Shown piece after piece: positions 1 through 64,000 of a stretch of 64,000 nt of DNA. This stretch comes from an uncultured Methanomassiliicoccaceae archaeon (GTDB taxonomy: Archaea > Thermoplasmatota > Thermoplasmata > Methanomassiliicoccales > JACIVX01). Where the stretch lies: the NCBI GenBank assembly GCA_964544915.1, contig CAZJDY010000020.1:69532-133531 (forward strand), written 5' to 3'. The position numbers and the translations under genes are program-made. Under the pieces are notes generated by a model, which saw only the letters and a list, made by a program, of their open reading frames with translations, did no database searches and was not told the origin of the DNA. How positions within the stretch are numbered: position 1 is the stretch's first letter; each line of letters opens with the position of its first letter.

Positions 1-717
1 AGGATCCCGAGCGCTGATACCGACGTACTGTGCGATGCGTCCAAGGACGCCGACATAATCTCTGTGATCGGATGTACGGAGCTGAGCGACCGCAAGGGCA
101 GCGAGACTCTCTACAACACGATCCTCTTCATCGGTAACAACGGGAAGGTCCTCGGGCGCCACAGGAAGCTCATGCCGACGCACGGTGAGAGGACGGTCTG
201 GGGGATGGGTGATGCCAGCGACGTCAGGGTCTTCGACACCGACATAGGAACGATCGGGGGCCTTGTCTGTTACGAGCATCACATGACGCTTCTAAAGGCG
301 GCCATGGGGAGTCTCGGCGAGGAAATACACTGCGCGGTCTGGCCTGGGTGGTGGGTCATGGACCGTCATCCAGGAGACAAGAAGCGGTACGAGGAAGGGA
401 AGGACTCGCCTCACCTCTGCGACATCGAGCATGCAGTAAGGGAGTATGCGTTCGAGAATCAGACGTTCGTGATTAGCGTCAGCCAGTACATTCCGGACAA
501 GGACATCCCGAAGGAGTGTATGGACTTTAACACGGCGGCGGGCGGGAGCTTCATCGTCAACCCGGCCGGCGTCATTCTAGCGGGACCGGTGTTCGACAAG
601 GAAGCGATACTCTATGCCGAGCTGAACGCAGACGACAGAAGACACACGAAGGCGTACTTCGACGCACTGGGACATTACTCGCGCCGGGACATCTTCAGGT
701 TCGATTTCAAGGACTAG
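1..717 (+). CDS. Nitrilase / carbon-nitrogen hydrolase family protein (5' end outside window)
   Basis: Frame 1 is open from nt 1 into the listed ORF 64..717. GGLVCYEHHM matches the catalytic-Cys context of the nitrilase superfamily. TAG stop at 715-717. Confidence 0.8.
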   Translation, partial: RIPSADTDVLCDASKDADIISVIGCTELSDRKGSETLYNTILFIGNNGKVLGRHRKLMPTHGERTVWGMGDASDVRVFDTDIGTIGGLVCYEHHMTLLKAAMGSLGEEIHCAVWPGWWVMDRHPGDKKRYEEGKDSPHLCDIEHAVREYAFENQTFVISVSQYIPDKDIPKECMDFNTAAGGSFIVNPAGVILAGPVFDKEAILYAELNADDRRHTKAYFDALGHYSRRDIFRFDFKD

Positions 718-1211
718 TGTTGACAGACACCGCACAAGAAGGGGAATCCAAAAGAGAATGCGCCTGATGCCCCAATGTTAGCCTCTGAGACTGGAATCCC
801 ATTACACAGACTTCTATCCCAGGCACTTTCGATCCAATTGAGCGGTGGCGCATGCGGAGATTACAGTGTATTGCCAGCATCGAAGATGCGGCTCGAGAAT
901 CTGCGTTTCTTGCGGTTCTCTCGAACGTATCGCTGACAGTGTGGGTAGGTGCACGGAATGCATTTCCTTTCTGCACAGGAGAGTTCGATCATGAGGTAGC
1001 GGTGTTCGTTGTTGACTTGATCCTTTGCCAGGCTTGTCACCCCTTGGATGTTAACTATTGTTGAGGTTGACAATAGTTCAGGTATTTCAATCTTGCCCGC
1101 CTCCACATGACTGCTCGGGCGGGAAGGAACCGCCGACCTCGCATTGAAAATCCGGCTGGCATCTGGAAGGCTCCCTGCGACATTGGTGCACGAGGTCCTT
1201 GAGAATTGAAG

Positions 1212-1298
1212 TGGGCCCGGTCGGATTCGAACCGACGACCATCTGGTGTCTCAGATGGATTATGAGCCAGACGCTCCACCGGACTAAGCTACGGACCC
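1212..1298 (-). tRNA. tRNA with CAU anticodon (elongator Met or Ile2), with a 13-nt intron at the canonical 37/38 position
   Basis: Hand-folded cloverleaf on the minus strand. Acceptor GGGUCCG/CGGGCCC, D arm GCUU..GAGC, anticodon stem UCUGG/CCAGA with loop CUCAUA[AUCCAUCUGAGAC]A, T arm GUCGG-UUCGAAU-CCGAC, discriminator A, no encoded CCA. G1-C72 argues against an initiator. Confidence 0.8.
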
Positions 1299-1486
1299 AT
1301 GATGCGCAGGTTCAGGTTATCGTCAGGTCCGATATAAAAGTGTTGCTTGGATAGCGTTTCAGGATTAACTGAATCCAGTGGAGTGGATCACATCGATTTG
1401 TCGAAGTAGGCTGCTCGAGAATCGAGATATCGATAAGCGATTATACCTCGAGCATCCTATTTGACAGCCGGGAGGACGAAGGGTCG

Positions 1487-2050
1487 ATGAGTCAGGATAG
1501 AGTCCCGCCGGGGCAGAAGGTGACAACGAGATTCCCAGTCCTTCATGAAGGCACGGTCCCTCCGTTCGACCCCTCCAAATGGGACCTTACAGTCGACGGA
1601 GCGGTGAAGAGGAGATTGAGCTTCACTTGGGAGGAGTTCAAGTCTCTGTCCTCAGTGACCATCATCAGCGATTTCCACTGCGTTACGGGCTGGAGCAGGT
1701 TCGACAACAAATGGGAAGGCGTCAGGTTCTCCACGATCGCCAGCATGTGCGAGCCGGATTCAAAGGCTGTCAGCGTATTCATCAGCGCCGAAGGCGACTA
1801 CACGACCAGCCTGTTCTTGAAGGAGATGCTCGATGACGATGTCCTCTTAGCCTATAGGTTCAACGGAGCCCCTCTCGAGCCCGAGCACGGCGGTCCGTTG
1901 CGTCTGGTCGTCCCGAAGAAGTATGCATACAAGAGCGTCAAGTGGGTCAGGAAGATCACGTTCATGACCGAGCACGAGCTGGGCTACTGGGAGGTCAGGG
2001 GCTACAGCGACAGCGCGGATCCATGGAAAGAGGAGAGATACAGCCGATGA
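1487..2050 (+). CDS. Molybdopterin-dependent oxidoreductase, sulfite-oxidase/YedY(MsrP)-like Mo-binding domain
   Basis: 187 aa. The SDFHCVTGWSRFDNKWEGVRF motif (Mo-ligand Cys context) and LRLVVPKKYAYKSVKWV are typical of the family. Confidence 0.75.
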   Translation: MSQDRVPPGQKVTTRFPVLHEGTVPPFDPSKWDLTVDGAVKRRLSFTWEEFKSLSSVTIISDFHCVTGWSRFDNKWEGVRFSTIASMCEPDSKAVSVFISAEGDYTTSLFLKEMLDDDVLLAYRFNGAPLEPEHGGPLRLVVPKKYAYKSVKWVRKITFMTEHELGYWEVRGYSDSADPWKEERYSR

Positions 2051-2079
2051 TATCGGCAGTCCAGATGTGAGATGATCCA

Positions 2080-2697
2080 ATGGAAGGCGGTAAGAAAGAT
2101 TTGGAGAAGCTGCGTTTGAACGCGGTCAAATACGGCGCTTCGAAGGCGGCGATAATCCCGGCGAGGGACGTCGTCGTGGATCCGAGAGTCCGACTGAAAT
2201 GCATGATCCCAGTCTGTGCTGGATATGGGGTCAACTTGATGTGCCCGCCGAATGTGATGACACCAGGGGAGTTCTCGAGAGTCCTCTCCCGATACGATCA
2301 CGCGATGCTCCTTCAGTCCCCGATCAAAACGGACAGGGAGTTCATGGACCTGGTAAGAACGGACAAACCTCTCTCGGAGGTGAGGATGGAGAAGAAGTAC
2401 TTCGACACGCTCGCCAAGTCCGGTAGGGATCTTGTCGATTTGCTCTGCAAGCTAGAATCCGATGCGCTGAAGCTCGGCTACAGGTTCGCAACCGGTTTAT
2501 CTGGTGGACCCTGCAGGATATGCGACAAGTGCGTCGGGCAGAAGTCCGGCAATCCATGCAGACACCCATTCATGGCGCGACCAGCGATGGAAGCCGTCGG
2601 GATCGACGTCTTTGAGACGGCGAGGAAAGCAGGCATGCCCTTCGAGTTCCCCGCCGACAAGAATCCGACTTGGACAGCGCTCCTCCTCGTCGACTGA
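2080..2697 (+). CDS. Predicted metal-binding protein (DUF2284-like, Cys-rich)
   Basis: 205 aa. Cys clusters KCMIPVCAGYGVNLMCPP and GGPCRICDKC..NPCRHP recall DUF2284. Identified by eye only. Confidence 0.5.
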   Translation: MEGGKKDLEKLRLNAVKYGASKAAIIPARDVVVDPRVRLKCMIPVCAGYGVNLMCPPNVMTPGEFSRVLSRYDHAMLLQSPIKTDREFMDLVRTDKPLSEVRMEKKYFDTLAKSGRDLVDLLCKLESDALKLGYRFATGLSGGPCRICDKCVGQKSGNPCRHPFMARPAMEAVGIDVFETARKAGMPFEFPADKNPTWTALLLVD

Positions 2698-2802
2698 TAG
2701 GGTCAATCTCGGAGTAGGGCTAATCGGGCCAATCACAGATCTCGACAAACATATCGACATCATCCTTCGGCATCGGAGGCCAATCGAAGGGTTGCGAAAA
2801 GG

Positions 2803-2896
2803 CGCCGTCGAGCGGGATCGAACCGCTGACCTTGTGGTTTCAATTCCCTATCGAGGGACTAACAGCCACACGCTCTACCGACTGAGCTACGACGGC
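2803..2896 (-). tRNA. tRNA-Asn (GUU) with a 21-nt intron at position 37/38
   Basis: Hand-folded. Acceptor GCCGUCG/CGACGGC, D arm GCUC-AGUCGGUA-GAGC, anticodon stem UGUGG/CCACA with loop CUGUUA[GUCCCUCGAUAGGGAAUUGAA]A, variable AGGUC, T arm AGCGG-UUCGAUC-CCGCU, discriminator G. The listed ORF 2504..2902 (+) overlaps it and is spurious. Confidence 0.8.
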
Positions 2897-2961
2897 CTAT
2901 AAGTGGGTTCTGCGTGTAAAACATCCGTCCTCTATTAATCCTTTGTGCTATTCTATGCCAA

Positions 2962-3270
2962 TCAGCTCAAAGAGTCCCTCAGTTCCTTGACCGTCCTGCT
3001 CATGGAGTCCAGGGTCTCCTTCAAATGGTCGAGGAACGGCTGGAGCTTGTCGGTGGTGATCGCCCCTTCGGGGGATGGCTGTATGAGCCCCTCTTGCTCG
3101 AGAATTCTCAGAGAATAGCGGACCTTATGTTGAGGTACGTTAAGAAGTTCCGAAAGCCTGATTATGCCGATAGGTTCGTGGTTCATGATGGCCTTGAGCA
3201 TGGTGACGTGTCTCTGGAGAAGGTCTATCTCGCTCTCTATCTTGCTTGTAAGAACGCTCCTGCCTTTCAT
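2962..3270 (-). CDS. Small winged-helix transcriptional regulator
   Basis: 102 aa. HEPIGIIRLSELLNVPQHKVRYSLRILEQEGLI has an HTH-plus-wing pattern. Confidence 0.6.
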   Translation of the reverse strand: MKGRSVLTSKIESEIDLLQRHVTMLKAIMNHEPIGIIRLSELLNVPQHKVRYSLRILEQEGLIQPSPEGAITTDKLQPFLDHLKETLDSMSRTVKELRDSLS

Positions 3271-3399
3271 ATTCTCCCCCTCTTGATACGTGATAGCACT
3301 TGGAATATATCTTGATATCCATCCACGTCGTTGAAAAAGACGAATGGCACGATAATCTAGGGACAGCAGTTAAATAAGGAACCCCTCATTGAAAGACCG

Positions 3400-4128
3400 A
3401 TGCAGGCCATTGTGGTCGACAGCCTCACGAAGGACTACGACGGCGTGAGGGCGTTGGATTCGATATCATTCCAGGTCGATGAAGGAACGTTCCTCGGCTG
3501 CTTCGGGCCGAACGGGGCAGGGAAATCTACTCTTCTTCGCATTCTCACCGGACAGATATCGCCGACCTCTGGAAGAGCGGAGGTGCTCGGCCGTGATTGC
3601 AGGACCCAAGGGCCGGAGATCAAGAAGTTGATCGGCATCATGCCCGAGGTGGAGAGCCCTCCGAGCTATTTGACCGCATCCGAATTCCTGTACTTCGTCG
3701 GCAAGGTCAGGAAGGTCGACGACCTCGATTTGAGGATCAAGCGCTGGATCGATTACTTTGACCTCGAGGAGGTCAAGGGCAGCTTGTGCAAGGACCTCTC
3801 AAAAGGCACGAGGCAGAAGGTGATGCTCGCCGCCTCGTTCATCCACGATCCCAAACTCCTTTTCCTGGACGAACCGTTTATCAACCTCGACCCCTTGTAC
3901 CAGAGGAATTTGCGGGAGTATCTCTCGGAACTGAGGGAAGAGGGTCGGACGATCTTCATGTGCTCCCACATACTGGAGATGGCACAGCGCCTTTGCGAGG
4001 AGGTCATCATACTCAACAAAGGAAAGCTTGTCGCAAGGGAGCGGATCGAGGACATGAAGGCGAGGGGAGAGGACCTCGAGACGGTTTTCATGCGTTTGGT
4101 CGGGAGAACCGATGCCGCTGCTCCTTAG
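3400..4128 (+). CDS. ABC transporter ATP-binding protein
   Basis: Walker A GPNGAGKST, signature LSKGTRQK, Walker B LLFLDEP, H-loop CSHIL. Confidence 0.9.
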   Translation: MQAIVVDSLTKDYDGVRALDSISFQVDEGTFLGCFGPNGAGKSTLLRILTGQISPTSGRAEVLGRDCRTQGPEIKKLIGIMPEVESPPSYLTASEFLYFVGKVRKVDDLDLRIKRWIDYFDLEEVKGSLCKDLSKGTRQKVMLAASFIHDPKLLFLDEPFINLDPLYQRNLREYLSELREEGRTIFMCSHILEMAQRLCEEVIILNKGKLVARERIEDMKARGEDLETVFMRLVGRTDAAAP

Positions 4129-5572
4129 CATGATGCTGAAGGAAGAGTATAGGATGCACGTCACCTACTCTTCACGGACGATTTTCCTGGCGCTTCCGAT
4201 GTTCATAACCTTCGTCGCCTTTGGCATGGGCGTCTCGCTTCATCAGCTGGAGAGGAACATCAGCATCCAGGAGCTCCTCACACTCACCCACGTCGGCGTC
4301 TTCCTCTATGGATTGAGCGTCGGAGCGTTCGGGTTCCTCGGGAAGACGTACATCGAGAGGCGGTACGGCAAGAACAACTATATCATCAACATGCCCGCGC
4401 TCCTGCCTCTATCCTTCAAAAGAACGTTCTTCGGGATGTATCTGAGGGATGTGGTCTTCTACGTCGGCCTCATTCTTCTTCCGGCGCTTCTGGGGCTGCT
4501 CCTCGCTGCCCCAATAGCTCATTTCTCGGTCCTGTCGATTGGCGGCGTCTTCCTCGCCATGCTGCTCTCGTTCTTGATCGGCGTCTCGTTCAGCTTCGCG
4601 GTTTCTGTCATTTATACACGGAGCGTGAAGGTCTTCGTCGCGGTCGTCCTGGCGTTCATTGCGTTGGTGATAGGTTACGGGGTTTTCGACCTCTACAGCA
4701 TGGAGACCCTGCTCCCGGCGCTCGCGCTCCAGTTCAGCATTCCACCGCTCGCGACGGCATGGGGTAGCGCTCTTCTATACCTCGGGATCTGCATCGCCGC
4801 CGTCGCGTCGTTCACTACAGTCGCGACGTCCCTCGTCAGAGAATCTTTGAATGAAGGGAAGTCGCAATACGACGAAAAGTACCCAGGTTACTATGATAGA
4901 TTCGCTTTCGCTCGTTCGTATCAGGGGCTCCTAGCGAAGGAGTTCGTCGATCTGGTGAGGAGCGGCACGATCAGCAAGATGGTGTTCTCATTCATCGCGC
5001 CCCTTGTGTTCCTAAGCTTCAGCACATGGTATGTGAACTACGGCCTCGCGATACCGATCGGGTTCAACACGGTCTTCTATGCCGCCATGGTCGGCTTCTT
5101 TGGCGTTCTCCTTTACAGTTGGTTGACGAACGTCGATCTCATGGATTATTTCGAGACGCTTCCAGTGACGGTCCCGAAGTTGATCAAGACGAAGCTGGTG
5201 ACCTTCCTATTCCTTGCTCTCGGCATCTCGACCGCGTTCGTCCTTATCATTGCATGGATTAATGATGAGGTGCAGCTTCTCTGGCTCGCTCTGCCGGTGC
5301 TGTACATAACTTCCACATACATGGTCGTCGCGACGGCGTACCTCACGGGGCTGAATCCAAACTCCTTCTTGTTCAACCCCGAGATCCTCGTCAAGTTCGC
5401 CATCGTCTCCATCCTGCCCGATCTGTGCCTCACGATACTGTCATTTAGCGTCGGATCGAGAGACATCTCGGCGATTCTCGGCATAGCGCTCGTGCTCGGC
5501 GTCCTGTCAGTGTGCACATGGCTCTTCTACAGGGGCATCGAGGAGAAGTGGTCGAGGACAGGCTTCCCGTAG
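4112..5572 (+). CDS. ABC-transporter-associated polytopic membrane protein (putative permease)
   Basis: 486 aa with many hydrophobic segments. Its start overlaps the end of the upstream ATPase gene by 17 nt. Confidence 0.65.
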   Translation: MPLLLSMMLKEEYRMHVTYSSRTIFLALPMFITFVAFGMGVSLHQLERNISIQELLTLTHVGVFLYGLSVGAFGFLGKTYIERRYGKNNYIINMPALLPLSFKRTFFGMYLRDVVFYVGLILLPALLGLLLAAPIAHFSVLSIGGVFLAMLLSFLIGVSFSFAVSVIYTRSVKVFVAVVLAFIALVIGYGVFDLYSMETLLPALALQFSIPPLATAWGSALLYLGICIAAVASFTTVATSLVRESLNEGKSQYDEKYPGYYDRFAFARSYQGLLAKEFVDLVRSGTISKMVFSFIAPLVFLSFSTWYVNYGLAIPIGFNTVFYAAMVGFFGVLLYSWLTNVDLMDYFETLPVTVPKLIKTKLVTFLFLALGISTAFVLIIAWINDEVQLLWLALPVLYITSTYMVVATAYLTGLNPNSFLFNPEILVKFAIVSILPDLCLTILSFSVGSRDISAILGIALVLGVLSVCTWLFYRGIEEKWSRTGFP

Positions 5573-5611
5573 AGTATTCTCGACTGTTTTTTGTAGGCGT
5601 GCGCGCATAGA

Positions 5612-6184
5612 ATGTCCATGGACACGGGGCAGGTTCTCAGGAGGATCGTCCATATATCCACCCCTGTTTTCCTCATCTACTACTTCCTGCCCGACCCGCT
5701 CTGGACAGGAGGACCGCCACGCGTCCTCGGGCTTCTCATGTTCTTGGCGATAGTCCTCGTGGCCGAGGCTCTCAGACTCCTCTACTGGCCGAATCTTATC
5801 GGGATGCGCGAGTATGAGAAGACGCAGATGTCCGCCGGAGCGTGGGCCGCCCTCGGTATGACGTTCGCATTTCTCTTCTTCCCCTTTGGATACTCGGCCC
5901 CCGCCTTGATGGGCATGGGTTGGGTGGACCCTGTCATCGGGGATCTCAGAAGGAAGCGCAGCCCGCAGTATCCCTCCGTGCCCATCCTACTATACTTCCT
6001 GATAGCTCTCGTCTCCATGGCGGTGATAATCGGACCGACCGTCGAGGTGGTGGCTGCTAGCCTGGTGGCGGCGCCGCTGGCCGTTTGGGCGGAGAGGCTC
6101 AAATCGAGCTACGTGGACGACGATTTCCTTATGATAGTAGTACCGCTGATCGCGATCGCTGGCGTGACCGCAGTGCTGTCGTGA
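5612..6184 (+). CDS. Integral membrane protein, weakly polyprenol/dolichol-kinase-like
   Basis: 190 aa with about 6 hydrophobic segments. GWVDPVIGDLRRKRS loosely resembles the (S/G)WGDxxAxxxG motif of CTP-dependent polyprenol kinases. The functional call is weak. Confidence 0.45.
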   Translation: MSMDTGQVLRRIVHISTPVFLIYYFLPDPLWTGGPPRVLGLLMFLAIVLVAEALRLLYWPNLIGMREYEKTQMSAGAWAALGMTFAFLFFPFGYSAPALMGMGWVDPVIGDLRRKRSPQYPSVPILLYFLIALVSMAVIIGPTVEVVAASLVAAPLAVWAERLKSSYVDDDFLMIVVPLIAIAGVTAVLS

Positions 6185-6187
6185 GCA

Positions 6188-6328
6188 CTAGCGTCCGAAG
6201 AACGATTTTCTTGGGTACCGCCTCACGCCCTGCTCGAATGCCTGAATCGGTCCCTTGTGGCAGTTGCGCGCCGCCTCCTCCGTGTCGTGGATCTTGTCGC
6301 AGACTAGGCATTGGTACTTCTTCTTCAT
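6188..6328 (-). CDS. Small CxxC..CH zinc-finger-like protein (46 aa), below the ORF-track length cutoff
   Basis: My own translation of the minus strand gives MKKKYQCLVCDKIHDTEEAARNCHKGPIQAFEQGVRRYPRKSFFGR, ending in TAG at 6190..6188. TTATAAA lies 25 nt upstream of the ATG, a leaderless-type arrangement. Confidence 0.4.
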   Translation of the reverse strand: MKKKYQCLVCDKIHDTEEAARNCHKGPIQAFEQGVRRYPRKSFFGR

Positions 6329-6352
6329 CTAGAAGGGAAAAGCGAAAGGGGG

Positions 6353-6359
6353 TTTATAA
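6353..6359 (-). promoter_or_regulatory. TATA-like box for the 46-aa zinc-finger ORF
   Basis: Minus-strand TTATAAA, 25 nt upstream of ATG 6328. Confidence 0.35.
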
Positions 6360-6422
6360 CCCATTTGCAGGTGAGGAACCGGCGATTAGTATTTCTGGCG
6401 CCGGTCCCGGTCGATGTTACGC

Positions 6423-6430
6423 TTTTATAC
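6423..6430 (+). promoter_or_regulatory. TATA-like box for the gene starting at 6457 (leaderless spacing)
   Basis: TTTTATAC, 27 nt upstream of ATG 6457. Confidence 0.4.
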
Positions 6431-6456
6431 CGTTTCAAACCAATTAGGTATGATAT

Positions 6457-6966
6457 ATGACCAGAATTAAGGTCATCAACGAACCTTCTGAACTAGTTCC
6501 GATGCTGAGGGCGGTTGATACCAAAGTGAAACGGGAAGTACTGAAAGAGGTGACCCTCGAGTGGCGTACTTCGAAGGAGATCGAGGAGAAGTACGGGCAC
6601 GAGGGCAAGGAGGCGCTGAAGTTCTTCGAGAAGATGAAGCTCGTCGAGACGAAGTGGCAGTCGACGAGCGGATCCCAGAGCGGATCCCATCCGGAGAAGG
6701 CATATCACACTTACTACACTTCGTTCCACATCAATGCGTCGTGGCCGGTGTACGAGATAAGCGATGTGCTGGCGGCGGCCATGATGCCCGAGGACGAGTT
6801 CAAGGAGATCGAGGCGAAGGTCCTGGATCAGGTAGGGCCAGAGGGTCGCTTCGCCGGCGACGTCGCTGAGAATCTGGGAATCACCTCGACGATGCTCAGG
6901 AGCCTCGTGAAGCGCTCCGTGAAGCTCGATTATCGCGGTCACAGGATCGAGCTCATGAAGGATTGA
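6457..6966 (+). CDS. Conserved archaeal wHTH-like protein (putative ArsR-like regulator)
   Basis: 169 aa. N-terminal KREVLKEVTLEWRTSKEIEEKYGHEGKEALKFFEKMKLVE has a winged-helix pattern. Function unknown. Confidence 0.5.
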   Translation: MTRIKVINEPSELVPMLRAVDTKVKREVLKEVTLEWRTSKEIEEKYGHEGKEALKFFEKMKLVETKWQSTSGSQSGSHPEKAYHTYYTSFHINASWPVYEISDVLAAAMMPEDEFKEIEAKVLDQVGPEGRFAGDVAENLGITSTMLRSLVKRSVKLDYRGHRIELMKD

Positions 6967-6987
6967 TCTACACCGGGAGTATTGTCA

Positions 6988-7503
6988 ATGGTAGAGGTCT
7001 GGGTTCTGAGACTAGGCCATCGTCCAGCCAGGGACAAGAGGGTAACGACCCACGTCGCCCTCGCGGCCCGCGCGCTGGGCGCCAAGGGGATTGTCATATC
7101 CACAAAGGACCCCGAGCTCGAGAAGGTGGTCCGGAGCGTCGTTGAACGGTTCGGCGGTGACTTCGAGATACTGACGGGAGTCAGGTGGAGGGAATTCGTC
7201 AAGCAGTTCGACGGGGACGTCGTTCACTTGACGATGTACGGCCTGCACATCGACGACGCTCTTGAGCGGATATCATCCGAGAAGGTCCTGGTCGTGGTCG
7301 GCGCGGAGAAGGTCCCGCCCGAGGTCTATCAGATGGCGACGTACAACGTCGCCGTCGGCAACCAGCCGCACTCGGAGGTCGCGGCGCTCGCCGTCTTCCT
7401 GGACCGGTTCCTGAGGGGCGAAGGTATCAGAAAGGAATTCAAGGGTCGATTGCGTATCTTGCCGTGCGAGAGGGGGAAGAAGGTTGTCAGCGATTCCGAC
7501 TGA
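6988..7503 (+). CDS. trm56: tRNA (cytidine56-2'-O)-methyltransferase aTrm56 (SPOUT)
   Basis: [47 protein letters not shown] and [20 protein letters not shown] closely match archaeal Trm56. The ATG at 6988 gives the usual N-terminus; the track starts at TTG 6982. Confidence 0.85.
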
Positions 7504-8065
7504 GGATGAATGCATCCAGATATTGAAGGATGAGGGATGCGGTCGCAGCATCATCAAGCACTGTTGCATGGTTCTTCTCGTTTCCGTGAGGATAGCGGAG
7601 CGCTGCAACGCAAGCATGAGCCTCGTGAAGGCCGGGGCGCTCCTCCACGATGTAGGCCGGTCGAGGACGCAGGGGATCTTCCACTCCGTCGCGGGGGCCG
7701 ACATCGCGAAATCCCGAGGATTGCCAGAGGAGCTAGTGCGGGTCATCCGGAGACATCTAGGGGCGGGACTGACCTGGGAAGAGGCTAAAGCGCTGGGTCT
7801 CCCCCGGGCGAACTACGTGCCGGAGACGCTCGAGGAGAAGATCGTCACCCATGCTGACAATCTCATCGGGGACACTGAGGTGCGCACGCTCGAGGAATCC
7901 ACGAGGGACTTCGAGGGACGCGGGCTGGGCGTGGCGGCCGAGAGGATGAGAGCGATGCATGCGGAGCTGTCCCGGGCATGCGGAGTCGACATCGACGAAA
8001 TTGTCAAGGAGCTGAGGTTGAAGATAAAAGTCAAGGGACCTTGTAGCGCGTATATTTCCCGCTGA
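7484..8065 (+). CDS. HD-domain metal-dependent phosphohydrolase
   Basis: LLHDVGR and HADNLI motifs. Overlaps the trm56 end by 20 nt. Confidence 0.75.
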
Positions 8066-8540
8066 GGTAGGCGTCCCTGAGCTTGTGATATTCGGCGGCG
8101 TTCTCGAACGCCTTCTCCTTTATCGTCGGGTCGTCCTGCTTTATGATTTTCCCCGGTAGACCGACGACGATCGACCTCGGCAGTATCTTCGTTCCTCCGG
8201 TGATGAGCGCCCCTCCGCCGATGATGCACTCCTCTCCGATCACCGCCCCGTTCATCAGGGTCGAGTGCATGCCGATAATACAGTTGTCACCGATCGCGAC
8301 CCCGTGGATCACCGCTCCGTGCCCTATGGAGACGTTCTTTCCGATTACGTTCGGGAAGTCCGCGTTGCTGTGCACGGCCACGTGGTCCTGGATGTTCGAC
8401 CCTTCACCGATGACGATCCGGCTCAGGTCGCCCCTCAAGACCGCGAAGGGCCACACGCTGACTCCGGTTTCTATAGTGACATCTCCGATGATCACGGCGG
8501 TCGGGTCGATGTAAACCTTGTCTTTTGAAACGTGGGACAT
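8031..8540 (-). CDS. Gamma-carbonic-anhydrase-like / hexapeptide-repeat (LbH) protein
   Basis: 169 aa with regular hexapeptide repeats (IGDVTIETGVSVWPFAVLRGD..., IGHGAVIHG...). Confidence 0.8.
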   Translation of the reverse strand: MSHVSKDKVYIDPTAVIIGDVTIETGVSVWPFAVLRGDLSRIVIGEGSNIQDHVAVHSNADFPNVIGKNVSIGHGAVIHGVAIGDNCIIGMHSTLMNGAVIGEECIIGGGALITGGTKILPRSIVVGLPGKIIKQDDPTIKEKAFENAAEYHKLRDAYLSGKYTRYKVP

Positions 8541-8583
8541 ATTGAGCCGTAGGAGGAAACCAAAACAAAAAGATTGTTCTCGC

Positions 8584-8865
8584 TTAGATCTTCGCCGCCG
8601 CGACGGGTCTCTTCGCAGTGACCCTCTTGGGGAAGTACTTCAGCAGGATGATGTCCCCGACCGCCTGAATCCAGCGATAGGGAATATTCACTGCCTTCGA
8701 GTCCTCCACGAGCAACGGATTCGTCTCGCTGACGAATATACCATCTACCGATTTGTGTTCAAGGTCGATAACGAGATTGTTCACGTTGCCGAGGAATATC
8801 CCGTTAGGCGTATAGACCTGCAACCCGATGAGCTCAGAAGCTTCCTCCAACATTGGCCATCCCAC
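8584..8865 (-). CDS. PRC-barrel domain protein
   Basis: 93 aa. LIGLQVYTPNGIFLGNVNNLVIDLEHKSVDGIFV has a PRC-barrel pattern. Start uncertain. Confidence 0.6.
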   Translation of the reverse strand: MGWPMLEEASELIGLQVYTPNGIFLGNVNNLVIDLEHKSVDGIFVSETNPLLVEDSKAVNIPYRWIQAVGDIILLKYFPKRVTAKRPVAAAKI

Positions 8866-9004
8866 GTGGATATTGTGGTGGCCACTTAAAAACCCTTCGG
8901 AGTCTCTCGGTCGATGGAAGGAGTATGAGCAGGGAGGTGTTTGGGTCCTTGCCGCCCAATTTGTGCGGGGAAAAGATATTTAGGAGGGTATCTGTAATAC
9001 GGTT

Positions 9005-9442
9005 ATGTCTCAATTGTGCACAACCGATATGGAGGTTGCGAGAATGGATGAACTGGAAGAGATCAGACAGAAGAAGTTGCAGCAGATGATGACCGATTCA
9101 GGAAAGGCCGGGGCGGAGTGGCCGTCTCGCCCGGTAGAGATCACGGATTCGGGGTTCGATGGTTTCGTAAAGGGGTACAAGATCGCCGTCGTCGACTGCT
9201 GGGCTCCGTGGTGCGGACCCTGCAGGATAATCGCCCCGGTGGTCGAGTCGCTTTCAAAGGAGCTTCGGGGAAAGGTCGCGTTCGGGAAGCTCAACACAGA
9301 CGATAACCAGCCTACGGCGATGCGCCACAATATCGCTGCAATACCGACCCTTCTCATATTCAAAGAAGGCAAACTTATCGATAGGATCGTCGGCGCCTTC
9401 CCGAAGGAACAGATACTCAGGAAGCTGCAGAGGTATCTGTGA
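9005..9442 (+). CDS. trxA: Thioredoxin
   Basis: Active site WAPWCGPC and a thioredoxin-fold C-terminal half. The start could be the internal ATG at 9044. Confidence 0.85.
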   Translation: MSQLCTTDMEVARMDELEEIRQKKLQQMMTDSGKAGAEWPSRPVEITDSGFDGFVKGYKIAVVDCWAPWCGPCRIIAPVVESLSKELRGKVAFGKLNTDDNQPTAMRHNIAAIPTLLIFKEGKLIDRIVGAFPKEQILRKLQRYL

Positions 9443-9731
9443 CTGTCCAAGATGGAGAGAGAAGCGATACCGGCAAGGCACATGGGTCTCAGGAAGAAGC
9501 TCTGGACTCTGGAAGGGAATCGGTCACCCAAATCCTCTTCCGAGGGTTCTGAGACGCATGTCGAAGAGGTATTCGAGGAGATAGGGCAACCCCAGACAAA
9601 GCTGAACGAGCAAGCAGATTCCTGTTGGGAGTCTCCGCGTCTCTTGGCTCCTCTTGGCGTCCGATTCGTTTTGAATCGGGCGGTCCATTCGATGGAAGAA
9701 CAGTTATAGCATTTGAGCACGATTCAATCCG

Positions 9732-10631
9732 ATGGTGGCGAGAATGGAAACGGACGTTGCAATCATCGGGAGTGGACCCGCAGGAATCCAAGCCGCGATT
9801 CACGCGGCCAGGAGGAAGGTGCGTGTCATCATCATTGGTCGCAGCGAGAACAGCGCTCTTGCGAAAGCCAAAGTCGAGAACTACTTCGCGGTGACATCCG
9901 TCGATGGTAAGGACATGCTTGCAGTAGGTCGCGAGCAGGCACTGCGTTTCGGAGCTCGATTCCTCGACCAGGACGTTGTCCAGTTGAAGAGGGAGAAGGA
10001 TGGTTTCCACCTGCTGACAGATCATGATCGAGAGGTGGTGTCGAAGACCCTCATACTCGCCCCAGGGATCTCGAGGACGAAACTGGGAATAAGCGGAGAG
10101 AAGGAATTCCTCGGGAAGGGAGTGAGCTATTGCGCCGCGTGCGATTGTCATTTCTTCAAGGGTAAGAGGGTCGTCGTCGTTGGGGACGAGAGCGTCGCCG
10201 CCTCCGCTAGTCTATTGCTCAGGGAATATGCGTCGAAGGTGTACTGGATTGCCAGGAAAATGAAGGTCGCCCAACCGTTGCTCGATAAGGTCAAGGCGAC
10301 CGACATCGAGATCCATGCTCCCGCCTCACCGATCAAGATTCTCGGAGACGAGATGGTGACGGGGATCGAGTTTGTGGATGGGAGCAAGCTCGATGTGGAT
10401 GGGGTCTTCATCGAACTGGGAGCGATGGGGTCGATCGAGCTTGCCCTGGAGATTGGGATAGTACCAGACCCAAGAGGTTTCATCCCGGTCGATGCCGAGT
10501 GCAAGACCGAGGCACACGGTGTGTTCGCGTGCGGCGACGTTACGGGGATGCCGTGGCAGCTGGCGAGGGCGGTAGGCCAGGGTTGTATCGCCGGAACGAA
10601 CGCGGCGAGAATGGTGAGAAAAGAAGAGTGA
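9732..10631 (+). CDS. trxB: Thioredoxin-disulfide reductase (FAD/NAD(P)-binding)
   Basis: GSGPAG dinucleotide motif, redox-active CAACD, second Rossmann VVVVGDES, and C-terminal GVFACGDV. A TATA-like TTATAG lies 23-28 nt upstream. Confidence 0.85.
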   Translation: MVARMETDVAIIGSGPAGIQAAIHAARRKVRVIIIGRSENSALAKAKVENYFAVTSVDGKDMLAVGREQALRFGARFLDQDVVQLKREKDGFHLLTDHDREVVSKTLILAPGISRTKLGISGEKEFLGKGVSYCAACDCHFFKGKRVVVVGDESVAASASLLLREYASKVYWIARKMKVAQPLLDKVKATDIEIHAPASPIKILGDEMVTGIEFVDGSKLDVDGVFIELGAMGSIELALEIGIVPDPRGFIPVDAECKTEAHGVFACGDVTGMPWQLARAVGQGCIAGTNAARMVRKEE

Positions 10632-10637
10632 GTCCTC

Positions 10638-11159
10638 ATGTCTATTGAGAACGAGTTGATTCTTGGGATGCTGAGAGGCGAGGGAGGGTTCAAGGACGCG
10701 CTCAGGAGGGTGTTGGAGGAAGACCTCCAGATGAGCGTTCACGAATTCTGCGCAAGGACCGGTCTGTCCCTCAGCACGATCTACAAGATAATGCAGGAGA
10801 AGCGAGAGCCGAACCTGAGAACCGTCAGGCACGTGATCAAGGCCGTCCGCAAGCTCGAGAAGCATCCAGGTGGGAACTTCATCGCGGTCATAGCCAGCAG
10901 GCCTGTTCTGGATAAGATCGAGGAACGTATCGTGAGAATCGGGGGAAAGGCCATCAGGGTGAAAGAGTACCCGGCGTCGACGATGGAGGAAGCGATAATC
11001 TCCGCCGTAATGGCCGAGAGGGACGGAGCGCTCGCTGTCGTGTGCGCACCGATCATCGCTCCGACGATTGAGAAGATACTCTCGATTCCGGTTTCGGTCG
11101 TGATACCGAGGGATAGTATGCTTAGGGCTATCGAGAGTGCCGCTGAGAAGACGGTCTAG
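10638..11159 (+). CDS. HTH (XRE-like) domain protein with an uncharacterised C-terminal domain
   Basis: 173 aa. [32 protein letters not shown] is a helix-turn-helix. Starts 6 nt after the trxB stop. Confidence 0.5.
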
Positions 11160-11911
11160 TGACTAGCGACCGTCTCTCTTTCCAGCTCGGCCAGTATCTT
11201 CTTCCTGAGAGAAGCGAATTCGACGCTCGCCCTGTCTCTAGGGCGCTCCCACTCGACGTTGAAAACATACCTGATATTTCCCGGACGGGCGGACATCACC
11301 ACCACTCTGTCAGCAACGAAGACAGCCTCGTCGACCGAGTGCGTGATGAAGACGACGGTCTTCTTCATCTCCGACCATATGCGAAGGAGCTCCTTTTGCA
11401 TCAGGTTCCTTGTCTGAGCATCCAGAGCGCCGAACGGCTCATCCATCAGGAGAATCTCCGGATCATTCGCGAGCGCCCTCGCGATTCCGACCCTCTGCTT
11501 CATCCCGCCGGAGAGCTCGTACGGATGGGAGTTCTCGAAGCCCTTCAACCCAACGAGATCGATATATTTGTCCGAGATCTTCCTTCTTTCTTCCTTCTCA
11601 ACCTTCCTGATCTCAAGACCGAATTCGATGTTCTTTCTCACGGTCCTCCACGGGAACAGGCCGAACTCCTGGAACACCATTCCCCGGTCGGAACCCGGGC
11701 CAGTTATCTCCTTGTTGTTCAATAGGATTGTACCGCCAGTGGGTTCCTCCAGACCGGCTATGATCCTCAGAAGGGTGGTCTTTCCACAGCCCGACGGGCC
11801 GAGCACGCAGACGAACTCTCCGTCCATTATGTCGATACTGAAATCCTCGATTGCGACTAGCTCGCTTTCGTCCTTCTTGAAGGATTTGTGTAGATCCTTG
11901 ATCGAGAGGAT
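11156..11911 (-). CDS. NitT/TauT-family (sulfonate/nitrate/taurine type) ABC transporter ATP-binding protein; start codon non-canonical (see findings)
   Basis: Walker [10 protein letters not shown], signature LSGGMKQR, Walker B LLMDEP. The conserved N-terminal strands [11 protein letters not shown].. lie upstream of the first ATG (11827) with no ATG/GTG/TTG available. The 5' end is set at ATC 11911..11909. Confidence 0.8.
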
Positions 11912-12735
11912 TACTTCATGCCCATCCGTCTTGACACCCTCCTTTCAATATACCCACTGAGCTCCGTGGTCACTATTCCAAGTATTGCGATCACGACCAT
12001 GCCTGCGAACATGTAGTCATATTTGCCAACTAGTGACATCTGCGAGATGTAGAGTCCTACGCCCCCTCCTTGCGCCACTATCATCTCAGCTGCGACTATG
12101 CACATCCAGCCAATCCCCAGGCCAATACGTATGCCCGTCATCAAATACGGTATCGTGGACGGCAGAATGACCTTTCTGAACAGTGTCGGTTTGCTCGCTC
12201 CCTGAGTCTTGGCGACATCGAGCAAGAGTGGATCGACGCTTTTCACCCCGAAGATTACGTTCGAGAGCACTGGGAAGAAGACACCAAGGAACACTGGCAT
12301 GATAGGGCCCCAGAAGACCCCTGCAACTATGAAGAAGAAAGGAGCCCATGCGATGGGAGGTATCGGTCGGAATATTTCGACTATCGTCCTTCCGAAGGTG
12401 TCAGCCACCTTCGAGAAGCCCATGAGCAGCCCCAACGGCAATGCAAGGACGAACGCTATGGCGAATCCCCAAAGGAACCGAACAAGGCTTTGACTCATGT
12501 GTTGCCACATCGTCACGCCCGTGGTAGGATCCGGGTTCTGGAAAGCATCGACGAACGCTACGCCGACCTCGTATGGCGAGGGGAAGAACGCCGAGTGCAG
12601 TAGGCTTGAAAGCCCCCACCATGCAAGAATGAACACCACAAGGGAAACGATGACGATTGTGGTGTTCTTCAACAACCCGCGTTCCGAATCGTGTGAAAGG
12701 AAGTGCTTCAGTCTCCCAAGGGTGTTGGGTTCCAT
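11911..12735 (-). CDS. NitT/TauT-family ABC transporter permease
   Basis: 274 aa, polytopic, with an EAA-like region [26 protein letters not shown]. Confidence 0.85.
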
Positions 12736-12782
12736 TTGACCACGGCAATACGGTCAAAAAGTAAAAAGGTTTGGAGTGAAGC

Positions 12783-13877
12783 TCAGGCAGGTTTGAGCTT
12801 CACGGTGTAACCATGTGCATTTGCCACTGAGAGCAACAGCAGGTACTGTATCGACGACGCTCCTGGGGTTGCGATCGTCTGCCCCTCCAAATCCTCCCAG
12901 GAGTGGATTGTCGGGCTGACGATTATCGCCGAACCTTCGCTGTTCGCTTGAGCGACGATTATCGTGTTCACACCGCTGTTGAGGTGGAACAGAATGGCCG
13001 GCGGACTTCCCAAGTAACCCATGTCGGCTGCCCTTCCAGCGAATGCAGTCATGATGCTTCCGCCAGCGCCGTATCCCCCTGGAAGTGGGTCCACCGTTCT
13101 CACTCCGTACTTCTCGAAGAGCGTCTTGCCTTCGCCAACGGTCTTGTTCTCCGCAACGACCCTTGCGAATTGGTGGAGATCTCCGGTAAGGTACGCCATC
13201 CTGACTTCTCCCACTATGACGTCGCTGGGCATGATGGAGTCCGCGCTGGCGAGGTAGCTGCTGTCAACGTAGTTGGTGACAAAGTCGTTGACTGAGCTGT
13301 ATCCCCTAGCAGCCAGCTTGTCTTCTTTTATCTGTCCGAGATCGATGTACGACTGGGTGAACATCTTCAGCCCATCAACGAATTGCTGGTTCATCCTGTA
13401 GTCTAGAGTCATATGGCCCATGGCGGCCGCCACAACTGAATCGTTGCGGTTACTGAACTTACCACCTATGTCTAGTAGCAGATTGTAGTCATCGCTGCCC
13501 GGATTCGCCCATGCGGCTGCAATCCACTTGTTGGCCTCTATGTGGGCTTTCAGAACCCTCATGACCAGGTTGGGGTGGTTCTGGGCGAATGTTTTATCAA
13601 CTGCCACCACGCAGCAGGGATGGTGTGGCCAGATGTCTCCTGACCAGTTCAGCACCACAGCTGTTCCATCGAGCAATGAATCGGACACGTACGGTTCCCA
13701 GCTCACGCCACCAGCAACGTCACCTCTTTGAATCGCAACCTTCTGGTTCACGGGGGGAACTGTCAGCCAGTATACGACCTTCCCTGTCTCTTCTCCGCCG
13801 AGGCATCCCGCGGCTGCGATCCCGGTGACTGCGATGGCAACGACCAGAAACACGGAAATTGCAGGATTTGGTTTCAT
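12783..13877 (-). CDS. NMT1/SsuA-like ABC substrate-binding lipoprotein
   Basis: Start moved to ATG 13877, preceded by GGTGAT. The signal peptide ends in a lipobox-like AAAGC. Last gene position of an SBP-permease-ATPase operon. Confidence 0.75.
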   Translation of the reverse strand: MKPNPAISVFLVVAIAVTGIAAAGCLGGEETGKVVYWLTVPPVNQKVAIQRGDVAGGVSWEPYVSDSLLDGTAVVLNWSGDIWPHHPCCVVAVDKTFAQNHPNLVMRVLKAHIEANKWIAAAWANPGSDDYNLLLDIGGKFSNRNDSVVAAAMGHMTLDYRMNQQFVDGLKMFTQSYIDLGQIKEDKLAARGYSSVNDFVTNYVDSSYLASADSIMPSDVIVGEVRMAYLTGDLHQFARVVAENKTVGEGKTLFEKYGVRTVDPLPGGYGAGGSIMTAFAGRAADMGYLGSPPAILFHLNSGVNTIIVAQANSEGSAIIVSPTIHSWEDLEGQTIATPGASSIQYLLLLSVANAHGYTVKLKPA

Positions 13878-13907
13878 CGGATCACCTTGAGTCAAAAAAA
13901 TACCATA

Positions 13908-13916
13908 CATATAAAT
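13908..13916 (-). promoter_or_regulatory. TATA-like box for the SBP-permease-ATPase operon
   Basis: Minus-strand ATTTATATG, about 31 nt upstream of ATG 13877. Confidence 0.35.
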
Positions 13917-14119
13917 GGCTTTTCTCCATAGAGGAAATAAGTGTCCTAATTGTACGTGTTGAAGGCGAATCTTGCACATCTGGACGCTTAAACAATTGTT
14001 CGTATGACTTGATTGTCCGTCTTCTCGTTCTTGTTACATAACAGAACACAATGCAAGAGATAGGTGAACCCGAAAGAAAAGAATTATAGGGCTTACTTTG
14101 TATCAATGGGTCTGATAAT

Positions 14120-14572
14120 ATGTTCGAGCTGAACGTCGTCAGCAATACCCCGTTGACGCCATTGGATGACGTCGACGATGTGGCTTTGCAGTTTCTCACC
14201 CAGATTGGCTATTTGCCGACAGGCTACGACCCGAAGACTGAAGTGACCAACGTCAAGGACAGTGTCCCATACAAGTTGTTCATGAAGTGCTTCATGAGGA
14301 ACATGAAACGAGTCTGGCTAGTTGAGGAACTTGCCGCAACTCTCAAAACGACCAAGCCCACGATTTACCGCCACTTGAACAAGTTGAAAGGAATGGACGT
14401 GATCGAGGAGCTCTTGACTGAGCGAGGGAAGCAGAGCAAGAAAGGCTACAGGATCCGTTACGGTGACCTCAAGAAGGCATGGAGCTTCACGGAGGCGAAC
14501 GTCGAGATGGCCATGGATGGATACAGGAAGACAGTAGACCATCTCCAGAAGCTTGTCGAGGAGGAACGTTAG
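14120..14572 (+). CDS. Winged-helix transcriptional regulator
   Basis: 150 aa. VEELAATLKTTKPTIYRHLNKLKGMDVIEE is an ArsR/MarR-like HTH. Confidence 0.6.
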   Translation: MFELNVVSNTPLTPLDDVDDVALQFLTQIGYLPTGYDPKTEVTNVKDSVPYKLFMKCFMRNMKRVWLVEELAATLKTTKPTIYRHLNKLKGMDVIEELLTERGKQSKKGYRIRYGDLKKAWSFTEANVEMAMDGYRKTVDHLQKLVEEER

Positions 14573-14860
14573 ATGCCCGCGAAAGAGACCACCGAACCCA
14601 CCCTAACGAAAGGGTCGAAGTGGAAGGTGATTAGTAGCGGCGGCGAAGGCAAGTCGATAGTCTCCGTCGGCGTGTTCAAGGGATACGTCGCCTTCGGACA
14701 CGATTCGGCGATAGGCATCGAACTGGATTCGACGCACGGCGAGGACGCCGGGCGGATACGGGTCATACCCTGTGTGTCTGTTCTGTCGCTGGACCTGATC
14801 TCCATCAAGCAGGAAGAAGAGGAGAAGGACACCGAGGAGCGAGGGGTCTACTTCGGATAG
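14573..14860 (+). CDS. Hypothetical protein
   Basis: 95 aa. The ATG immediately follows the upstream TAG (TAGATG), so it is probably co-transcribed. No recognisable motif. Confidence 0.4.
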   Translation: MPAKETTEPTLTKGSKWKVISSGGEGKSIVSVGVFKGYVAFGHDSAIGIELDSTHGEDAGRIRVIPCVSVLSLDLISIKQEEEEKDTEERGVYFG

Positions 14861-14872
14861 ACCGACTGGCCT

Positions 14873-16483
14873 TTGGCGAAATCGCCTCTGCAGAGCAGAC
14901 ACAGACTTTTTATCCGACGGCGTAATGGTGATGCCGTGGACTATCACGAGCGCCTGTTGGGCATGATACTGGACGGGACGATAAGGGATCGAAAGATCCT
15001 CCAGGCCACGAAGATCGCGCTGTCCAAGGAGTATCGTCTCGGGCGGGTACCATCGAACTCCGAGACCCTTGCTAGAGCAGACCCCAAGACACTTGCTCTA
15101 GTTGAGCCTTTGCTCCGCCGGAAACCGGTTCGCACTCTCAGCGGCGTCGCGGTGGTTGCCGTCATGACATCTCCAGTATCGTGTCCCCACGGCAAATGCT
15201 CATACTGCCCCGGCGGGGTCGAGACGGGGTCCCCACAATCGTACACGGGCAAGGAGCCCGCGGCCCGGAGGGCCCTGGCGAACGAGTTCGATCCGTTCAG
15301 GCAGGTATTCAGCAGGCTCAGGCAGCTCGAGGCGATTGGTCACCCCACCGACAAGGTAGATCTCATCATTATGGGAGGTACGTTCACCTCCAGGCCGGTG
15401 GAGTATCAGACGTCCTTCGTTCAGAGGTGCTTTGACGCCTTGAACGTGGGAGAGAGTGCGGGTCTTCTGGACGCGCACCTCAAGAACGAGAGCTCGGCCC
15501 ACCGATGCATCGGCATGACGATTGAGACGAGACCGGACGTTTTCGACGACTCGAAGGCGACATTCTCGATGGAACTGGGGGCGACGAGGGTCGAGCTGGG
15601 CGTTCAGATACTAGACGATGATATCCTCAAGGGAGTGAATAGGGGGCACGGCGTGGAGGCAGTCGCGCAGGCAACGAAGATGGCTAAGGATAAGGGCCTC
15701 AAGGTGTGCTACCACGTCATGCCAGGTCTCCCTGGCTCCAGCCCGGAGAAGGACGTCGAGCGCTTCACCATGGTTTTCAATGACGAGAGATTCAGGCCCG
15801 ATATGATCAAGATCTATCCGACCTTGGTCGTTAAGGGCACGCCTCTGTACGACATGTGGCGCGGGGGTGCATACTCGCCGTACTCTACAGAAGATGCGGT
15901 TAGGGTGATCGTCGAGATGAAGAGGATTGTCCCGCCCTACGTCAGGATTCAGCGTATCCAGAGGGACATACCCGTACCTTTGATAGAGGCAGGCGTCGAC
16001 AAGGGCCACATCAGGCAACTTGTCAAGGAGAGGATGCGCAGCGAGGGCTACAGCTGCAACTGCATCAGGTGCAGAGAGGTCGGGCTGATGGGGGTGGAAT
16101 CGTACGAAAGGGACGACATGCGTCTCAACGCGATGAGCTATCAGGCGTCCGGGGGGACTGAGCACTTCATCTCGTTCGAGATTCCTGAGATACGGGCCCT
16201 GGTCGGTTACGCGAGACTCAGACTAGGCACCTCATCTTCCGGCGGATGGCAGGCGCATCTCAGGGAGCTTAAGGTGTTCGGGCAGATGGTCCCGATCGGT
16301 GACTCGGGGGAGGGATGGCAGCATCGCGGTTTCGGAAAGGAGCTCATGGTCGAGGCAGAGAGGGTCGCCCGGGAGGCCGGTAGCGGGGAGATCCTTGTGA
16401 CGAGCGGGGTCGGAGTGCGGCAGTATTATTCATCCCTTGGATACGAGCGCTCGGGCGTCTACATGGCGAAATCGCTTAGGTAA
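14873..16483 (+). CDS. elp3: Elp3-family radical-SAM / GNAT tRNA-modification enzyme
   Basis: Radical-SAM cluster motif CPHGKCSYCPGG, a long Elp3-type core, and a C-terminal GNAT segment HRGFGKELMVEAERVAREAG. The track start is TTG, so the start is uncertain. Confidence 0.85.
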   Translation: MAKSPLQSRHRLFIRRRNGDAVDYHERLLGMILDGTIRDRKILQATKIALSKEYRLGRVPSNSETLARADPKTLALVEPLLRRKPVRTLSGVAVVAVMTSPVSCPHGKCSYCPGGVETGSPQSYTGKEPAARRALANEFDPFRQVFSRLRQLEAIGHPTDKVDLIIMGGTFTSRPVEYQTSFVQRCFDALNVGESAGLLDAHLKNESSAHRCIGMTIETRPDVFDDSKATFSMELGATRVELGVQILDDDILKGVNRGHGVEAVAQATKMAKDKGLKVCYHVMPGLPGSSPEKDVERFTMVFNDERFRPDMIKIYPTLVVKGTPLYDMWRGGAYSPYSTEDAVRVIVEMKRIVPPYVRIQRIQRDIPVPLIEAGVDKGHIRQLVKERMRSEGYSCNCIRCREVGLMGVESYERDDMRLNAMSYQASGGTEHFISFEIPEIRALVGYARLRLGTSSSGGWQAHLRELKVFGQMVPIGDSGEGWQHRGFGKELMVEAERVAREAGSGEILVTSGVGVRQYYSSLGYERSGVYMAKSLR

Positions 16484-16523
16484 TGTTTTATTCCGTGTCG
16501 CGCATACTCGAACTGGTGTTCCA

Positions 16524-17330
16524 TTGGGTTGCGTGGTGTGCGGTGCGGAGACCAAAGGTGCCGCCATCCTCTGCGGGAAATGCTTCGGGGAGATAGACGA
16601 CCCATTGTCCCTACTGCCCGCCGCTTTGGACCCCAAATCGGACCAGCGTCTTTTCCAGATCGGCAGCGTTTCTCTGAGGATCGGGCCTGTGTCCTCGGCT
16701 GACATATCATTCTCCAAGGGGCTCGAGCCAGCCCTCCGCTTGAGAGAAATTCTCGCCTCGGAGGACAAGGTTGGCCTGCCCCAGTTCGTGGATTATTATC
16801 TTGCAGGATTGGGTTTGGGGCTGTACCTGAGGGGGGACGAGAGACTTCCCCGAAGGGGCATAATCTGGAACATCATGCAGAGCGCGAAGGATCTGGACTT
16901 CAAGACGGAACAGTGGGCCGCCGCCTCGGTCCGCATGGGGAACATCTATGCTCTCCTTGTACGAGAGGTCTCGAGGCTTCCGATCGAGGCCTCGGCCGCC
17001 CTGCCGTTCCTTCAAAAGAGTTCCGACCTCGCGAGGACGCTTTACGCCAGGTCCCTGCCGTACTCGTCGCCGAATCGCGCGGTTTCCGCCAATGAAGCGT
17101 TGCTTGATCACTGGACCGGTGATTCGGAGAAGGCGCTGTCGACCGTCGAAGGCCTGGTCGGTTCTGAGAAGTCGGAATCGATCAAGGCCCACCTGCTGAT
17201 CGTCAAGGCGACGATCCTCGCCGAGACTGGAATGAAGCCGCAGGTGGTCCAGGTCCTGGAGAGCATCCCGGGCAAAGTGAGAGATGAGCGGGTCGCAAGA
17301 TTGAAGGCTCTGCTCGGGGTGACCAGATGA
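16524..17330 (+). CDS. Zinc-ribbon (CxxC-x10-CxxC) protein with an alpha-helical repeat body
   Basis: CVVCGAETKGAAILCGKCFGE sits at the N-terminus. The track ORF starts at 16437 inside elp3, so TTG 16524 or GTG 16533 is more plausible. The stop overlaps the next gene's start (ATGA). Confidence 0.5.
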   Translation: MGCVVCGAETKGAAILCGKCFGEIDDPLSLLPAALDPKSDQRLFQIGSVSLRIGPVSSADISFSKGLEPALRLREILASEDKVGLPQFVDYYLAGLGLGLYLRGDERLPRRGIIWNIMQSAKDLDFKTEQWAAASVRMGNIYALLVREVSRLPIEASAALPFLQKSSDLARTLYARSLPYSSPNRAVSANEALLDHWTGDSEKALSTVEGLVGSEKSESIKAHLLIVKATILAETGMKPQVVQVLESIPGKVRDERVARLKALLGVTR

Positions 17331-19552
17331 ACGATCTCGGACTGATGATCGACGAGAGCGTCGACGCCCGCATCCTCAAGGCGATACGGGACCTGAAGTC
17401 CGAGGAATTCAAGGAGCATGCAGTCCATCTCCTGGAGAACATGGGGTTGAAGGTCACCGCTGCGGCACTTTCTGACGACGTCGTGTTTGCGGAAGGCGAC
17501 GGAAAGGAGGGTAAGTATCTTGTCATGGTCTCGAGACATCGGGATCACGCTTCAATCGCCGGTCTGAAGTCGATAAGAGAGAAGGCGGTCGCTGAAGCTC
17601 GGCTTCCGGCGCTAATAGTCACCCACGAGCTAGAGAAGGAAGCAATCGATTTCGCCGGGTCCTACGGCATCGCCTTCGCAGACGAATCGAAGTTCCTCGC
17701 CCTCATGAAGCGTTACGACCTGGCGACGCCGCTGCTCAGGGAAGTGGATAAGCGGATCCTTGAGAAGGAAGGCGACAGGTTCCTCCCGTCGATAGGTAAG
17801 CTCGACGACATGATGGAGAGCGCAGATGGCGACATCGAGCACGGCAAGTACAGGGAGGCGCTGGCGAAGCTGGAGAGAGCGTTGCAGGTGAAGCCCACGC
17901 ATTACGTTGCCCTGCAAAAGAAGACTAGCGTGTTGATGGAGCTGGGCGACTACAGGGAAGCTCTTGAGGCATGCAAAAAGGCAACAGAGCTGATGCCGAA
18001 CGACGCGTCTTCGTGGTATCTCATGGGACTGATCCTCCACGAGCTTGGAGATTTGGAAGGGGAGATCGGGTCCTACGATATGGCGCTGAAATTCTCTCCG
18101 CGCATGGCCGTGGCGATGCTGAACAAGGGCGCAACATTTTTCCAACTGGGAAAGCTGGAGGAAGCCCTCAGCGTTTACGAAAGCATGCTGAGGTTCTACC
18201 CCAACAGCCCGAGAGCGCTGAACAATCGCGGCCTGATTCTGAAGGCGATGAAGAAGCCTGAGGAGGCGCTGCAAGCCTTCGACGCTGCGGCCGCGGCCGA
18301 TCCATCCTACGCCGACCCATTGATCAACAAAGGGTCTCTTCTCTCCGAGCTCGGGGATCTGAACGAGGCGATCGAGACTTGGGAGGAGGCCGTCAGGCTC
18401 CAGCGGGGAAGGGCCGATGTATGGATGAAGCTGGGTCTCGCCCATAAGGCTGTGGGCATGTTCGAAGAGGCGGCAAAATCCTTCGCCGTCGCCGCAGTGC
18501 TGGACCCGAGCATGGCGGACGCCTCTGAAGAGAGGGACGAGGCCCTCGCCGCGGCCGGGATGATTGGCAGGCGCGAGGTGAAGAAGGAGACCGGCGACCT
18601 CTGCCGGGAGTACATGGTTTCTTCCCTGCTGCTGAGGGCATCGGGGGAGTCTGAGGGCGCCCTCGGAGAGCTCGGAAAGTGTGTCGACATGGAGCCTGGC
18701 ATCCCCGATGCTTACCTGTATCAGGCCGGGATACTCCTCGAGCTCGGTCGGCTGGAAGAGGCGCTGGTGGCCCTCAAGGAAGGCGTTAGGGAAGAACCCC
18801 GCAACAACGAGCTGCTCCTCGATCTCGAGGCTCTGACCTACCGCATGGGGCGGAATGAGGACTGTCTCAAGCTTCTGGAGGGCGCCCAAGACTCGCTGGA
18901 AGCCGTCGCAAGGCGCGGTCTCCTTCTTCTGAACTTGCATCACACCGAGAAGGCGAGCTCCGTTGCAAGGGACAACAGGGGCGGCCTCCATCAGCTGGAT
19001 GACATTCTAGCGATCGCACTTATCAGTCAGGGGAAGTATAAGGAGGCGGCCGAGACCTTGAGAGAATGTCTCGGCGAATTCGTCGGTTCCCCCGAGCTGC
19101 TGAACAATCTCGGTGTCTGCCTGCGTTTCATGGGGGAGCTTGATGAGGCAGAGAATGTACTGAACGAGGCGGTCCAGATCGCGCCAATCTATGCGGATGC
19201 GTGGAACAACCTCGGATGCGTGCTCTATATCAAAGGAGCTCTCGAGGAAGCCGAAAAGTGCCTGAGCGAGGCGTTGCTGATCGACAGGCGATCGTCGTTC
19301 CTCCTGAACCTCGGCATGTGCCGACTCAGCACGAACGACCTGGACGGCGCACAGGAGTTCTTCACCTCCGCTTTGAGGATCGAGCAGAGCGCCGATGCGC
19401 TTAACGCACTCGGGATAGTCTCGGAAAGGAAGAAGGAAATCGTCAAAGCGCTCGAGTTCTACGAGGCGGCGCTAGAGAAGGCCCCGAACTTCCGGGACGC
19501 GCTCGTGAACAGAGATCGACTGAAGAGCGTCCTCAAGCAAGGCTCGACCTGA
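17327..19552 (+). CDS. TPR-repeat protein with an N-terminal restriction-endonuclease-like (Mrr_cat-like, apparently degenerate) domain
   Basis: 741 aa. The N-terminal 130 aa (FKEHAVHLLENMGLKV..DDVVFAEGDG..KYLVMVSRH..ALIVTHELEKEAIDFAGSYGIAF) follow the Mrr_cat layout but lack the (D/E)xK lysine. The remainder is more than 10 TPR-like 34-aa repeats (A..Y..ALE..P...AL.N.G). Confidence 0.65.
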   Translation: MNDLGLMIDESVDARILKAIRDLKSEEFKEHAVHLLENMGLKVTAAALSDDVVFAEGDGKEGKYLVMVSRHRDHASIAGLKSIREKAVAEARLPALIVTHELEKEAIDFAGSYGIAFADESKFLALMKRYDLATPLLREVDKRILEKEGDRFLPSIGKLDDMMESADGDIEHGKYREALAKLERALQVKPTHYVALQKKTSVLMELGDYREALEACKKATELMPNDASSWYLMGLILHELGDLEGEIGSYDMALKFSPRMAVAMLNKGATFFQLGKLEEALSVYESMLRFYPNSPRALNNRGLILKAMKKPEEALQAFDAAAAADPSYADPLINKGSLLSELGDLNEAIETWEEAVRLQRGRADVWMKLGLAHKAVGMFEEAAKSFAVAAVLDPSMADASEERDEALAAAGMIGRREVKKETGDLCREYMVSSLLLRASGESEGALGELGKCVDMEPGIPDAYLYQAGILLELGRLEEALVALKEGVREEPRNNELLLDLEALTYRMGRNEDCLKLLEGAQDSLEAVARRGLLLLNLHHTEKASSVARDNRGGLHQLDDILAIALISQGKYKEAAETLRECLGEFVGSPELLNNLGVCLRFMGELDEAENVLNEAVQIAPIYADAWNNLGCVLYIKGALEEAEKCLSEALLIDRRSSFLLNLGMCRLSTNDLDGAQEFFTSALRIEQSADALNALGIVSERKKEIVKALEFYEAALEKAPNFRDALVNRDRLKSVLKQGST

Positions 19553-19579
19553 AAGTAGAATTGAAAAGGAAAGGCCAGA

Positions 19580-19828
19580 TCAGGTGATGTTCATCACGAC
19601 TACGTCTCTGACCGCCCGCATCTCGCCGAACGGTAGGATGAGCCTCCCCTGTGCGTCGGTCTTGTAAAGTCTGGATTCGATCTCCTCAGCGGGCACGACC
19701 AAAACGTGTTGAATCTCACCAGTGGTGGTGTCGACAACAAAATTCTCAATCATCCCCAGAATCTGTCCATCGTTCGTCATTACGGTCTTGCCCTTCAACT
19801 CCGTGATGAATTTCCTCATTCCCAGCAC
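19580..19828 (-). CDS. PRC-barrel domain protein
   Basis: 82 aa. LKGKTVMTNDGQILGMIENFVVDTTTGEIQHVLV. GTG start at 19828, alternative ATG at 19819. Confidence 0.6.
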   Translation of the reverse strand: MLGMRKFITELKGKTVMTNDGQILGMIENFVVDTTTGEIQHVLVVPAEEIESRLYKTDAQGRLILPFGEMRAVRDVVVMNIT

Positions 19829-19840
19829 CCGCCCTTCTGA

Positions 19841-19852
19841 TATTGGCCAATA
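19841..19852. promoter_or_regulatory. Perfect 12-bp palindrome TATTGGCCAATA between a TATA-like element and the PRC-barrel gene start
   Basis: Read directly from the sequence. It lies 13 nt upstream of GTG 19828, an operator-like position. Confidence 0.3.
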
Positions 19853-20102
19853 CTAATATTGCGAATAAGGTTGTGCGTATTTAATCCTATTGCCATGCCA
19901 TCTGGATTTGCCCTTTTTGGGACCTCTCCATCTCGGTCCAGGTGATTGCATCCATATGACCTTGCAGATGCTGGACGGATGTACTCTGTAGTGAGTGAAT
20001 GCCAGTTCCGGTGTTGAGGAATCTGGATACTGCGCCGAAAGAATCAAGAGAAAATTCTTATAAAGAGTCATGCGCTAATACCGGTTCCAAGGTAGTATAC
20101 TG

Positions 20103-20708
20103 ATGGTGCGAAACCGTAGACCGCCCCATCACTCGAATGGCAGCGCCTTCGTGAACATTTCTGGCGATTACCGGTACATGAGTGAGGGGCATTACGAGAG
20201 CGTTGAGGCGGAGATACAGGAAATCCCTGTATATCCCCAAGTAAAGGAATCGCTGGACGCCTATGTCGTTCCTCTTTGCATGGAAAGGGCCAAGATGGCC
20301 GGCATCAAGGTTCCCGAGTACTACATCTCGAACGGATACTTCGAGCCTCCGGCCATCGTCTATCCGATAAACCCCTTCATGAGGAAGCACAGCATCGTCT
20401 ACAAAGAGGGGCACGTCAAGACGATTGGCAAGTCGCTGACGAGGAACTACAAGTACCCGATCTGCGTCCAGAAGATCAAGGGAGAGGCTTCGATACGGGA
20501 ATTCAAGTGCATCATGGGAACGAGCTCGACCGAGGAATTCGATCCCATCTCCTCCAAGATCTGGAACCTTTTTCATCTGCCGATATGCAAGGTCAGGGTG
20601 ATTGAGAACGGCGAGACCCTGCTAAGCGCTGTGGAGCCGTTGCCGCTGCACCAGCTCAGACCCAAGGAGCTCAAGCTCCTAAGGAAGGCGAACGAATGGC
20701 AAATATAG
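20103..20708 (+). CDS. RLAN-like protein (RimK-like ATP-grasp N-terminal-associated domain), stand-alone
   Basis: 201 aa. YVVPLCMERAKMAGIKVPEYYI resembles the Y..sLlAEArG..v.P core of RLAN domains. Overlaps the downstream ATP-grasp gene by 13 nt. The start may be ATG 20178. Confidence 0.45.
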   Translation: MVRNRRPPHHSNGSAFVNISGDYRYMSEGHYESVEAEIQEIPVYPQVKESLDAYVVPLCMERAKMAGIKVPEYYISNGYFEPPAIVYPINPFMRKHSIVYKEGHVKTIGKSLTRNYKYPICVQKIKGEASIREFKCIMGTSSTEEFDPISSKIWNLFHLPICKVRVIENGETLLSAVEPLPLHQLRPKELKLLRKANEWQI

Positions 20709-21571
20709 CCTGCTTCGTCGAGCGCTACACCATCAACAAGGCCGAGGAGCTCAACGCCCTCACGAACTTCAAGATCGCGGCCATGAACATGGGACACCAG
20801 TTCGAGTACATGTTCCGGTCGGACATCGGGAAGATACCCGACTTCGATGCGCTCTTCATCCGGTCCACGACGGACCCGATGAACGCATGTTACGTCGCCT
20901 CTAGGATGGCCGAGATGTACGGACTGAGAGTGATAGACGACCCGGACTCGATAATCATCTGCTGCGACAAGATCAACATGTACCTCAGGCTGATGCGTGC
21001 CGGCCTGCCGATCCCCGAAACCAGATTCCTTAGCAAGAGGGATATGGACAGGAAGACCGTGCTGAACCTCTTCGAGGAGCTCGGCTCTCCGATAGTCCTC
21101 AAGGCGCCGTTCAGCAGCTTCTCCGCATACGTCGAGAAAGTGGGCAACATCCACTCGTTCTACGAGACCGCCCGGCGCTACTTCAGGAGGACGAGCGAGA
21201 TCGTCGTGCAGCAGTTCGTGCCGTCCAACTTCGATTGGAGGGTAACGACGCTGAATGGAGAGGTGCTGTTCGTCTGCAAGTACGTCATGCCCCCTCACAG
21301 CTGGAAGATACAGCACAGGGAGAACGGGCACGTGATGTGGGCGAAGATCGAGGCCATGGACCTGAATGATGTGGACCCCAAGCTCATCGAGGTCGGTCTG
21401 GCGGCTTCAAAGGCCGTCGGTGACGGCCTGTACGGAGTGGACATAAAGCAGGTCGATGGACACTATCTTGTCATCGAGGTCAACGACAATCCCAACATCG
21501 ACGCCGGTGGAGAGGACGCGAAGAACCCTGAGGTCTACGAGCGCGTCGTCAGGTACCTGGCCGGTGAATAG
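20696..21571 (+). CDS. RimK-family ATP-grasp ligase
   Basis: 291 aa. VLKAPFSSFS, VVQQFVPSNFDWRVTTLNGEVLF, and GLYGVDIKQVDGHYLVIEVNDNPNID match the ATP-grasp Mg/ATP-binding C-terminal motif. Confidence 0.8.
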   Translation: MANIACFVERYTINKAEELNALTNFKIAAMNMGHQFEYMFRSDIGKIPDFDALFIRSTTDPMNACYVASRMAEMYGLRVIDDPDSIIICCDKINMYLRLMRAGLPIPETRFLSKRDMDRKTVLNLFEELGSPIVLKAPFSSFSAYVEKVGNIHSFYETARRYFRRTSEIVVQQFVPSNFDWRVTTLNGEVLFVCKYVMPPHSWKIQHRENGHVMWAKIEAMDLNDVDPKLIEVGLAASKAVGDGLYGVDIKQVDGHYLVIEVNDNPNIDAGGEDAKNPEVYERVVRYLAGE

Positions 21572-21575
21572 ATTC

Positions 21576-22010
21576 ATGATCAGACCGGCAACCTTGTCGG
21601 ACCTGGATTCGCTCGCGCTTCTTGAGAGACGATCTTTCCCCGAGGATGCCTTCTCCCGCAAAAGGTTGAAGCACCTGATCAGTCGCGCGAAGTCTGTGAC
21701 GTTCGTCTATGATGAGGGTGGGATCCGTGGCTACGTGCTCCTTCTGTTCCGGGACGACACGGACGCAGCTCGCATGTACTCCGTATGCGTGGACAGGCTC
21801 CACAGGAACAAAGGGGTCGGGAAAGCGCTCGTCTGTTCGGCCGAGAAGGTCGCAAAGGAACGGGGATGCGGGCGCATGACCCTCGAGGTGAGGGAGAACA
21901 GCGACGCGGCGGTCCGATTTTATTGCAGACTGGGCTTCTCCTTCGTCGGCAAGCTGACGGATTATTATCATCCGGGCGCGCACGGACTTAGGATGATGAA
22001 ACGCCTCTGA
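21576..22010 (+). CDS. GNAT-family N-acetyltransferase (RimI-like)
   Basis: Start placed at ATG 21576 (MIRPATLSDLD..). Acetyl-CoA motif RNKGVGKALV. An alternative GTG at 21564 overlaps the upstream stop. Confidence 0.8.
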   Translation: MIRPATLSDLDSLALLERRSFPEDAFSRKRLKHLISRAKSVTFVYDEGGIRGYVLLLFRDDTDAARMYSVCVDRLHRNKGVGKALVCSAEKVAKERGCGRMTLEVRENSDAAVRFYCRLGFSFVGKLTDYYHPGAHGLRMMKRL

Positions 22011-22050
22011 TTCCTGGAACTTCATCTAGCAGTCAGGAGATATATGGACA

Positions 22051-24249
22051 CTATCTGTACGATCCCAGCCCTTCCCAACCGGCGCGCGCCTTTTCCAAGA
22101 CCTTGCCGATGTTCTCGTATTGCTTCATAACGTCTTTGTCAACAGAAGGCTTCACAATCTTGAGCGCCGCCTCGAAGTGCCTCGCCCCGACCACCGCCGC
22201 GTTCTTATCCTCTCTGAGGGCGATCATCGCAGCCTCCCTGCAGAGATTCTCGAGGTCCGCGCCGACGAACCCCTCGGTCTTGGACACGAGGTAGTCGAGG
22301 TCCACATCCTTCAACGGCATCGAGCGCATGTGGATCTTCAGAATCGTGCTTCTCGCCGAAGCGTCAGGTATCGGCGTTAGGATGAGCCTGTCGAACCGTC
22401 CCGGTCTCAGAAGCGCTGGGTCCACGATATCCGGTCTGTTCGTTGCTGCGATTACCGTCACCCCATCAAGGCTCTCGAGCCCGTCCATTGAGGTGAGGAG
22501 CTGATTCACCACCCTCTCCGTGACGTTCGTGTCCGACCCGACCCCCCTTCTCGGCGCGATCGCGTCGATCTCGTCAAGGAATACGATCGCCGGAGCGACC
22601 TGTTTCGCCTTCTTGAACATCTGGCGTATCGCCTTCTCGCTCTCCCCGACCCACTTGCTCATGATCTCCGGCCCCTTGATCGAGATGAAGTTCGCCCTGG
22701 ATTCGGTCGCGACCGCCTTGGCGATCAGGGTTTTTCCTGTACCCGGAGGCCCGTAAAGGAGCACGCCCTTCGCGGGCTTGATCCCCAGCCTCTTGAACGA
22801 GTCCTGGTTCTCTATCGGCATCTCGACCATCTCCCTCAGCTGCATCTTCACTTCGTCCAGACCTCCGACTTCCTCCCAAGTGACCCTCGGTATCTCGACC
22901 AGGACCTCCCTCATCGCGCTCGGCTCGACCTCCTTCAAGGCCTCGTCGAAATCGTTGGCTGTGACCCTCACCCTCTCGAGGATCTCGGAGGGAACAGGCT
23001 TGTCCAGATCTAGCTCCGGGACGAGCCGTCCTAGGCACTTCATCGCGGCCTCTCTCGCTAATGCCGCCAGGTCTGCGCCGACGAAGCCGTGCGTGACGTT
23101 CGCGTACTTGTCCAGGTCGACGTCCTCCGCGAGCGGCATGCCTCTCGTGTGGATTTGGATTATCTCCTTCCTGCCATCGCGGGTCGGCACCCCTATCTCG
23201 ATCTCCCTGTCGAACCTTCCCCCCCTCCGCAGGGCGGGATCGATCGAATCCTCCCTGTTGGTGGCCGCAATTACGATGACCTGCCCCCTTCCTCCCAGTC
23301 CGTCCATGAGCGTCAGCAGTTGAGCCACGACCCTTCTTTCGACCTCGCCCTGGACATCCTCCCTCTTCGGAGCGATCGAGTCGAGCTCGTCGATGAAGAG
23401 GATCGACGGGGAGTTCTTCTCGGCCTCCTCGAACTTCTCCCTCAGCTTCTGCTCGCTCTGGCCGTAGTACTTCGACATGATTTCCGGGCCCTGGATCGCA
23501 TAGAAGTTTGCGCCTGCCTCGTTCGCCACCGCCTTGGCGATCAAGGTCTTGCCGGTGCCAGGAGGTCCGTAGAGCAGCACACCTCTCGGCGGATCGATTC
23601 CGAGTCTGTCGAATAGCTCTGGGTGCTTGAGCGGGAGCTCGATCATCTCCCTGACCCTCTGAAGCTCCTCCTCAAGACCTCCAACGTCATCGTAAGTGAT
23701 CGAAGACGCGATCAGCTCCGTCGTCTCCATCGGTTCGGTCTTGACGCTTAGTTCCGTGTGTTCTCCAACGACGACGACGCCATTCGGCACCGTGCTGACG
23801 ACGACGAACGGAAGGAACCCTCCCATGAGCGCGATATTTGGTATGATTATCTCGTCGCCCTTCACGAGAGGTCTGTTGATGAGCCCCTTCCTGAAGAGGT
23901 CCTCGACCCCCTGGCCGAACCTTACTCTCTTGCCCTGCGGGATCTTCGGAGCGACAAGGACCTTCGACGCCGGCTGGGAGTCCGCCTTGGTGACCGTCAC
24001 CTTCTCTCCGATGGAAACGCCGGCATTCGACCTTATCATTCCGTCCATTCGGATGATTCCCTTCCCCTCATCCTCCTGGGCGGCCCTGAAGACCTTCGCG
24101 GCGGTGTTTCTTTTGCCTACGAGCTCTATGACGTCCCCGACCTCGACGCCCAATTCCTTCCTCGTCTTCGAATCGATCCTTGCGCGTCCCAGACCGACCT
24201 CGGACTGGTGATGGGCGCGAGCAACGCGGAGGGTTACTGAGTCCACCAT
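22051..24249 (-). CDS. cdc48: CDC48/VCP-type AAA+ ATPase (N domain plus D1 and D2)
   Basis: Two Walker A motifs (GPPGTGKT twice), two Walker B motifs ([16 protein letters not shown]), and an N-terminal double-psi-barrel pattern [22 protein letters not shown]. Start set at ATG 24249; the track uses GTG 24282. Confidence 0.9.
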
Positions 24250-24395
24250 CGTCTCCCCATCTGCAAAACGACGAGTTCTCACTTAAACCTTTTCAATTGC
24301 TGGCCTCGTGGGACGCCGGCGATTAGAATTCACCACCGCCATAAGAGCGAGGGTAGGACGAAGGGTTAATCTCTTACGAGTCGTTTGAGCGCCGT

Positions 24396-25262
24396 ATGCA
24401 GATGGAGGCCGACTGCGTCCCATGCCTTCTGGGCAGGGTGCTTTTCGAGACGAATCTGTGCGCCCCAGAGAAGAAGTCCAAGGTGATGAGGGAGTGCATC
24501 AAGGTGCTATCCGAGAAGTACAGTCCCGGCGTGAATTCCGCCGTGACCGCGACCGCGGTGCACCGCAGGGCGTACGACCTGCTCGAGTGCAGGGACCCGT
24601 ACGCCGACCTGAAGAAACGGAGCAATGAGGTCGCCGAGGATATCTTCGGGAAGGCAAAGGATTTCGTCGAGTCCGCGAAGGACCCGCTCGAGGCCGCGTC
24701 GTTGGTGGCGATAGCTGGCAACGTGCTCGACTTCGGCATCGGCTCGGCGCTGGATGATCCGGAGGAGCTCGCGAGCGAGTTCGATTCCCTCGTTGGCCAG
24801 GGGCTCTCGATCAACGATGTTCCCACAATGAGGGAGATACTCGAGAAGGCGGAGAATGTCGTCTACCTCCTCGACAACTGCGGCGAGGTCGTCTTTGACA
24901 AGCTGCTCGTGACGGAATTGAAGTGGTTCGGAGTCAGGGTCGTGGGGGTGGTCAAGGGCGAGCCGATACTCACCGACGCGATCGGGGAGGACGCGCGGTC
25001 TACCGGGATTGATAAGTTGTTCGATGAGGTCCTCACCACGGAATCCTTCGCCGTCGGCATCGATCTGAAGCGTATCGGACAGCGCCTGAAGAAGAAGCTC
25101 AAGGACGCCGATCTCATCGTCTCGAAGGGAATGGCGAATTTCGAATCGTTATCGGACACGGATCTCCGTCCGATCGCCCATCTGCTCAGAGCGAAATGTC
25201 TGCCGGTCGCGAAGGCCATCGGCGCGAAGAAGGAAGACAACGTCGTGAAGGTCTATGAGTGA
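24396..25262 (+). CDS. DUF89 / ARMT1-like damage-control phosphatase family protein
   Basis: 288 aa. N-terminal DCVPCLL and C-terminal KGMANFESL are typical of archaeal DUF89. Confidence 0.7.
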   Translation: MQMEADCVPCLLGRVLFETNLCAPEKKSKVMRECIKVLSEKYSPGVNSAVTATAVHRRAYDLLECRDPYADLKKRSNEVAEDIFGKAKDFVESAKDPLEAASLVAIAGNVLDFGIGSALDDPEELASEFDSLVGQGLSINDVPTMREILEKAENVVYLLDNCGEVVFDKLLVTELKWFGVRVVGVVKGEPILTDAIGEDARSTGIDKLFDEVLTTESFAVGIDLKRIGQRLKKKLKDADLIVSKGMANFESLSDTDLRPIAHLLRAKCLPVAKAIGAKKEDNVVKVYE

Positions 25263-26361
25263 AGAAGGCTTGGACCGAGGGATTGAGGCCATAGACTGGT
25301 TCCGATGCAGACTGTATCGCAAGGAGCGATTCGTTATCGCGACAGGAGTATCGAAGGAGACAACGAACGTCCTGGTGCGGGTCCGAAGCGACAACCTAGA
25401 AGGGTGGGGGGCCGCCGCCCCGAACACCGTCACCGGAGAGACCTCCGAATCGATTGAGCGCTTCCTTTCTAAGGCGAGGGCGCGTCTTATCGGGTTCGAC
25501 CCCCGTGACATTCCGACGGTCCATATTCTGATGGAAGCACTGGCTCGTGCGAATCCTGCGGCAATGGCTGGCGTGGACCTTGCGGTTCACGATATGGTCG
25601 GGAAGATGTACGATGCTCCGGTCTGCGAGCTCTTGGGCCGACAGAAGGAGAGCATCGAGACGTCGATGACGATCGGCATTGCAGACTACGAATCGACGAT
25701 CAGGCGGGTCAGGAGTAGCGTTGAGTCTGGGTTCAAGGTGCTGAAGCTGAAGGTCGGATTGGATGTCGAGGAGGATATCCGGAGGATAAGAGGGATCAGG
25801 GAAGTCGTAGGCGAGAATGTAAGGTTGAGGATCGATTGCAATCAAGGGTATTCCCTCTCAATGGCGAAGCGGGTAGTGAAGGAACTCGAACCGCTTTCCA
25901 TCGAGTTCATCGAGCAGCCTGTCCTCGCTCAGGACTGGGAAGGACTAAGGGAGTTGACGGTCGCGTCATCCATTCCGATCATGGCGGACGAAGCAGTGAA
26001 GACGCCCGAGGACGCCCAAAGGCTTGTGAACGGCGGGTACGCCGACATGCTGAACCTGAAGCTGATGAAGTGCGGTGGTATCTATCCAGCTGTCAGAATC
26101 GCGAAGATATGCGAGGAAGGAGGCGTGCGGATCATGGTCGGTTGCATGGCCGAATGCCAAGCGGCAATAGCTGGCGGACTGCATTTCGCGCTCTCGCAGA
26201 AGATCGTCGATCATGCGGATCTGGACTCCCATTTCTCCTTCCTGAACGATCCGACGAAAGCCCTTGTTTGTGTCGATGGAAAGCTATCCCCGCGAGAATG
26301 TTCGGGCCTGGGCACGAGCGTGGATCTGGTGGCATTGCTCCTTCCTTTCCCTTGGCCGTGA
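25255..26361 (+). CDS. Enolase-superfamily enzyme, dipeptide (L-Ala-D/L-Glu) epimerase-like
   Basis: KLKVG (KxK), RIDCNQGY, FIEQP, MADE and LKLMKCGG motifs of the MR/MLE subgroup. Confidence 0.8.
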   Translation: MSEEGLDRGIEAIDWFRCRLYRKERFVIATGVSKETTNVLVRVRSDNLEGWGAAAPNTVTGETSESIERFLSKARARLIGFDPRDIPTVHILMEALARANPAAMAGVDLAVHDMVGKMYDAPVCELLGRQKESIETSMTIGIADYESTIRRVRSSVESGFKVLKLKVGLDVEEDIRRIRGIREVVGENVRLRIDCNQGYSLSMAKRVVKELEPLSIEFIEQPVLAQDWEGLRELTVASSIPIMADEAVKTPEDAQRLVNGGYADMLNLKLMKCGGIYPAVRIAKICEEGGVRIMVGCMAECQAAIAGGLHFALSQKIVDHADLDSHFSFLNDPTKALVCVDGKLSPRECSGLGTSVDLVALLLPFPWP

Positions 26362-26486
26362 TCTCGTCGTTCGGAAACGCTAATAGTCGCAAATAGACAT
26401 AATAGTCGGTTCAATCGTAATGGATATGGAGCGAATGATATCGATTCATCTCGGAAGTGAGTTTCAGCGTCAAGGAGGCGCCTACT

Positions 26487-27566
26487 TTGGGGAGCGAGGT
26501 CGCTAAGGCGGTCGTTCTTGCGGGGGGCGAAGGCACGAGGCTCCGCCCTTTGACGAACACTCGACCTAAGCCTCTTCTTCCAGTTCTCGGAAGACCCTGC
26601 GTCGAGTATGCGATCCGCTCTCTTGCCTCTGCAGGGATCGAGCAGGTCTTCGTGGCATGCGGCTACAGGTCTGCGGACATCATCTCCGCACTTGGAGACG
26701 GGAAGGACCTTGGCGTAGATCTGGTCTACGCATTCGAGGAGGAGCCGGCGGGGACGGCGGGAGCCGTGAAGTTGCTGGAGAATGAGCTGGAGGGGACTTT
26801 CGTCGTTGCGAGCGGGGACGTCCTGGCGGATGTGGACATCGGACAGCTCATACGCTTGCACAAGGAGAAGGGGGCAGTGGCCACCATGGCCCTCACCGAG
26901 GTGGACAGACCTCAGGAGTTCGGCATCGTCGGCCTTGACGACTCGGGCAGGATCATCCGATTCAAGGAGAAGCCAGCACCTGAAGAGGTCTTCTCCAATC
27001 TGGTCAACGCGGGAATATACGTTCTCGAGAGGGATGTGCTGAGCCTGATACCTACAGCTGAGAAATTCGACTTCTCGAAGAACCTCTTCCCCTCGCTTCT
27101 GGATGCTGGTAGTCCTCTATTCGGCTCAAAGCTCGACGGGCTTTGGAAGGACATCGGAATGCCGAGGGACCTCTTGGAAGCGAACATCAAGATGGCCGCA
27201 AAGAGGGGAAAGCGGATCGAGGTCGAGGGGGTGAGCATCTTCGGCAGCGTATGCGCGACGAAATTCTCAGCGAACGGCGCCGTGCTCGAAGGACCTCTGT
27301 ACCTCGGTGACGGAGTGAAGGTGGGCGAAGGCACGCGGCTCTCCTCTTCTGCCATCGGAAGCGGGACGGTCATCGGGAGAGGGTCCGAGATCCACGAATC
27401 GCTCGTGATGGACCGCTGCAACCTCAGCGACAATTGCATCATTAAGGGCAGCCTAATTGGTGAGAGGTGCAACGTGGGTGGCGGGGTCGCGCTGGTGAAC
27501 AGCGTCCTGGGAGACGGCGTCACGTTGGAAGGTCCGATCTCTCTGGAAGGGAAGACTCTTGAGTGA
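26487..27566 (+). CDS. Sugar-1-phosphate nucleotidyltransferase with a C-terminal LbH domain
   Basis: AVVLAGGEGTRLRPLT signature and a hexapeptide-repeat C-terminus. TTG 26487 is preceded by AAGGAGG at a 7-nt spacing; the track starts at GTG 26457. Confidence 0.8.
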   Translation: MGSEVAKAVVLAGGEGTRLRPLTNTRPKPLLPVLGRPCVEYAIRSLASAGIEQVFVACGYRSADIISALGDGKDLGVDLVYAFEEEPAGTAGAVKLLENELEGTFVVASGDVLADVDIGQLIRLHKEKGAVATMALTEVDRPQEFGIVGLDDSGRIIRFKEKPAPEEVFSNLVNAGIYVLERDVLSLIPTAEKFDFSKNLFPSLLDAGSPLFGSKLDGLWKDIGMPRDLLEANIKMAAKRGKRIEVEGVSIFGSVCATKFSANGAVLEGPLYLGDGVKVGEGTRLSSSAIGSGTVIGRGSEIHESLVMDRCNLSDNCIIKGSLIGERCNVGGGVALVNSVLGDGVTLEGPISLEGKTLE

Positions 27567-27628
27567 TAAGGTCTCTTTTCTTCTTGTATGCGTTCCGGTT
27601 AAATAACCGGAGGCGAATTGCCCCGGAC

Positions 27629-28537
27629 ATGAGGAAGGAGTTGATCAAGTACGAGGCGTTCCTTATCGTAGCTAGCTTCATCTGGGGCACCTCGTTCGTC
27701 TCCGTCAAGATCGGCGTGGAGCATGTTGACCCATTCCTCTTTTCCATTCTGCGGTTCTTCTTCGGCTCTCTGGTGCTAATCGTTGTACTCGTCCTTCTGA
27801 AGAGGATGAACACCAGGCTGTTCAAGGACAAGATCATTTGGGGGATTGCCTTGATCAATGCTGTCGCGCTCGAGTTCCAGCATCTCGGAATGACGATGAC
27901 CAGTGCGACAAACGCGGTGTTGCTTGTCGATATCGATGTCGTCTTCGTAGCGCTGCTGGCAACAATCGTTCTGTCCGAGAAGATCACCAGCAAGATCATG
28001 GTCGGATTGCTCCTGGGCATGGTCGGAGTCGTCATCATCACAACGAACGGAGACTTCTCCTCGGTGTTCAGCGGGAGCTTCATCGGGAACGCGATGGTGT
28101 TCTTCGGCGGCGTGCTCTGGGCGTTCTACGTCGTATATCAAAAGAAGGTCCTCGTCCGCGAGTCGGACGTCCTTCAAGTTACTGGTGTAGTGGTATTCGA
28201 GACGACGATTTTCCTGCTGCCCATGGCCTTGCTGTTCGCTGGGAGCTATGTTGTTGACAGCATTGGTTGGCTGAGTGTTGTCTACACCGGCGTGCTGTGT
28301 ACCGGCCTAGCGTTTCTACTGTACAACATTGGGCTCAAGGCAATAGGCGCGACCGTATCATCGATAATCCTGCTCCTCGAGATCGTGTTCGCCATGTTTT
28401 TCGCATTCCTTGTACTGGGGGAGACCCCGACGGTCGTCACGGCGATGGGCGGCGCGCTGATAATCCTATCGATAATCGTCATATCGCTGAACGGGGCCAA
28501 CGGTTATCGTTCGAACGAGGCCGCGAAGGGCTCCTAG
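27629..28537 (+). CDS. EamA/DMT-family transporter
   Basis: About 10 TM segments in two EamA-like halves. ATG 27629 gives the typical N-terminus; the track starts at GTG 27563. Confidence 0.75.
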   Translation: MRKELIKYEAFLIVASFIWGTSFVSVKIGVEHVDPFLFSILRFFFGSLVLIVVLVLLKRMNTRLFKDKIIWGIALINAVALEFQHLGMTMTSATNAVLLVDIDVVFVALLATIVLSEKITSKIMVGLLLGMVGVVIITTNGDFSSVFSGSFIGNAMVFFGGVLWAFYVVYQKKVLVRESDVLQVTGVVVFETTIFLLPMALLFAGSYVVDSIGWLSVVYTGVLCTGLAFLLYNIGLKAIGATVSSIILLLEIVFAMFFAFLVLGETPTVVTAMGGALIILSIIVISLNGANGYRSNEAAKGS

Positions 28538-28935
28538 GTCCGATACTTCGACAGAAGCTCTTGGGCCTTGTCCAGTTTGTCCACCCCGATCGCTACTTCT
28601 TCGGCCTGCACCCTCGAGCCCAGGAGGAATAGGGACTCTATGTTGATTCCGGCTCTCGCGAGCTTCTTTGTCACCTTGGCGAGCTCGCCTGGTCTGTCTG
28701 GAAGGGAGATGACCAACACTTCCCTTTCGGTGAACTCCATGCCAGCACCCTTCAGGGCGCTCCTGGCACTGTTCTCGTCGTCTGTGATGACGTGAATCAT
28801 GGGCCTGCTCGGCCCAAGATCGGTCGATATCCCGCGTATGTTCACCGCGTTCTTGGCAAGAACCTCGGCTACTCTGGCGACTTCGCCTGGCCGGTTATGG
28901 ATGTAGACCTCGAACTGCTTCAGTGTCATCGCCAT
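28534..28935 (-). CDS. Tandem ACT-domain protein
   Basis: 133 aa with two repeats of the ACT pattern (V.I.NRPGEVARV...L....NI and ISLPDRPGELAKV...LA.AGINI). Confidence 0.7.
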   Translation of the reverse strand: MAMTLKQFEVYIHNRPGEVARVAEVLAKNAVNIRGISTDLGPSRPMIHVITDDENSARSALKGAGMEFTEREVLVISLPDRPGELAKVTKKLARAGINIESLFLLGSRVQAEEVAIGVDKLDKAQELLSKYRT

Positions 28936-29028
28936 TCAATTGGCGGTCTTTGTTTAAAAACCTGCGGTCTGCCCTTTTCAATTCGGGTTGGCAAAGAGGT
29001 TAAGACGTCGTTCTTCTATCTAGCGACA

Positions 29029-29952
29029 ATGAGCTCGGGTTCGGGCGTCGTCGCCATCACGGTGAACTGGAACAGAGCAACTGACACCATAGAGTGTCTC
29101 CGATCTGTTGAGAACGGCGGGGTCGGCAATGTCAAATTGGTCGTGGTTGACAACGGATCTCAATCCGATGTGATCTCCACCATCAGCAAAGAGATGCCGG
29201 GCGCCAGCATCATCGAGATGGGTGCGAACGAGGGCTACGTCAAAGGGGCGAACGCGGGACTCAACTATGCGTTGCGATCGGGAGCCTCGCACGTGCTCCT
29301 GATCAACAACGATGCGGTCGGCTCGCCGGGATTCCTCTCGAATCTTATCCAGGCTTTCGACAGACACCCTTCCGCAGGCGTTGTCGGTCCGAAAATCCTT
29401 TATCATGGCCGGGAAGTGATTTGGTTCGCAGGCGGCAGCTTCAACAAGAGTCTCGGATTCTCAAGACATTCGTACATGGACGAGCGGGACTTCATCGAAT
29501 TCAAAGACCGAAAGATCGACTTCATAACGGGCTGCACGATGCTTATCCGTGCCGACGTCCTGAAGGAGATCGGGACGCTCGATGAAGACTTCGGGATGTA
29601 CGCCGAGGATCTCGAATTCTGTTTGAGAGCGGTTGAGAGAGGCTACGAATCCTGGCTCGTCCCCTCTGCCATTGTCAGTCACAAGGTCTCATTATCCGCA
29701 GGGATTGGCGGGTCCAACATAATGACTCCCATGAGATCATATTACTACGCGAGAAACATGCCTATCCTCGTGAAGAAGAGGATGAGGGGGATGTCGATGG
29801 TCACATGCCTTATCGGTCAGTTCGTCGTCCGTTTGCCTTATTACACTGGGCTTATCCTGAAGCAGAAATCGAGAGGCGGGCTGAAGGCTTACCTCAGAGG
29901 AACGAAGGACGGAATCAAGTTCCTTCTGGGAGGCAGTGGTCGAAGTGCCTGA
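29029..29952 (+). CDS. Family-2 glycosyltransferase
   Basis: Start moved to ATG 29029. VAITVNWNR..., VVVDNGSQD, and a DxD-like NNDAV. The upstream part of track ORF 28792.. is antisense to the ACT gene. Confidence 0.85.
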   Translation: MSSGSGVVAITVNWNRATDTIECLRSVENGGVGNVKLVVVDNGSQSDVISTISKEMPGASIIEMGANEGYVKGANAGLNYALRSGASHVLLINNDAVGSPGFLSNLIQAFDRHPSAGVVGPKILYHGREVIWFAGGSFNKSLGFSRHSYMDERDFIEFKDRKIDFITGCTMLIRADVLKEIGTLDEDFGMYAEDLEFCLRAVERGYESWLVPSAIVSHKVSLSAGIGGSNIMTPMRSYYYARNMPILVKKRMRGMSMVTCLIGQFVVRLPYYTGLILKQKSRGGLKAYLRGTKDGIKFLLGGSGRSA

Positions 29953-31408
29953 TGAGAGCGAGCTTCTCTGTTTTTTGAAAGCGAGGTGGTGCCTGACGTG
30001 CGGGTTTGTCAGCTCCATCAGACCAATCCTAGCGATATTGGCCGTCGGGGTCTTGGTCAGATTCCTTGTGGCGCCGTGGACGTCGTGCCCCTATGACATG
30101 TATCCGTTCTACCGCGCGTCCACGAACATGCTGGCAGGCGTCGGGGTGTACGGACATGCCATGTTCTCGTACCCCCCCTTGTTCCCCGCCGTTCTCTATC
30201 CTTTCGTCTACGTCCTGTCCATTTTCATGGACCCCTCCCAGTTCGGACTCGTTCAGCACTCGATGGTTGGCGTCTCCCAGATGACGGGCATCCTCGTGCC
30301 CTTCATCACCCATCCGGCATTCAACCTCGTCGTGAAGACCCCACTGATACTCGCGGACCTGGCTCTGGGCGTGGTTCTCTATCGGTTCGTGAAGGACGTC
30401 AGGGACGAAACGTGGGCGAGGAGGGTTCTCATATTGTGGTTCTTGAACCCCCTCGTCATTTGGACGAGCTCCGTTGTGGGCCAGTTCGACGTCCTACCCG
30501 CCATGATGACTGTGATCGCTCTGATATCATTCTACAGGAAGGAATTCTTCGTAGCGGGTCTCGCGCTTGGACTCGGCGCCTTTTTCAAAGTATATCCAGT
30601 GTATCTGGTCATTCTTTACCTGATTCTCATAGTTTGGTTGAGTTCCGTTCGTAAGTTCCCATTCTTGACGAAGGCGACGTTCAGGGACGCCGGGAGAATG
30701 ATTGCTGGTGGGATCCTTAGCCTGGTCATAGTCCTGCCCTTCTTCCTCTCCTCCGAAGCGGTCTTCGACTTCATTTTCCGAAGGGCGGGATATTCGAGCT
30801 ACGGAGGTCTGAACATGTGGTTCTTAGTGCCGCTGGTGCCACAGGACGCGGGCTTGTTGCCAGACATCCTGCCGACCATATTGGGTCTCTCTCCGTTCAT
30901 CTTCTTGATTGCAATTGCTCTGACGGTATTCATCGCTTATCGGTTGAGGAACAGCCTGACTGGAAAGAATGGGGACATCCTCAGTCTGCTCGTTTTGGGC
31001 AACGTGTTCGTCGTCACTGCGATACTTGTCACTCAGCCCGTGACGAACCCCCAGCATCTGCTGTGGCTCTTCCCGTTTCTCTTGCTGATTGGGTCGAAGG
31101 ATGGCAGGTGGGAGAGGAAACTCTACGTGCTTACCGTGTTGGGTATCCTGTACTTCGTAGGGCTTCAGTCCTTCCATGCATTCCTCTACCCGACGGCGGT
31201 CTATACGAACGCTATCAGCGTCGGTGACCTGAACTCGGCCATCCAGAGCTACTTCACCGCATCAGGTCTTTTGACAAGAAAGGTATGGGTGATATCCTCG
31301 GCAATGCTCGGGGGCCTGACTCTACTGACAATTTTCCTTCCAAAGAAGTTTGATCCTGTCGAAAGGGTGTGGAGACTTCTTTCCAGATTCAGGGGGCGCC
31401 CTGGATGA
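29936..31408 (+). CDS. Polytopic GT-C-type membrane glycosyltransferase (DUF2029 / mannosyltransferase-like)
   Basis: 490 aa with more than 10 TM segments. The first loop region LVAPWTSCPYDMYPFYRA..GVGVY and overall topology resemble DUF2029-type GT-C enzymes. Start uncertain. Confidence 0.55.
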   Translation: MVEVPDESELLCFLKARWCLTCGFVSSIRPILAILAVGVLVRFLVAPWTSCPYDMYPFYRASTNMLAGVGVYGHAMFSYPPLFPAVLYPFVYVLSIFMDPSQFGLVQHSMVGVSQMTGILVPFITHPAFNLVVKTPLILADLALGVVLYRFVKDVRDETWARRVLILWFLNPLVIWTSSVVGQFDVLPAMMTVIALISFYRKEFFVAGLALGLGAFFKVYPVYLVILYLILIVWLSSVRKFPFLTKATFRDAGRMIAGGILSLVIVLPFFLSSEAVFDFIFRRAGYSSYGGLNMWFLVPLVPQDAGLLPDILPTILGLSPFIFLIAIALTVFIAYRLRNSLTGKNGDILSLLVLGNVFVVTAILVTQPVTNPQHLLWLFPFLLLIGSKDGRWERKLYVLTVLGILYFVGLQSFHAFLYPTAVYTNAISVGDLNSAIQSYFTASGLLTRKVWVISSAMLGGLTLLTIFLPKKFDPVERVWRLLSRFRGRPG

Positions 31409-32424
31409 GATACGGGAAGGTGTTCTTCGTCACATTCGCCTCCGCTCTCCTTCTACTCTCCGTCATGGTCTATCCCTGGGGGCACAGCATCGGTTTGACC
31501 CTCGACGTCGATGTGAATCCTGGCAGTCCAGTTGCTGTAGGCGTTACGTATCATGTCGGATACACTAGATACTCAAAGTCGGTCAGCGTCGTTTGCTTCC
31601 CCGCCTCTCAATCGAGGGATGACGTCGTCTATGTCCTTGCCGATCCAAACGTCATCAACGGCACCTCATCCAGGAGCATTTCTGGTCTGTATGATCATCT
31701 GCGATCAGAGCTTGGTTTATTCGGGATGGGCAGCAGGGTCGTGCTGGTCGGCACGACCTCCCTAGACGACATTCTCGAAGGCCCGAGCGCGACCCTGGTC
31801 TTCGCGAGTCGGACTTCCGGTGACATCGGGCTCGGACTCAAGGTCCTGAAATGGGTCAGGGAAGGGGGAGTGGTTGTCGGCATCGGCAACGGCTCGGCCC
31901 CCTTCCTCGCGGACTTTACTGGAGGAGTATGGACCGACCGCCCTGAGTTCCTGCGTCTCAGATACGTTTCTTTGGACTTCGATGGTGGGGAGGGGATGTA
32001 TTCATCCGAGACCGCGACGGCGATGAAGTTCAGGAACGTGGCGCCCTTGACTGGCATGGTCGTCGACGATGTCGTCTCGCAGAACGGTACTCCAATAGGC
32101 TTCCTGTATGAAAGAGACACCCTGCTGACGTCCGCCGCCCTTTTCAAAATAGAAAGCGGCAGGTTCCTGGCACTGAGTGGAAACATATATGCCCCATTTG
32201 TGACAACCGCGGAAGACGCGGTCGCTTCGGACCTCGCAAAGATCATCGTGAGCGGAATGGTGTGGAAATGCGGACAGGTCGTCTTCGAGTACAGGATATC
32301 GGGCCGCGCACCGATAGACGGCAACTTCTCGGCATTGTTCGGAGAAGCTGGGGTTATTTCTGTGATCGCTTTCTCCAACGACGATTATCAGTCGCTCTAT
32401 GTGACAAAGGTTTACGCGGTCTGA
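31405..32424 (+). CDS. Membrane-anchored extracytoplasmic protein of unknown function
   Basis: ATG 31405 overlaps the upstream stop (ATGA). It has an N-terminal TM (VFFVTFASALLLLSVMVY) and no recognised motif. Confidence 0.5.
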   Translation: MRYGKVFFVTFASALLLLSVMVYPWGHSIGLTLDVDVNPGSPVAVGVTYHVGYTRYSKSVSVVCFPASQSRDDVVYVLADPNVINGTSSRSISGLYDHLRSELGLFGMGSRVVLVGTTSLDDILEGPSATLVFASRTSGDIGLGLKVLKWVREGGVVVGIGNGSAPFLADFTGGVWTDRPEFLRLRYVSLDFDGGEGMYSSETATAMKFRNVAPLTGMVVDDVVSQNGTPIGFLYERDTLLTSAALFKIESGRFLALSGNIYAPFVTTAEDAVASDLAKIIVSGMVWKCGQVVFEYRISGRAPIDGNFSALFGEAGVISVIAFSNDDYQSLYVTKVYAV

Positions 32425-32437
32425 GATCTTCCATTTC

Positions 32438-33379
32438 TCAGTCAAGGTCTTTCGTCGTCTCGGCAACACTCCAGATGTGAGGATCGGGCTTGTTCAAGGC
32501 GACGTACAGATTGGCGTAAATCCTCGCACTTGCCTCGAGGGTCATAGCGACAAGAGTCTCCCATAATTGTCCTCTGCTGTCACGCAGGAGGCTCGCGACG
32601 GTGGGCATGAGAGACGCGGAGTTCCAGGTGGGGACAGTGAACCCGTAGCGTCTCTTCATGTACCGTTCTCCAATGTTCACCCTCGTTCGCTGCATCATGA
32701 ACTCCCTCAACGTCTCAGGTCCTTTGTTGAGCACGATGGCCGCAGGAGCGTACGCGACGCGATAGCCCCTCCGCTCCATCTCCATTCGAATCCAATCCTC
32801 GTCGGTGTTGATCCCATCAGGGAGGATGATCCTCAGGTTCCTGAAGGCGATGAGCTCGCCGGTCTTCGGGGTGACCAGGGATAGACGGTGGTGCATGTCC
32901 CAGAGGGTCCTTACTGCAGATCCGACGAGTGTGTCAGTGGGATTGACCGGAACCGGGTGCCCCCCTACCATGCCGACCTTCTCCTCTCTAAATGGTTCCA
33001 GGAGCTTCGATAGGGCTCCTTCCGTAAGGCGGTTGTCCGCGTTGACTAGAACGAGGACGTCTCCCTCTGCTTCTTTCATAAACAGGTTGACGGCAACGCA
33101 CTTCCCCTCGCGCCTCTCTTGGACGATGAGGCGTACCCTGCGATCCTTCTGTGCACATTCCTCCACGATTGAGTCGGTGCGGTCCGTGCTGCCGCTCGAG
33201 ACCACGATTACCTCGAGCAGTTCGAAACCGTCTAGTGATTGGGAGGATATCGAGGAGAGGGATTGGAGTATGTTCTTCTCCTCGTTGTGCGCGCACACCC
33301 CTACGGACACGCTCGGCATCTGATTGACCAATTGCCTTGGTTGTACATAATATTGACCTGGCGGGAGTGTCGTGGTCAC
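32438..33379 (-). CDS. Family-2 glycosyltransferase
   Basis: 313 aa. VSVGVCAHNEEKNI, VVSSGSTDRT, and NADN (DxD-like). The GTG start overlaps the upstream stop (GTGA). Confidence 0.8.
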   Translation of the reverse strand: MTTTLPPGQYYVQPRQLVNQMPSVSVGVCAHNEEKNILQSLSSISSQSLDGFELLEVIVVSSGSTDRTDSIVEECAQKDRRVRLIVQERREGKCVAVNLFMKEAEGDVLVLVNADNRLTEGALSKLLEPFREEKVGMVGGHPVPVNPTDTLVGSAVRTLWDMHHRLSLVTPKTGELIAFRNLRIILPDGINTDEDWIRMEMERRGYRVAYAPAAIVLNKGPETLREFMMQRTRVNIGERYMKRRYGFTVPTWNSASLMPTVASLLRDSRGQLWETLVAMTLEASARIYANLYVALNKPDPHIWSVAETTKDLD

Positions 33380-34494
33380 TTGGTCTGAATGTTTGCGCCG
33401 ATAGTATCCCAGCCGGCAGCTATCCCGAACCCTAAGAACGTCGGAAGTATCTGGAAAGCCGGAATCTCGGTAGCTACGATGTAGAAGAGGCTCAGATTAA
33501 TAACGTATCCGCTGAAGGCGGTCCCGATCACCTGCATACCGCGGACAAGGCCATCAGTCCTCTTCCGATCCGAGAGGAATTGGTTGGCGATCACAATATA
33601 GCCCACGGCGAGCAGGAACGATATCACAGTCGGAAATACGATGACGTGGCTCCACTCCTCTCCTGTCCACGTAAGGAACACGAAAGTGGAAAACAGGCCC
33701 AGTATCAGGGCCCCCATGAATCTTCCAAGCATGCTGAGCAAGAAGAAGTTTGTCGCAATCGCAAGTGCCTTTCCCCCGACCCCGCACTGTCTCATTATCG
33801 ATAGCACAACGCGAGAGTCCAACTTTGAGGACCCTCCCCTGCGTTCGCCGAATTCGAACTCGATTTCGGAGACCTTCAGATCTTTTGGCGCAAACTTCAG
33901 TAGGTCAAACAGCGCCTTGAATCCCTGTCTCTCGAAGTGCGAGAATTCCCTGATTATTATTCCCTTCGAGACTTCAGTCTTCCCGCCGAAGAAGCCGCTC
34001 ATCATGTCTCTGCATCGCGGCTTGCCCCTGAGGCCTAGATAGGCAGCGGCCATCTTGTGTGCGCCCCCCGATGAAATCTTTCGGATGGTTGGAAGCTTCC
34101 GCTTGTCTTTCCGGATGCCAACAACGAGATCGTTCCCCCTCAAAATCTCATCCATCACGGGAGCGATGGCCTCGGGTGGGTGCTGAAAGTCCGCATCGAG
34201 GACGACGAAGTACGGGGTCTGGGACATGACAATCCCATCCAATATGCTAGCCGTGAGGCCTCTGTCGGAGGTTTCTCGCTTCACGAGTGTGACATTGGAA
34301 TCTGACCTTGAGTATGAAGTGACCTTCTCAGGCGTTCCATCCGTTGAAGAGTCATCTACGACGAGAACCCTGGAGGATGGATAAAGCCTCCTGAGAGTTT
34401 CCAGCATGGGGACTATGTTCTCCCCCTCGTTGAGAGTGGGTAGAATGATCGTGAAATCCCCATCCACCGAGTGCCAGTGGCTCATGTCTTTCAA
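33376..34494 (-). CDS. Polyprenol-phosphate sugar synthase-like GT2 (DPM1/Ppm1-like) fused to a C-terminal 4-TM domain
   Basis: TIILPTLNEGENI, VVDDSSTDGT, VLDADFQHPP, followed by four hydrophobic helices in the last 140 aa or so. Confidence 0.75.
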   Translation of the reverse strand: MKDMSHWHSVDGDFTIILPTLNEGENIVPMLETLRRLYPSSRVLVVDDSSTDGTPEKVTSYSRSDSNVTLVKRETSDRGLTASILDGIVMSQTPYFVVLDADFQHPPEAIAPVMDEILRGNDLVVGIRKDKRKLPTIRKISSGGAHKMAAAYLGLRGKPRCRDMMSGFFGGKTEVSKGIIIREFSHFERQGFKALFDLLKFAPKDLKVSEIEFEFGERRGGSSKLDSRVVLSIMRQCGVGGKALAIATNFFLLSMLGRFMGALILGLFSTFVFLTWTGEEWSHVIVFPTVISFLLAVGYIVIANQFLSDRKRTDGLVRGMQVIGTAFSGYVINLSLFYIVATEIPAFQILPTFLGFGIAAGWDTIGANIQTK

Positions 34495-34830
34495 ATGATT
34501 ACAACGTCAAATCAATATATATCTTTCTGGAGGAGTTTTAATGGCTGTTAAGTCACGCGATCATTGAAATTCTTTAACGCTTGGTCACGAGAGGTCCTAT
34601 TCTGTCGACGTCCTCCACCTCGACTATTCTTTGATGGGGACAGGCTGATGGTGCGACCGATGTCGATGACCCGTTCGGGCATTTCGAACATGTTCGTACG
34701 ACCCAGGAAGTGCCCGTCGGAGTCATCGAGGACCACTCTGATAGAATCGTGGAGAGAATGATGAATGTGGGACGGGCAGGGTGGGGGGAGAATTTGTCGC
34801 CTAAGTCACATGTCGGTGAGCTTAGACGGA

Positions 34831-36123
34831 CTAGTAGAGTCCGTGGGAGCGACGTCGTATCTCAAGGTGCGCCAAGGAGAGGATGCAGATACCGGCGCTA
34901 CCAACAAGCAAATCGATGGCGATCTGCAGCGGAGTGGCGTTCCATACTTCGATGAGGGCGATTTCTAGTACCGTGAAGAAGGCCAGAATGACAATTAGAG
35001 CGTGGGAGTCAGTGGCTAGCCCATAGTTCATGAACAGGCTAGCCAGGCCGAACATGGTCATGGCCACACCTAGCACGGCAAGGGAAGGGGCGGCTTCGAT
35101 GTAAGCTGCTCCGTAGAGCAGGTTGATGATGAAGCCTGGGATGAGGATGTAAGCAAGAGCCACAATGCCAGAGATGACGAGGGTCCAAATGATGGATTTG
35201 CGCATCAGGGAGTAGGTGTCACGGCCTCGGGCATGTGCGTCCGATATCTTGGGGAACATCACCGCTCCGATGGCCGTTGGCAAGAACAAAATGATCTTGC
35301 CCAGCATAGAGGCGGCCGAATAGATGCCAGCATCCAGGTCGGTGAGAAAGTGCCGTGCCAGGAAAGTATCGATATTGGTCAAGATAGTGAAACAGAGAAC
35401 CGCAGCCGTCACGGGCACTAGAAAGCGTTTCAGTTCTTTGGTGTCGAAACGGCGCCGCTCCCCGTGTAGGATATCTCGGATGGATAGATATGCTATGACC
35501 AGGGCCATGCCGCTGCCCACCACAACGCCTCCGAAGGCACCCGCCACGCCGTAGCCCAAAGCTACGAACAGCACGCCGAAGATGAGCTTGCCCAGCGGCC
35601 CTATAGTATTGGAAACACCCACCATCAGGAAGCGCTGCAACCCCTGCGCTGTGCCAATGCCTATGGGAAATACCATTGAGACGAAGAGGCCGGCGATGAG
35701 GATGATTAGGGCAGAGTCGGAACTGAGATTGAGGAAGGACATCAGGAATGGTATGGCCAGGAAGATGCCCGCTGCCATGACGAGGGCCATTATAACCATG
35801 GAGAATGTGGTGGTGCGGACTAGCCAGGACACTTCGGGGTCCTTTCCTTCCGCGCGCAGCTTGGAGACGTAGCGAACCAGCATCGTGCTCACTGTCTGGG
35901 TAGGGATGGAGACGATGAGGAAGATTGAAAGGATGGCTGTCAGCTCAGAGTATGAGGAAGCGCCCAGGTTCCGTCCCATGAAGATCTGGTAAAGATAGTT
36001 GCATCCGCCCCCGATAACCGTGGCTACGAAAAGCAGGAAAGCCGGTTTGGCGAAGCTGTCCGGGTTTTGGGCGGTGTCGCTCACCGAACCGCCAACATCA
36101 ACGGCAGTATAATAGTTTGCCAT
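34831..36123 (-). CDS. Wzx/MOP-superfamily oligosaccharide flippase
   Basis: 430 aa with about 12 TM segments. N-terminal pattern ..GGGCNYLYQIFMGRNLG..YSEL is typical of polysaccharide-biosynthesis flippases. Confidence 0.75.
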   Translation of the reverse strand: MANYYTAVDVGGSVSDTAQNPDSFAKPAFLLFVATVIGGGCNYLYQIFMGRNLGASSYSELTAILSIFLIVSIPTQTVSTMLVRYVSKLRAEGKDPEVSWLVRTTTFSMVIMALVMAAGIFLAIPFLMSFLNLSSDSALIILIAGLFVSMVFPIGIGTAQGLQRFLMVGVSNTIGPLGKLIFGVLFVALGYGVAGAFGGVVVGSGMALVIAYLSIRDILHGERRRFDTKELKRFLVPVTAAVLCFTILTNIDTFLARHFLTDLDAGIYSAASMLGKIILFLPTAIGAVMFPKISDAHARGRDTYSLMRKSIIWTLVISGIVALAYILIPGFIINLLYGAAYIEAAPSLAVLGVAMTMFGLASLFMNYGLATDSHALIVILAFFTVLEIALIEVWNATPLQIAIDLLVGSAGICILSLAHLEIRRRSHGLY

Positions 36124-36273
36124 TTGTTGTCAAGAAGAAAGGCCTTTGCTAGCCCGAAATGGGAGTGCACGAAGTGTTAATAGGGTCGATTTCCATGCTT
36201 CTTGGAGTCTGTCGGGGGACGGGACGATGAGGATATGCATTGAGGGATAGATTTTGCAGGAGAAGGGAAGAAA

Positions 36274-38676
36274 GTGAAAGGTTTAGATCTCCTACAACTC
36301 TTGTGCCACAGTAAACCGGCCCGCTTCATAAGGGGCAACTTCACAAAGTTTGAGCTTTTGGAGATTGTGTTCATCGTGGCCCTGGGGTTTGTGGCTTTTT
36401 CCTGGGTTGCATCCAACCTCATCGTTGACGGTTTCGATTACGGTTTTTCCTTTTCACCCGACCGTACTCTTCAAAGGGCTTTGCATCTGTGGGATCAGTA
36501 TGGTGGTCTAGGCATGGTGAGCCCTCGTGCCATAGCTGGCACTCTGCCTAACAACCTCTACTATTCTTTCACGCAGGCTCTCGGAGTTGGGCTCCACGCC
36601 GCCCAAACGCTGATTTTCTTCACCATACTCGTGGGTTCGGGCGTCTCCATCTTCCTATTCTATCGCGCACTGGGGCTGGGAGAGAGGTATCGACACGGCG
36701 CGGTGTTTTGCGCCCTTCTGTATATGTTCTCGCCCATATCCTCGACGTTCTTATGGAACCAGTTCGCCTCTAGCTACTATTCATACTGCTTCATTCCGTT
36801 CATAGGAGCTGCGGTCGCCTACGGCATCCGTACTCGCAGGGGTCTCCTCTTCATTCTGTTGGTGGCGTTGACATGGACGGTACTGATCACCTCCTCTTAC
36901 ATGAATCCCGTCAATGCCCTGATGGATTGGCTGCTAATCGGCTCACTCTTGTTGGTTCTGGCGTGGCGGTACAGGAGTAGGGCGAGAGAAGTCGTGAAGT
37001 TCGCTGTCCTACTCGCCGCTTTCTGGCTCCTATTGAATCTAGTGTGGGTGTTGCCCAACGCAGATTACGCGGCCCAAGAGTTCACCAAGGCCGATGTGAG
37101 CGTCATCGGCGTTTCCAACTTGGTCCTGCTCAAGTCCAATTCTGTGCCAATTTGGCAGGCAGCGCTACAGACCGGCTACTGGGGGTTGTATGGAACATAC
37201 ATGGGCGATCACTGGTATTCTTGGTCAGGGTTGGCATCGTCGCCTATCTTCTTCATCGCCTGTCTAATTATCGCTCTAACTGGCCTAGTTGCATTGACGA
37301 TTCGACCAATGAAGGATGCAATCGTCTGGCTGGGTGGGCTGGCTTTGTTTTGTTTAATCATGATCAACGGTTATTATCAGCCGTTCGGCGATGCCCTGGT
37401 GTCGCTCTTCAATCAATTCCCTCAACTCTACGCATTCCGAAGTCTCTTCCAGCGCTTTGGCCCGCTTCTCACCCTCTGCTACTCCCTGTTGCTAGGATAC
37501 GTGATGGGCCATCTAGTCGGCAGATGTGATTTGAGTAAAATAAGATCGAGAGGCTGGAAAGGCGTTCCCATGCGGGGATGGTTGACGATGATATGGATAT
37601 CGCTTGTGTTGATATCCATTTCGGTGGTGGCAGTACCGTACTTCAACGGTCAGATTATCTACGACGGAGGGAAGGTCATCCCCTCGGCTAGGGTTCAAGT
37701 GCCTTCATACTACGCAGAAACGAATAAGTGGCTCAACGCCCAGGAAGGGGATTTCCGTATATTTCCGTTGCCCTACTGTAGAATTGGCTACGCCTCCTTC
37801 AGCTGGAACCATGGCTACTGGGGACTGGATCCGAGCTCATCTATCTTTGACAAGGTGCTCCTTACATCTGAGTATGGTCTTGTCGGCGATTTGCTTGCCG
37901 ACATTGCCGGTCGGATTGCCAACTCCAGTCTTGATTTCAATCTCGGGAAGATGTTGTCGATCCTCAACGTGCGTTATGTCCTTTTGCACGAAGACACGAA
38001 TTGGCAGTTCATTTATGGTCATCCCTGGTGGGTAGCTTCCAAAACCAATTTTACCCAATATCAGGCAGCGATTGAGGCTGGTGGTTTGAAGCCGATCGTC
38101 TCTTACGGCAAGCTGCATCTCTTCGAGAACCCATTCTGGCATGACGTACACTACTACCAGGTGGATACTGTTGTTGCTGTGATAGGTGGATTGCGAGCGG
38201 TGAAGAACCTGACGACCGAACCATGGTTTGATATTTCCCATATGGCATTTGTTGAGGTCGACAGCCTGGCGCAAGTAGGCAGTCTGCCTTTCACCGTGGA
38301 TCGAGTATACGAAAACTATCATCTCCTTGATGAGCCGATACTGGGCGGGTTTGATAACAACAATACCGTCCAGACAGTTGGAAGGGATCTCCCAACTCGA
38401 CATGAACTGCAAATCGATCCTCATCGTCATTTGCTGGTCTTCTCCGAACGCTTCGACAACGGATGGAACATGGTGCAAGGTGGAATCGTGAATGCTCATT
38501 TTGCTGTAAACATGCTATTCAACGGGTGGATGGTGCGTAATGATTCCACCAGCCTGGTTCTTTTGGAGTTCCAGCCTCAGAAAGGCGTGGAGTATTGCAC
38601 AGCATTCTCGATAGGATTCTTGTTACTGGCAACTACCGCCCCCATCCTCTGGGGCAGGTCTAATCGGCGCCCCTAG
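36274..38676 (+). CDS. AftD-like GT-C membrane glycosyltransferase (DUF3367 family), 800 aa
   Basis: The first extracytoplasmic loop DGFDYGFSFSPDRTLQRALHLWDQYGGLGMV matches my recollection of the AftD/DUF3367 signature (..D.....DP..fL.Ra.hlWd...g.G.v). More than 12 TM segments are followed by a C-terminal soluble part of about 300 aa and a terminal TM. GTG start. Confidence 0.6.
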   Translation: MKGLDLLQLLCHSKPARFIRGNFTKFELLEIVFIVALGFVAFSWVASNLIVDGFDYGFSFSPDRTLQRALHLWDQYGGLGMVSPRAIAGTLPNNLYYSFTQALGVGLHAAQTLIFFTILVGSGVSIFLFYRALGLGERYRHGAVFCALLYMFSPISSTFLWNQFASSYYSYCFIPFIGAAVAYGIRTRRGLLFILLVALTWTVLITSSYMNPVNALMDWLLIGSLLLVLAWRYRSRAREVVKFAVLLAAFWLLLNLVWVLPNADYAAQEFTKADVSVIGVSNLVLLKSNSVPIWQAALQTGYWGLYGTYMGDHWYSWSGLASSPIFFIACLIIALTGLVALTIRPMKDAIVWLGGLALFCLIMINGYYQPFGDALVSLFNQFPQLYAFRSLFQRFGPLLTLCYSLLLGYVMGHLVGRCDLSKIRSRGWKGVPMRGWLTMIWISLVLISISVVAVPYFNGQIIYDGGKVIPSARVQVPSYYAETNKWLNAQEGDFRIFPLPYCRIGYASFSWNHGYWGLDPSSSIFDKVLLTSEYGLVGDLLADIAGRIANSSLDFNLGKMLSILNVRYVLLHEDTNWQFIYGHPWWVASKTNFTQYQAAIEAGGLKPIVSYGKLHLFENPFWHDVHYYQVDTVVAVIGGLRAVKNLTTEPWFDISHMAFVEVDSLAQVGSLPFTVDRVYENYHLLDEPILGGFDNNNTVQTVGRDLPTRHELQIDPHRHLLVFSERFDNGWNMVQGGIVNAHFAVNMLFNGWMVRNDSTSLVLLEFQPQKGVEYCTAFSIGFLLLATTAPILWGRSNRRP

Positions 38677-39452
38677 GATTTGGGTGCCTGGAGTGCTCTG
38701 TCATAGTAATGGATGAGTTTGTCCCTATAGAAGATGCCCAATGTGTCCATGAAGATGTGGTAGACATCATTCACTCTGATCCGGCCTCCATTCTCCCGAA
38801 TGAAAAGGACCTTAATTGGCACTTCCGAGATCGTGAAACCGTCGTGTAGCGCGTTGAGAAGCAGCTCCAGGTCGAAGGCGTAGCGTTTCACCACGACCCT
38901 AGGAAACTCCCTCTCCAGTACTTGGCGTTTGAATAGTTTCAGTCCAGGTTGTGTGTCTGACATCTTGACCTGGAACACTGCCCTAATCATCAAATTGTAA
39001 CCGAGGGAGAGGATTCTTCTCTTGAACGGGTAGTTAACGATAGATTCTGGATGCCTTTTTGAGCCGATAACGATGTCAGCATCAGTTCGTAGCATCTCAA
39101 CCAGGAATCTTTCCAGCTGACGGGGATGGAGTTCTAGGTCCGCATCAATGAAGGCGACAAGGTCGCCGTCGGTTTTCTTCCATCCTTCCCTCAGTGCTTT
39201 CCCCTTTCCGCCATTGTCGCGGTATGTGACAAGGACGATCTCTTTGTAGATTTGCGCGGCCCGAGCAATCTCAACCTCAGTGCCATCGGTACTGCCATCG
39301 TCGACAACGATTATCTCAAAGGGCAAGCCAAATTCTCTAAAAGTTGCGATTGCCTCTTCTAGATTGGAGTATATCCTATTGCTTTCGTTGAATGCGGGGA
39401 TGATGACGGATAGCTTTCCCATTTGTTCGACTCTATTCTCCCTCTCCGTCAT
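38673..39452 (-). CDS. Family-2 glycosyltransferase
   Basis: KLSVIIPAFNESNRI, IVVDDGSTDGT, IDADLE. The start is either ATG 39452 or ATG 39422; the track start 39590 is probably too long. Confidence 0.8.
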   Translation of the reverse strand: MTERENRVEQMGKLSVIIPAFNESNRIYSNLEEAIATFREFGLPFEIIVVDDGSTDGTEVEIARAAQIYKEIVLVTYRDNGGKGKALREGWKKTDGDLVAFIDADLELHPRQLERFLVEMLRTDADIVIGSKRHPESIVNYPFKRRILSLGYNLMIRAVFQVKMSDTQPGLKLFKRQVLEREFPRVVVKRYAFDLELLLNALHDGFTISEVPIKVLFIRENGGRIRVNDVYHIFMDTLGIFYRDKLIHYYDRALQAPKS

Positions 39453-39744
39453 ACGTATCCCACTCACTGTGCGTATCCTAAATTCAGTCTGCGATATAAA
39501 CGTTGTTTTAGGTGACAGGAGGTTCTGTTGGCATTTTGGTATTAGAGCATCGTAGCCTCCCCAGTCAATAACCTCAAAATCTGGGATCATTTCGATGCAG
39601 CATCCTGGCTATGATTATGTCAAGGTTTTGGCCATGTAGCATTGTTCCAAAAGGACACGGAAGTGAGTCTACTCATTCTGCAAGTCTAAGTCAAGATGGG
39701 GCATAATTCCATATATGATGTAGGGCCTAACTGGGCTATTTGAC

Positions 39745-40533
39745 ATGACGTCGATTGAAATAGGAGTCATACCCGCCGCAGGAGAAGGCAGAAGATTCGG
39801 CTATCTCGGAAAAATCCTGCCTAAACCATTGATGCCTGTGTATGACAGACCTATAATCCACCTTGTTGTTGACAATATGAAGAGAATCGGAGTGACGAAG
39901 CTTTTTGTTCCTGTCTACTTTCACAAGGAAAAGATCAAACACTACTTTTCGGAATCCAGAGCTTCCATGGATGTGGAGGTAAATCTGATTGAATTGGACA
40001 AACCAACCTCAGGCATAGCAGAGACAATTAGCACCGCAAGAGATTCGATCAAGGAGCCGTTTGCCGTGATTCTTGGAGACGACTTCACTATGGCTAGATC
40101 TTTTGATAACCTCGTTAGGACCTTCTTCAACCAAGACGCAATTGCTTTGGAAGGCGTGGTTGAAGAAAAGAGTCTGGCGGCACTGAGGTCGACTTGCTGC
40201 GTACGAATGGGAGAAAGAAACAAGATACTGGAAATTGAAGAGAAGCCAAATGACCCGAAATCCTCTCTGAGAGGTTGTGGGATTTACTTGTTCAGACCGG
40301 AGATTTTCGATTACGTCGATAGGACTCCGAGACTTCCTCCCCGAAACGAGGTGGAGATTACGAATACGATAGGTTTGGTCGCTGAAGAAGGGAAGGCATT
40401 TGCAGAACTCATAGATGGAGAAAATGTAAATATCAACAACTACGACGACCTGCTTCTTGCGGCCTTGATATCCTTCAAGAATACCCATTCGCGGGGGAAA
40501 ATGAATGAGCTTCTCGAAAGAACCACTCGTTAG
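39745..40533 (+). CDS. Sugar-1-phosphate nucleotidyltransferase
   Basis: GVIPAAGEGRRFG..KPL signature. 262 aa. Confidence 0.8.
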   Translation: MTSIEIGVIPAAGEGRRFGYLGKILPKPLMPVYDRPIIHLVVDNMKRIGVTKLFVPVYFHKEKIKHYFSESRASMDVEVNLIELDKPTSGIAETISTARDSIKEPFAVILGDDFTMARSFDNLVRTFFNQDAIALEGVVEEKSLAALRSTCCVRMGERNKILEIEEKPNDPKSSLRGCGIYLFRPEIFDYVDRTPRLPPRNEVEITNTIGLVAEEGKAFAELIDGENVNINNYDDLLLAALISFKNTHSRGKMNELLERTTR

Positions 40534-41563
40534 TATAATTCTGTTGAACTACAACGGAGAGAAGTTCGCTAGTCTGTGGGAATCTGTATTCAAATCGGAA
40601 TATGGCAACTTCGAGATTATCTTTGTTGATAACGGGTCGAAAGACGGTAGCCTAAGTCTCTTCTTAAATCTGAAAGACAAGAATCCGGGAGTTAGAGTCG
40701 AAATTGTCAGAATCAAAGAGAACATAGGGTACTCCAGAGCCAACAATCGGGGCCTTGAGTTCACTCACGGAGAGTACGTAGTTCTGCTCAGCAATGACAT
40801 TGAAGTTGAAAAAGACTGGCTCAGAAACATGATTGACTTCATGGGCTCGCACAAGGACGTGGCGGTCGCTCAGAGCATGATGTACTCAATATACAATAGG
40901 ACGGAACCAGACCGCATGGGCAATCATATCGATGTACTGGGGTTCAATCATCCTTTCAAACCTTCTGGGAAGGTGGAGGAAGTATTCTACAGCGAAGGTG
41001 CAGTGATGTTCATTAGGAAATTAGTAATAAATGAAGTGGGCGGTCTATTCGATGAGACCTTCTTCATGTTTTTCGAAGATGTTGATTTTTCATGGCGGGT
41101 GAGGCTGAGAGGATACAGGATTTGTGTAGTGCCTTCTTCAATCGTGTATCACGTTAGGGGCGGCACTGTTACTGGCACTGTTATCAAGATGAATCCGACT
41201 TACATCATGACAAATTCTAGGAATCGTCTCATCACTCTTTTCAAGAATTATGATGCTTACAACATGTTTGTGTATGGATCTCTCAGCCTTCTTTCCGAGA
41301 TTGGCGAGTCATTATGGTTAATGGTAAACAATCAAGGAGCACTGGGGCTAGCCTGCCTCAAAGGGGTCCTGGCATTCATAAGAATGACACCGCATCTCCT
41401 CAAGAAAAGAATGTACGTCCAGTCTCTTAGGAAAATTGGTGACGACAGGATTTTGGCTCTTGTGTTTCCCATCGGAGTAGCGGTTAGTAGTCTGATTCGA
41501 ACGAGTCAAGATGCGAAAAGGGAGTTTCAGGAATCTTGTGGCCATATAGGACAGTCGGGATAG
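40505..41563 (+). CDS. Family-2 glycosyltransferase
   Basis: VSIILLNYNG, IFVDNGSKDGS, LLSNDIEV, and FFEDVDFSWR, a typical GT2 (rhamnosyltransferase-like) layout. Confidence 0.85.
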   Translation: MSFSKEPLVSIILLNYNGEKFASLWESVFKSEYGNFEIIFVDNGSKDGSLSLFLNLKDKNPGVRVEIVRIKENIGYSRANNRGLEFTHGEYVVLLSNDIEVEKDWLRNMIDFMGSHKDVAVAQSMMYSIYNRTEPDRMGNHIDVLGFNHPFKPSGKVEEVFYSEGAVMFIRKLVINEVGGLFDETFFMFFEDVDFSWRVRLRGYRICVVPSSIVYHVRGGTVTGTVIKMNPTYIMTNSRNRLITLFKNYDAYNMFVYGSLSLLSEIGESLWLMVNNQGALGLACLKGVLAFIRMTPHLLKKRMYVQSLRKIGDDRILALVFPIGVAVSSLIRTSQDAKREFQESCGHIGQSG

Positions 41564-41604
41564 ATGTTGGTTTGATTGGAATTGTTAGTTTGAGGGATTG
41601 AAGA

Positions 41605-44600
41605 ATGAGGAAGAAGATCATCTGGTATCATCTCCTGGCTCTGATTATCGGTATTATAATTGCCATGGTCTGCATAAGACATCTGATAGCCGAAGACCCC
41701 TCTTTGATTGTGAGCTACCGTGATATCTCCGTCCCTCCAAGAACAGGCATGCTTGCTGATTATTACTTCTTTGCATGGTCCGATCAAGGATCACATCCTA
41801 ACTATGAAACACTTGCCAGGAGCTGGTACAGTTTTCCCATGATCTTCAATGATATCACTTTGTTCTCTAAGATCGACTTCCTTTTCTTGTATACGATTAT
41901 GTTCTTCGTCCCCTATCTGGCGTTTTTCAGTATCTTTCACAAGTACCTCAAGTATGACTGGAAAGTCTCATTCTTATCATCAATAGTTGCTGCAGTCCTC
42001 TACTCACTAAACCCATATTCTGTCATGATATTCTCCCCTCCTTACACATACGTGATATCTTACTCTTTTTTTCCTGCGTTGGTGTACGCATACTTGATGG
42101 TGCTGGAGAAGAACACCCATTTGTCGAGACTTGCGCTAGCCCTGATAATCACATTGGTTGTTACCCCGATTTTGCGGGCCGTTGTGTTCGTTGTAGCGAT
42201 CATGCTTCTGACTTCCCTTTCTGTTCTTTTCATCAAGGGTATTTCGCGAAGATCACTTCGGAACATGGGGCTGAATCTCTGCATTGTCCTCGTTATGGTT
42301 GTTGGTATCAATGCATATTGGCTGTTGCCAGCCATTTCAGCGAGTTTTTCAGCCCCCATACAACCATCTTACACTCTAACATATGAAATGACTCATTTGT
42401 TCTCGACCAGGTATTCATTTGATGATATCCTTTTGCTCAGAGCTTCTTGGTGGCCATATTTGCAGCTAAAGCCGATTATCCCAGTGGAAATCTGGCTGCT
42501 CCTGCTCCTCGTGATCCCGCTCCTTTCACTTTCCTCCTTAATGTTGTGGTACTCGAGGGGCAGAGACGAGAAGCTTCTGCTGTTAACTGGAGTGGGTGTA
42601 TGTCTTGTTGGTTTTTCTTTGTGGAGCGGTCTGAATAACCCAATATCTTCGTTCTCCAAGTTGTATGAGTTGCTACTATTCTCCACCCCATCCTCGATAG
42701 GTTGGATGTTCCGGGTGCCCGAGTATTTCGGTGCGTTAGTCGCCTTTTCATCAACACTTCTAGCTGGCTTAGTCATAGCAAGAATCGGAGATAAATGTCA
42801 GAAATTCAACTCGGGGAATCGATTTTTCACGCCAAAGAGGTTATTCGTTGGACTCTTGGTTCTTCTTTTGGTTTCATCTGGATTGATTGGCTGGCAAAGA
42901 CTGAGTGGAGATCTAGATGGAAATCTTAGGAGCGGGTACCACCTAGCCGAAAGGTCACAATTTGACGTCTCGTCTTTCCAGAGGCCTCTGGTTCTCTTGT
43001 GGAACTATACGGGAGACTTTCAGCCGAATCTTATTGGAAAACCATTCGTTGACCCGCCTAAGGATGTTGCAAAATACCTTGTTCAGACGCTCAGAAATGG
43101 TGATAACAAAGCGCTTGATCTCGTTTGTACGATTATGGGAACAGATTCACTGATAACCAATCTGGAGATTACGAACACAACGCTCGTTTCAATTTGCTAT
43201 CTATCCAATTATGATATCTGGGTCTATCTCTTGAACCCCAGTAATGGAGCATTTCAGATCCGAAGCAACCTAGCATCAGTGCATGAATTTGATAGTGAGT
43301 TGTACGGTTTCATATCAACAATGAATTCCTCTCTTGCTTTGGGAACAGAGTCCGAATTGAAATATTCACACCTAGTTATTAATCCCAATCCAATTTCATT
43401 CATGTCGTCATCTGCCAAGGCTACAACCATTGACCCGTTTCTGTACACAATTCATCATGATCCGTCAAGACTTTGGTCAAGGGCATCGACCGCTGATCCT
43501 CTGCATGGAGAATGGCACGCGTATATAGATCAGTTCAATCTTAGGAACTGGCAGACCGATAATGGTAGAGGCCTAGTCTTTACTTGGGCGAATCCTCAAG
43601 TTCCGACAGATACAATTCCGAGCAACAATTTCTTAATTGAAGGGTGGGACTTCAATAACGACACCGACCTTAAAGCTTGGCAGGAATCGACTCCGAATGA
43701 GCAATTCGGCGCGATTCAAGAACTAACACGGGACCAAGACTCGCTCAGAGTCTCACTATTCAATTCTACATGGGGCTGGAAGACCATAAACTCGCCATCT
43801 ATCTCTGCCCATGTTGGTATCCCTTACAGATTCTCCCTAAATACTAGAGGGACGAATGCCCACTCTGTATATGTAAAAGTAGCTGAGCTCGATGCTGACA
43901 TGAATGAGATTCGAAACGATTCCGTAGGGCTCATTGGGAACGGTACCTTTGGATGGAAGGTCTTCACTGTTGATTTTACACCAAGAAACCCATCTACTGC
44001 TTTTATCAGGTTAGAGTTTTGGCATGGTAACATAGCAGAGGCGATTCCAAATCGAGTTTGGATTGACGACGTGAGGGTTTGGAACATTAGCAGTTATACT
44101 ATACCAGCCGCAATGAGCATGAACTTCGAAGTTGACAGTTCAACGGACTACAGACTATTCTCAAGGTCCTTCATAAACCCTGAGGGTGGAGTTGTCGAGA
44201 TTCAAATCGACAACAGGTCGGTGTCTCTATTCACAAGGGATCAACTCAGCAGATTCGTTTGGCGGGACCTTGGTATCCTTAATCTTTCAGAAGGCAGACA
44301 CACGATTGCACTCCGAAACCTCTATGGCTTGAATGCAGTCAATCAAATTGTAGTCATCCCTGTAGCTGAGTACAGAAAGGAACTTGATAGATATATATCA
44401 GGATTGAAGAACAAAACGCTTCTTTACGTTTTTGAAGGAGAGTCGGAGTTCAATTGGATAAATGGCAGGGTCATTGGCAGTGGCAATCAGCAAGCTAGTA
44501 ATGGCATGGTTCTTCAATTTGATAGCAATGGAAGAGCATGGCAAGAAGTCGATGTCCTCCGAAATGGCACGTACGAGATCTTGCTGAGAGGATCTGGCAA

Positions 44601-45144
44601 TATGACAATCATGATTGATGAGAGAGAATACGAAATGCATATTTCCGGATATGAGAAGAATGCCTCCGTGCCAATCGAACTCGAAGCTGGGCAGCATAGA
44701 ATAGAGATAGTGGCGCAAGGTGCAGAAGAGAAGTCTCGGTACATTGATTTTCTCTGCTTGTATTCTGTGGACGGAGGCAGCAGACTGGATGACATCTTGG
44801 CTCCGAGCAATTCCCCTGCTGAGATCGCTGGGGTCAGAAAGATAAACCCCACTGAGTATTTGGTACATGTATCTGCTCACTCCCAGTACCTATTGCTGTT
44901 TTCAGAGTCCTATGATCCTCTGTGGGTTGCACAAATCAAGAAAGATGGACACACTTACCAATATAAGCCGAATCAAATCGACAGATTGTCCTCAGGATTT
45001 TACATCAATATCACAGGAGAGTACGATATCTCGGTCAGATATCTGCCCCAGACGTGGTTCGAATCGGGAATCATTGTCACGTTGGCGGTCATTCTCGGGT
45101 GCCTGACTTATGCATATATCTCAAGGATGCGGAATAGGAAATAG
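41605..45144 (+). CDS. Giant (1179 aa) AftD-like GT-C membrane glycosyltransferase with a CBM-like jelly-roll domain and a C-terminal TM anchor
   Basis: The N-terminal 460 aa or so hold at least 11 hydrophobic helices. The centre has a CBM4/9-like segment IEGWDFNNDTDLKAW...WGWKTI...YRFSLNTRG...VKV...FGWKVFTVDFTP...IRLEFWHG...VWIDDVRVWN. The last 25 aa (GIIVTLAVILGCLTYAYI) are hydrophobic. GAGGGA lies 10 nt before the ATG. Confidence 0.6.
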   Translation: MRKKIIWYHLLALIIGIIIAMVCIRHLIAEDPSLIVSYRDISVPPRTGMLADYYFFAWSDQGSHPNYETLARSWYSFPMIFNDITLFSKIDFLFLYTIMFFVPYLAFFSIFHKYLKYDWKVSFLSSIVAAVLYSLNPYSVMIFSPPYTYVISYSFFPALVYAYLMVLEKNTHLSRLALALIITLVVTPILRAVVFVVAIMLLTSLSVLFIKGISRRSLRNMGLNLCIVLVMVVGINAYWLLPAISASFSAPIQPSYTLTYEMTHLFSTRYSFDDILLLRASWWPYLQLKPIIPVEIWLLLLLVIPLLSLSSLMLWYSRGRDEKLLLLTGVGVCLVGFSLWSGLNNPISSFSKLYELLLFSTPSSIGWMFRVPEYFGALVAFSSTLLAGLVIARIGDKCQKFNSGNRFFTPKRLFVGLLVLLLVSSGLIGWQRLSGDLDGNLRSGYHLAERSQFDVSSFQRPLVLLWNYTGDFQPNLIGKPFVDPPKDVAKYLVQTLRNGDNKALDLVCTIMGTDSLITNLEITNTTLVSICYLSNYDIWVYLLNPSNGAFQIRSNLASVHEFDSELYGFISTMNSSLALGTESELKYSHLVINPNPISFMSSSAKATTIDPFLYTIHHDPSRLWSRASTADPLHGEWHAYIDQFNLRNWQTDNGRGLVFTWANPQVPTDTIPSNNFLIEGWDFNNDTDLKAWQESTPNEQFGAIQELTRDQDSLRVSLFNSTWGWKTINSPSISAHVGIPYRFSLNTRGTNAHSVYVKVAELDADMNEIRNDSVGLIGNGTFGWKVFTVDFTPRNPSTAFIRLEFWHGNIAEAIPNRVWIDDVRVWNISSYTIPAAMSMNFEVDSSTDYRLFSRSFINPEGGVVEIQIDNRSVSLFTRDQLSRFVWRDLGILNLSEGRHTIALRNLYGLNAVNQIVVIPVAEYRKELDRYISGLKNKTLLYVFEGESEFNWINGRVIGSGNQQASNGMVLQFDSNGRAWQEVDVLRNGTYEILLRGSGNMTIMIDEREYEMHISGYEKNASVPIELEAGQHRIEIVAQGAEEKSRYIDFLCLYSVDGGSRLDDILAPSNSPAEIAGVRKINPTEYLVHVSAHSQYLLLFSESYDPLWVAQIKKDGHTYQYKPNQIDRLSSGFYINITGEYDISVRYLPQTWFESGIIVTLAVILGCLTYAYISRMRNRK

Positions 45145-45619
45145 ATGGACATCCATCTGACAAAATGGACTCACTAATCTGAGGTCATAGAGATGGGGGA
45201 AACTGGCGGCGCTGGTGGTATCGTCTGGAACTTCTGTTTACCGTGTAGATGGCGTTGATTGAAGTTGACAAGTCTTACGTTCAACTTCTGAAATTCTGTC
45301 TATATATATCAGTCAAATTCTAGTCACTAACGAGTCGACGGCTTGGCTGCATCTTTGACAATCCTTTGAGAAATCATTCTCAAGAGATCGATTTGGAATA
45401 TCTTGCGAAGACATGGTTCATGAAGGTCTTATACAGGCCATTCGCATGGAATGTCGTATATTGATTTGTCAACTATCCTAGATCGTGGAGCAATAAGAAT
45501 GATCCGTTCCAGATGAACCATAGGGAGGCCTCGATTACTCAGTCTTTTCTTTTGCTGGATTCATAAGACCGTCATGGACTATTAGATGGCCCGTCCGGCT
45601 CGAATGAATCCACAAGGAT

Positions 45620-46438
45620 TCACACTGACCTGCCAGCTATGTACCCAACAAAACCGGCACCAAATTCAAATGTTTTCATGAATAGCATCCCACACGCAAT
45701 AATGGGATTCCTTGTCAATCTTCTCCAGTTCTTTATGAATGCTGGCCTTATCGGTGTCAATTGTCTACTGGCCATTTCGGGATGCTTTCTCAAGTAATTG
45801 CTAATCGTCTGAGCATAGTAGAATTTCTTTCTCAGAGACATCAATAGACTAAGATTGCCTTCATGATGGATTATTAGACCACTTGTTCTTGATATCTTGT
45901 AGCCATTCTTCCTTATTCTCAGAGCCAAATCCCAGTCTTCACCGCCGCCAGCGATACTCTCGTCATATCCCCCAGAATTGAAGAAAACCTGTTTGTCAAA
46001 TAGTCTTGCAGCTTCTATCGTCTCATCTCCAAGGTAGCATTCTTTTTCTAGCGCTTTGCATCTAGCCCAGAATCCTTCACCCTGAGAGATTTCTGGAATA
46101 ACAATAGCTTGAGATTGCTCCTGCACGATCTTGCTGACACACTCTTCAATAACGTTCTCTGTCAGTTCCATGTCAGAATCTATGAACATGAGGTAACTAC
46201 CACTTGATTTCTGCGCCCCATAGTTCCTCTGGGAACTCCTTTCTGGACCTTTTGAAAAGAACATAATTTTGTGTTTGTCTGCTATGATTCTTGTATTGTC
46301 TGTTGAGAAGTTGTCAATTACAAGGATTTCGATATTCTTGTAGGTCTGGTTTCTTATGGACTGTAGACACACATCCAGTGTTCTATCAGAGTCTCTTGTT
46401 GGCACTATGACCGACACAGGAATTCCGCGTTCCGTCAC
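45620..46438 (-). CDS. Family-2 glycosyltransferase
   Basis: VSVIVPTRDSDRTL, VIDNFSTDNT, IDSDMEL, GGEDWD. The GTG start overlaps the GT4 stop (GTGA). Confidence 0.85.
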   Translation of the reverse strand: MTERGIPVSVIVPTRDSDRTLDVCLQSIRNQTYKNIEILVIDNFSTDNTRIIADKHKIMFFSKGPERSSQRNYGAQKSSGSYLMFIDSDMELTENVIEECVSKIVQEQSQAIVIPEISQGEGFWARCKALEKECYLGDETIEAARLFDKQVFFNSGGYDESIAGGGEDWDLALRIRKNGYKISRTSGLIIHHEGNLSLLMSLRKKFYYAQTISNYLRKHPEMASRQLTPIRPAFIKNWRRLTRNPIIACGMLFMKTFEFGAGFVGYIAGRSV

Positions 46439-47511
46439 CTCTCACACCTTCTCAAGAGGGTCAATAGATACTCTGCCGACCTATCCCAATTGTATTGTCT
46501 GGAGTCTTTAAGAGCTTCTTCGGAATAGTAATCGAGCTTCTTGTTGTTGAATAGGGACAGTATTCCACGAGCCATTGCATTTGGATTCGGCTCACACAAA
46601 ACACCTGTGCGTCCATTCTTGATTGAATCTCTTAATCCCGGAACATCATATCCGAGGGCTGGTGTTCCAACAGCATTTGCCTCGGTGACAACCAATCCCC
46701 ACCCTTCTCTGACAGCAGGGACAAGAATGAGGTGACTCATTGAAACAAGTTCAATTCTTCGTTGTCTCGGCAGATGGCCGAAAAAGGTGGAATTTTCATC
46801 ACTCATTTTCTCAATTTGCCTTCTCATGTATCCGTCACCGATCATCCAAATTTGGAGGTCCTTGATTTCATTCCTAGCAATTCTGTATGCCTTGAAAGCA
46901 TGGTCAGGGAGTTTTGCTCTCTTGAATCTGCCCACAAAAATTAGAGTAGGCTTTTCCTCTTTGATTGGGACGGATTGAAAGGGTTCAAAATCGACGCCCT
47001 CAGGTATTATCATGATTTCCTTGAATCCCAGTTTCCCCAGATCATCTGCGGTCGAGTTAGATACGGTAAGTGTTGGTACATTCTTGTACTGACTCAGCCA
47101 ATGATTCTCAAGCCAGTAATATCCAACCCAGTTTAATGGCCATCTGGTTTCATAGAACCAGAACTCTCTAGCTAACTGATGGATTAGGGCGAACAAACAC
47201 TCGCCTTTATTCACAAATCTAGGTGTCATAAATGGCCGAGTGTTGATTTCATCAATTACCACATCGTATCGAGTTCTAGTGTCTTCATAGAATTGTCTCG
47301 CCTTTCGATATACAGAGTATTTCCCACCGACTCGGAATATCTCTACGCCATCTATGTTCTCGTTCCTAGGTCCTCCTTCAAAACCTGCGGTAACTAATGT
47401 GACGTCCATTCCTTTGGTTGAGAGCCGCCTCATGATTTCGTGAGTGAATACTTCCGCACCCCCGGCTTCGGGATTCTTGATGTCACGCCAGTTGAGAACG
47501 AGGATTCTTAT
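46435..47511 (-). CDS. GT4 (GT-B fold, family-1-type) glycosyltransferase; only a non-canonical ATA is available at the homologous start (see findings)
   Basis: C-terminal EGWGLVVTEANAVGTPAL motif. The typical GT4 N-terminus (M)RILVLNWRDIKNPEAGGAEVF is encoded in frame upstream of the first ATG (47433) and begins with ATA 47511..47509, directly after an in-frame TAG. Confidence 0.75.
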   Translation of the reverse strand: MRILVLNWRDIKNPEAGGAEVFTHEIMRRLSTKGMDVTLVTAGFEGGPRNENIDGVEIFRVGGKYSVYRKARQFYEDTRTRYDVVIDEINTRPFMTPRFVNKGECLFALIHQLAREFWFYETRWPLNWVGYYWLENHWLSQYKNVPTLTVSNSTADDLGKLGFKEIMIIPEGVDFEPFQSVPIKEEKPTLIFVGRFKRAKLPDHAFKAYRIARNEIKDLQIWMIGDGYMRRQIEKMSDENSTFFGHLPRQRRIELVSMSHLILVPAVREGWGLVVTEANAVGTPALGYDVPGLRDSIKNGRTGVLCEPNPNAMARGILSLFNNKKLDYYSEEALKDSRQYNWDRSAEYLLTLLRRCER

Positions 47512-48035
47512 GAGCTATCCCTTCCAATCGAGTACACTTGCCGTAATTAGCAATCTGCTTAAAGTCCTTTTCATGGCTGACTAGAGCAGCATGCTCTGAT
47601 ACCAATCCCAGTATCTCTTGAATATGCGTCGAACTGACAGGACAATCAATCCTATTCGAAATCTAATGGATGGTGTTTGGCGGTGCAAATACCGAAGCAC
47701 GTCCATAGAATCCGAAACTCCTATACACCAGTCCTGAGACGTAGTGACGTCTAGGGATCACAGTACAAACTCGTCCCTCGTTCGGATACGGTTCAACGGA
47801 AAAGGAGAATAGGTATTGTTCTTACAGGAAGACTCTATTCACAGGAATATTCTCCAAATTTCACCAGATTGGCAAGGATAGTGACCGTGAGTACAATCTC
47901 CAGTTCGCCTCTCGAAGCGAGGCTCTCGGCGGAAACACTATTACTGCGGAGCATTTAGATACGCCTTTCGTCAATCAAGTTCCATCCGCGCCTGAGGAGA
48001 CGCATGATAGTCTCCCTGGAGGGGGAGAGTGAGAC

Positions 48036-48293
48036 GTGGAACCGTATGACATCGCCGGAATACTGATCATTGTACCCTTCCTTTTTTTCAGGATCGTCTA
48101 CAAGGTCGACTCTAGGATCATCATAGGCATAGCCCTCGTGCTTCTCGTCGCAACAGGTGTTTCGCTCGCCGCAGGCAGCGAATCTATCGCGAACGACCTT
48201 GCGATTGTCGCCTACTATTGTATCGTCGTAGGAGTTCTACTGCTTGCCATCGAGTACGCATTGAACGAAAGAAGAAAGGCGAGAGGAAGTTAG
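48036..48293 (+). CDS. Small membrane protein (2-3 TM)
   Basis: 85 aa. GTG start preceded by GGAGGGGGAG 9 nt upstream. Hydrophobic throughout. Confidence 0.45.
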   Translation: MEPYDIAGILIIVPFLFFRIVYKVDSRIIIGIALVLLVATGVSLAAGSESIANDLAIVAYYCIVVGVLLLAIEYALNERRKARGS

Positions 48294-48450
48294 GCGGTGG
48301 AGCGGCCGCTTCTCAGGGGACATCTTCAAGAAGATGGATGGCGAAAATCCCGGGGATCTGATCCAGCTACTCGGACCGTATTCTCCCTATGTGTTCTTTC
48401 TTCTGCTCGCACTTCTGGCTCGTGACCCACTATCGGCTCCGTGTTAAGTA

Positions 48451-48723
48451 TTGAGCCCAACTATGATTTTCACGCCAGGGATGTCCTCGACGCCTTTCAG
48501 GGACTTCCGAGAATCGGTCGGTGTGTCGAAGTCAACGCTGTCCTATGATCTCAAGAAGCTGACAGGAGCTGGCATCGTCCGGGTGGAGAGGTCCGAGAGG
48601 GAGATGGTCTACCGCGTCAACAATCCGAACGAGGTCGCGGACAGCCTGGTCGCGCTACAAGAGAGCTTAGAAAGCGATGCGGTGGATGGATTCGTCGACA
48701 TCTGGAGGAAGTTCAGCAGATGA
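48451..48723 (+). CDS. wHTH (ArsR-like) regulator, possibly the 3' part of a gene interrupted by an in-frame TAA
   Basis: FRDFRESVGVSKSTLSYDLKKLTGAGIVRVERSEREMVYRV is HTH plus wing. An upstream ORF in the same frame (ATG 48334) ends at TAA 48445-48447. Confidence 0.45.
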   Translation: MSPTMIFTPGMSSTPFRDFRESVGVSKSTLSYDLKKLTGAGIVRVERSEREMVYRVNNPNEVADSLVALQESLESDAVDGFVDIWRKFSR

Positions 48724-48812
48724 GAAACGTCTCCTCCAGACTGTCCACGAAAACAACTATTATAATATGGGATTGCGATTATCTGAAAAGGGATTGTTTC
48801 CCGAGGGGAGGA

Positions 48813-49616
48813 ATGATGAGTAAGAACTATCGGGCATTGAAGGCATTTGGCATCATAATCGTTGTCGCACTGTTGTCTTCTTCGTTCTTGGGTTGCATCG
48901 GCGGGCAGCAGAACACCGTTGACGCGATCAAGAAACGAGGGACTTTGATCATGGGGACCTCTGGAGGATTTCCGCCTTTCGAGGTCGTGAATACCACGAC
49001 GCAGAAGTTGGAAGGACTGGACATCGACTTGGCTCAGAAGATTGCGAATCAATTGGGGGTCAGTCTCGACGTCAGGAACATGGACTTCACGGCTCTGATT
49101 GGAGCGGTCAAGACTGGACAGATTGACATGGCAATAGCTGGGATGACAATCACGGCGGACAGGAACGCATCGGTGACATTCTCAAACCCGTATTTCACAG
49201 CGGACCAAGCGATAGTAGTGAAGTCGGACCGAACGGACATCAATTCACCATCCGACCTAGCTGGCAAGAAGATATCCGTTAACCAGGGAACGACGGGTGA
49301 CATGTGGGTTGAAGATAATCTTGTCGCAACAGGAGTAGTTGCCGCCGAGGACGTTCATAAGTTCGGTTACGCTTCTGACGCCCTTCTTGATTTGTTTGCT
49401 GGCAGAGTTGATGCTCTGGTGATCGACTCCCCAGTCGCCGCCGCATACGTCGCCACCCATGCCGGCATCAAGGTTGTCTACACCATCGTGACGAACGAGT
49501 ACTACGGTATCGCGATGAGCAGGAACTCAGTAGAGCTGATTCAGTTCGTCAACGATCTGCTGGTACAAATGGAAGCCTCCGGCGAGATGCAGCAAATAGT
49601 GTCCAAGTGGTTCTGA
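48813..49616 (+). CDS. Polar-amino-acid ABC transporter substrate-binding lipoprotein
   Basis: Start moved to ATG 48813, with GGGGAGGA upstream. The signal peptide ends in FLGC (lipobox-like). SBP_bac_3-like body (GFPPFE.., DIDLAQKIA, IAGMTIT..R). Confidence 0.85.
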   Translation: MMSKNYRALKAFGIIIVVALLSSSFLGCIGGQQNTVDAIKKRGTLIMGTSGGFPPFEVVNTTTQKLEGLDIDLAQKIANQLGVSLDVRNMDFTALIGAVKTGQIDMAIAGMTITADRNASVTFSNPYFTADQAIVVKSDRTDINSPSDLAGKKISVNQGTTGDMWVEDNLVATGVVAAEDVHKFGYASDALLDLFAGRVDALVIDSPVAAAYVATHAGIKVVYTIVTNEYYGIAMSRNSVELIQFVNDLLVQMEASGEMQQIVSKWF

Positions 49617-49682
49617 GGTCCGTAGGCGACAAACTCCTTCCTTTTCATTATTTAGAGAGGCGCGGGACGAGGATACGATCGC

Positions 49683-50348
49683 ATGGCATTGGACTTAATC
49701 ACTAACAACCTTGGGTTCTTCTTCAGCGGCGCGATCCTCACCTTGGAGATCAGTCTCAGTGCGATCGCGATCGGCTTCGTCCTCGGCATCCTGATGGGTC
49801 TAGGCAGGGTCTCAAGAGTACTGCCTGTGAGGCTCTTATCCACAGGATACGTTGAGGCCCTAAGAGGAACGCCTCTTCTCATCCAGATATTCATAATATA
49901 CTTCGGGTTACCGTCGGTCGGGATCTATCTCAGTCCACTCGTATCCGGAATACTCGCGGTGGGGTTGAACAGCGCAGCATATCAGGCCGAGATCATCAGA
50001 GGCGGGATACAATCGGTCCCGAGGGGACAGCTGGAGGCCGCGAGATCCATCGGAATGAGCTACACCCAATCGATGCGCTACGTCGTTCTTCCGCAGGCGC
50101 TGCGACTGATAATCCCTCCGATGACTAACGAATTCATAACATTGATAAAGGACTCATCTCTAGTGAGTGCGATAGGAATATGGGAGCTGACACTAGTAGG
50201 CAAGGAGCTAAACGCAAAGTACTTCGAGCCCTTCCAGGTCTTCATCTTCGTCGCAATCGTGTACTTCATAATGACGTACGCGACCTCGAAGATCATGCGG
50301 AGAGTGGAGAAGAAGTTCAAGATTCCGGGATACGGCGCAGAAGCCTGA
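49683..50348 (+). CDS. Polar-amino-acid ABC transporter permease (His/Glu/Gln/Arg family)
   Basis: 221 aa. [10 protein letters not shown] and the EAA loop [29 protein letters not shown]. Confidence 0.9.
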
Positions 50349-51073
50349 TCGAAGCAGTCGACATCCACAAGTCGTTCGATGGCCTCGAGGTCCTGAAGGG
50401 CGTCAACCTGTCGGTCTACAAAGGAGAGGTAGTTGTAATCATTGGGCCTTCCGGGAGCGGGAAGAGCACATTCCTGCGCTGCCTGAACAGACTAACGGAG
50501 CCGACGAAGGGGGAAGTCTACTTCGACGGCGTCAAGATCACTGGCCCTGATGTAGACATGAATAGGATCAGGGCCGAGATTGGGATGGTCTTTCAGAGTT
50601 TCAATCTCTTCTTGCATCTCACCGCTAAGAAGAACATCATGCTCGCCTTGACGAAGGTCGAGGGAGTCGAAGTCGGAGAGGCCGAGAAGAAGTCGATGGA
50701 GGCGCTCGAGCGAGTTGGCCTAGCAGATAAGGCGGACAGCTATCCGGGGCAGTTGTCCGGCGGGCAGCAGCAGAGGGTCGCGATCGCGAGAGCGGTTGCG
50801 ATGAACCCAAAACTGATCATGTTCGACGAACCGACGTCCGCGCTCGATCCTGAGCTAATAGGTGAGGTGCTCGATGTCATGAACTCTCTGGCAAGGGGCG
50901 GGATGACCATGATCGTCGTCACGCATGAGATGGGATTCGCGAGGGAGGTCTCAGATCGCGTCATCTTCATGGACCATGGCATCGTGCTCGAGGAAGGCGC
51001 TCCAGCGGAAATCTTCACGAATCCTAAGCACGAAAGGACCAAGACATTCTTGAGGCGATTGTTCAAGGAGTGA
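50345..51073 (+). CDS. Polar-amino-acid ABC transporter ATP-binding protein (GlnQ-like); homologous start position is CTG overlapping the permease stop (see findings)
   Basis: Walker [57 protein letters not shown] aligns residue-for-residue with the MIE..N..K.FG N-terminus of GlnQ-type proteins. Confidence 0.85.
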
Positions 51074-51272
51074 GCATTGGTCCGGGGTGAGTGACCTCTA
51101 GCAGGATCGATTGTGATTGGCGCAAGCCGCTTGGTCGAGGCGTGAGACTTTATGACAAGGTTTAAGTACAATACTCCTAATACAAGGGAACGATGGAGCA
51201 GACTGCCCTGACTACTGGTTCGAGTTCTGTGTCGGTCAGCGTGCAGCTTCTGGTCGTTTTGGTCGTTAGATA

Positions 51273-51304
51273 GGGGAGACCTTCTTTTTCGGAGGGGACT
51301 CCCC
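51273..51304 (+). promoter_or_regulatory. Strong imperfect hairpin in the ilvB leader
   Basis: GGGGAGACCUUC-UUUUUC-GGAGGGGACUCCCC. The outer 6 bp (GGGGAG/CUCCCC) and inner CC/GG pairs were paired by hand. It ends 24 nt before the ilvB ATG. Confidence 0.3.
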
Positions 51305-51328
51305 GATGATTGTGTGTGAGGAATGTGA

Positions 51329-53002
51329 ATGAGAGGTTCTGAAGTTCTCATCAATGTCCTGCGCGACGAGGGCGTGAATGTCCTCTTCGGCTATCCAGGC
51401 GGGGCCATGCTTCCCCTCTACGATGACCTGAGGAGCTCCGACGTAAGGCATGTCCTCGTCCGGCACGAACAGTGCGCCGCTCATATGGCTGACGGATTCG
51501 CCCGCGTCCTCAAGAGGCCGGGCGTCTGCATGGCCACGTCAGGGGCGGGGGCGACGAACCTCGTCACGGGCATCGCGACCGCATTCCTCGATTCGTCTCC
51601 TGTCATCGCCCTCACCGGGCAGGTACCGACGGGCAATATTGGGAACGATGCCTTCCAGGAGGCGGACATCTTCAGCCTCATGATGCCAATAACGAAGCAC
51701 AACTTCAGGATCATGAACGCGGCGAATCTCTCTAATGATCTGAGGAGCGCTTTCTCGATAGCCGCGAGCGGGCGATACGGACCGGTGCAAGTGGATCTCC
51801 CGAGGGACATACTCACTTGCGACATCTCCTCCCCCATCGAGCCAAGAAAGGTCTCGGCAAACGGAATGAGGGAGGATCTCACCGAATTGCCTCAAGCGAT
51901 TCAGCTCCTTGAGTCGGCCGAGCGGCCGCTCATCCTCGTCGGAGGAGGGGCGATGTGGTCCGGATGCGGTCAGGACTTGATCACGCTGGCGGAGATGATC
52001 GCCTCTCCTGTCGCGACGACGCTGATGGGAAAGAGTACCGTGCCAGAGAATCACCCATTGGTCCTTGGTATGGTGGGCATGCACGGGAGAAGGGTCGCGA
52101 ACTACGCACTCGAGGAATGCGATGTGCTTCTGGCGGTCGGCACGAGGTTCAGCGATAGGATGATCGGGGACCCGTCTTCTTGCCGAACGAGGGTCATCCA
52201 CATCGACATCGACACCGGTGAGCTCGGAAAGAACGTAAGGCCGACAGTCGCCCTCAGCGGGGACGCCGGGCTGGTGATCAGAGCTATCTCATCATCGATC
52301 CATGCGAAGAGAAACGATGGGAAGTGGACGGAGAGGATGGGAATACTGAAGAAGGAGTGTGCCTGCAACCTCGACCTCGGCGACAACCCAATCAAGCCGC
52401 AGAAGGTCATATACGAGCTGTCGAGGCTCCTGCCGGATGACGCCATCGTGACGACAGAAGTAGGTCAATGTCAGATGTTCGCCGCGCATTTCTTCGAGTG
52501 CCGCGGCAAGAGGCAGTTCATAACGCCCGGAGGGTTGGGCACGATGGGGTTCGGACTGCCCGCCGCCATCGGGGCTAAGGTCGCCGCCCCACAGAGGTCG
52601 GTGGTCGATGTCGCTGGAGATGGAAGCCTTCTCATGGTCTGCCAGGAGCTTGCCACTGCGGTAGAGGAGGATATTCCTGTTTTCGTCTGCCTGCTGAACA
52701 ACGGAAGGCTCGGTATGATCAAGCAGCTCCAGAACATGTTCTACGGAGGCAGGATGACGGCGATGGATCTAGGTTCTTCCCCGGACTTCGTGAAACTGGC
52801 CGAGGCGTTCGGGGTAAGGGCTGCAAGGGTCAAGGACCCGAAGGACCTGGAGAGCGTCATAGAGGAAGGCATGGCGTCGGACCGTCCCTTCCTCGCGGAC
52901 ATATGGATCGACAGGGAGGAGGAGGTACTGCCGGTGACGCTCAGAACAGAAAGCGGGACGCAAGTGATCGCAGGCAACTGTGCTTGGAAGGGAGTGTGCT
53001 GA
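51329..53002 (+). CDS. ilvB: Acetolactate synthase large subunit (ThDP-dependent)
   Basis: 557 aa. N-terminal GSEVLINVLRDEGV..FGYPGG, the ThDP motif GDGS..M...EL.T, and NNG.LGM. Confidence 0.9.
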   Translation: MRGSEVLINVLRDEGVNVLFGYPGGAMLPLYDDLRSSDVRHVLVRHEQCAAHMADGFARVLKRPGVCMATSGAGATNLVTGIATAFLDSSPVIALTGQVPTGNIGNDAFQEADIFSLMMPITKHNFRIMNAANLSNDLRSAFSIAASGRYGPVQVDLPRDILTCDISSPIEPRKVSANGMREDLTELPQAIQLLESAERPLILVGGGAMWSGCGQDLITLAEMIASPVATTLMGKSTVPENHPLVLGMVGMHGRRVANYALEECDVLLAVGTRFSDRMIGDPSSCRTRVIHIDIDTGELGKNVRPTVALSGDAGLVIRAISSSIHAKRNDGKWTERMGILKKECACNLDLGDNPIKPQKVIYELSRLLPDDAIVTTEVGQCQMFAAHFFECRGKRQFITPGGLGTMGFGLPAAIGAKVAAPQRSVVDVAGDGSLLMVCQELATAVEEDIPVFVCLLNNGRLGMIKQLQNMFYGGRMTAMDLGSSPDFVKLAEAFGVRAARVKDPKDLESVIEEGMASDRPFLADIWIDREEEVLPVTLRTESGTQVIAGNCAWKGVC

Positions 53003-53003
53003 C

Positions 53004-53366
53004 GTGGAAGTAATATCGATGATAGTGAACGACGAGTTCGGTGTGATGCAGAGAGTGATGGGCGAATTCACGCGGAAGAAGATCAACGTCGAGACGATCG
53101 TGGTCGGGAAGTGCGAAATATCTGGAAAGGCCAGGGTAGTGCTCAGCGTGAAAGAGAGGAAGCAAGCGGAGCAGGCCGTGGAGCGGCTCGAGCGCCTTCA
53201 GGACGTCGTTCAGGTCGAAATCGTCGACGAGACGAGGCACGAGGGGTATGCGCTGGTGGCGAACTCGTTCGGAAAGGCCAGGTTGATAGGCAGCCTCGAA
53301 GAGGTCGGGGGTCTCATCGACACCACCAAGCCCGATCGTTTCATCAAGACGGTGAACGCGCTCTGA
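53004..53366 (+). CDS. ilvN: Acetolactate synthase small (regulatory, ACT-domain) subunit, short form
   Basis: GTG 53004 lies 1 nt after the ilvB stop. ISMIVNDEFGVMQRVMGEFTRKKINVETI is the IlvN/IlvH ACT pattern. At 120 aa it is shorter than the typical protein. Confidence 0.65.
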   Translation: MEVISMIVNDEFGVMQRVMGEFTRKKINVETIVVGKCEISGKARVVLSVKERKQAEQAVERLERLQDVVQVEIVDETRHEGYALVANSFGKARLIGSLEEVGGLIDTTKPDRFIKTVNAL

Positions 53367-53447
53367 GCCCGTCCCACGAGGCTTAATTCTTTAAAGGTTC
53401 AGAGGCGTATCCGGTACTGCTTAACGAGGTTTAGAGGAGGTCATTGC

Positions 53448-54365
53448 ATGGAGCCGACCGAGAAAATCTGGATGGATGGCAAGCTAGTCGATTGGGAGAA
53501 GGCGAACGTGCACATATTGACGCACGGCCTTCACTACGGCGGGGGCGTTTTCGAGGGCATCCGCCTGTATAGCACAAGCAAGGGCAGGGCCATCTTCCGC
53601 CTGAAGGACCACATGATCCGATTCTTCGACTCCGCGAAGGTTATCGAGCTCAAGATTCCTTACAGCCTGGACGAGCTCTGCAAGGCGACGAAGGAGGTCG
53701 TCAAGGCGAACCGCTCGAAGGTCGACTACATCCGCCCGATCGCTTACTATGGCGCAGGGGCCGTCGGTCTGAACCCCGTGAAGCTGCCGACGAAGGTCGC
53801 GATAGCGTGCATCTACATGGGTCCTTACCTAGGTGAAGAGCAGCAGAAGTACGGCGCGAGACTGATCACCTCCTCCTGGGAGAAGCCGTCAAATCGCGCG
53901 GCTGCTGTCAACGCGAAGATATGCGGGAACTACATCAACTCGGTGCTTGCCAGATTGGAGGCCGTTCACAGTGGAGCGGACGAGGCGCTGATGCTCGACA
54001 CGAAAGGGAATGTGGCGGAGGGCACCGGCGAGAACATATTCATGGTCAGGAACGGGAAGATATGCACACCCGGCATGGCCTCCGGGATACTCGGGGGAAT
54101 AACGCGAGACTCCGTGATGCAATTGGCGCCCGAGCTTGGACATCAGATCAACGAGAGGGACATAACGAGAACGGAGCTTTACGTCGCGGACGAGGTGTTC
54201 ATGACCGGCACTGCTGCAGAGGTCCTGCCGATCAGATCGATAGACGACCGCGACATAGGCATGGGAAAGCCCGGCCCAATCACAATGATGTTCGCGAAGG
54301 AGTTCTCGAACATCACGATGGGGAAGAACAAGAAGTTCATGCACTGGCTGGACTTCGTGGGCTGA
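53448..54365 (+). CDS. ilvE: Branched-chain-amino-acid aminotransferase (class IV PLP)
   Basis: 305 aa. HGLHYGGGVFEGIR.Y, the catalytic-Lys region AAAVNAKICGNYINSV, and EGTGENIF. Confidence 0.9.
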   Translation: MEPTEKIWMDGKLVDWEKANVHILTHGLHYGGGVFEGIRLYSTSKGRAIFRLKDHMIRFFDSAKVIELKIPYSLDELCKATKEVVKANRSKVDYIRPIAYYGAGAVGLNPVKLPTKVAIACIYMGPYLGEEQQKYGARLITSSWEKPSNRAAAVNAKICGNYINSVLARLEAVHSGADEALMLDTKGNVAEGTGENIFMVRNGKICTPGMASGILGGITRDSVMQLAPELGHQINERDITRTELYVADEVFMTGTAAEVLPIRSIDDRDIGMGKPGPITMMFAKEFSNITMGKNKKFMHWLDFVG

Positions 54366-54378
54366 ACCTTCTAGTATC

Positions 54379-54720
54379 CTACCTGGAGTTGGAGGAAGAC
54401 CCGATCCTAATCATATACTGTTCCTCCTCCTCCCTCGACAAAGGATAGAACTTTCCGTCCACGTAAATCTCGAGGTCCGTGACCACGATGCTCTTGCCCT
54501 TGACTCTACCCTCCAGCCACTCCTGGAATACCTTCTCCACGGAACTCGGCGCGTCCATGTCCTCAATTCTCTCCATGAACCCACTGAACGAGTTGATGCC
54601 GTTGTGAGTCCCCTCCTCAATCCACCTGATCTCGACCCGCGTCATATCATCGTCCAATATGGGGACGTTCCTGAGGTAAATCTTTCGACCCGAATCATCG
54701 ACAGTATGTATGTGAGACAC
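54379..54720 (-). CDS. Hypothetical acidic protein
   Basis: 113 aa, GTG start, with natural-looking composition but no recognised motif. Confidence 0.4.
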   Translation of the reverse strand: MSHIHTVDDSGRKIYLRNVPILDDDMTRVEIRWIEEGTHNGINSFSGFMERIEDMDAPSSVEKVFQEWLEGRVKGKSIVVTDLEIYVDGKFYPLSREEEEQYMIRIGSSSNSR

Positions 54721-54785
54721 TGTCTGTCATGCCAGAAAATTTAAGGTTCGTTGTTCCGTTTAGTAGAATCGAAGAGGTTAGCGAG

Positions 54786-54935
54786 ATGGACACGGGGGTG
54801 CTCAATACGAAAGTCTGCCCGACCTGCGGGTCGGTGAGTGTTGCTCCTGAGTTCGAGCTGACGGATGAGGCGGTCTACTACTGTTGCTGCTGCGGTACCC
54901 ACTTCGTCGGAGACAAGGACATCAGGGATTTGTAG
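54786..54935 (+). CDS. Small zinc-ribbon protein (49 aa)
   Basis: CPTCG...CCCCG. The ATG at 54786 has an upstream AAATTTAAGG TATA-like box and a GAGGT; the track start 54729 would leave no promoter space. Confidence 0.45.
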   Translation: MDTGVLNTKVCPTCGSVSVAPEFELTDEAVYYCCCCGTHFVGDKDIRDL

Positions 54936-55104
54936 TCGATCGGGAACCTTTTCGCCGATCGTCCTGATATCTCACCTAGAACAGCGAAGTCGTCGGCGTT
55001 TCTTCATTCTAGAACGACACGCGATGAATGGATTACCGACGTTCGTGATTTCGGCGTCGAGACAATCCTTCTCATGTCAGCCGTTGTCTGGGATGTGTGA
55101 AGGC

Positions 55105-55112
55105 ATTATATA
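55105..55112 (+). promoter_or_regulatory. TATA-like box for the 2-oxoacid:ferredoxin oxidoreductase operon
   Basis: ATTATATA lies 51 nt before ATG 55163, with GGAGGGT 4 nt before the ATG. Confidence 0.4.
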
Positions 55113-55162
55113 CGGTCGGCACCAAATACTAATCGTACGAAGAGGGGTTTTGGAGGGTATGG

Positions 55163-56065
55163 ATGTACGAAATCCGATTCCACGGTAGGGGCGGGCAGGG
55201 CGCTGTCATGGCCGCGCAAGCCCTCGCCGAGGCCGCGGTGCTCGAAGGCTATCATGCTCAGGCATTTCCGTATTTCGGAGCGGAAAGGAGGGGCGCCCCG
55301 GTCCGAGCCTTCGCAAGGATCGATAAGATGAAAATAAGCATGAAGTCGCAGATCTACGAGCCCGACATACTCGTCATCCTGGACGAGTCCCTTCTGGATA
55401 TCGAGCCGGTCGCCGAGGGTCTGAAGCCCGGCGGTAGAGCTGTGATAAACTCCGCAAAGCCCCCAGAGGAGATCGATCTGGGAATGGAGGTGCAATGTGC
55501 ATCCGTCGACGCGACGACGATCGCCCTCGAGACGATCAAAGCGCCCATAGTCAATACCTCAATTCTCGGCGCTTTCGCCAAGATAGAGGACATCGTCCCA
55601 TTGGAATCGATACTGAACGCGATCATGAACAGGTTCGGGGAGAAGCTAGGGCACCAGGCCGGGGTGATGAACTCCGAGGCCGCCAGGCTGGCATATGAGA
55701 GAACGGTCGTGGGACGATGCAAGGGAACGAGGCGGCTGGTGGAGAAGAAGCAGTGGCTGCCGACCTGGAATGAACTGCCGCCCGGCACCGCCCTCCCTGT
55801 GATGACGATCGATGGAGTGGACGTCGGTCCGGGAAGCGCATGGCAGAACTTCACCGGGACGTGGCGGACGAGCACACCGAAGTACGACAAGGAGAAGTGC
55901 ATCCGATGCCTGAGATGCTGGTTCTCCTGCCCCGAGGGATGCATCGACAGGCTGGATGACGATTACGAGAAGTGGGACTACCGGTACTGCAAAGGGTGCG
56001 GCATATGCGCGAACGTCTGTCCTGTCAACGCTATTGAGATGGTCAGGGGGGTGCACGAATGGTGA
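55163..56065 (+). CDS. 2-oxoacid:ferredoxin oxidoreductase gamma subunit fused to the delta (2x[4Fe-4S] ferredoxin) subunit
   Basis: N-terminal RFHGRGGQGAVMAAQ (gamma). The C-terminus has CIRCLRCWFSCP and CKGCGICANVCP (delta). Substrate (pyruvate or branched 2-oxoacids) not resolvable by eye. Confidence 0.85.
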   Translation: MYEIRFHGRGGQGAVMAAQALAEAAVLEGYHAQAFPYFGAERRGAPVRAFARIDKMKISMKSQIYEPDILVILDESLLDIEPVAEGLKPGGRAVINSAKPPEEIDLGMEVQCASVDATTIALETIKAPIVNTSILGAFAKIEDIVPLESILNAIMNRFGEKLGHQAGVMNSEAARLAYERTVVGRCKGTRRLVEKKQWLPTWNELPPGTALPVMTIDGVDVGPGSAWQNFTGTWRTSTPKYDKEKCIRCLRCWFSCPEGCIDRLDDDYEKWDYRYCKGCGICANVCPVNAIEMVRGVHEW

Positions 56066-57234
56066 TGAAGGTGATGAGCGCCGATCATGCCGTGGCACAC
56101 GGCGCCCGACTCGCTAGGGTAGAGGTAATCCCTGCGTTTCCAATCACGCCCCAGACCTTGATAGTCGAGCTTCTTTCTGAGTTCATAAACGACGGGGAGC
56201 TTGACGCCGACTTCATGCCGGTCGAGAGCGAGCACAGCGCGATGAGCGCGGCAATCGGCGCCTCCGCAGGCGGGGTGAGGACCTTCACCGCCACGTCGTC
56301 TCAGGGTCTTGCGTTGATGCACGAAATGCTGTACGCGGCCCCGCACAACCGTCTGCCCGTGGTCATGGCCAACGTCAACCGCAGTCTCGGTGCTGCATCG
56401 GGCATCTGGTTGGAGTACAACGATTCGATGCCAGAGAGGGAGTCTGGTTGGTTGCAGGTATACATAGAGGACAACCAGGAGGCGCTGGACATGATCATTC
56501 AGGCGTACCGGATCGGAGAGGATAGGGGTGTCATGCTGCCGATAATGGTCTGTCTGGACGGGTTCGTGCTCTCGCACACCGTGGAGCGCGTCGACCTGCC
56601 GGACCAGGATCTCGTGGACAAGTTCCTGCCCAAGTTCTCACCGCTGGACGCCCTCGACTCAGAGAGTCCGAAGACCTTCAACGCCATCACTCCCCCCGAG
56701 TACGCGATGGAGATGAGATACCGTCTCGAGAGGGCGATAGAGGATTCAATTGCCGTGATAGAGGATGTCGATTCGGAATACGGTCAGATGACTGGGAGGA
56801 GATACGGTGGGCTTCTTGACACCTACAGGATGGAGGATGCCGATATCGCCATGATGACCCTCGGCACGGCGACCAGTACCGCGAAGGTCGTCGTGGACCG
56901 ACTGAACGAGAAAGGGAAGAAGGTCGGACTGATCAAGCTCAGGTTCATGCGTCCCTTCCCGGGGAAGGAACTGCTCGAGATCACGAAGGACCTGAAAGGT
57001 CTCGGAGTGTTCGACAGGTCGATATCCTTCAACGGCTTCGGCCCTGTGTTCACAGAGACAAGGAACGCGCTCCATTCCGCCCAGTTCCCGATTACGAACC
57101 ACATCGCCGGTCTCGGTGGTAGGGACATCACCTTCGAAGAGGTGAAGGGAATGTTCGATGTCGTCGAGAAGAGCGCGAGGGGCGAGAGCATCAAGGAATG
57201 TAACTGGCACGGACTGAGGGGGGTGACGTTGTGA
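56059..57234 (+). CDS. porA: 2-oxoacid (pyruvate-type):ferredoxin oxidoreductase alpha subunit
   Basis: 391 aa. AFPITPQT, EHSAMSAAIGAS.AG.R.FTATSSQGL. Start overlaps the upstream stop. Confidence 0.85.
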   Translation: MVMKVMSADHAVAHGARLARVEVIPAFPITPQTLIVELLSEFINDGELDADFMPVESEHSAMSAAIGASAGGVRTFTATSSQGLALMHEMLYAAPHNRLPVVMANVNRSLGAASGIWLEYNDSMPERESGWLQVYIEDNQEALDMIIQAYRIGEDRGVMLPIMVCLDGFVLSHTVERVDLPDQDLVDKFLPKFSPLDALDSESPKTFNAITPPEYAMEMRYRLERAIEDSIAVIEDVDSEYGQMTGRRYGGLLDTYRMEDADIAMMTLGTATSTAKVVVDRLNEKGKKVGLIKLRFMRPFPGKELLEITKDLKGLGVFDRSISFNGFGPVFTETRNALHSAQFPITNHIAGLGGRDITFEEVKGMFDVVEKSARGESIKECNWHGLRGVTL

Positions 57235-58202
57235 GCGACCAGCAGATGAAGACGATCAAGGACATGCCGCGCGAGGACTACTTCGTGCGAGGACATGGGG
57301 CATGTCCAGGGTGCGGAGTTGCGATCGCCGTGAAGAACATCGCAAGGATCCTAGGACCCGACGCAACTGTCTACGTGCCGGCGAGCTGTCTCATCGTCTT
57401 TGGCTCATTGTACCCGACCGCCGCGTTCAAGTGGCCGTTCCTTTACACCGCTTTCGAGAACACTGGCGCAGTCATCTCAGGAATAAAAGCGGCATACCGA
57501 AGGAGGGGAAAGGAGACGACCGTGGTCGGGATGGCCGGAGATGGAGGGACGTTCGACATCGGTCTTCAGGCCTTGTCAGGCGCAGCGGACAGGAACGAGG
57601 ACGTCATTTACGTATGCTTGGATAACGAGGCATACATGAACACTGGCATTCAGAGGAGTAGCGCCACGCCTTTCGGGGCATGGACGACAACAAGCCCGGT
57701 CGGGAAGAAGATTCAAGGCAAGAGGGAGTTCAAGAAGGACCTGGGGGCGATCGTCACGGCACATGGCATCCCGTACATGGCGACGCTTTCGATAGCTCAC
57801 TTCAATGATTTCTTGAAGAAGGTCCAGAGGGCGAAGGAGGTCAAGGGGTTCAGGTTCCTGCATGTCCTGACTCCGTGCGTTCCAGGGTGGAGATCCGAGG
57901 CGGCGAAGAGTGTCGCCATTGCGAGATTGGCCGTGGAGACTGGGATGTGGACCCTTTACGAGGTCGACCACGGCGAGGACAGGCTGACCTACAAGCCCAA
58001 GATGATGGTGCCGGTCAAGGAGTACCTCCAGCTGCAGGGACGATTCAGGCACATGAGCGAGGAGGACATAAAGAGGCTCCAGGCCTGGATATGCGAGAAG
58101 TGGAAGCACCACTACTACGAGGAGATACCGGTGCCGCCGTGTGAGCTCGAGAAGGGCAAGAAGGAACTGATAACGGACGAGGACCCGTTGCACGGCGTCT
58201 GA
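57231..58202 (+). CDS. porB: 2-oxoacid (pyruvate-type):ferredoxin oxidoreductase beta subunit (ThDP and Fe-S binding)
   Basis: GHGACPGCG, GDGGTFDIGLQALSGA, and CLDNEAYMNTGIQRS motifs. GTG start overlaps the porA stop. Confidence 0.85.
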   Translation: MSDQQMKTIKDMPREDYFVRGHGACPGCGVAIAVKNIARILGPDATVYVPASCLIVFGSLYPTAAFKWPFLYTAFENTGAVISGIKAAYRRRGKETTVVGMAGDGGTFDIGLQALSGAADRNEDVIYVCLDNEAYMNTGIQRSSATPFGAWTTTSPVGKKIQGKREFKKDLGAIVTAHGIPYMATLSIAHFNDFLKKVQRAKEVKGFRFLHVLTPCVPGWRSEAAKSVAIARLAVETGMWTLYEVDHGEDRLTYKPKMMVPVKEYLQLQGRFRHMSEEDIKRLQAWICEKWKHHYYEEIPVPPCELEKGKKELITDEDPLHGV

Positions 58203-58246
58203 TGTTGCGGCGCCAGTATTTTGGTGGAATCTAGCGTCAGGATTAA

Positions 58247-58897
58247 GTGGCTATGTCGGTATCTTGGTCGCTCGTGGGAAGCAAGGAATATTTCGACAGG
58301 GTCGCGAAGCGATGGGATGAGATGAGGGCCGGCTTCTTCTCCGAATCGTTGAGGGAGCGGGCCTTCGCCGTGGCTGGCGTAGAGTCTGGAAGGACTGCTG
58401 TAGACGTTGGTGCGGGCAGCGGGTTCATCACCGAGGGTTTGGTCGGGAGAGGTCTCTCTGTGATCGCTGTGGACCAGTCAGAAGCCATGTTGGGCGAGCT
58501 GAAGAGAAAGCTCGCGAGCCGTGGTAAGATCGATTGCAGGGTCGGGGACGCGATGATGTTGCCGCTCCCGAGCAGCTCAGTAGATTATGCCTTCGCCAAC
58601 ATGTGTCTTCATCACGTCGACTCTCCTGCTCGTGCTATCAAGGAGATGGCCAGGGTGGTGAAATCTAGAGGAAAGGTCGTAATAACCGATCTTGAGGAGC
58701 ATGATTTCGGTTTCCTCAGAGAGGAATGCCACGACCAGTGGTTGGGGTTCAAGAAAGAATATGTGAGAAGGTGGCTGAAGGGTGCAGGATTGAAAGGAGT
58801 CTCCGTCCGAAGCACATGCGATAGGTGCTGCGCCGCCTCAAGGTGCGGATGTGACATAGCCTCCGTCGGCATTTTCGTTGCGGTCGGAGAAAAATGA
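58247..58897 (+). CDS. Class I SAM-dependent methyltransferase with a Cys-rich C-terminal tail
   Basis: Motif I VDVGAGSGF, and post-I/II regions. The tail is CDRCCAASRCGCD. Confidence 0.7.
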   Translation: MAMSVSWSLVGSKEYFDRVAKRWDEMRAGFFSESLRERAFAVAGVESGRTAVDVGAGSGFITEGLVGRGLSVIAVDQSEAMLGELKRKLASRGKIDCRVGDAMMLPLPSSSVDYAFANMCLHHVDSPARAIKEMARVVKSRGKVVITDLEEHDFGFLREECHDQWLGFKKEYVRRWLKGAGLKGVSVRSTCDRCCAASRCGCDIASVGIFVAVGEK

Positions 58898-58995
58898 TCG
58901 CGAGATCCTATTCACTCTCTCGGAGAGATCCGCACTCCGTCCGTTTGGCCAGCATCGCGTTGTCATCGCGAATATCTGGCAGTCCGGAACAAAGC

Positions 58996-59003
58996 TTTTA
59001 TAT
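58996..59003 (+). promoter_or_regulatory. TATA box (TTTTATAT) with an upstream A-rich BRE-like sequence for the rpl7ae-rps28e-rpl24e-ndk operon
   Basis: The best TATA match seen in the window. It lies 81 nt upstream of the L7Ae ATG, implying a leader of about 55-60 nt. Confidence 0.5.
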
Positions 59004-59031
59004 CACTACTACTTTGTGCTCGTTTGCTCTT

Positions 59032-59050
59032 CTGAGCCCATGAATGATGA
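59032..59050 (+). promoter_or_regulatory. Candidate K-loop (box D'-like CUGA, 9 nt, box C'-like AUGAUGA) in the L7Ae 5' leader
   Basis: CUGA at 59032-59035 and AUGAUGA at 59044-59050. These are followed by the hairpin CGAUG/CAUCG (59051-55 / 59063-67) and the SD GGAGG (59071-75). Confidence 0.4.
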
Positions 59051-59083
59051 CGATGTGCACAACATCGGAAGGAGGTATTCACA

Positions 59084-59455
59084 ATGGCAAAGCCAATTTA
59101 TGTTCGGTTTGAGATGCCGAAGGAACTCCAGGATAAAGCTTACGAGATCGTTGAGGTTGCAAGGGACACTGGGAAGGTCAAGAAAGGGTCCAACGAGGTA
59201 ACGAAGTTGGTCGAGCGAGGCGAGGCGGTTCTGGTCGTCATGGCCGAGGATGTACAGCCTCCGGAGATACTCGCTCATCTCCCGTTTCTGTGCGAGGAGA
59301 GGAACATTGCTTACGCTTACGTTCCAAGCAAGGCCGAGTTGGGCAACGCTTCTGGCCTTGAGAAGCCCACGGCCGCGGTAGCGATCATCGATATCGGCAA
59401 AGGCAAGCCGCTGCTCGAAAACCTCAACGAGCAGGTGAAGAAGCTGAAGAAGTAG
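59084..59455 (+). CDS. rpl7ae: Ribosomal protein L7Ae (K-turn binding)
   Basis: [52 protein letters not shown]. Confidence 0.9.
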
Positions 59456-59464
59456 GTGCAGTAA

Positions 59465-59677
59465 ATGGCAGATGATGAGAGCATATCCTCAGAGGTCGTC
59501 GAGGTCATCGGGAGGACCGGGATGACCGGTGAGGCCACCCAGGTGAAGGTCCGAGTACTGGAAGGCCGGGACAAGGGAAGGATCATCACCAGGAACATCA
59601 TGGGCCCGGTGCGCTTGGGCGACATTCTCATGCTGAGGGAAACATCCAGAGAAGCTCGGAAGCTCTCTATCAGGTGA
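59465..59677 (+). CDS. rps28e: Ribosomal protein S28e
   Basis: 70 aa. [47 protein letters not shown]. Confidence 0.9.
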
Positions 59678-59699
59678 GCGCCGGTACAGAGGTGCGTCC

Positions 59700-60068
59700 A
59701 TGGTCGAGCGAAAGATTTGTTCATTTTGCGGGAATGAGATCGAACCGGGCACTGGAAAGATGTACGTCAAGAAGGACGGCACGATCTACTCATTCTGTAC
59801 ACACAAGTGCTACGAGAATATGATACAGCTAAGGCGGGTCCCGAGGAGAACACTCTGGACCAGGCATGCTAGGAAGGAGAGGATCGGACCTTCCAAGGAA
59901 GTCTTCCCCGCTCCCGAGGAAGCTCCGGCCGAGGAGCCGAAAGTAGAAACGAAAGAGGCAGAGAAGCCCGAGGCCCCGAAGGAAGGCGAGACGGAGAAGC
60001 CTGCGAAGAAGGCGAGAAAGGTCAAGAAGGCAGCCCCGTCCGAAGGGAAGCAGAAGGCTGAGAGGTGA
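59700..60068 (+). CDS. rpl24e: Ribosomal protein L24e with a long Lys/Glu/Pro/Ala-rich C-terminal extension
   Basis: The N-terminal 60 aa or so ([35 protein letters not shown]) form the L24e zinc-ribbon core. The remaining 55 aa or so are low-complexity KE-rich sequence. Confidence 0.85.
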
Positions 60069-60075
60069 GTCCGAC

Positions 60076-60528
60076 ATGATCGAGCGCACGTTTGTGATGC
60101 TCAAACCTGACGCTATCCAGCGCGGTCTGATGGGCGAGATCGTCGAGCGTCTTGAGGCCAGGGGCTTCAAACCCGTCGCTATGAAGCTAATGCACATCCC
60201 GAAGGAGCTCGCCGAGCGGCACTACGCCGAGCATAAGGGCAAGAGCTTCTTCCCAACACTCGTGGAGTACATAACCTCAGGGCCTGTCCTGTGCATGGTC
60301 TGGGATGGGGAGAACATCATAATGGCTCTCCGGAGCATGATGGGCAAGACGAACCCTCAGGACGCAGCGCCTGGGACGATCAGAGGGGATCTGGCGCAGC
60401 ACACGGGTCGCAACATCATCCATGGTTCTGATTCTCCCGAGTCCGCCAAAAGGGAGATCGGTCTGTTCTTCAACGACTACGAGCTCCAGGAGCACAAGAG
60501 GTCAATCGACCCCTGGCTCTTCGAATGA
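60076..60528 (+). CDS. ndk: Nucleoside-diphosphate kinase
   Basis: [16 protein letters not shown] and NIIHGSDS (catalytic His). Confidence 0.9.
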
Positions 60529-60665
60529 TCGTTTTCAGTCTATTTCCTTCTCTTCTTTCATCTTATTCTGCGTCATAGTAGACCTGCCGCACGATTCTTG
60601 AAATCAGAGGGTGAGCATAATCGTCCAGATGTCGGGCTAAGAAAAATACTAATAAGCACTCCCTC

Positions 60666-62426
60666 ATGCGATACGCGATGGCGATTAGACAGCCCATAGT
60701 GAGCGTACTAGGTCACGTCGACCACGGCAAGACCAGTCTGCTCGATTACATCAGGGGCAGCACTGTGGTCGAGAGGGAGGCGGGTCTGATCACGCAGCAC
60801 ATCGGGGCGACGGAGGTCCGGATCGAGCACATCTACGAGGTCTGTGCGGACCTCATAGGTGAAAAGAAGTTCTCCGTCCCAGGATTGCTTTTCATTGACA
60901 CGCCGGGCCATCAGTCTTTTACATCCCTTAGAGCGAGAGGAGGCTCCCTGGCGGACCTTGCGGTCCTGGTCGTCGACGTAAGGGAGGGCATGAAACCTCA
61001 GACGGTCGAATCTCTGAGCATCCTTAAACGGTTCAAGACGCCGTTCGTTGTGGCTTTGAACAAGATCGACCTGATACCTGGTTGGATCTCCCATCCCGAC
61101 AAGCCATTTGTGCCGTCTCTGAGAGATCAGAATGAGGACGTGAAGGAGGAACTGGACAACAGTCTATACAGCTTGTCCGCCAGGCTCCATCATGAGGGCA
61201 TATCTGGGGAGAGATACGATCGGATCGATGACTTCACGAAGAATTTCGCCATAGTGCCTGTCAGCGCGAAGACCGGGGAAGGGGTCCCGGACCTACTTCT
61301 TGTCCTAATCGGTCTAGCACAGCGCTTCCTTGAGAGCGAGTTGAACACGGAGGAGGGTCCTGGAAGAGGCACGATCCTCGAGGTCAAGGAGGAGCGCGGT
61401 CTGGGACCGGCGTTAGATGTCATAGTCTATTCTGGGACTCTAGCCAGGGGAGACACCGTGGCTCTCGGGACTACCTCGAAACCACTAGTGACAAAGGTGA
61501 AGGCGGTCCTGAAGCCCAGGCCTCTGGACGAGATAAGGGATCCAAGGGAGAAATTCGACTCGGTCAAGGCGGTCTCCGCCGCCGCGGGCGTGAAAGTGAT
61601 CTGTCAGAGCCTGGAAGGCGTCGTCGCTGGGGCTCCCCTGAAGGTCATCATGGGGGACAAGGACGCGGTCCTGAAGGAGATCGAGGAAGAGACGAGACTG
61701 AGCATCCCCACGAACGAGACAGGAATCATGATCAAGGCCGATGCGATTGGGTCCCTCGAGGCCTTGGCATACGAAGCGCAGAATGTGAACATTCCGATAA
61801 AGAAGTTCGAGGTCGGTGCGATATCCAGGAGGGACATCGTCGAGGCTTCCTCGTACACCGATCCTCTTCACAAGGTGATATTCGGCTTCAACGTCGACGT
61901 GCTTCCTGAGGTTAGGGAAGCTGTTCTAACCTATGGGACGAAGGTGTTCACGAACGACGTCCTCTACAGGCTCTTCGAGGACTACCAGAAGTGGGTCGAG
62001 GAACAGAAAAGGGACATTGAGACATCGAAGCGTTCGAAGTTCGCGTTTCCAGGCAAGGTCAAGATCCTTCCCAACTGCGTATTCCGGGTCAGCAAGCCCG
62101 CGATCGTAGGGGTGAGGGTCCTTTCTGGAAGGATCCGCCCAGGTCAGACGCTGATCTCTGTTGACGGCCGCGAGGTTGGCAAGATCAGAAGCATAAGGTC
62201 CGGCGAGGATGCGCTGAGAGAGGCGATAATGGGAGCCGAAGTCGCCATCGGGATTGAGGGCGCCACCGTCGGGAGACAAATAAATGTCGAGGACATCCTT
62301 TATGTTGAGATTCCCGAATCGAGGGTGAAGGATCTCGAGAACTTCGAGCTAAACGCTGACGAAAGGATGACCCTCGAGGAACTGCTGAGGATCAAAAGGA
62401 AAGACGACCGCTTCTGGGGGATGTAG
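60666..62426 (+). CDS. infB: Translation initiation factor aIF5B (IF2-type GTPase)
   Basis: G1 [28 protein letters not shown]. 586 aa. The start may be ATG 60678. Confidence 0.9.
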   Translation: MRYAMAIRQPIVSVLGHVDHGKTSLLDYIRGSTVVEREAGLITQHIGATEVRIEHIYEVCADLIGEKKFSVPGLLFIDTPGHQSFTSLRARGGSLADLAVLVVDVREGMKPQTVESLSILKRFKTPFVVALNKIDLIPGWISHPDKPFVPSLRDQNEDVKEELDNSLYSLSARLHHEGISGERYDRIDDFTKNFAIVPVSAKTGEGVPDLLLVLIGLAQRFLESELNTEEGPGRGTILEVKEERGLGPALDVIVYSGTLARGDTVALGTTSKPLVTKVKAVLKPRPLDEIRDPREKFDSVKAVSAAAGVKVICQSLEGVVAGAPLKVIMGDKDAVLKEIEEETRLSIPTNETGIMIKADAIGSLEALAYEAQNVNIPIKKFEVGAISRRDIVEASSYTDPLHKVIFGFNVDVLPEVREAVLTYGTKVFTNDVLYRLFEDYQKWVEEQKRDIETSKRSKFAFPGKVKILPNCVFRVSKPAIVGVRVLSGRIRPGQTLISVDGREVGKIRSIRSGEDALREAIMGAEVAIGIEGATVGRQINVEDILYVEIPESRVKDLENFELNADERMTLEELLRIKRKDDRFWGM

Positions 62427-62550
62427 AGGTCGCGACACCTGCAAAGGATAGCCCCCGATTGCTTGATTCAGGCGATTGTCTGGCGTCTGGTCATTCACCA
62501 AAAGTTATTTAACGGGAACTACATTAGGGCCATACTCACAGGTGTTTGGA

Positions 62551-62943
62551 ATGGTTGAATTCAAGGCTGTGATCAACGACGTCAAAAGCGGTAAGTCGTA
62601 CCAGGTCTCCGTCTCGGGCCATCACGCGAATTCTCTCATTGGCAGAAAGATCGGCGACGTGGTGGATGGAATATTCGTCGGTCTTCCGGGATACAAGCTC
62701 ATGATCACCGGAGGCAGCGACAAGGACGGATTCCCGATGAGGCACGATCTTCCAGGACCTAGGAGGACCAAGATCCTCTTGTCCAAGGGCATTGGCTTCA
62801 AGTCGACCGAGAAGGGATTGAGGGCCAAGAAGATGGTTAGGGGAAACACCATCTCGCCTGAGACCGTTCAGATCAACATGAAGGTCAAAGCCCAGGGATC
62901 CAAGTCCATCGAGAATCTGATTAAGAAAGAGGAAACCAAATGA
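62551..62943 (+). CDS. rps6e: Ribosomal protein S6e
   Basis: Start moved to ATG 62551, with AGGTG upstream. [13 protein letters not shown] motif. Confidence 0.85.
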
Positions 62944-64000
62944 AGGTTCCGGAGCAGCCTGAGATCAACATCGGGATGATAGGTCATGTCGACCACGGGA
63001 AGACCACTCTGACCAAGGCGTTAAGCGGGGAGTGGACCGACCGGCATTCCGAAGAGATCAAGCGAGGCATCTCCATACGATTGGGCTACGCGGACGTTGC
63101 GTTCTACAAGTGCCCCGACTGCGATTCTCCGAAGGCATACACGAACGAGCCAACATGCAAGGAGTGCGGCGGAAAGGCGGAATTCTTGAGGGCGGTATCG
63201 TTCGTCGACGCGCCAGGCCACGAGACCCTGATGGCAACGATGCTGTCGGGTGCGGCGATGATGCACGGCGCCCTTCTTCTGATAGCGGCGAACGAGCCTT
63301 GCCCCCAGCCTCAGACGAAAGAGCATCTGATGGCGCTGACAATAATCGGTGTCGACAAGATTATCATCGTCCAAAACAAGATCGACCTGGTCAGCAGGGA
63401 GGAAGCCCTGGAGAACTACCGTCAGATCAAGGCCTTCGTGAAGGGCACGATAGCCGAGAACGCACCAATCATACCGGTCTCAGCGCATCACGATGTGAAC
63501 ATCGACAAGCTGATCGAAGCGATAGAGACCTACATACCCTCGCTGAAGTTCAACTCGAAGAAGCAGTCGAGGATGTACGTGGCCAGATCGTTTGATATCA
63601 ACACTCCTGGATCGTCTCCGGAGACTCTCAAGGGAGGCGTCCTTGGCGGGACGCTGATGCAAGGCATCCTCCAGATAGGGGATGAGATTGAGGTGAGCCC
63701 GGGGAGAAAGGTGGAGAGCGGCGGAAAGGCCAGCTGGGAGCCGATAACGACCACGGTCGAGTCACTACACGCCGGAGGAACTGAGCTGGAGAAGGCGAAG
63801 CCGGGCGGATTGATCGCCATAGGCACGAAGCTTGATCCGGCTCTGACCAAGTCAGATGGACTGACGGGCAGGGTCGTAGGAAAACCAGGGACGCTCCCTC
63901 CGATGCTTCACAAGTTCAAGATGTCGACACATCTCCTTGAAAGGGTCGTAGGCACCGCAGAGGATCTGGCAGTCGAGAACATCAAAACGAACGAGCCGCT
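62940..64000 (+). CDS. eif2g: Translation initiation factor aIF2 gamma subunit (3' end outside window)
   Basis: Not in the ORF track because there is no stop within the window. The ATG overlaps the rps6e stop (ATGA). My own translation gives [19 protein letters not shown], the zinc knuckle CPDC..CKEC, DAPGHE and NKIDL. Confidence 0.9.

Follow-up and report, generated by a model that had tools for sequence, protein, structure and literature searches.

Apparent loss of the normal start codon from an archaeal NitT/TauT-family ABC transporter ATPase gene, with probable initiation at a near-cognate ACG

The gene for the ATPase subunit of a NitT/TauT-family ABC transporter in an uncultured Methanomassiliicoccales archaeon is intact and conserved and, as comparison with its orthologues shows, has lost its normal start codon. 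The reading favoured here, to which we give a probability of roughly 0.6, is that translation begins at a near-cognate ACG and is driven by a strong Shine-Dalgarno (SD) sequence lying within the permease gene upstream, with some help, probably, from coupling to translation of that permease. The gene lies in a stretch of 64,000 nucleotides, analysed as a whole and called the window below, and all coordinates are those of the window. It is the last of a three-gene operon (13979-11156) for which Pfam assigns an NMT1-like binding protein, a BPD_transp_1 permease and an ABC_tran ATPase:

12783 to 13979 (limits of the open reading frame), minus strand: NMT1-like substrate-binding protein, gene 1 of the operon (Pfam NMT1_2, E=1.2e-21)
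11911 to 12735, minus strand: BPD_transp_1 permease (Pfam, E=2.9e-24)
11156 to 11929, minus strand: NitT/TauT-family ABC transporter ATPase, whose full frame runs from the ACG to a TAG and has 257 codons before the stop

The true start of the NMT1-like gene is probably an internal ATG before MKPNPA..., and the order of binding protein, permease and ATPase is also found in two further loci (L083 and L086). The ATPase matches Pfam ABC_tran with E=2.7e-34 and has what is expected of a NitT/TauT ATPase, that is Walker A, Q-loop, LSGG signature, Walker B and H-loop, with motifs in the canonical order (GPSGCGKT at residue 44, LSGG at 139, ILLMDE at 159 and ITH at 195). Its best relatives of solved structure are CmpD (9u9z_D, E=7.6e-64) and NrtD (8wm7_D, E=5.1e-60); in the 257-residue reading the alignment with these sets in at residue 5, and both N-terminal strand and A-loop region are present. 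Database relatives carry the JGI label 'NitT/TauT family' and come from Methanomassiliicoccales archaea.

The features that bear on the start of the gene are clustered at the junction with the permease, apart from the first canonical ATG further downstream, and are as follows in the order of reading:

11945 to 11947, minus strand: TGA in frame with the ATPase, marking the upstream limit of its open frame, from a codon-by-codon reading
11935 to 11944, minus strand: Shine-Dalgarno sequence AAGGAGGGTG, with the core GGAGG at 11942-11938, inside the permease coding region and 8 nt upstream of the ACG
11927 to 11929, minus strand: ACG, proposed as the initiation codon, standing where orthologues have their ATG, GTG or TTG start
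11911 to 11913, minus strand: permease stop TAA, beginning 16 nt downstream of the first base of the ACG
11909 to 11911, minus strand: ATC of the TAATC junction, sharing its A with the permease stop, a possible minor re-initiation site
11825 to 11827, minus strand: first canonical ATG, internal Met35, the start taken by gene callers, which yields a 223-aa truncated product

In a codon-by-codon reading of the minus strand, 39 sense codons separate the TGA at 11947-11945 from the ATG at 11827-11825, and none of them is ATG, GTG or TTG, just as a sequence-only reading of this DNA had claimed. From that ATG it is 9 codons to the beginning of Walker A (GPSGCGKT), and the Pfam ABC_tran domain begins 7 residues upstream of the same ATG. 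The same reading took the segment before Met-11827 for the canonical ATPase N-terminus, the first strands of which a start so close to Walker A would delete, and in both respects it was right, given the CmpD/NrtD alignments from residue 5 and, for the segment, the limits of the Pfam domain. Conserved, essential N-terminal residues are in this way encoded in an open frame with no canonical start upstream of them. The chance of 39 codons without a canonical start is by our estimate about 0.14, as (58/61)^39, and taken alone is not improbable; the loss of the start is counted as real because of the orthologue comparison and not because of the 39 codons.

Junctions were aligned for about 45 loci (27 metagenome loci, 12 species-representative genomes and 3 further contigs). 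The orthologues have a common architecture, in which GAAAGGAGGGTG is followed by 5 or 6 bases, the start codon and then GAT GGG MAT GA, the start falling inside the permease gene, in its final 19 nt. The start codon is ATG in most, GTG in L006, L023, L098 and L106, and TTG in L107. Orthologues at 62-91% identity have their ATG, GTG or TTG exactly at the position of the window's ACG, and those at 88-91% identity are proteins of 257 aa with the N-termini MDGNEV... or VDGHKVVLSIK. The ACG is therefore a one-base variant of a start codon at the orthologous place, with GGAGG 8 nt upstream, and the claim of the sequence-only reading that only the AUC at the permease stop can start the gene does not stand, the orthologous starts lying 18 nt further upstream at ACG 11929-11927. 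Besides the window, the ACG is carried by L001 and L002 (Logan), L003, L004, L083 and L086 (JGI) and L084 (ENA); compared with the junction of the window those of L001-L003 are identical, that of L086 is 96% identical, that of L004 92% and those of L083/L084 90%. AAG also occurs in the open stretch, once within the SD and once directly before the ACG, where L084 and L086 have AAA/AAT, and in the alignments the ACG is the sole near-cognate codon common to all genomes that have no canonical start. The T-to-C change of the ACG also recodes the overlapping permease codon from TGG to CGG, the permease tail going from ...SKWMGMK to ...SRRMGMK.

The SD points to the same codon. SD strength was scored as the duplex energy over the 22 nt upstream of a start against a generic 16S tail anti-SD, and by this measure the ACG has −13.7 kcal/mol, which ranks second among the window's 68 ORF starts (median −5.3), the 1st percentile for a random baseline of 3,000 window positions being −11.9. 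Both ATC 11911 (−6.2 kcal/mol) and ATG 11827 (−6.8 kcal/mol) are at background. The motif is kept in the orthologues, at a spacing suited to the ACG rather than the ATC. That a stronger SD compensates for the weaker codon in the ACG lineages was considered and rejected, as close relatives with ATG or GTG share the same AGGAGGG core.

These comparisons also bear on the best surviving alternative, in which ribosomes re-initiate on the AUC at 11911-11909 after the permease UAA to make a protein (M)LSIKDL.... The TAATC junction on which it depends is real, the ATC overlapping the permease stop (TAA 11913-11911) by its A as the sequence-only reading described. Moreover several family members do start at that position (MTLSIK, MILSIK, MSLSIR), and L009, L012 and L102 have an ATG in an ATGA overlap. 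In the distant relatives L009, L012, L101 and L102 a non-start codon stands at the ACG position and an ATG overlapping the permease stop is used, and so the family as a whole uses both start arrangements, one upstream and one with an ATG at the permease stop. A GlnQ-like ATPase gene described below lends the AUC some further support by analogy, one clade of its relatives having TTAATC with ATC as the sole near-cognate codon, which is also where NCBI annotates the start. However the SD pairing in the 22 nt upstream of the ATC is at background level (−6.2 kcal/mol), the strong SD is conserved at ACG spacing and not at ATC spacing, and the ATC itself is private to the closest relatives of the window. 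Four other ACG lineages, L004, L083, L084 and L086, have GTC there (GTA GTC after a TAG stop, not GTA ATC), all of them keeping the ACG and having no canonical start, and the AUC therefore cannot be a solution shared by these genomes. Use of the AUC as the start in place of the ACG is on this evidence unlikely.

A base-call or assembly error in the ACG was rejected, the codon being present in at least eight independent assemblies. The Logan assemblies L001 and L002, which are from different runs, are 99.75-99.9% identical to the window, with an identical junction and their differences at synonymous sites. In the protein database eleven clusters of the 223-aa truncated call are found at 91-100% identity, some of them on 6 to 11 contigs. 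Among the ACG genes pN/pS is 0.12-0.26 for codons 2-34 and 0.07-0.21 for codons 35-257, and so the ACG lineages keep purifying selection on the N-terminal codons as well as on the remainder of the gene. Codons 2-7 are dual-coded with the permease, and selection there cannot split the ACG from a start a few codons downstream. Codons 8-34 were for this purpose counted separately, being single-coded, outside the permease overlap and upstream of any canonical start, and they give 0.08-0.20 (binomial p 5e-5 to 0.03 vs neutrality). Stops and frameshifts number zero in eight ACG-bearing sequences. Together these values argue that the segment is translated in the ACG genomes, and with that the earlier assertion that it must be translated is upheld. 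With the ACG in at least eight assemblies and purifying selection acting upstream of the first canonical start, a base-call error and a dead gene can both be set aside.

It follows that inactivation of the gene, or production of the truncated protein from ATG 11827 only, the start lesion being a step on the way to a pseudogene, is very improbable. Gene callers do give the 223-aa product, and switches from AUG to a non-canonical start are very rare, with 3 counted among 61,358 ancestral AUG starts (PMC5622118). Against this, purifying selection is strong over the whole gene and over codons 8-34, with no stop or indel in eight sequences, and Met35 is not conserved, the close relatives having M, R, K or E at its position. 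L004 has R there and so has no such start at all, its first canonical in-frame start being a GTG at codon 42, within the strand preceding Walker A. Since ILSIKDL, the first strand, and the KSF aromatic residue are both upstream of Met-11827, a product begun at that Met would be without either, as it would be without the N-terminal strand and A-loop region that align to CmpD/NrtD. A start at ATG 11827 was rejected on these two grounds, an unconserved Met and the loss of structured N-terminal residues.

Two further explanations are scarcely credible. One is a permease-ATPase fusion made by −1 ribosomal frameshifting in the 34-nt stretch where both frames are open, with the internal SD as stimulator. 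SD-like sequences inside coding regions can stimulate frameshifting in bacteria (dnaX, prfB), and the ATPase frame is indeed −1 relative to that of the permease and open from 11944. It was rejected, however, as no slippery heptamer X_XXY_YYZ was found between 11961 and 11911 (zero frame, both-open region), and the SD and the overlap are also present in orthologues with ordinary ATG or GTG starts, where a ribosome-binding site explains them. The other is that C-to-U editing makes an AUG in the mRNA, or that a mixed ATG/ACG population was assembled as its majority allele; we know of no mRNA editing in archaea, and the ACG is found in all of at least eight independent assemblies from different samples, even though ATG and ACG do coexist in close populations (L007/L008 vs L083/L084, ~96% identical) and editing of ACG to AUG to create starts is well known in chloroplasts (PMC9845219).

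For initiation at the ACG the following sequence of events is proposed, the ATPase gene being taken as both intact and expressed. The ancestral ATG would have mutated to the ACG at 11929-11927, and initiator Met-tRNA would still initiate there. The strong SD in the 3' end of the permease gene would place the ribosome 8 nt ahead of the ACG, and ribosomes finishing the permease would unfold the region of the ACG, this being 16 nt before the permease stop. Ribosomes that end the permease may in addition re-initiate at the ACG (termination-reinitiation). Coupling of this kind would raise the local supply of ribosomes, and hence a weak start codon could be tolerable. A minor product of re-initiation at ATC 11911 may be made as well in this genome. 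The overlap of permease and ATPase amounts to 19 nt with the ACG as start and to 1 nt with the ATC. Given a co-directional overlapping pair with the SD inside the upstream gene, termination-coupled re-initiation is a plausible contributor. Actual use of the ACG, Met as the N-terminal residue and a part played by coupling are all inferred.

Precedents for the separate parts of this scheme exist, as do points that weigh against it. Experiments in Haloferax volcanii and E. coli have demonstrated termination-reinitiation coupling at gene pairs whose SD motifs lie inside the upstream gene (PMC6728339), and coupling over a longer overlap, at −38 nt, is documented for phage fr (PMC12548453). Ribosome profiling in Haloferax volcanii placed about 30% of the putative alternative initiation sites on near-cognate codons (PMC7261190), and a review of archaeal initiation names AUG, GUG and UUG only (PMC7531240). 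In E. coli reporters ACG initiates at ~0.1-1% of AUG, with an N-terminal Met (bioRxiv 10.1101/063800). If the same efficiency applied here it would yield very little of a transporter subunit needed in stoichiometric amounts, and this counts against the ACG, as does the fact that ATC 11911 is also available in this genome.

As to the history of the ACG allele, neighbour-joining analysis of the ATPase gene places the window in a clade with L086 and L004 in 200/200 bootstraps, and it groups L083/L084 with the ATG-bearing L007/L008, again in 200/200, at 96.4-96.7% nucleotide identity. Between L083/L084 and the clade of the window ATPase nucleotide identity is ~80%, and monophyly of all ACG sequences was obtained in 0/200 bootstraps. 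An independent double origin of the ACG through two T-to-C mutations, which this topology might be taken to imply, was withdrawn after a sliding-window comparison. Downstream of the start L083 is ~96% identical to L007, upstream of it, in the permease, only ~70%, and its final 80 nt before the start are nearer to the clade of the window. The drop in identity at the start therefore places a recombination breakpoint of L083 and L084 at the junction, and their ACG may have arrived with an upstream segment from another lineage. What can be said from the tree and the breakpoint is that the ACG sits on two diverged backgrounds, and two mutations are not claimed. Whether by two origins or as one old allele on backgrounds that differ by 20-25%, the distribution argues that the ACG allele is tolerated by selection.

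The sequence-only reading held that the same situation recurs at 47.5 kb and 50.3 kb, and two further eroded starts are indeed present there:

47514 to 46435, minus strand: GT4 glycosyltransferase gene, with ATA 47511-47509 at the start of its homologues
50345 to 50350: junction GC CTG ATC GAA of a GlnQ-like ATPase gene, with CTG at 50345-50347, ATC at 50348-50350 and the permease stop TGA at 50346-50348

The GT4 junction reads TAG CTC ATA AGA ATC CTC GTT..., that is LIRILVLNWRD, and more than 40 GT4 homologues begin M[RKN]IL..NWRD exactly at ATA 47511-47509. Since no relative in other genomes exceeds 65% identity, it is the N-termini of the homologues by themselves that place the start at the ATA. 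An in-frame uORF of 19 codons (ATG 47574 to TAG 47517-47515) ends 3 nt before this ATA.

For the GlnQ-like ATPase closer comparisons can be made. In outgroups, at 77-81% identity, the junction is TTGATC, with a canonical TTG start in a TTGA overlap; the clade of the window, which also includes L087 and L095-97, has CTGATC; and a sister clade, L088-L094, has TTAATC, in which ATC is the sole near-cognate codon. The TTG start thus appears to have been eroded to CTG, or to TTA-ATC in the sister clade, and a near-cognate start at the stop-start overlap has persisted through at least 13% protein divergence. NCBI annotates the start of these relatives at CTG in the CTGATC clade and at ATC in the TTAATC clade, and with Prodigal-type callers the protein is stored as fragments of 171, 199, 226 or 227 aa. 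No SD was found before this junction (−4.2 kcal/mol). A scan over the 64-kb window of ORF leads, and of gaps whose frame stays open past the preceding stop, gave no near-cognate starts beyond these three, displacements of a few codons being such as would escape it. A peculiar initiator tRNA in the window was considered and dropped: the CAU tRNA at 1212-1298 has G1:C72 and is without the GGG/CCC anticodon stem, and is therefore an elongator Met or Ile2 tRNA and uninformative here.

Near-cognate starts accordingly number three among the ~60 genes of the window, each of them persisting in related populations. It is possible, although we think it doubtful, that this wetland and sediment lineage of Methanomassiliicoccales has relaxed selection on its start codons, at least where ribosomes come directly from an upstream ORF, with ACG, CUG, AUC and AUA as stable starts of several per cent of genes. 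If so, the initiation machinery (aIF1, initiator tRNA or the mode of re-initiation) would have undergone a change specific to the lineage, and systematic N-terminal truncation would be expected in the present annotations of these genomes. In the literature searched nothing specific was found on start-codon peculiarities of the Methanomassiliicoccales. A survey of start switching found 2 CUG and 1 AUU among 61,358 ancestral AUG starts, but it depended on annotation and was blind to ACG (PMC5622118). Three eroded starts in 64 kb hint at a higher frequency in this lineage than the 3 in 61,358 of such annotation-based surveys (PMC5622118). Start-codon erosion may be unusually well tolerated at translationally coupled genes in this lineage. 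A practical consequence, should the ACG be confirmed, is that all public copies of the ATPase from ACG genomes are 223-aa truncations that have no N-terminal strand, entries which orthologue-aware annotation would repair. The ACG gene is in this sense both a clear-cut candidate for experimental work and a tangible problem for annotation. Confirmation of the ACG would provide a natural and evolutionarily maintained archaeal ACG start outside translation table 11, and, as it combines a strong SD with an adjacent terminating ORF upstream, a test case for the interplay of eukaryote-type factors with bacterial-type SD pairing in archaea.

Compared with the CmpD/NrtD/SsuB-type NitT/TauT ATPases the protein of the window shares all of the ATPase motifs and the operon with a permease and an NMT1-like protein; it is itself ordinary, and the start codon alone is unusual. 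Near-cognate starts are an established class in prokaryotes, infC using AUU, and translation table 11 allows CUG, AUU, AUC and AUA. The ACG case belongs to this class, being likewise a one-base variant of AUG that stands at the orthologous start and persists across lineages; it also resembles starts of the infC type in being apparently served by an SD and in the gene having, as judged from selection, remained functional. ACG is absent from the start list of table 11, unlike the ATA and the CTG or ATC of the two sister cases, and therefore cannot be assigned as a start by NCBI or by callers of the Prodigal type, the database entry for this genome being the 223-aa truncation. In contrast to infC no autoregulatory role is evident for the ACG start. 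The literature searched gave no account of ACG as a natural start in archaea or bacteria, which is no proof of absence. In eukaryotes and viruses initiation at ACG is known, as for the Sendai virus C' protein and in mammalian genes, and depends on scanning and Kozak context; the codon is the same, but the start in the window has an SD. The archaeal factors aIF1, aIF1A and aIF2 are of the eukaryotic type (PMC7531240), and by analogy a eukaryote-like tolerance of near-cognate codons in archaea is conceivable. The ACG starts of plant organelles differ in being corrected to AUG by editing. In architecture there is a likeness to the coupled pairs of Huber et al. 2019 (PMC6728339), in which, as for the permease and ATPase here, co-directional genes encode subunits of one complex and a strong SD lies in the upstream gene; the pairs studied experimentally there have canonical start codons and overlaps of only 1 or 4 nt, whereas here the overlap is 19 nt and the start near-cognate.

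In two clades the TTG start of the GlnQ-like ATPase gene has been lost, at its junction with the permease gene:

Window 50345-50350: GlnQ-like ATPase/permease junction, compared across homologous loci L087-L097 and L163-L165.

The ancestral junction is TTGATC, with a TTG start lying within a TTGA overlap; the clade of the window now reads CTGATC there, and a sister clade TTAATC. NCBI annotation starts these ATPases at CTG and ATC, respectively, other callers give fragments of 171-227 aa, and there is no SD upstream of the junction. If genes are taken to begin at their first canonical start codon, many co-directional pairs in the window show overlaps of 4 to 29 nt.

In the GT4 glycosyltransferase gene the ATA at 47511-47509 (minus strand) occupies the ATG position of more than 40 homologues (M[RKN]IL..NWRD), and is preceded by a short reading frame:

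ATG 47574 to TAG 47517-47515, minus strand: in-frame uORF of 19 codons before the GT4 gene.

Since the uORF ends just 3 nt before this ATA, three routes to the GT4 product are possible, namely plain near-cognate initiation at ATA with the SD-like GGAAGGGA (−8.0 kcal/mol against a generic anti-SD), termination of the uORF followed by re-initiation, and read-through of its TAG with pyrrolysine, the genome being of the Methanomassiliicoccales. Among window ORFs of at least 150 aa the stops are TGA 34, TAG 17 and TAA 2, and TAG being a common stop argues against general amber read-through in the window.

Two intron-containing tRNA genes are also present:

Window 1212-1298, minus strand: tRNA gene with intron.
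Window 2803-2896, minus strand: tRNA gene with intron.

The gene at 2803-2896 encodes tRNA-Asn(GUU) and contains an intron of 22 nt. The tRNA at 1212-1298 reads CAU in its anticodon, with an intron about 15 nt long; its G1:C72 and its lack of a GGG/CCC anticodon stem mark it as an elongator, Met or Ile2, and not as the initiator.

In the NitT/TauT operon the first gene encodes the substrate-binding protein:

Window 12783-13979, minus strand: longest ORF of the substrate-binding protein, beginning MCKIRLQHV...

Its signal-peptide-like sequence begins at an internal Met (MKPNPAISVFLVVAIAVTGIAAAGC), and that ATG is probably the true start. At the other end of the permease gene, the T-to-C mutation behind the ACG in place of the ATPase ATG also makes a permease Trp into Arg (codon CGG, window 11926-11928) five residues from the C-terminus, ...SKWMGMK* becoming ...SRRMGMK*, and this base could reflect selection on the permease frame or on the ATPase frame. 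Between the ACG-bearing loci L083/L084 and the ATG-bearing L007, identity is about 96% in the ATPase gene but no more than about 70% in the permease gene; a recombination breakpoint lies at the permease/ATPase junction (window equivalent about 11930), and these populations swap transporter modules at the gene boundary.

Follow-up and report, generated by a model that had tools for sequence, protein, structure and literature searches.

We examined a three-gene unit in a stretch of 64,000 nucleotides from an uncultured Methanomassiliicoccaceae archaeon (the whole of this stretch is referred to here as the window). The unit encodes an RLAN protein, a RimK-type ligase and a GNAT acetyltransferase, and the first-pass annotation had proposed that it is a split form of Ngg, the N-acetylglutaminylglutamine synthetase that feeds the osmolyte NAGGN (N-acetylglutaminylglutamine amide). 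The features of the unit are as follows.

20058..20065, forward strand: possible archaeal TATA-like box, TTATAAAG, read from the sequence by consensus resemblance only.
20103..20708, forward strand: gene 1, RLAN protein of 201 aa, stand-alone, from the open reading frame list.
20696..21571, forward strand: gene 2, RimK/LysX-type ATP-grasp amide ligase of 291 aa, from the open reading frame list.
21576..22010, forward strand: gene 3, RimI-like GNAT acetyltransferase of 144 aa, with an ATG start supported by homologues.

The close linkage described in the first-pass annotation could be read directly in the sequence. Genes 1 and 2 overlap by 13 nt, in the sequence ...GAATGGCAAATATAG, and genes 2 and 3 are separated by a gap of 4 nt (TAG-ATTC-ATG). 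The TATA-like box lies ~38 nt 5' of the start codon of gene 1, and this position, together with the N-terminal VN(L/I)xGxY motif conserved in homologues, fits ATG 20103 as the real start of the gene. The GNAT open reading frame was listed as 21456-22010, and it is homologues that back the start at ATG 21576. An alternative in-frame GTG at 21564 would lengthen the GNAT to 148 aa and produce an 8-nt overlap with gene 2, which is the arrangement found in loci L010-L013. The three genes are tightly coupled with either start. Elsewhere around the unit, the window encodes a PRC-barrel protein, a TPR protein, Cdc48, an ARMT1-like protein and an MR_MLE-family protein.

Profile searches bore out all three domain assignments, each above its cutoff. 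Gene 1, in which the peptide YVVPLCMERAKMAGIKVP quoted earlier is present, matched the Pfam RLAN profile PF14401 with 49 bits (cutoff 25), gene 2 matched RimK PF08443 with 38 bits (cutoff 21), and gene 3 matched Acetyltransf_1 with 66.6 bits (cutoff 20.7).

As a reference for Ngg we used the authentic asnO-ngg pair from Sinorhizobium meliloti pSymB (L092), in which asnO lies immediately upstream of ngg. The S. meliloti Ngg scored 974.5 bits against TIGR03103, and a Pfam search (E<=1) placed a GNAT domain at residues 158-258 and an ATP-grasp domain at 337-575, with no RLAN. The premise that bacterial Ngg fuses the same three modules was therefore mistaken. The ATP-grasp domain of Ngg also belongs to another family, being cyanophycin-synthetase/GshB-like (cyanophycin synthetase 217 bits, GshAB 142 bits, a partial rimK_fam match of 49 bits) and not RimK/LysX-like. 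No window protein came near the TIGR03103 cutoff of 569: the GNAT gave a weak match of 26 bits, while the ligase, RLAN and a fused RLAN-RimK protein gave none at E<=10. Compared directly with S. meliloti Ngg, the window ligase matched with 26 bits over 46 residues, a generic motif, and RLAN did not match. Ngg is always paired with AsnO, and neither AsnO nor an M42 peptidase was found nearby; the open reading frame list and Pfam bear out the earlier remark that the unit has no AsnO-like gene beside it in the window. The hosts, judged from record titles, include freshwater wetland and peat MAGs. Making an N-acetyl dipeptide through an acetyltransferase and an ATP-grasp ligase is formally the same chemistry as that of Ngg, and this likeness is what the split-Ngg reading has in its favor. 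By sequence comparison the module is nevertheless not a split Ngg, and we regard that origin as highly improbable. An osmolyte role likewise found nothing in its support, with no AsnO-like neighbor and no conserved fourth gene.

We then consider the ligase, for which the NCBIfam scores were 73.7 bits (LysX_arch), 70.7 (rimK_fam), 48.7 (MptN), 33.5 (CofF) and 24.7 (S6-RimK). Membership of the S6-type RimK, LysX, MptN or CofF families was rejected, all of these scores lying far below their cutoffs: the LysX/ArgX model TIGR02144 has a cutoff of 275.6 bits, and the RimK S6 glutamate ligase model NF007764 one of 331. The latter comparison also disposes of the concern, raised in advance, that the ligase might fall among the S6-modifying RimK enzymes. 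Its best solved relatives are ArgX (3vpb, the top match), RimK and LysX. Residues K136, Q172, D180, R182, D249, E261 and N263 are invariant among 27 sequences, and K136, Q172, D249, E261 and N263 align with RimK and ArgX. The ATP lysine, the hinge Gln/Glu and the Asp...Glu-x-Asn metal ligands of an active ATP-grasp enzyme are thus all in place, and from its sequence the ligase is predicted to be catalytically active. In the ligase tree the archaeal sequences form a single clade whose sister group comprises all split bacterial ligases, a topology that fits inter-domain transfer in either direction.

The nature of RLAN was addressed by structure prediction. RLAN homologues (n=141) carry PF14401 and are nearly all stand-alone proteins of about 170-280 aa, and the profile occurs in only 201 clusters (50% identity) among 1.84 billion representative proteins. 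Searches by sequence, with a single sequence or a profile, returned no solved structure at E<=10. The AF2 model (pLDDT 88.8, pTM 0.84) was used as a Foldseek query, and the top 50 matches were all ATP-grasp enzymes, among them ArgX (3vpc), RimK (7qyr, 7qys and 5zk6), LysX and D-alanine-D-alanine ligase (Ddl), with E about 2e-7, probability 1.0 and TMq of 0.49-0.65. The order of secondary-structure elements corresponds one-to-one with that of the ligase module of a fused RLAN-RimK protein. Profile alignment of the N-terminal halves of RLAN and ligase was in register (E 6e-4), and only these halves align, the full-length hhalign comparison giving 3.5% probability. On the modeled structure, then, the fold of RLAN is that of an ATP-grasp enzyme, though the catalytic residues of an active one are missing. 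In the profile alignment Pro88 stands opposite the ATP lysine K136 of the ligase. There is no E-x-N metal motif, and where the ligase strands have GVDxK and IEVN, RLAN has VRV and LLS(A/D)(V/I) on the corresponding strands; residues of the C-terminal half were mapped by secondary-structure order only, without a significant alignment. Conserved Arg, Asn, Ser and Thr residues (R114, N115, R165, S175) appear to map to the vestigial cleft. We infer that RLAN is catalytically inactive, and the model suggests that it is probably a dead ATP-grasp paralogue and partner of the ligase. An ATP-grasp fold in RLAN, without the ATP-binding lysine and the E-x-N motif, is new in this analysis.

The GNAT translation has an intact acetyl-CoA motif, R-N-K-G-V-G. 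Its score against the rimI model TIGR01575 (66.9 bits, cutoff 86.4) places it outside the RimI S18 N-acetyltransferases. Among solved structures it comes nearest to nourseothricin acetyltransferase and to the Ard1/Naa10 protein N-terminal acetyltransferases, and it matches the GNATs found in third position in bacterial loci with phmmer E-values down to about 1e-30.

We collected 89 loci from two domains of life, and RLAN precedes the ligase in every complete one. Recurrence of the same gene order on this scale indicates that the unit did not arise by chance. Co-conservation of all three genes, the lack of which had been named in advance as a refuting sign, holds in bacteria, where a GNAT occupies the third position in 64/64 bacterial-type loci with room for it, and in the closest archaeal relatives of the window, six Methanomassiliicoccales loci out of 20. 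The other 14 lack the GNAT, so the RLAN/ligase pair can work without it. In 42 of the 64 bacterial-type loci the GNAT also carries, as a fusion, a papain-like, C39-like peptidase, in which a Q/C/H/D catalytic set is apparent by eye. Flanking open reading frames of at least 90 aa, plus small ones of 25-130 aa on both sides, were clustered all-against-all across the 89 loci, and no conserved fourth gene, precursor peptide or transporter was found; the clusters consisted only of antisense shadow reading frames and lineage-specific synteny. An anti-phage defence system was also considered and set aside, PADLOC giving no match.

Natural fusions tie the modules together further. RLAN-RimK proteins of 475-585 aa are known (Rosetta-stone fusions), and P0222, a natural GNAT-RLAN-RimK triple fusion of 651 aa, stands alone in its neighborhood. 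The window ligase is 39% identical to the ligase part of P0222 (E 5e-57), and 34-39% identical to the fusions of Pseudomonas, Azospirillum and Legionella over >90% of the ligase length. A tblastn search with RLAN and a search with the ligase picked out the same 11 plasmid records, no more and no fewer, and RLAN thus occurs solely alongside this ligase subfamily. With an RLAN domain, an orthologous ligase moiety, and the two always adjacent or fused, the window unit has the features of an RLAN-coupled ligase system, which was reportedly defined computationally (Pfam PF14401) by Iyer and colleagues in 2009. Judged by these sequence relationships, genes 1 and 2 represent the RLAN-RimK fusion proteins, themselves uncharacterised, in split form. 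The Proteobacterial fusions (P. aeruginosa WP_016253675, Legionella, Azospirillum) share with the window the RLAN domain, the ligase subfamily and the GNAT partner, whereas the window, which comes from an archaeon, encodes RLAN and ligase in two genes with coupled translation, and its GNAT has no papain-like peptidase domain. No GNAT lies beside the Pseudomonas copy, and the Legionella copy is paired with a GCS2 carboxylate-amine ligase and an N-formylglutamate amidohydrolase instead of a GNAT. The modeled fused RLAN-RimK protein had a pTM of 0.60, too low for inter-domain geometry. The module spans Zixibacteria to Methanomassiliicoccales, and RLAN-coupled RimK-like ligases, though rare, have a wide phylogenetic spread.

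Which product these enzymes make is a matter of weighing several readings. The one we favor, tentatively and with slightly less than even confidence, is that of a self-contained module that makes an N-acetylated, glutamate-containing peptide metabolite, with RLAN as the dead partner of the ligase. Gene 2 would be the sole catalytic ligase and would work as characterised RimK-family enzymes do, converting a carboxylate with ATP to an acyl-phosphate that is then coupled to an amino acid, most probably L-glutamate, through its alpha-amino group. To our knowledge, the amine partner used by characterised members of the RimK family (RimK, MptN, CofF, RIMKLA/B, LysX/ArgX) is always glutamate or its homologue alpha-aminoadipate. 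RLAN would be an ancient, degenerate copy of such a ligase, from which the first half of the N-terminal domain has gone, along with the ATP lysine and the metal-binding motif. The residues it conserves best nevertheless seem to surround the vestigial active-site cleft, and it most likely binds the ligase, to which it is covalently joined in the fusions, and adds substrate or product binding or regulation. The GNAT would supply or cap the amino group using acetyl-CoA. Since the ligase would join glutamate and the GNAT would acetylate an amino group, the likely product is a short, N-acetylated, glutamate-containing peptide built from common metabolites. Because the subfamily has no characterised member, substrate and product are read from the habit of the family and from the neighbors only. 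In this way we infer an RLAN:ligase heteromer, glutamate as the nucleophile and a small-molecule product. We lean toward the last on account of the links of RLAN-RimK units in other lineages, by proximity or fusion, to GCS2 and N-formylglutamate amidohydrolase, and of the absence of a conserved target or precursor gene. The best functional analogy may be N-acetylaspartylglutamate (NAAG) synthesis in animals, where NAT8L makes an N-acetyl amino acid and the RimK-family ligases RIMKLA/RIMKLB join it to L-glutamate; the animal enzymes differ in having no known RLAN partner and in not being operon-linked. By this analogy it is plausible that an acetyltransferase and a RimK-type ligase give an N-acetylated acidic peptide by a route closer to that of animal NAAG than to that of Ngg.

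A more doubtful reading, to which we still allow appreciable weight, has a protein or a ribosomally made peptide as the substrate. On this view a carboxylate of the target, at its C-terminus or on a side chain, would receive glutamate or another residue from the ligase, much as S6 does from RimK and LysW from LysX/ArgX. Acetylation of the N-terminus would fall to the GNAT and recruitment of the target to RLAN, and in bacteria the fused papain-like peptidase would remove a leader or shorten the tail. The closest characterised relatives by profile and structure, LysX/ArgX and RimK, are indeed protein-directed; the GNAT, with best matches to rimI and Ard1/Naa10, resembles protein N-terminal acetyltransferases as much as small-molecule ones; and the frequent peptidase fusion of bacterial GNATs suggests a peptide or protein substrate. 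That peptidase (GNAT/peptidase-C39-like, DUF3335, in the proteins linked to split forms) is nevertheless lacking in 21 bacterial loci, and neither the window nor the triple fusion has it. Beside the module there is no conserved target gene in the window or the other loci, and GCS2 and N-formylglutamate amidohydrolase, the partner enzymes found elsewhere, act on small molecules. RimK (S6 glutamate ligase) and RimI (S18 acetyltransferase) belong to the same two superfamilies as genes 2 and 3, and the window ligase and RLAN both have RimK among their best structural matches, yet the window scores are far below the equivalog cutoffs. In bacteria rimK and rimI are not known to form a unit, and bacterial S6 is, as is well established, without an archaeal counterpart. 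LysX/ArgX, the best-scoring characterised family for the ligase, works with the carrier LysW, and a zinc-ribbon protein of ~70 aa with an acidic tail, reminiscent of LysW, lies just upstream of RLAN in 11 loci; a W falls within the last four residues in 5/9 distinct tails (for example ...DWDG and ...DKWE). These proteins did not match the LysW models, and the window lacks the context of LysW, LysZ, LysY, LysJ and LysK. A LysW-like carrier as the general substrate was rejected, the zinc-ribbon protein being confined to those 11 loci and none adjoining the window unit. Also conceivable, and less likely still, is a primer-dependent polymerase of an acidic homopolymer such as poly-alpha-glutamate, in which the chain, while it grows, would stay bound to RLAN and receive an N-terminal cap from the GNAT, to be depolymerised in bacteria by the peptidase, an arrangement like that of cyanophycin synthetase with cyanophycinase. 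Formation of poly-alpha-glutamate by E. coli RimK in vitro is reported (Kino et al. 2011). The four conserved RLAN residues could bind an anionic chain, and the GNAT-peptidase fusion fits a make-and-break system. This proposal is pure analogy, the flanking genes include no storage- or export-related neighbors, and it overlaps with the N-acetylated glutamyl peptide reading rather than excluding it. A bolder formulation, which we hold to be possible but on the unlikely side, is that RLAN is a pseudo-enzyme derived from a duplicated RimK-type ligase and dictates substrate choice, while the trio, as a self-sufficient machine, makes a hitherto undescribed N-acetylated glutamyl peptide or installs a hitherto undescribed peptide tag.

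The module is a conserved, ordinary operon that was correctly recognised in the first-pass annotation, and it is uncharacterised: searches of an open literature library found no paper naming RLAN or PF14401, no experimental study, and nothing specific on DUF3335 or on the combination of RimK, GNAT and C39. Biochemistry can start from three points, namely that the module is not Ngg, that RLAN is a degenerate ATP-grasp protein tied to one ligase subfamily, and that GNAT, RLAN and ligase can occur as a single polypeptide. Discovery of a new N-acetyl peptide or a new protein tag would bring archaeal and bacterial metabolism a further pathway, and RLAN would, if the interpretation is true, also give the ATP-grasp superfamily a case of a pseudo-enzyme subunit. 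The P. aeruginosa protein WP_016253675 is apparently PA1345, which is listed only as hypothetical. Proteins identical to those of the window unit are already present in public MAG records, where they are named by the same domains.

The unit of RLAN, RimK-type ATP-grasp and GNAT genes recognised in the first-pass annotation was confirmed as consecutive plus-strand open reading frames with matching Pfam assignments, laid out as follows:

About 38 nt upstream of 20103, plus strand: candidate archaeal promoter motif TTATAAAG (sequence reading)
20103-20708, plus strand: gene 1, RLAN protein, 201 aa (ORF list; Pfam RLAN 49 bits, cutoff 25)
20696-21571, plus strand: gene 2, RimK ATP-grasp ligase, 291 aa (ORF list; Pfam RimK 38 bits)
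21576-22010, plus strand: gene 3, GNAT, 144 aa (ATG start judged from homologues; Pfam GNAT 66.6 bits)

The upstream motif could be an archaeal promoter. The 13-nt overlap between genes 1 and 2 (ATGGCAAATATAG) and the 4-nt gap between genes 2 and 3 (TAG ATTC ATG) are both present in the sequence as claimed. An alternative in-frame GTG start for gene 3 at 21564 would give 148 aa and an 8-nt overlap, as in the closest relatives. Identical proteins, already named after their RLAN, RimK and GNAT domains, occur in public Methanomassiliicoccales MAGs.

Conservation of the unit was surveyed across 89 loci. Stand-alone RLAN proteins form a well-conserved family, found in Methanomassiliicoccales, Zixibacteria, Ignavibacteria, Calditrichota, Scalindua, Gemmatimonadota, Eisenbacteria, Bipolaricaulota, Dehalococcoidia, Nitrospinota and others. 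Wherever a contig end does not truncate the locus, the RLAN gene is followed directly by the ligase gene, usually with a 13-nt overlap, and a GNAT is the third gene in all 64 bacterial-type loci with room for one. Of these bacterial GNATs, 42 carry a fused peptidase of the papain fold, DUF3335/C39-like (215 bits), 21 are short like that of the window, and one is cut by a contig end. GNAT is present in 6 of the 20 Methanomassiliicoccales loci: the window's six closest relatives (RLAN identity 82-93%) keep the short form, and 14 more distant loci carry RLAN and ligase without it. No conserved fourth gene of any size testable was found on either side of the trio in the 89 loci. The trio is a real, conserved unit. 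Neighbour joining places the 20 archaeal ligases in a single clade whose sister group is the 58 bacterial split-type ligases, with 47-55% identity between the two groups, and since they branch in this way the whole operon likely crossed between the domains once. A 3.7-kb contig from a Methanosarcinaceae MAG (L009) carries a bacterial-type trio with a GNAT-C39 fusion, whose proteins are much nearer those of Zixibacteria (ligase E 1e-154 against locus L001) than those of Methanomassiliicoccales; contamination during binning or a second, recent transfer could explain it. In one GNAT-less Methanomassiliicoccales relative, the gene in third position, after RLAN and ligase (L008:9588-10445), encodes a protein of 285 aa that matches Vps62 weakly (25.7 bits).

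The proposal that the trio is a split Ngg, the same three modules being fused in that enzyme, did not survive comparison with the authentic asnO-ngg pair of S. meliloti pSymB. Ngg from pSymB (595 aa; TIGR03103 at 974.5 bits, cutoff 569) consists of GNAT and ATP-grasp, with no RLAN found by Pfam at E<=1, and its ATP-grasp scores highest against cyanophycin synthetase (217 bits) and GshAB (142 bits), matching the RimK family only partially at 49 bits. By BLASTP, the window ligase shares with Ngg only a 46-residue generic motif (26 bits) and the window RLAN protein has no match. At E<=10, TIGR03103 finds neither of these two window proteins nor a fused RLAN-RimK protein, and the model is absent for the triple fusion P0222 among the matches listed. 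Because authentic Ngg lacks RLAN and has another type of ATP-grasp, and because TIGR03103 is not matched by the ligase or by RLAN, we rejected the split-Ngg reading, and the osmolyte role attached to it finds no support; the general logic of pairing an acetyltransferase with a ligase is still plausible. The window ligase was likewise rejected as an equivalog of S6-RimK, LysX, MptN or CofF.

A closer connection is provided by fused proteins. The RLAN family is small, with 201 clusters at 50% identity in an exhaustive profile search of 1.84 billion representatives, and its longer members include RLAN-RimK fusions of 475-585 aa. In Proteobacteria, RLAN is fused N-terminally to the same ligase subfamily as the window ligase. 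The fusion of P. aeruginosa (529 aa, RLAN at 166 bits) is apparently PA1345, judging from its neighbours aatJQMP and pagP, and a Legionella copy is followed by a GCS2 ligase and an N-formylglutamate amidohydrolase. One homologue (P0240, 975 aa) is an RLAN-RimK-GCS2 fusion, and P0222 (651 aa), which stands alone in its genomic neighbourhood, is a GNAT-RLAN-RimK fusion whose ligase part shares 39% identity with the window ligase (E 5e-57). RLAN and the ligase, used in turn as tblastn queries, returned exactly the same 11 plasmid records. Together, these fusions, the P0222 identity and the shared records show window genes 1 and 2 to be a split RLAN-RimK protein, and the fusion evidence ties the RLAN, ligase and GNAT modules functionally. 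PA1345 is listed in a Cpx-regulon paper only as a hypothetical ATP-binding protein. On the P. aeruginosa "plasmid" pZYPA1927 (32492-45292), the RLAN-RimK gene has no GNAT neighbour and sits in a chromosomal-looking block of aatJQMP, pagP, SDR, aminotransferase and LuxR regulator genes.

The nature of RLAN itself, which sequence methods alone did not detect, emerged from structure prediction. An AlphaFold2 model built from 31 homologues was confident (pLDDT 88.8, pTM 0.84) and gave 310 Foldseek matches in the PDB at E<=0.001, the best 50 of which were without exception ATP-grasp enzymes, with ArgX, RimK, LysX and D-alanine-D-alanine ligase at the head (E ~2e-7, probability 1.0, TMq 0.49-0.65, 9-16% identity). 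The modelled fold is firmly ATP-grasp. Profile alignment placed the N-terminal halves of RLAN and ligase in register (E 6e-4), setting 'LDAYVxPLxxEKAKxAGIPVPEYY' on 'CCDKVNMYxxLxxAGVPIPET', 'PPxIVxPINPF' on 'PLVLKAPxSSFS' and 'ICCQE' on 'IVxQxF', with RLAN Pro88 opposite the ATP-binding Lys136. Helices and strands follow one another in the stand-alone RLAN model as they do, element by element, in the ligase module of a modelled fusion (P0234, pLDDT 82.7), from the last N-domain helix to the C-terminal one and with three elements missing. The ligase invariants are K136, Q172, D180, R182, D249, E261 and N263; by secondary-structure mapping the metal-ligand strands GVDxK and IEVN become VRV and LLS(A/D)(V/I), and RLAN has no E-x-N motif. 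Beyond what the first-pass annotation offered, RLAN is very probably an inactive, degenerate ATP-grasp paralogue, a dead twin of the ligase, with its C-terminal-half residues inferred. Its own invariant residues (N90, P91, S111, T113, R114, N115, R165, S175) appear to cluster round the vestigial cleft, which suggests that a binding function is retained.

The trio belongs, as an archaeal split form, to the uncharacterised systems in which a RimK-like ligase is coupled to RLAN. RimK-type enzymes (RimK, MptN, CofF, RIMKLA/B, LysX/ArgX) couple glutamate or alpha-aminoadipate, through its amino group, to a carboxylate, and by family habit the trio's ligase would do the same. The most economical reading, which we favour tentatively, is that the product is an N-acetylated, glutamate-containing short peptide, because the acetyl-CoA motif of the GNAT is intact, the trio is self-sufficient and also exists as a single-protein fusion, and the same ligase subfamily is elsewhere linked to GCS2 and N-formylglutamate amidohydrolase. 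Its closest functional analogy is animal NAT8L plus RIMKLA rather than Ngg. The main rival, that the trio modifies a protein or ribosomal peptide, seems to us less likely but serious; it draws on the ligase being nearest LysX/ArgX and RimK, on the RimI/Ard1 flavour of the GNAT and on the frequent bacterial fusion of GNAT to a papain-like peptidase. A variant in which the trio makes a capped acidic polymer is improbable.

Eleven loci from Zixibacteria and Ignavibacteria (L001:7750-7959, L047:7659-7874, L061:7663-7878, L069:6077-6289, L072:7660-7905 and six more) have, immediately upstream of RLAN, a gene for a zinc-ribbon protein of ~70 aa (CPxCGS...YVCxDCDxEF) whose long tail is acidic or charged, an architecture reminiscent of the carrier protein LysW. 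LysW models did not match these proteins. Tryptophan occurs in the last four residues of five of nine distinct tails (...DWDG, ...DWDDE, ...DKWE, ...DWDR, ...GWE), and the protein could be a ligase substrate in those lineages. Directly upstream of the trio at L001:3583-7678, four genes encode AdoMet-decarboxylase-like, Acetyltransf_6 (FemAB-like), ATP-grasp_4/LAL-type ligase and Orn/DAP/Arg decarboxylase proteins; the cluster resembles a pathway for a small molecule (polyamine or peptide) and is shared with L047, L054, L069, L072, L074, L084, L085 and L088 and not conserved outside those bacterial loci.

In the window, an enolase-superfamily gene (25255-26361, plus strand) matches best L-Ala-D/L-Glu epimerase at 218 bits and the N-acetyl-D-Glu racemase DgcA at 164 bits, both below cutoffs. 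Among Methanomassiliicoccales loci of sufficient length, it accompanies every GNAT (the window, L007, L013 and L014) and is absent from 10 of 10 that lack one, a clade-confounded pattern that hints weakly at N-acetyl-Glu or X-Glu dipeptide chemistry. Around 38000-48000 of the window, G+C falls markedly, to 44-48% (55-59% elsewhere), and the stretch, with ORFs that are glycosyltransferase-like by eye and one for a 1179-aa protein, is probably a surface-glycosylation island, possibly acquired horizontally.

Follow-up and report, generated by a model that had tools for sequence, protein, structure and literature searches.

A probable replacement-type glycan island in a peat/wetland Methanomassiliicoccales archaeon

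The window analysed here is a 64,000-nt stretch from a peat/wetland Methanomassiliicoccales MAG, a methanogenic archaeon. Its segment 28,961-~48,745 is, with a probability of roughly 85%, a flexible genomic island of the replacement type, devoted to surface glycosylation. The slot is a fixed chromosomal site, with an ACT-domain gene on one side and an amino-acid ABC-transporter operon on the other, and its content is always a surface-glycan assembly cluster that differs from strain to strain. The literature defines replacement flexible genomic islands by such a pattern and counts an archaeal case among them (PMC4033161; PMC4535781; bioRxiv 10.1101/2024.04.23.590705). The kind of island is already known, and the present locus is one further archaeal case, a clear but ordinary parallel to the switching of O-antigens or capsules in bacteria. 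The sequences used for comparison all come from metagenome or MAG contigs, with no isolate genomes among them.

Organization of the Island

The features of the locus are as follows (strand after the coordinates; a point marks features without strand).

28534..28935, -, ACT-domain gene, last conserved gene of the left flank; 98.5% amino acid identical in allele-B contigs
28936..29028,., intergenic region with a sharp left breakpoint at ~28,960-28,965, a hotspot boundary common to contigs (alignment A2)
29029..29952, +, GT2 glycosyltransferase, 307 aa (Pfam Glycos_transf_2)
29936..31408, +, 12-TM GT-C-like membrane protein, 490 aa, PIG-U/PIG-M-like (weak Pfam matches)
31405..32424, +, 339-aa protein with an N-terminal anchor and one TM segment, always adjoining the 490-aa GT-C
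32438..33319, -, GT2 glycosyltransferase, 293 aa (Pfam)
33376..34485, -, polyprenyl-phosphate-sugar-synthase-like GT2, 369 aa (Pfam GT2; three C-terminal TM-like segments)
34486..34830,., non-coding gap, 336 nt, with a possible UDP-glucose dehydrogenase relic inside
34831..36123, -, Wzx/AglR-like flippase, 430 aa, native GC (Pfam Polysacc_synt, 71.5 bits)
36124..36273,., Wzx/AftD divergent intergenic region with an internal recombination junction at ~36,210
36274..38676, +, AftD-like GT-C glycosyltransferase, 800 aa, intermediate GC (Pfam GT-C_AftD, 65.9 bits, cut-off 26)
38673..39590, -, GT2, 305 aa (Pfam), in a conserved triad with Wzx and AftD
39745..40533, +, sugar-1-phosphate nucleotidyltransferase, 262 aa (Pfam NTP_transferase), where the AT-rich block begins
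40505..41563, +, GT2, 352 aa (Pfam)
41605..45144, +, giant AftD-like GT-C, 1179 aa (profile and fold similarity to AftD)
45145..45619,., non-coding gap, 475 nt, between convergent genes (gap survey)
45620..46438, -, GT2, 272 aa (Pfam; GC3 0.44)
46435..47512, -, GT4 glycosyltransferase with lost start codon (Pfam Glycos_transf_1 and Glyco_transf_4)
47513..48035,., non-coding stretch, 523 nt, between the island body and the conserved right-end genes
48036..48293, +, 85-aa membrane protein, 3 TM segments, with a diverged copy in both island versions (alignment A1)
48294..48723, +, decayed winged-helix (wHTH) regulator, of which only the C-terminal wHTH (ORF 48464-48723) remains
48724..48745,., right boundary, where near-100% identity with allele-B strains is back (alignment A1, columns 900-981)
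48720..49616, +, amino-acid ABC-transporter substrate-binding protein (Pfam SBP_bac_3), first conserved gene of the right flank

In the left module, the 307-aa GT2, whose start is taken from gene calls on contig L008, shares 51% amino acid identity with the collinear gene of the distant MAG L022. The 490-aa protein displays 12 TM-like segments and weak Pfam matches to PIG-U, PIG-M, GT87 and PMT_2, and shares 42% identity with the PIG-U-like gene in L033. Its 339-aa neighbor has no match in Pfam or NCBIfam and has syntenic homologues in L022 (37%) and L033 (34%). The 293-aa GT2 occurs as deeply diverged alleles in other island versions (56-68% amino acid identity; L005, L024, L022, L030), and the 369-aa GT2 is 67-69% identical to its allele B and C copies, with NCBIfam matches to AglJ, ArnC and dolichyl-phosphate hexose transferase that all fall below cut-offs. 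In allele B, the homologous GT2 is preceded by a UDP-glucose dehydrogenase, with whose C-terminus 12/33 residues of 34653-34751 (minus strand) match, weakly suggesting a possible relic of that enzyme. The flippase is 46-48% identical to alleles B and C, 72% to L035 and 67-73% to L033.

In the right module, the 800-aa AftD-like protein (791 aa in the NCBI call) contains 12 TM-like segments, and its closest homologues are 55-57% identical. The copies of the 305-aa GT2 in L033 (66% identity) and L035 (57%) occupy the same relative position. The 262-aa nucleotidyltransferase has a best homologue of 57% and matches NCBIfam AglF, RmlA and GlmU-type models, all below cut-offs; the adjoining 352-aa GT2 is 57% identical to the neighbor of the nucleotidyltransferase gene in L033. 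The 1179-aa protein has no Pfam or NCBIfam match. Its layout comprises a ~10-TM N-terminal domain, a soluble domain, several β-sandwich/CBM-like domains and a C-terminal TM anchor, and some of its 1485 representative homologues carry CBM_4_9, CBM35 or CBM6 matches. Alignment to the 800-aa protein by hhalign (probability 98.9%, E 3e-17) and an AlphaFold model (pLDDT 87), for which the top Foldseek hits are AftD 6WBY/6W98 at E 1e-17 and the next at 1e-8, identify it as AftD-like at the level of profile and predicted fold. Pfam, hhalign and fold comparison thereby confirm the gene content given in the first-pass annotation for the AT-rich block (two AftD-like GT-C, three GT2, one GT4 and one nucleotidyltransferase), and that of the adjoining Wzx-like flippase and 29-34.5 kb cluster (GT2, GT-C and polyprenol-P-sugar-synthase-like genes) holds as well.

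Replacement between Strains and Island Boundaries

A 249,820-bp metagenome contig (L005 and L003) is 98.7% identical to the window over 17,630-28,960 and 48,486-59,616, and ~99.5-99.8% identical in the flanks away from the junctions. Between these flanks, ~42.7 kb of other glycan genes replace the 19.8 kb of the window (the middle ~23 kb of this allele-B island being unseen). The window's version, allele A, is found on contigs L008, L010-L012, L014, L015 and L017, allele B on L005-L007, L009 and L013, and a third, mosaic allele on L024 and L025; several samples hold two or more alleles. An empty site was never seen in other strains, in which another glycan cluster fills the slot. The earlier proposal of a horizontally exchanged, hypervariable locus of the O-antigen or capsule type is therefore upheld, since near-identical strains hold entirely different gene sets. 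The alleles are old, because the genes that they share are only 46-69% identical in amino acids, compared with 96-99% for flank proteins. No two divergent clonal frames with an identical island, which would mark a recent swap, were found.

On the left, blastn homology to the window stops at 28,960-28,971 in L005, L006, L007, L009, L013, L019, L020, L021, L024, L027 and L028, and this boundary is common to species with flanks that are 63-86% identical. On the right, the alignment starts at 48,486, within the diverged wHTH gene. Synonymous divergence is highest next to the island junctions (dN/dS 0.09-0.33): dS is raised to 0.077 in the ACT-domain gene, against a background of 0.008-0.03, and reaches 0.13 in the 3′ half of the ABC substrate-binding protein gene (96.5% amino acid identity in L003). 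The divergence peak of the left flank at 24.5-26.5 kb may be an unrelated recombination tract, as a near-identical gene lies between it and the junction and its dN/dS of 0.33 is fairly high.

The AT-rich block had been placed at 36,150-48,035 and viewed as a graft onto a native-GC cluster at 29.0-34.5 kb with its flippase. This stable platform does not exist in the closest strain, where the GT2 and flippase genes of the 29-36 kb cluster are replaced by copies 46-67% identical; instead of 29-34.5 kb being conserved and 36-48 kb replaced, both are replaced. The left breakpoint of that strain lies at 28,960, so that the replaced unit takes in the native-GC cluster and the replaceable unit is therefore 28,961-~48,745. 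The earlier left edge at 36.15 kb nevertheless matches a real additional exchange point inside the island at ~36,210, in the interval that separates the flippase gene from the first AftD-like one: contig L036 is 98-99% identical to the window over 33,707-~36,210, and beyond it mismatches rise to 24-25%. The start of the AftD gene has a GC3 of 0.67 in the L036 variant, compared with 0.58 in the window, which hints at a right half of native GC at the same position in a sister strain.

Composition and Alternative Explanations

The island is a compositional mosaic, with a host-like left half (29-36.2 kb) and a diverged, low-GC right half (36.2-48 kb). Outside 28-49 kb, the GC of 1-kb windows has a mean of 0.562 (sd 0.025, minimum 0.522). 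It is 0.525-0.558 at 29-36 kb, 0.494-0.524 at 36-39 kb and 0.426-0.459 at 39-48 kb (z -4.2 to -5.5), and the host level is regained at 48.0-48.5 kb. The AT-rich stretch proper, ~39.3-48.0 kb with 43-46% GC, lies in the right half of the ~20-kb island. Per-gene GC3 is 0.69-0.84 in the core and 0.67-0.72 at 29-36 kb, passes through 0.61 in the 800-aa AftD-like gene and 0.57 in GT2_c, and is 0.44-0.52 from the nucleotidyltransferase through the GT4 gene; GC1 and GC2 shift far less. Tetranucleotide distance to the background rises from ~1.3-2.7 generally to 3.8-4.4 at 40-47 kb. None of these computed profiles is flat, and the AT-rich block reported earlier is real.

Composition, as the only basis, points to an outside low-GC donor for the AT-rich half. 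Whether this half is a recent, one-off gain from such a donor (a bacterium or another archaeal order) beside a resident, vertically inherited glycosylation cluster is a separate matter, and we regard it as unlikely. The GC3 contrast, a tetranucleotide distance ~2.5 times background, the junction at ~36,210, the collinearity of the left module at native GC in the distant L022, and bacterial MAGs among the few named homologues of the nucleotidyltransferase (44-48%) would all fit. However, the supposed resident cluster is itself exchanged in the closest strain, and the GC drop is a gradient inside the intact 800-aa ORF, not a step. Insertion scars, att sites and mobility genes are absent. A recent donor is not in evidence, because the best homologues of the AT-rich genes, in other Methanomassiliicoccales or an Asgard MAG, are only 39-66% identical (nearest protein matches 55-57%). 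Two other Methanomassiliicoccales genomes, L033 (core 0.57-0.61, island 0.35-0.42 GC) and L035 (core ~0.57, island 0.41-0.50), carry the Wzx-AftD-GT2 triad in islands of low GC, and one of them shares further island genes. In L033, homologues from both halves of the window's island are co-located in one island, AT-rich from ~5 kb onward, which suggests that both halves belong to one pathway and are not two unrelated pieces.

In three different host genomes the cassette family is richer in AT than the core, which could also mean that low GC is intrinsic to the gene class, through weak expression of membrane and glycan genes, relaxed codon selection or AT-biased mutation, and no sign of foreign origin. 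O-antigen-type loci are classically low in GC across many taxa, and the confinement of most of the shift to GC3 agrees with such an origin. This explanation is nonetheless improbable, given that equivalent glycan genes at 29-36 kb, 5-10 kb away, have a host-like GC of 0.55-0.58, as is also true of parts of the island in alleles B and C and in other species. The window's Wzx gene has a GC3 of 0.70, whereas its 67-73% identical L033 homologue lies in DNA of 0.42 GC, and the AftD start of L036 likewise departs from that of the window.

An assembly or binning artefact, a chimera that joins DNA of two organisms, deserves mention, as the window comes from a 276-kb metagenome-assembled contig and related MAG contigs frequently break at the island locus. 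It is very improbable: at 95-99.9% identity, independent contigs from other samples cross the two outer junctions and the greater part of the left half (L008, 25,289-33,068; L017, 28,826-35,424; L036, 33,707-36,571; L018, 38,093-41,124; L001, 47,363-50,224), a coverage that excludes 36,571-38,093 and 41,124-47,363. GC also declines within one uninterrupted ORF, that of the 800-aa protein, which overlaps the next gene by 4 nt, and the Wzx-AftD-GT2 order is kept in L033 and L035. Atypical composition and strain-specific presence are features of integrated mobile elements too (provirus, integrative plasmid or transposon with glycan-modifying genes), an origin that is scarcely credible here. Pfam domain searches of the island ORFs reveal no integrase or transposase, these ORFs include no replication or structural genes, and flanking direct repeats are absent, the only repeats being short and at chance level, in agreement with the first-pass annotation. 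The nearest tRNA genes are 26 kb from the island, phage and plasmid collections contain no DNA match to it, and other strains hold a glycan cluster in place of an empty site.

Proposed Exchange Mechanism and Pathway

Under the replacement reading, homologous recombination, acting in the conserved flanks or in shared genes inside the island, would exchange whole or half cassettes. Frequency-dependent selection by viruses or grazers might keep the diversity, an idea already put forward for O-antigen, capsule and archaeal cell-surface islands.

From domain content alone, we infer the glycan, the acceptor that carries it and each of the enzymatic steps. The sugar-1-phosphate nucleotidyltransferase would supply an activated sugar, and the soluble GT2 and GT4 enzymes would assemble, on the cytoplasmic side of the membrane, a polyprenyl (dolichyl)-linked oligosaccharide, which the Wzx/AglR-like flippase would then export. 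The membrane-anchored GT2 would generate polyprenyl-phosphate sugars. Three GT-C enzymes may then draw on these outside the membrane to lengthen the glycan or add branches to it, with a glycoprotein or lipoglycan as its carrier: the 490-aa PIG-U/PIG-M-like protein, the 800-aa AftD-like protein and the 1179-aa AftD-like protein, which has CBM-like domains. Within the island, nothing was recognised as an oligosaccharyltransferase (AglB), an initiating phosphoglycosyltransferase or a Wzy-type polymerase.

Decay at the Right End

The right end of the island is decaying, with a lost GT4 start codon, a truncated regulator and the longest non-coding gaps. The three longest gaps of the whole window measure 336, 475 and 602 nt (median gap 15) and are exactly those singled out before (34495-34830, 45145-45619, 47512-48035); the 475-nt gap has no similarity to any fetched sequence. 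The two genes described as damaged-looking, the GT4 and a wHTH with an in-frame TAA, are indeed so. In the GT4 gene, ATA takes the place of the expected ATG at 47510-47512, the first ATG coming only at 47433. Upstream of it, after a TAG, 26 in-frame N-terminal codons include the Gly-rich motif NPEAGGAE; this N-terminus, LIRILVLNWRDIKNPEAGGAEVFTHEI, is the same in the independent contig L001. In the wHTH gene, a TAA occupies 48445-48447, and 48 nt are deleted in comparison with allele B (alignment A1, translations). The remnant of this gene is the C-terminal 86-90 aa of a protein that in allele B has 174 aa and two wHTH domains, and it matches Pfam HTH_20, HTH_5 and MarR, all below cut-offs. 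The preceding 85-aa membrane protein has a counterpart of 87 aa in L003 and L004.

Replacement of the Island between Near-Identical Strains

The window contains a typical replacement-type surface-glycosylation island. Two parts (L005 and L003) of one 249,820-bp JGI contig are 98.7% identical to the window over 17,630-28,960 and 48,486-59,616, with 0-3 mismatches per 500 bp away from the junctions (99.5-99.8% identity), and between these matching flanks lie ~42.7 kb in that contig vs. 19.8 kb in the window. On the left, identity breaks off sharply at 28,960-28,965, between genes and directly upstream of the ACT-domain gene. At the right end, each version has its own diverged copy of an 85-aa membrane protein and of a wHTH gene, and near-100% identity is regained only past the wHTH stop codon, at ~48,745. 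The exchangeable unit thus extends from 28,961 to ~48,745, and takes in the "native-GC" cluster at 29-36 kb together with the flippase. The first-pass annotation had placed an exchanged glycan cassette at 36,150-48,035, grafted onto a native-GC cluster at 29.0-34.5 kb. It was right about the kind of event, as the replacement is seen, but not about its extent; the expectation that 29-34.5 kb would be conserved and 36-48 kb replaced failed, since the 29-36 kb cluster is also replaced in L005/L003. The main features of the island are:

28,961 to ~48,745, exchangeable unit, between the ACT-domain gene and an amino-acid ABC-transporter operon
32438-33319 (-), GT2_b, a GT2 enzyme
34831-36123 (-), Wzx flippase
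36274-38676 (+), 800-aa AftD-like GT-C protein
38673-39590 (-), GT2_c, a GT2 enzyme
41605-45144 (+), 1179-aa AftD-like GT-C protein

The window's version (allele A) is found on several short contigs from other samples, which are 95-99.9% identical to the window and too short to show whether the genomic backgrounds differ. The version of the JGI contig (allele B) also occurs on several contigs, and a third, mosaic version (allele C) on two (L024, L025). The parts of allele B that were read encode a GT4, a GT2, a GHMP kinase, a SIS/HAD protein, a further GT2, a flippase, another GT2 and a UDP-glucose dehydrogenase, and also a nucleotidyltransferase, epimerases/dehydratases, a DegT aminotransferase, a TPP enzyme, two polysaccharide deacetylases and a MAST protein. 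Genes common to the versions share 56-68% (GT2_b), 67-69% (the polyprenyl-P-sugar-synthase-like GT2) and 46-48% (flippase) amino acid identity, whereas flank proteins are 96-99% identical, meaning that the alleles are old and have been reassorted among nearly clonal backgrounds.

The left boundary is common to other species. In all related contigs homology to the window ends at 28,960-28,971, and the right flank restarts from 48,486 to ~48,745. Contigs with 74-85% identical flanks follow allele B collinearly through the breakpoint, and the 29-34.4 kb module of the window has a collinear counterpart in a much more distant MAG (L022), whose EamA protein is 54% identical. Peat (SPRUCE) and wetland (OWC) samples are the source of the related MAGs, and the 90% clusters of proteins from the window's flanks have members named "Methanomassiliicoccales archaeon". 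MAG and metagenome contigs of related species (L019, L020, L021, L022, L025 and several JGI contigs) tend to end no more than a few kb from the island's left boundary, a usual assembly symptom of a hypervariable region.

Border Divergence and Internal Mosaic

In the one strain pair compared, dS is raised in the bordering genes (ACT 0.077; 3' half of the substrate-binding protein, SBP, 0.13) over a background of 0.008-0.03, and their dN/dS is 0.09-0.22. A second divergence peak is located at 24,500-26,500, in the ARMT1-like and MR_MLE genes, which accumulate 11-26 mismatches per 500 bp against the 98.7%-identical strain (MR_MLE: dS 0.105, dN/dS 0.33). The GMPP gene between this peak and the island junction is almost identical in the two strains (0.4% divergence), and the peak may be a separate recombination tract.

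Two gene models at the right flank differ in length among relatives. The SBP has 298 aa in the window and in a further matching contig (L001), and 266-267 aa in most cluster members; its N-terminal 31 codons (48720-48812; L003 10001) overlap the zone where the island versions diverge, so that the true start is uncertain. The ABC ATPase ORF (50180-51073) has 297 aa in the window, where it overlaps the permease gene by ~170 nt, and 171 aa in relatives (L003 11746-12261), a difference due either to start-site ambiguity or to a frameshift in one sequence.

The left edge of 36,150 drawn by the first-pass annotation turned out to be a real exchange point inside the larger unit. A 2,869-bp contig from another sample (L036) spans window 33,707-36,571. 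As far as ~36,210, in the flippase/AftD intergenic region, it has 0-16 and mostly 0-7 mismatches per 250 bp, and there identity breaks. Beyond this point 24-25% of positions are mismatched over the initial 300 nt of the AftD-like gene, with a GC3 at the gene start of 0.67 in L036 vs. 0.58 in the window.

Composition of the Island

The compositional anomaly is real and strong. Outside 28-49 kb the GC content of 1-kb windows is 0.562 +/- 0.025 (minimum 0.522), and falls to 0.426-0.459 in nine consecutive windows at 39-48 kb (z -4.2 to -5.5). Values are intermediate at 36-39 kb (0.494-0.524) and host-like at 29-36 kb (0.525-0.558). The signal is carried by third codon positions: GC3 is 0.69-0.84 in the flanking housekeeping genes and 0.67-0.72 in the genes at 29-36 kb, and then falls rightward through the 800-aa GT-C (0.61) and the next GT2 (0.57), reaching 0.44-0.52 in the stretch that begins with the nucleotidyltransferase gene and ends with the GT4 gene. 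Measured against the rest of the window, tetranucleotide distance climbs from ~1.3-2.7 to 3.8-4.4. The AT-rich block, originally proposed from hand-counted lines, is therefore borne out by all three profiles, none of which is flat. The left-side island sequence of alleles B and C, and that of other species, has host-like GC (0.55-0.58); the right side of allele B has 0.51.

Gene Content, Gaps and Damaged Genes

Pfam searches agree with the gene inventory read from the sequence, the single exception being the 1179-aa protein, which has no Pfam hit. The flippase matches Polysacc_synt (71.5 bits, cut-off 28.2) and has ~13 TM-like segments. Matches to NCBIfam Agl models lie far under the equivalog cut-offs (AglJ 53 vs. 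325 bits; AglF 111 vs. 400 bits). None of the island ORFs is hit by Wzy_C/O-antigen ligase, Wzz, Bac_transf or MraY-like Glycos_transf_4, nor, in a search confined to the island, by the STT3 model of the AglB/STT3 oligosaccharyltransferase, and no decaprenyl-phospho-arabinose (DPA) pathway genes were noticed in it. AglB might be encoded at another place in the genome. A mannose-1-phosphate guanylyltransferase-like gene (26457-27566, +) and an EamA transporter are located in the conserved flank directly left of the island, and may supply a common precursor to whichever cassette fills the slot.

No other non-coding gap in the window is as long as the three that had been singled out as unusual (336, 475 and 602 nt, where the median intergenic distance is 15 nt). 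Searched with tblastx and blastn, they gave no match apart from a weak relic of a UDP-glucose dehydrogenase C-terminus (12/33 aa) in the 34,486-34,830 gap. The relic occupies the place that this gene has beside the homologous GT2 in allele B, which hints at an older rearrangement at this point. A sigma-70 promoter and terminator scan of 45.1-48.1 kb stayed at shuffle level, with a model that is not applicable to archaea.

Both genes suspected of damage are indeed damaged. In the GT4 gene, 26 in-frame N-terminal codons, including the Gly-rich NPEAGGAE, sit 5' of the first ATG; they come after a TAG, and ATA is found at the expected start codon. The sequence with ATA is the same in an independent contig. 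The wHTH gene encodes a double-wHTH protein of 174 aa in a relative, of which the window's copy, with a TAA at 48445-48447 and a 48-nt deletion, retains just 86-90 aa at the C-terminus.

AftD-Like GT-C Proteins

The description of two AftD-like GT-C giants proved correct, by Pfam for the 800-aa protein and by hhalign and Foldseek for the 1179-aa protein. The former is a member of PF11847, GT-C_AftD (65.9 bits, cut-off 26). The latter has neither a Pfam nor an NCBIfam hit, and by sequence model lies outside PF11847. A 30-sequence profile of its family nevertheless matches the 800-aa protein with 98.9% probability (E 3e-17, hhalign). Its AlphaFold model (pLDDT 87, pTM 0.81) has mycobacterial AftD as its best three PDB matches in Foldseek (E 1e-17 to 1e-15, TM-score ~0.4), and the next match reaches only E 1e-8. 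Some family members have CBM_4_9, CBM35 or CBM6 hits. On the predicted structure, the 1179-aa protein is a GT-C fold protein with extracytoplasmic CBM-type domains, as in solved AftD. A word-indexed search, which returned 2 distant hits, made it look like an orphan, but this was ruled out by an exhaustive HMMER scan, with 1485 cluster representatives at E<=1e-3 and 284 at E<=1e-30. Its nearest named relative is from a Njordarchaeales (Candidatus) MAG (40% identity).

Mycobacterial AftD is a GT-C arabinofuranosyltransferase with three CBMs (PDB 6W98, 6WBX, 6WBY; bioRxiv 10.1101/2019.12.22.885152). It is structurally the best match of the 1179-aa protein, and the 800-aa protein is hit by its Pfam family; in the shared arrangement, a large extracytoplasmic domain containing CBM-type beta-sandwiches comes after the GT-C membrane domain. 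By contrast, sequence identity between AftD and the window proteins is ~10%, and the latter have 11-12 TM-like segments and a single C-terminal anchor instead of 16 TM helices with an ACP-binding bundle. The two proteins are uncharacterized, one of them from a large family without a Pfam model, and are candidates for extracytoplasmic glycan synthesis in wall-less archaea.

Related Cassettes and the Origin of the AT-Rich Half

The cassette recurs inside the Methanomassiliicoccales. Two contigs (L033/L034), placed in this order because the 90% cluster of their SufBD protein has a member so named, carry a PIG-U-like GT-C, a 337-aa protein, a GT2, an NTP-transferase, a GT2, a 1033-aa protein, a GT2, an AftD-like protein, a GT4 and Wzx, which are 34-73% identical to the window's proteins (GT4 excepted, at 24%). 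The GC content of this island is 0.35-0.42 and that of the adjoining core 0.57-0.61. The complete 2.55-Mb genome GCA_942492955.1 (L035) carries the triad Wzx (72%)-AftD (57%)-GT2 (57%) in an island of 0.41-0.50 GC, vs. ~0.57 in the core. Both cassettes lie in islands 10-20 GC points under their cores, and their genomic locations differ: beside Suf genes in L033 (ENA contig_3300, 50 kb; cassette at 5,000-20,771) and beside an rml-type dTDP-sugar gene set in L035 (6,000-22,421). Low GC is a recurrent property of the Wzx-AftD-GT2 cassette family. One island elsewhere thus contains homologs of genes from the left as well as the right half of the window's island, an arrangement suggestive of one pathway.

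Mechanism and Alternative Explanations

Comparison of the contigs shows that the island is replaced as a whole or by halves at fixed junctions, in the absence of mobility genes. Exchange would proceed by double crossover, either within the conserved flanks or within internal genes that the versions share, and the diversity might be kept by virus- or predator-driven frequency-dependent selection. In the proposed pathway a nucleotide-sugar would be made, and GT2 and GT4 enzymes would assemble a polyprenyl-linked oligosaccharide on the cytoplasmic side, to be exported by Wzx. A GT2 with three C-terminal TM segments would make a polyprenyl-phosphate sugar, and three GT-C enzymes would lengthen the glycan outside the membrane, the largest of them having CBM-like beta-sandwich domains, as AftD does.

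That the contig joins unrelated DNA as an assembly chimera is unlikely, as independent contigs are available for 25.3-36.6, 38.1-41.1 and 47.4-50.2 kb, the fall in GC passes through one intact ORF, and other genomes keep the gene order. An integrated mobile element or provirus is also unlikely, since the site is never empty in the strains compared and mobility genes, repeats and phage or plasmid matches are lacking. The early remark that no integrase, transposase or flanking direct repeats are visible holds for the Pfam search of the island ORFs and for the repeat search, which over 28.0-49.5 kb gave only 16-27-nt matches at chance level and no att-like flanking repeats; blastn of 39.4-47.4 kb against phage and plasmid collections gave no match.

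Two other explanations concern the low GC itself. An intrinsic effect of the gene class is contradicted by equivalent genes, both nearby and in the other alleles, that have host-like GC. A one-off graft of the right half from an outside donor is possible, but no close donor was found in its support: the donor search for the AT-rich half gave nothing closer than 57% (nucleotidyltransferase) and 57% (800-aa AftD-like protein).

Comparison with Known Systems

Replacement flexible genomic islands (fGIs) for surface glycosylation include the O-chain and flagellar-glycosylation islands of aquatic bacteria (PMC4033161, Lopez-Perez et al., 2014; PMC4535781, Martin-Cuadrado et al., 2015) and, among archaea, the cell-wall island GI1 of Haloquadratum walsbyi (PMC4033161; PMC4535781). 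The window island shares with them the same locus in all strains, conserved syntenic flanks, and gene sets that in >98% identical strains are different or barely alike but equivalent in function. The SNP peaks in bordering genes are also shared, are mostly synonymous, and exchange is ascribed to homologous recombination, mobility genes being unneeded. However, the present host is a wall-less Thermoplasmatota methanogen of peat or wetland, and its island lacks an S-layer or surface glycoprotein gene and is dominated by three GT-C enzymes (two AftD-like). One half lies 12 GC points lower, in contrast to the H. walsbyi island, which groups with its own genome by composition. Glycosylation fGIs of the marine ammonia-oxidizing archaea Nitrosopelagicus brevis and Nitrosopumilus catalinensis (bioRxiv 10.1101/2024.04.23.590705) are likewise large, highly variable and GT-rich, but belong to another phylum, measure 50-90 kb, and were defined by metagenomic under-recruitment and long reads rather than by contig comparison.

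Bacterial Wzx/Wzy O-antigen and capsule loci are likewise low-GC cassettes between conserved genes that hold a Wzx-family flippase along with nucleotide-sugar genes and several GTs, and they undergo whole-cassette replacement with mosaic hybrids (serotype switching). By contrast, no Wzy polymerase, chain-length regulator, ligase or initiating phosphoglycosyltransferase was recognized in the window island, where GT-C enzymes appear to take the place of the Wzy machinery for extracytoplasmic steps. The archaeal N-glycosylation (agl) clusters of Haloferax and Methanococcus and the three-component glycosylation systems (polyprenyl-P GT2/flippase/GT-C; PMC11127046) resemble the island in a dolichyl-phosphate-hexose-synthase-like GT2, an AglR/Wzx-like flippase, soluble GTs, a sugar nucleotidyltransferase and GT-C enzymes acting outside the membrane. 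The island differs from these systems in that it has no AglB and that no GtrA-type small flippase was seen.

Significance for the Methanomassiliicoccales

The island reveals neither a new kind of genetic element nor a new mechanism. No earlier description of such an island in the Methanomassiliicoccales was found; the literature found on the order mentions only islands of atypical G+C. The main weight of the finding lies in the clean population evidence and in the AftD-like GT-Cs of wall-less methanogens. Near-clonal strains differ by a swappable surface-glycan cassette, so that peat and wetland Methanomassiliicoccales share the population-level "glycotype" diversity of marine bacteria, haloarchaea and ammonia-oxidizing archaea. 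The island is a marker of co-existing lineages, and its hypervariability between strains explains why MAG contigs break at this locus. It also suggests selection by viruses or grazers in a group that is relevant to methane and has a poorly known envelope.

Electron micrographs of Methanomassiliicoccales show no prominent cell-wall-like structure (PMC4153887). A tentative reading, to which we would give only about three chances in ten, is that these archaea carry a strain-specific lipoglycan or glycocalyx built outside the membrane by giant CBM-bearing AftD-like GT-Cs, whose genes form an order-wide pool of low-GC Wzx-AftD-GT2 cassettes recombining as half-islands at a fixed hotspot. If so, this would be an archaeal analog of mycobacterial arabinan/LAM assembly, and the 1179-aa protein would stand for a large uncurated archaeal GT-C family (>1,400 cluster representatives) without a Pfam model.

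Elsewhere in the window, Rfam and ARAGORN found only two tRNA genes, the nearest at least ~26 kb from the island. They are located at 1211-1298 (-) and 2801-2896 (-), both with Rfam tRNA scores of 58-61 bits. One is tRNA-Asn (GTT), and the other has the anticodon CAT, its type being left unassigned by ARAGORN. Their lengths of 87-96 nt imply introns, which fits an archaeal genome.
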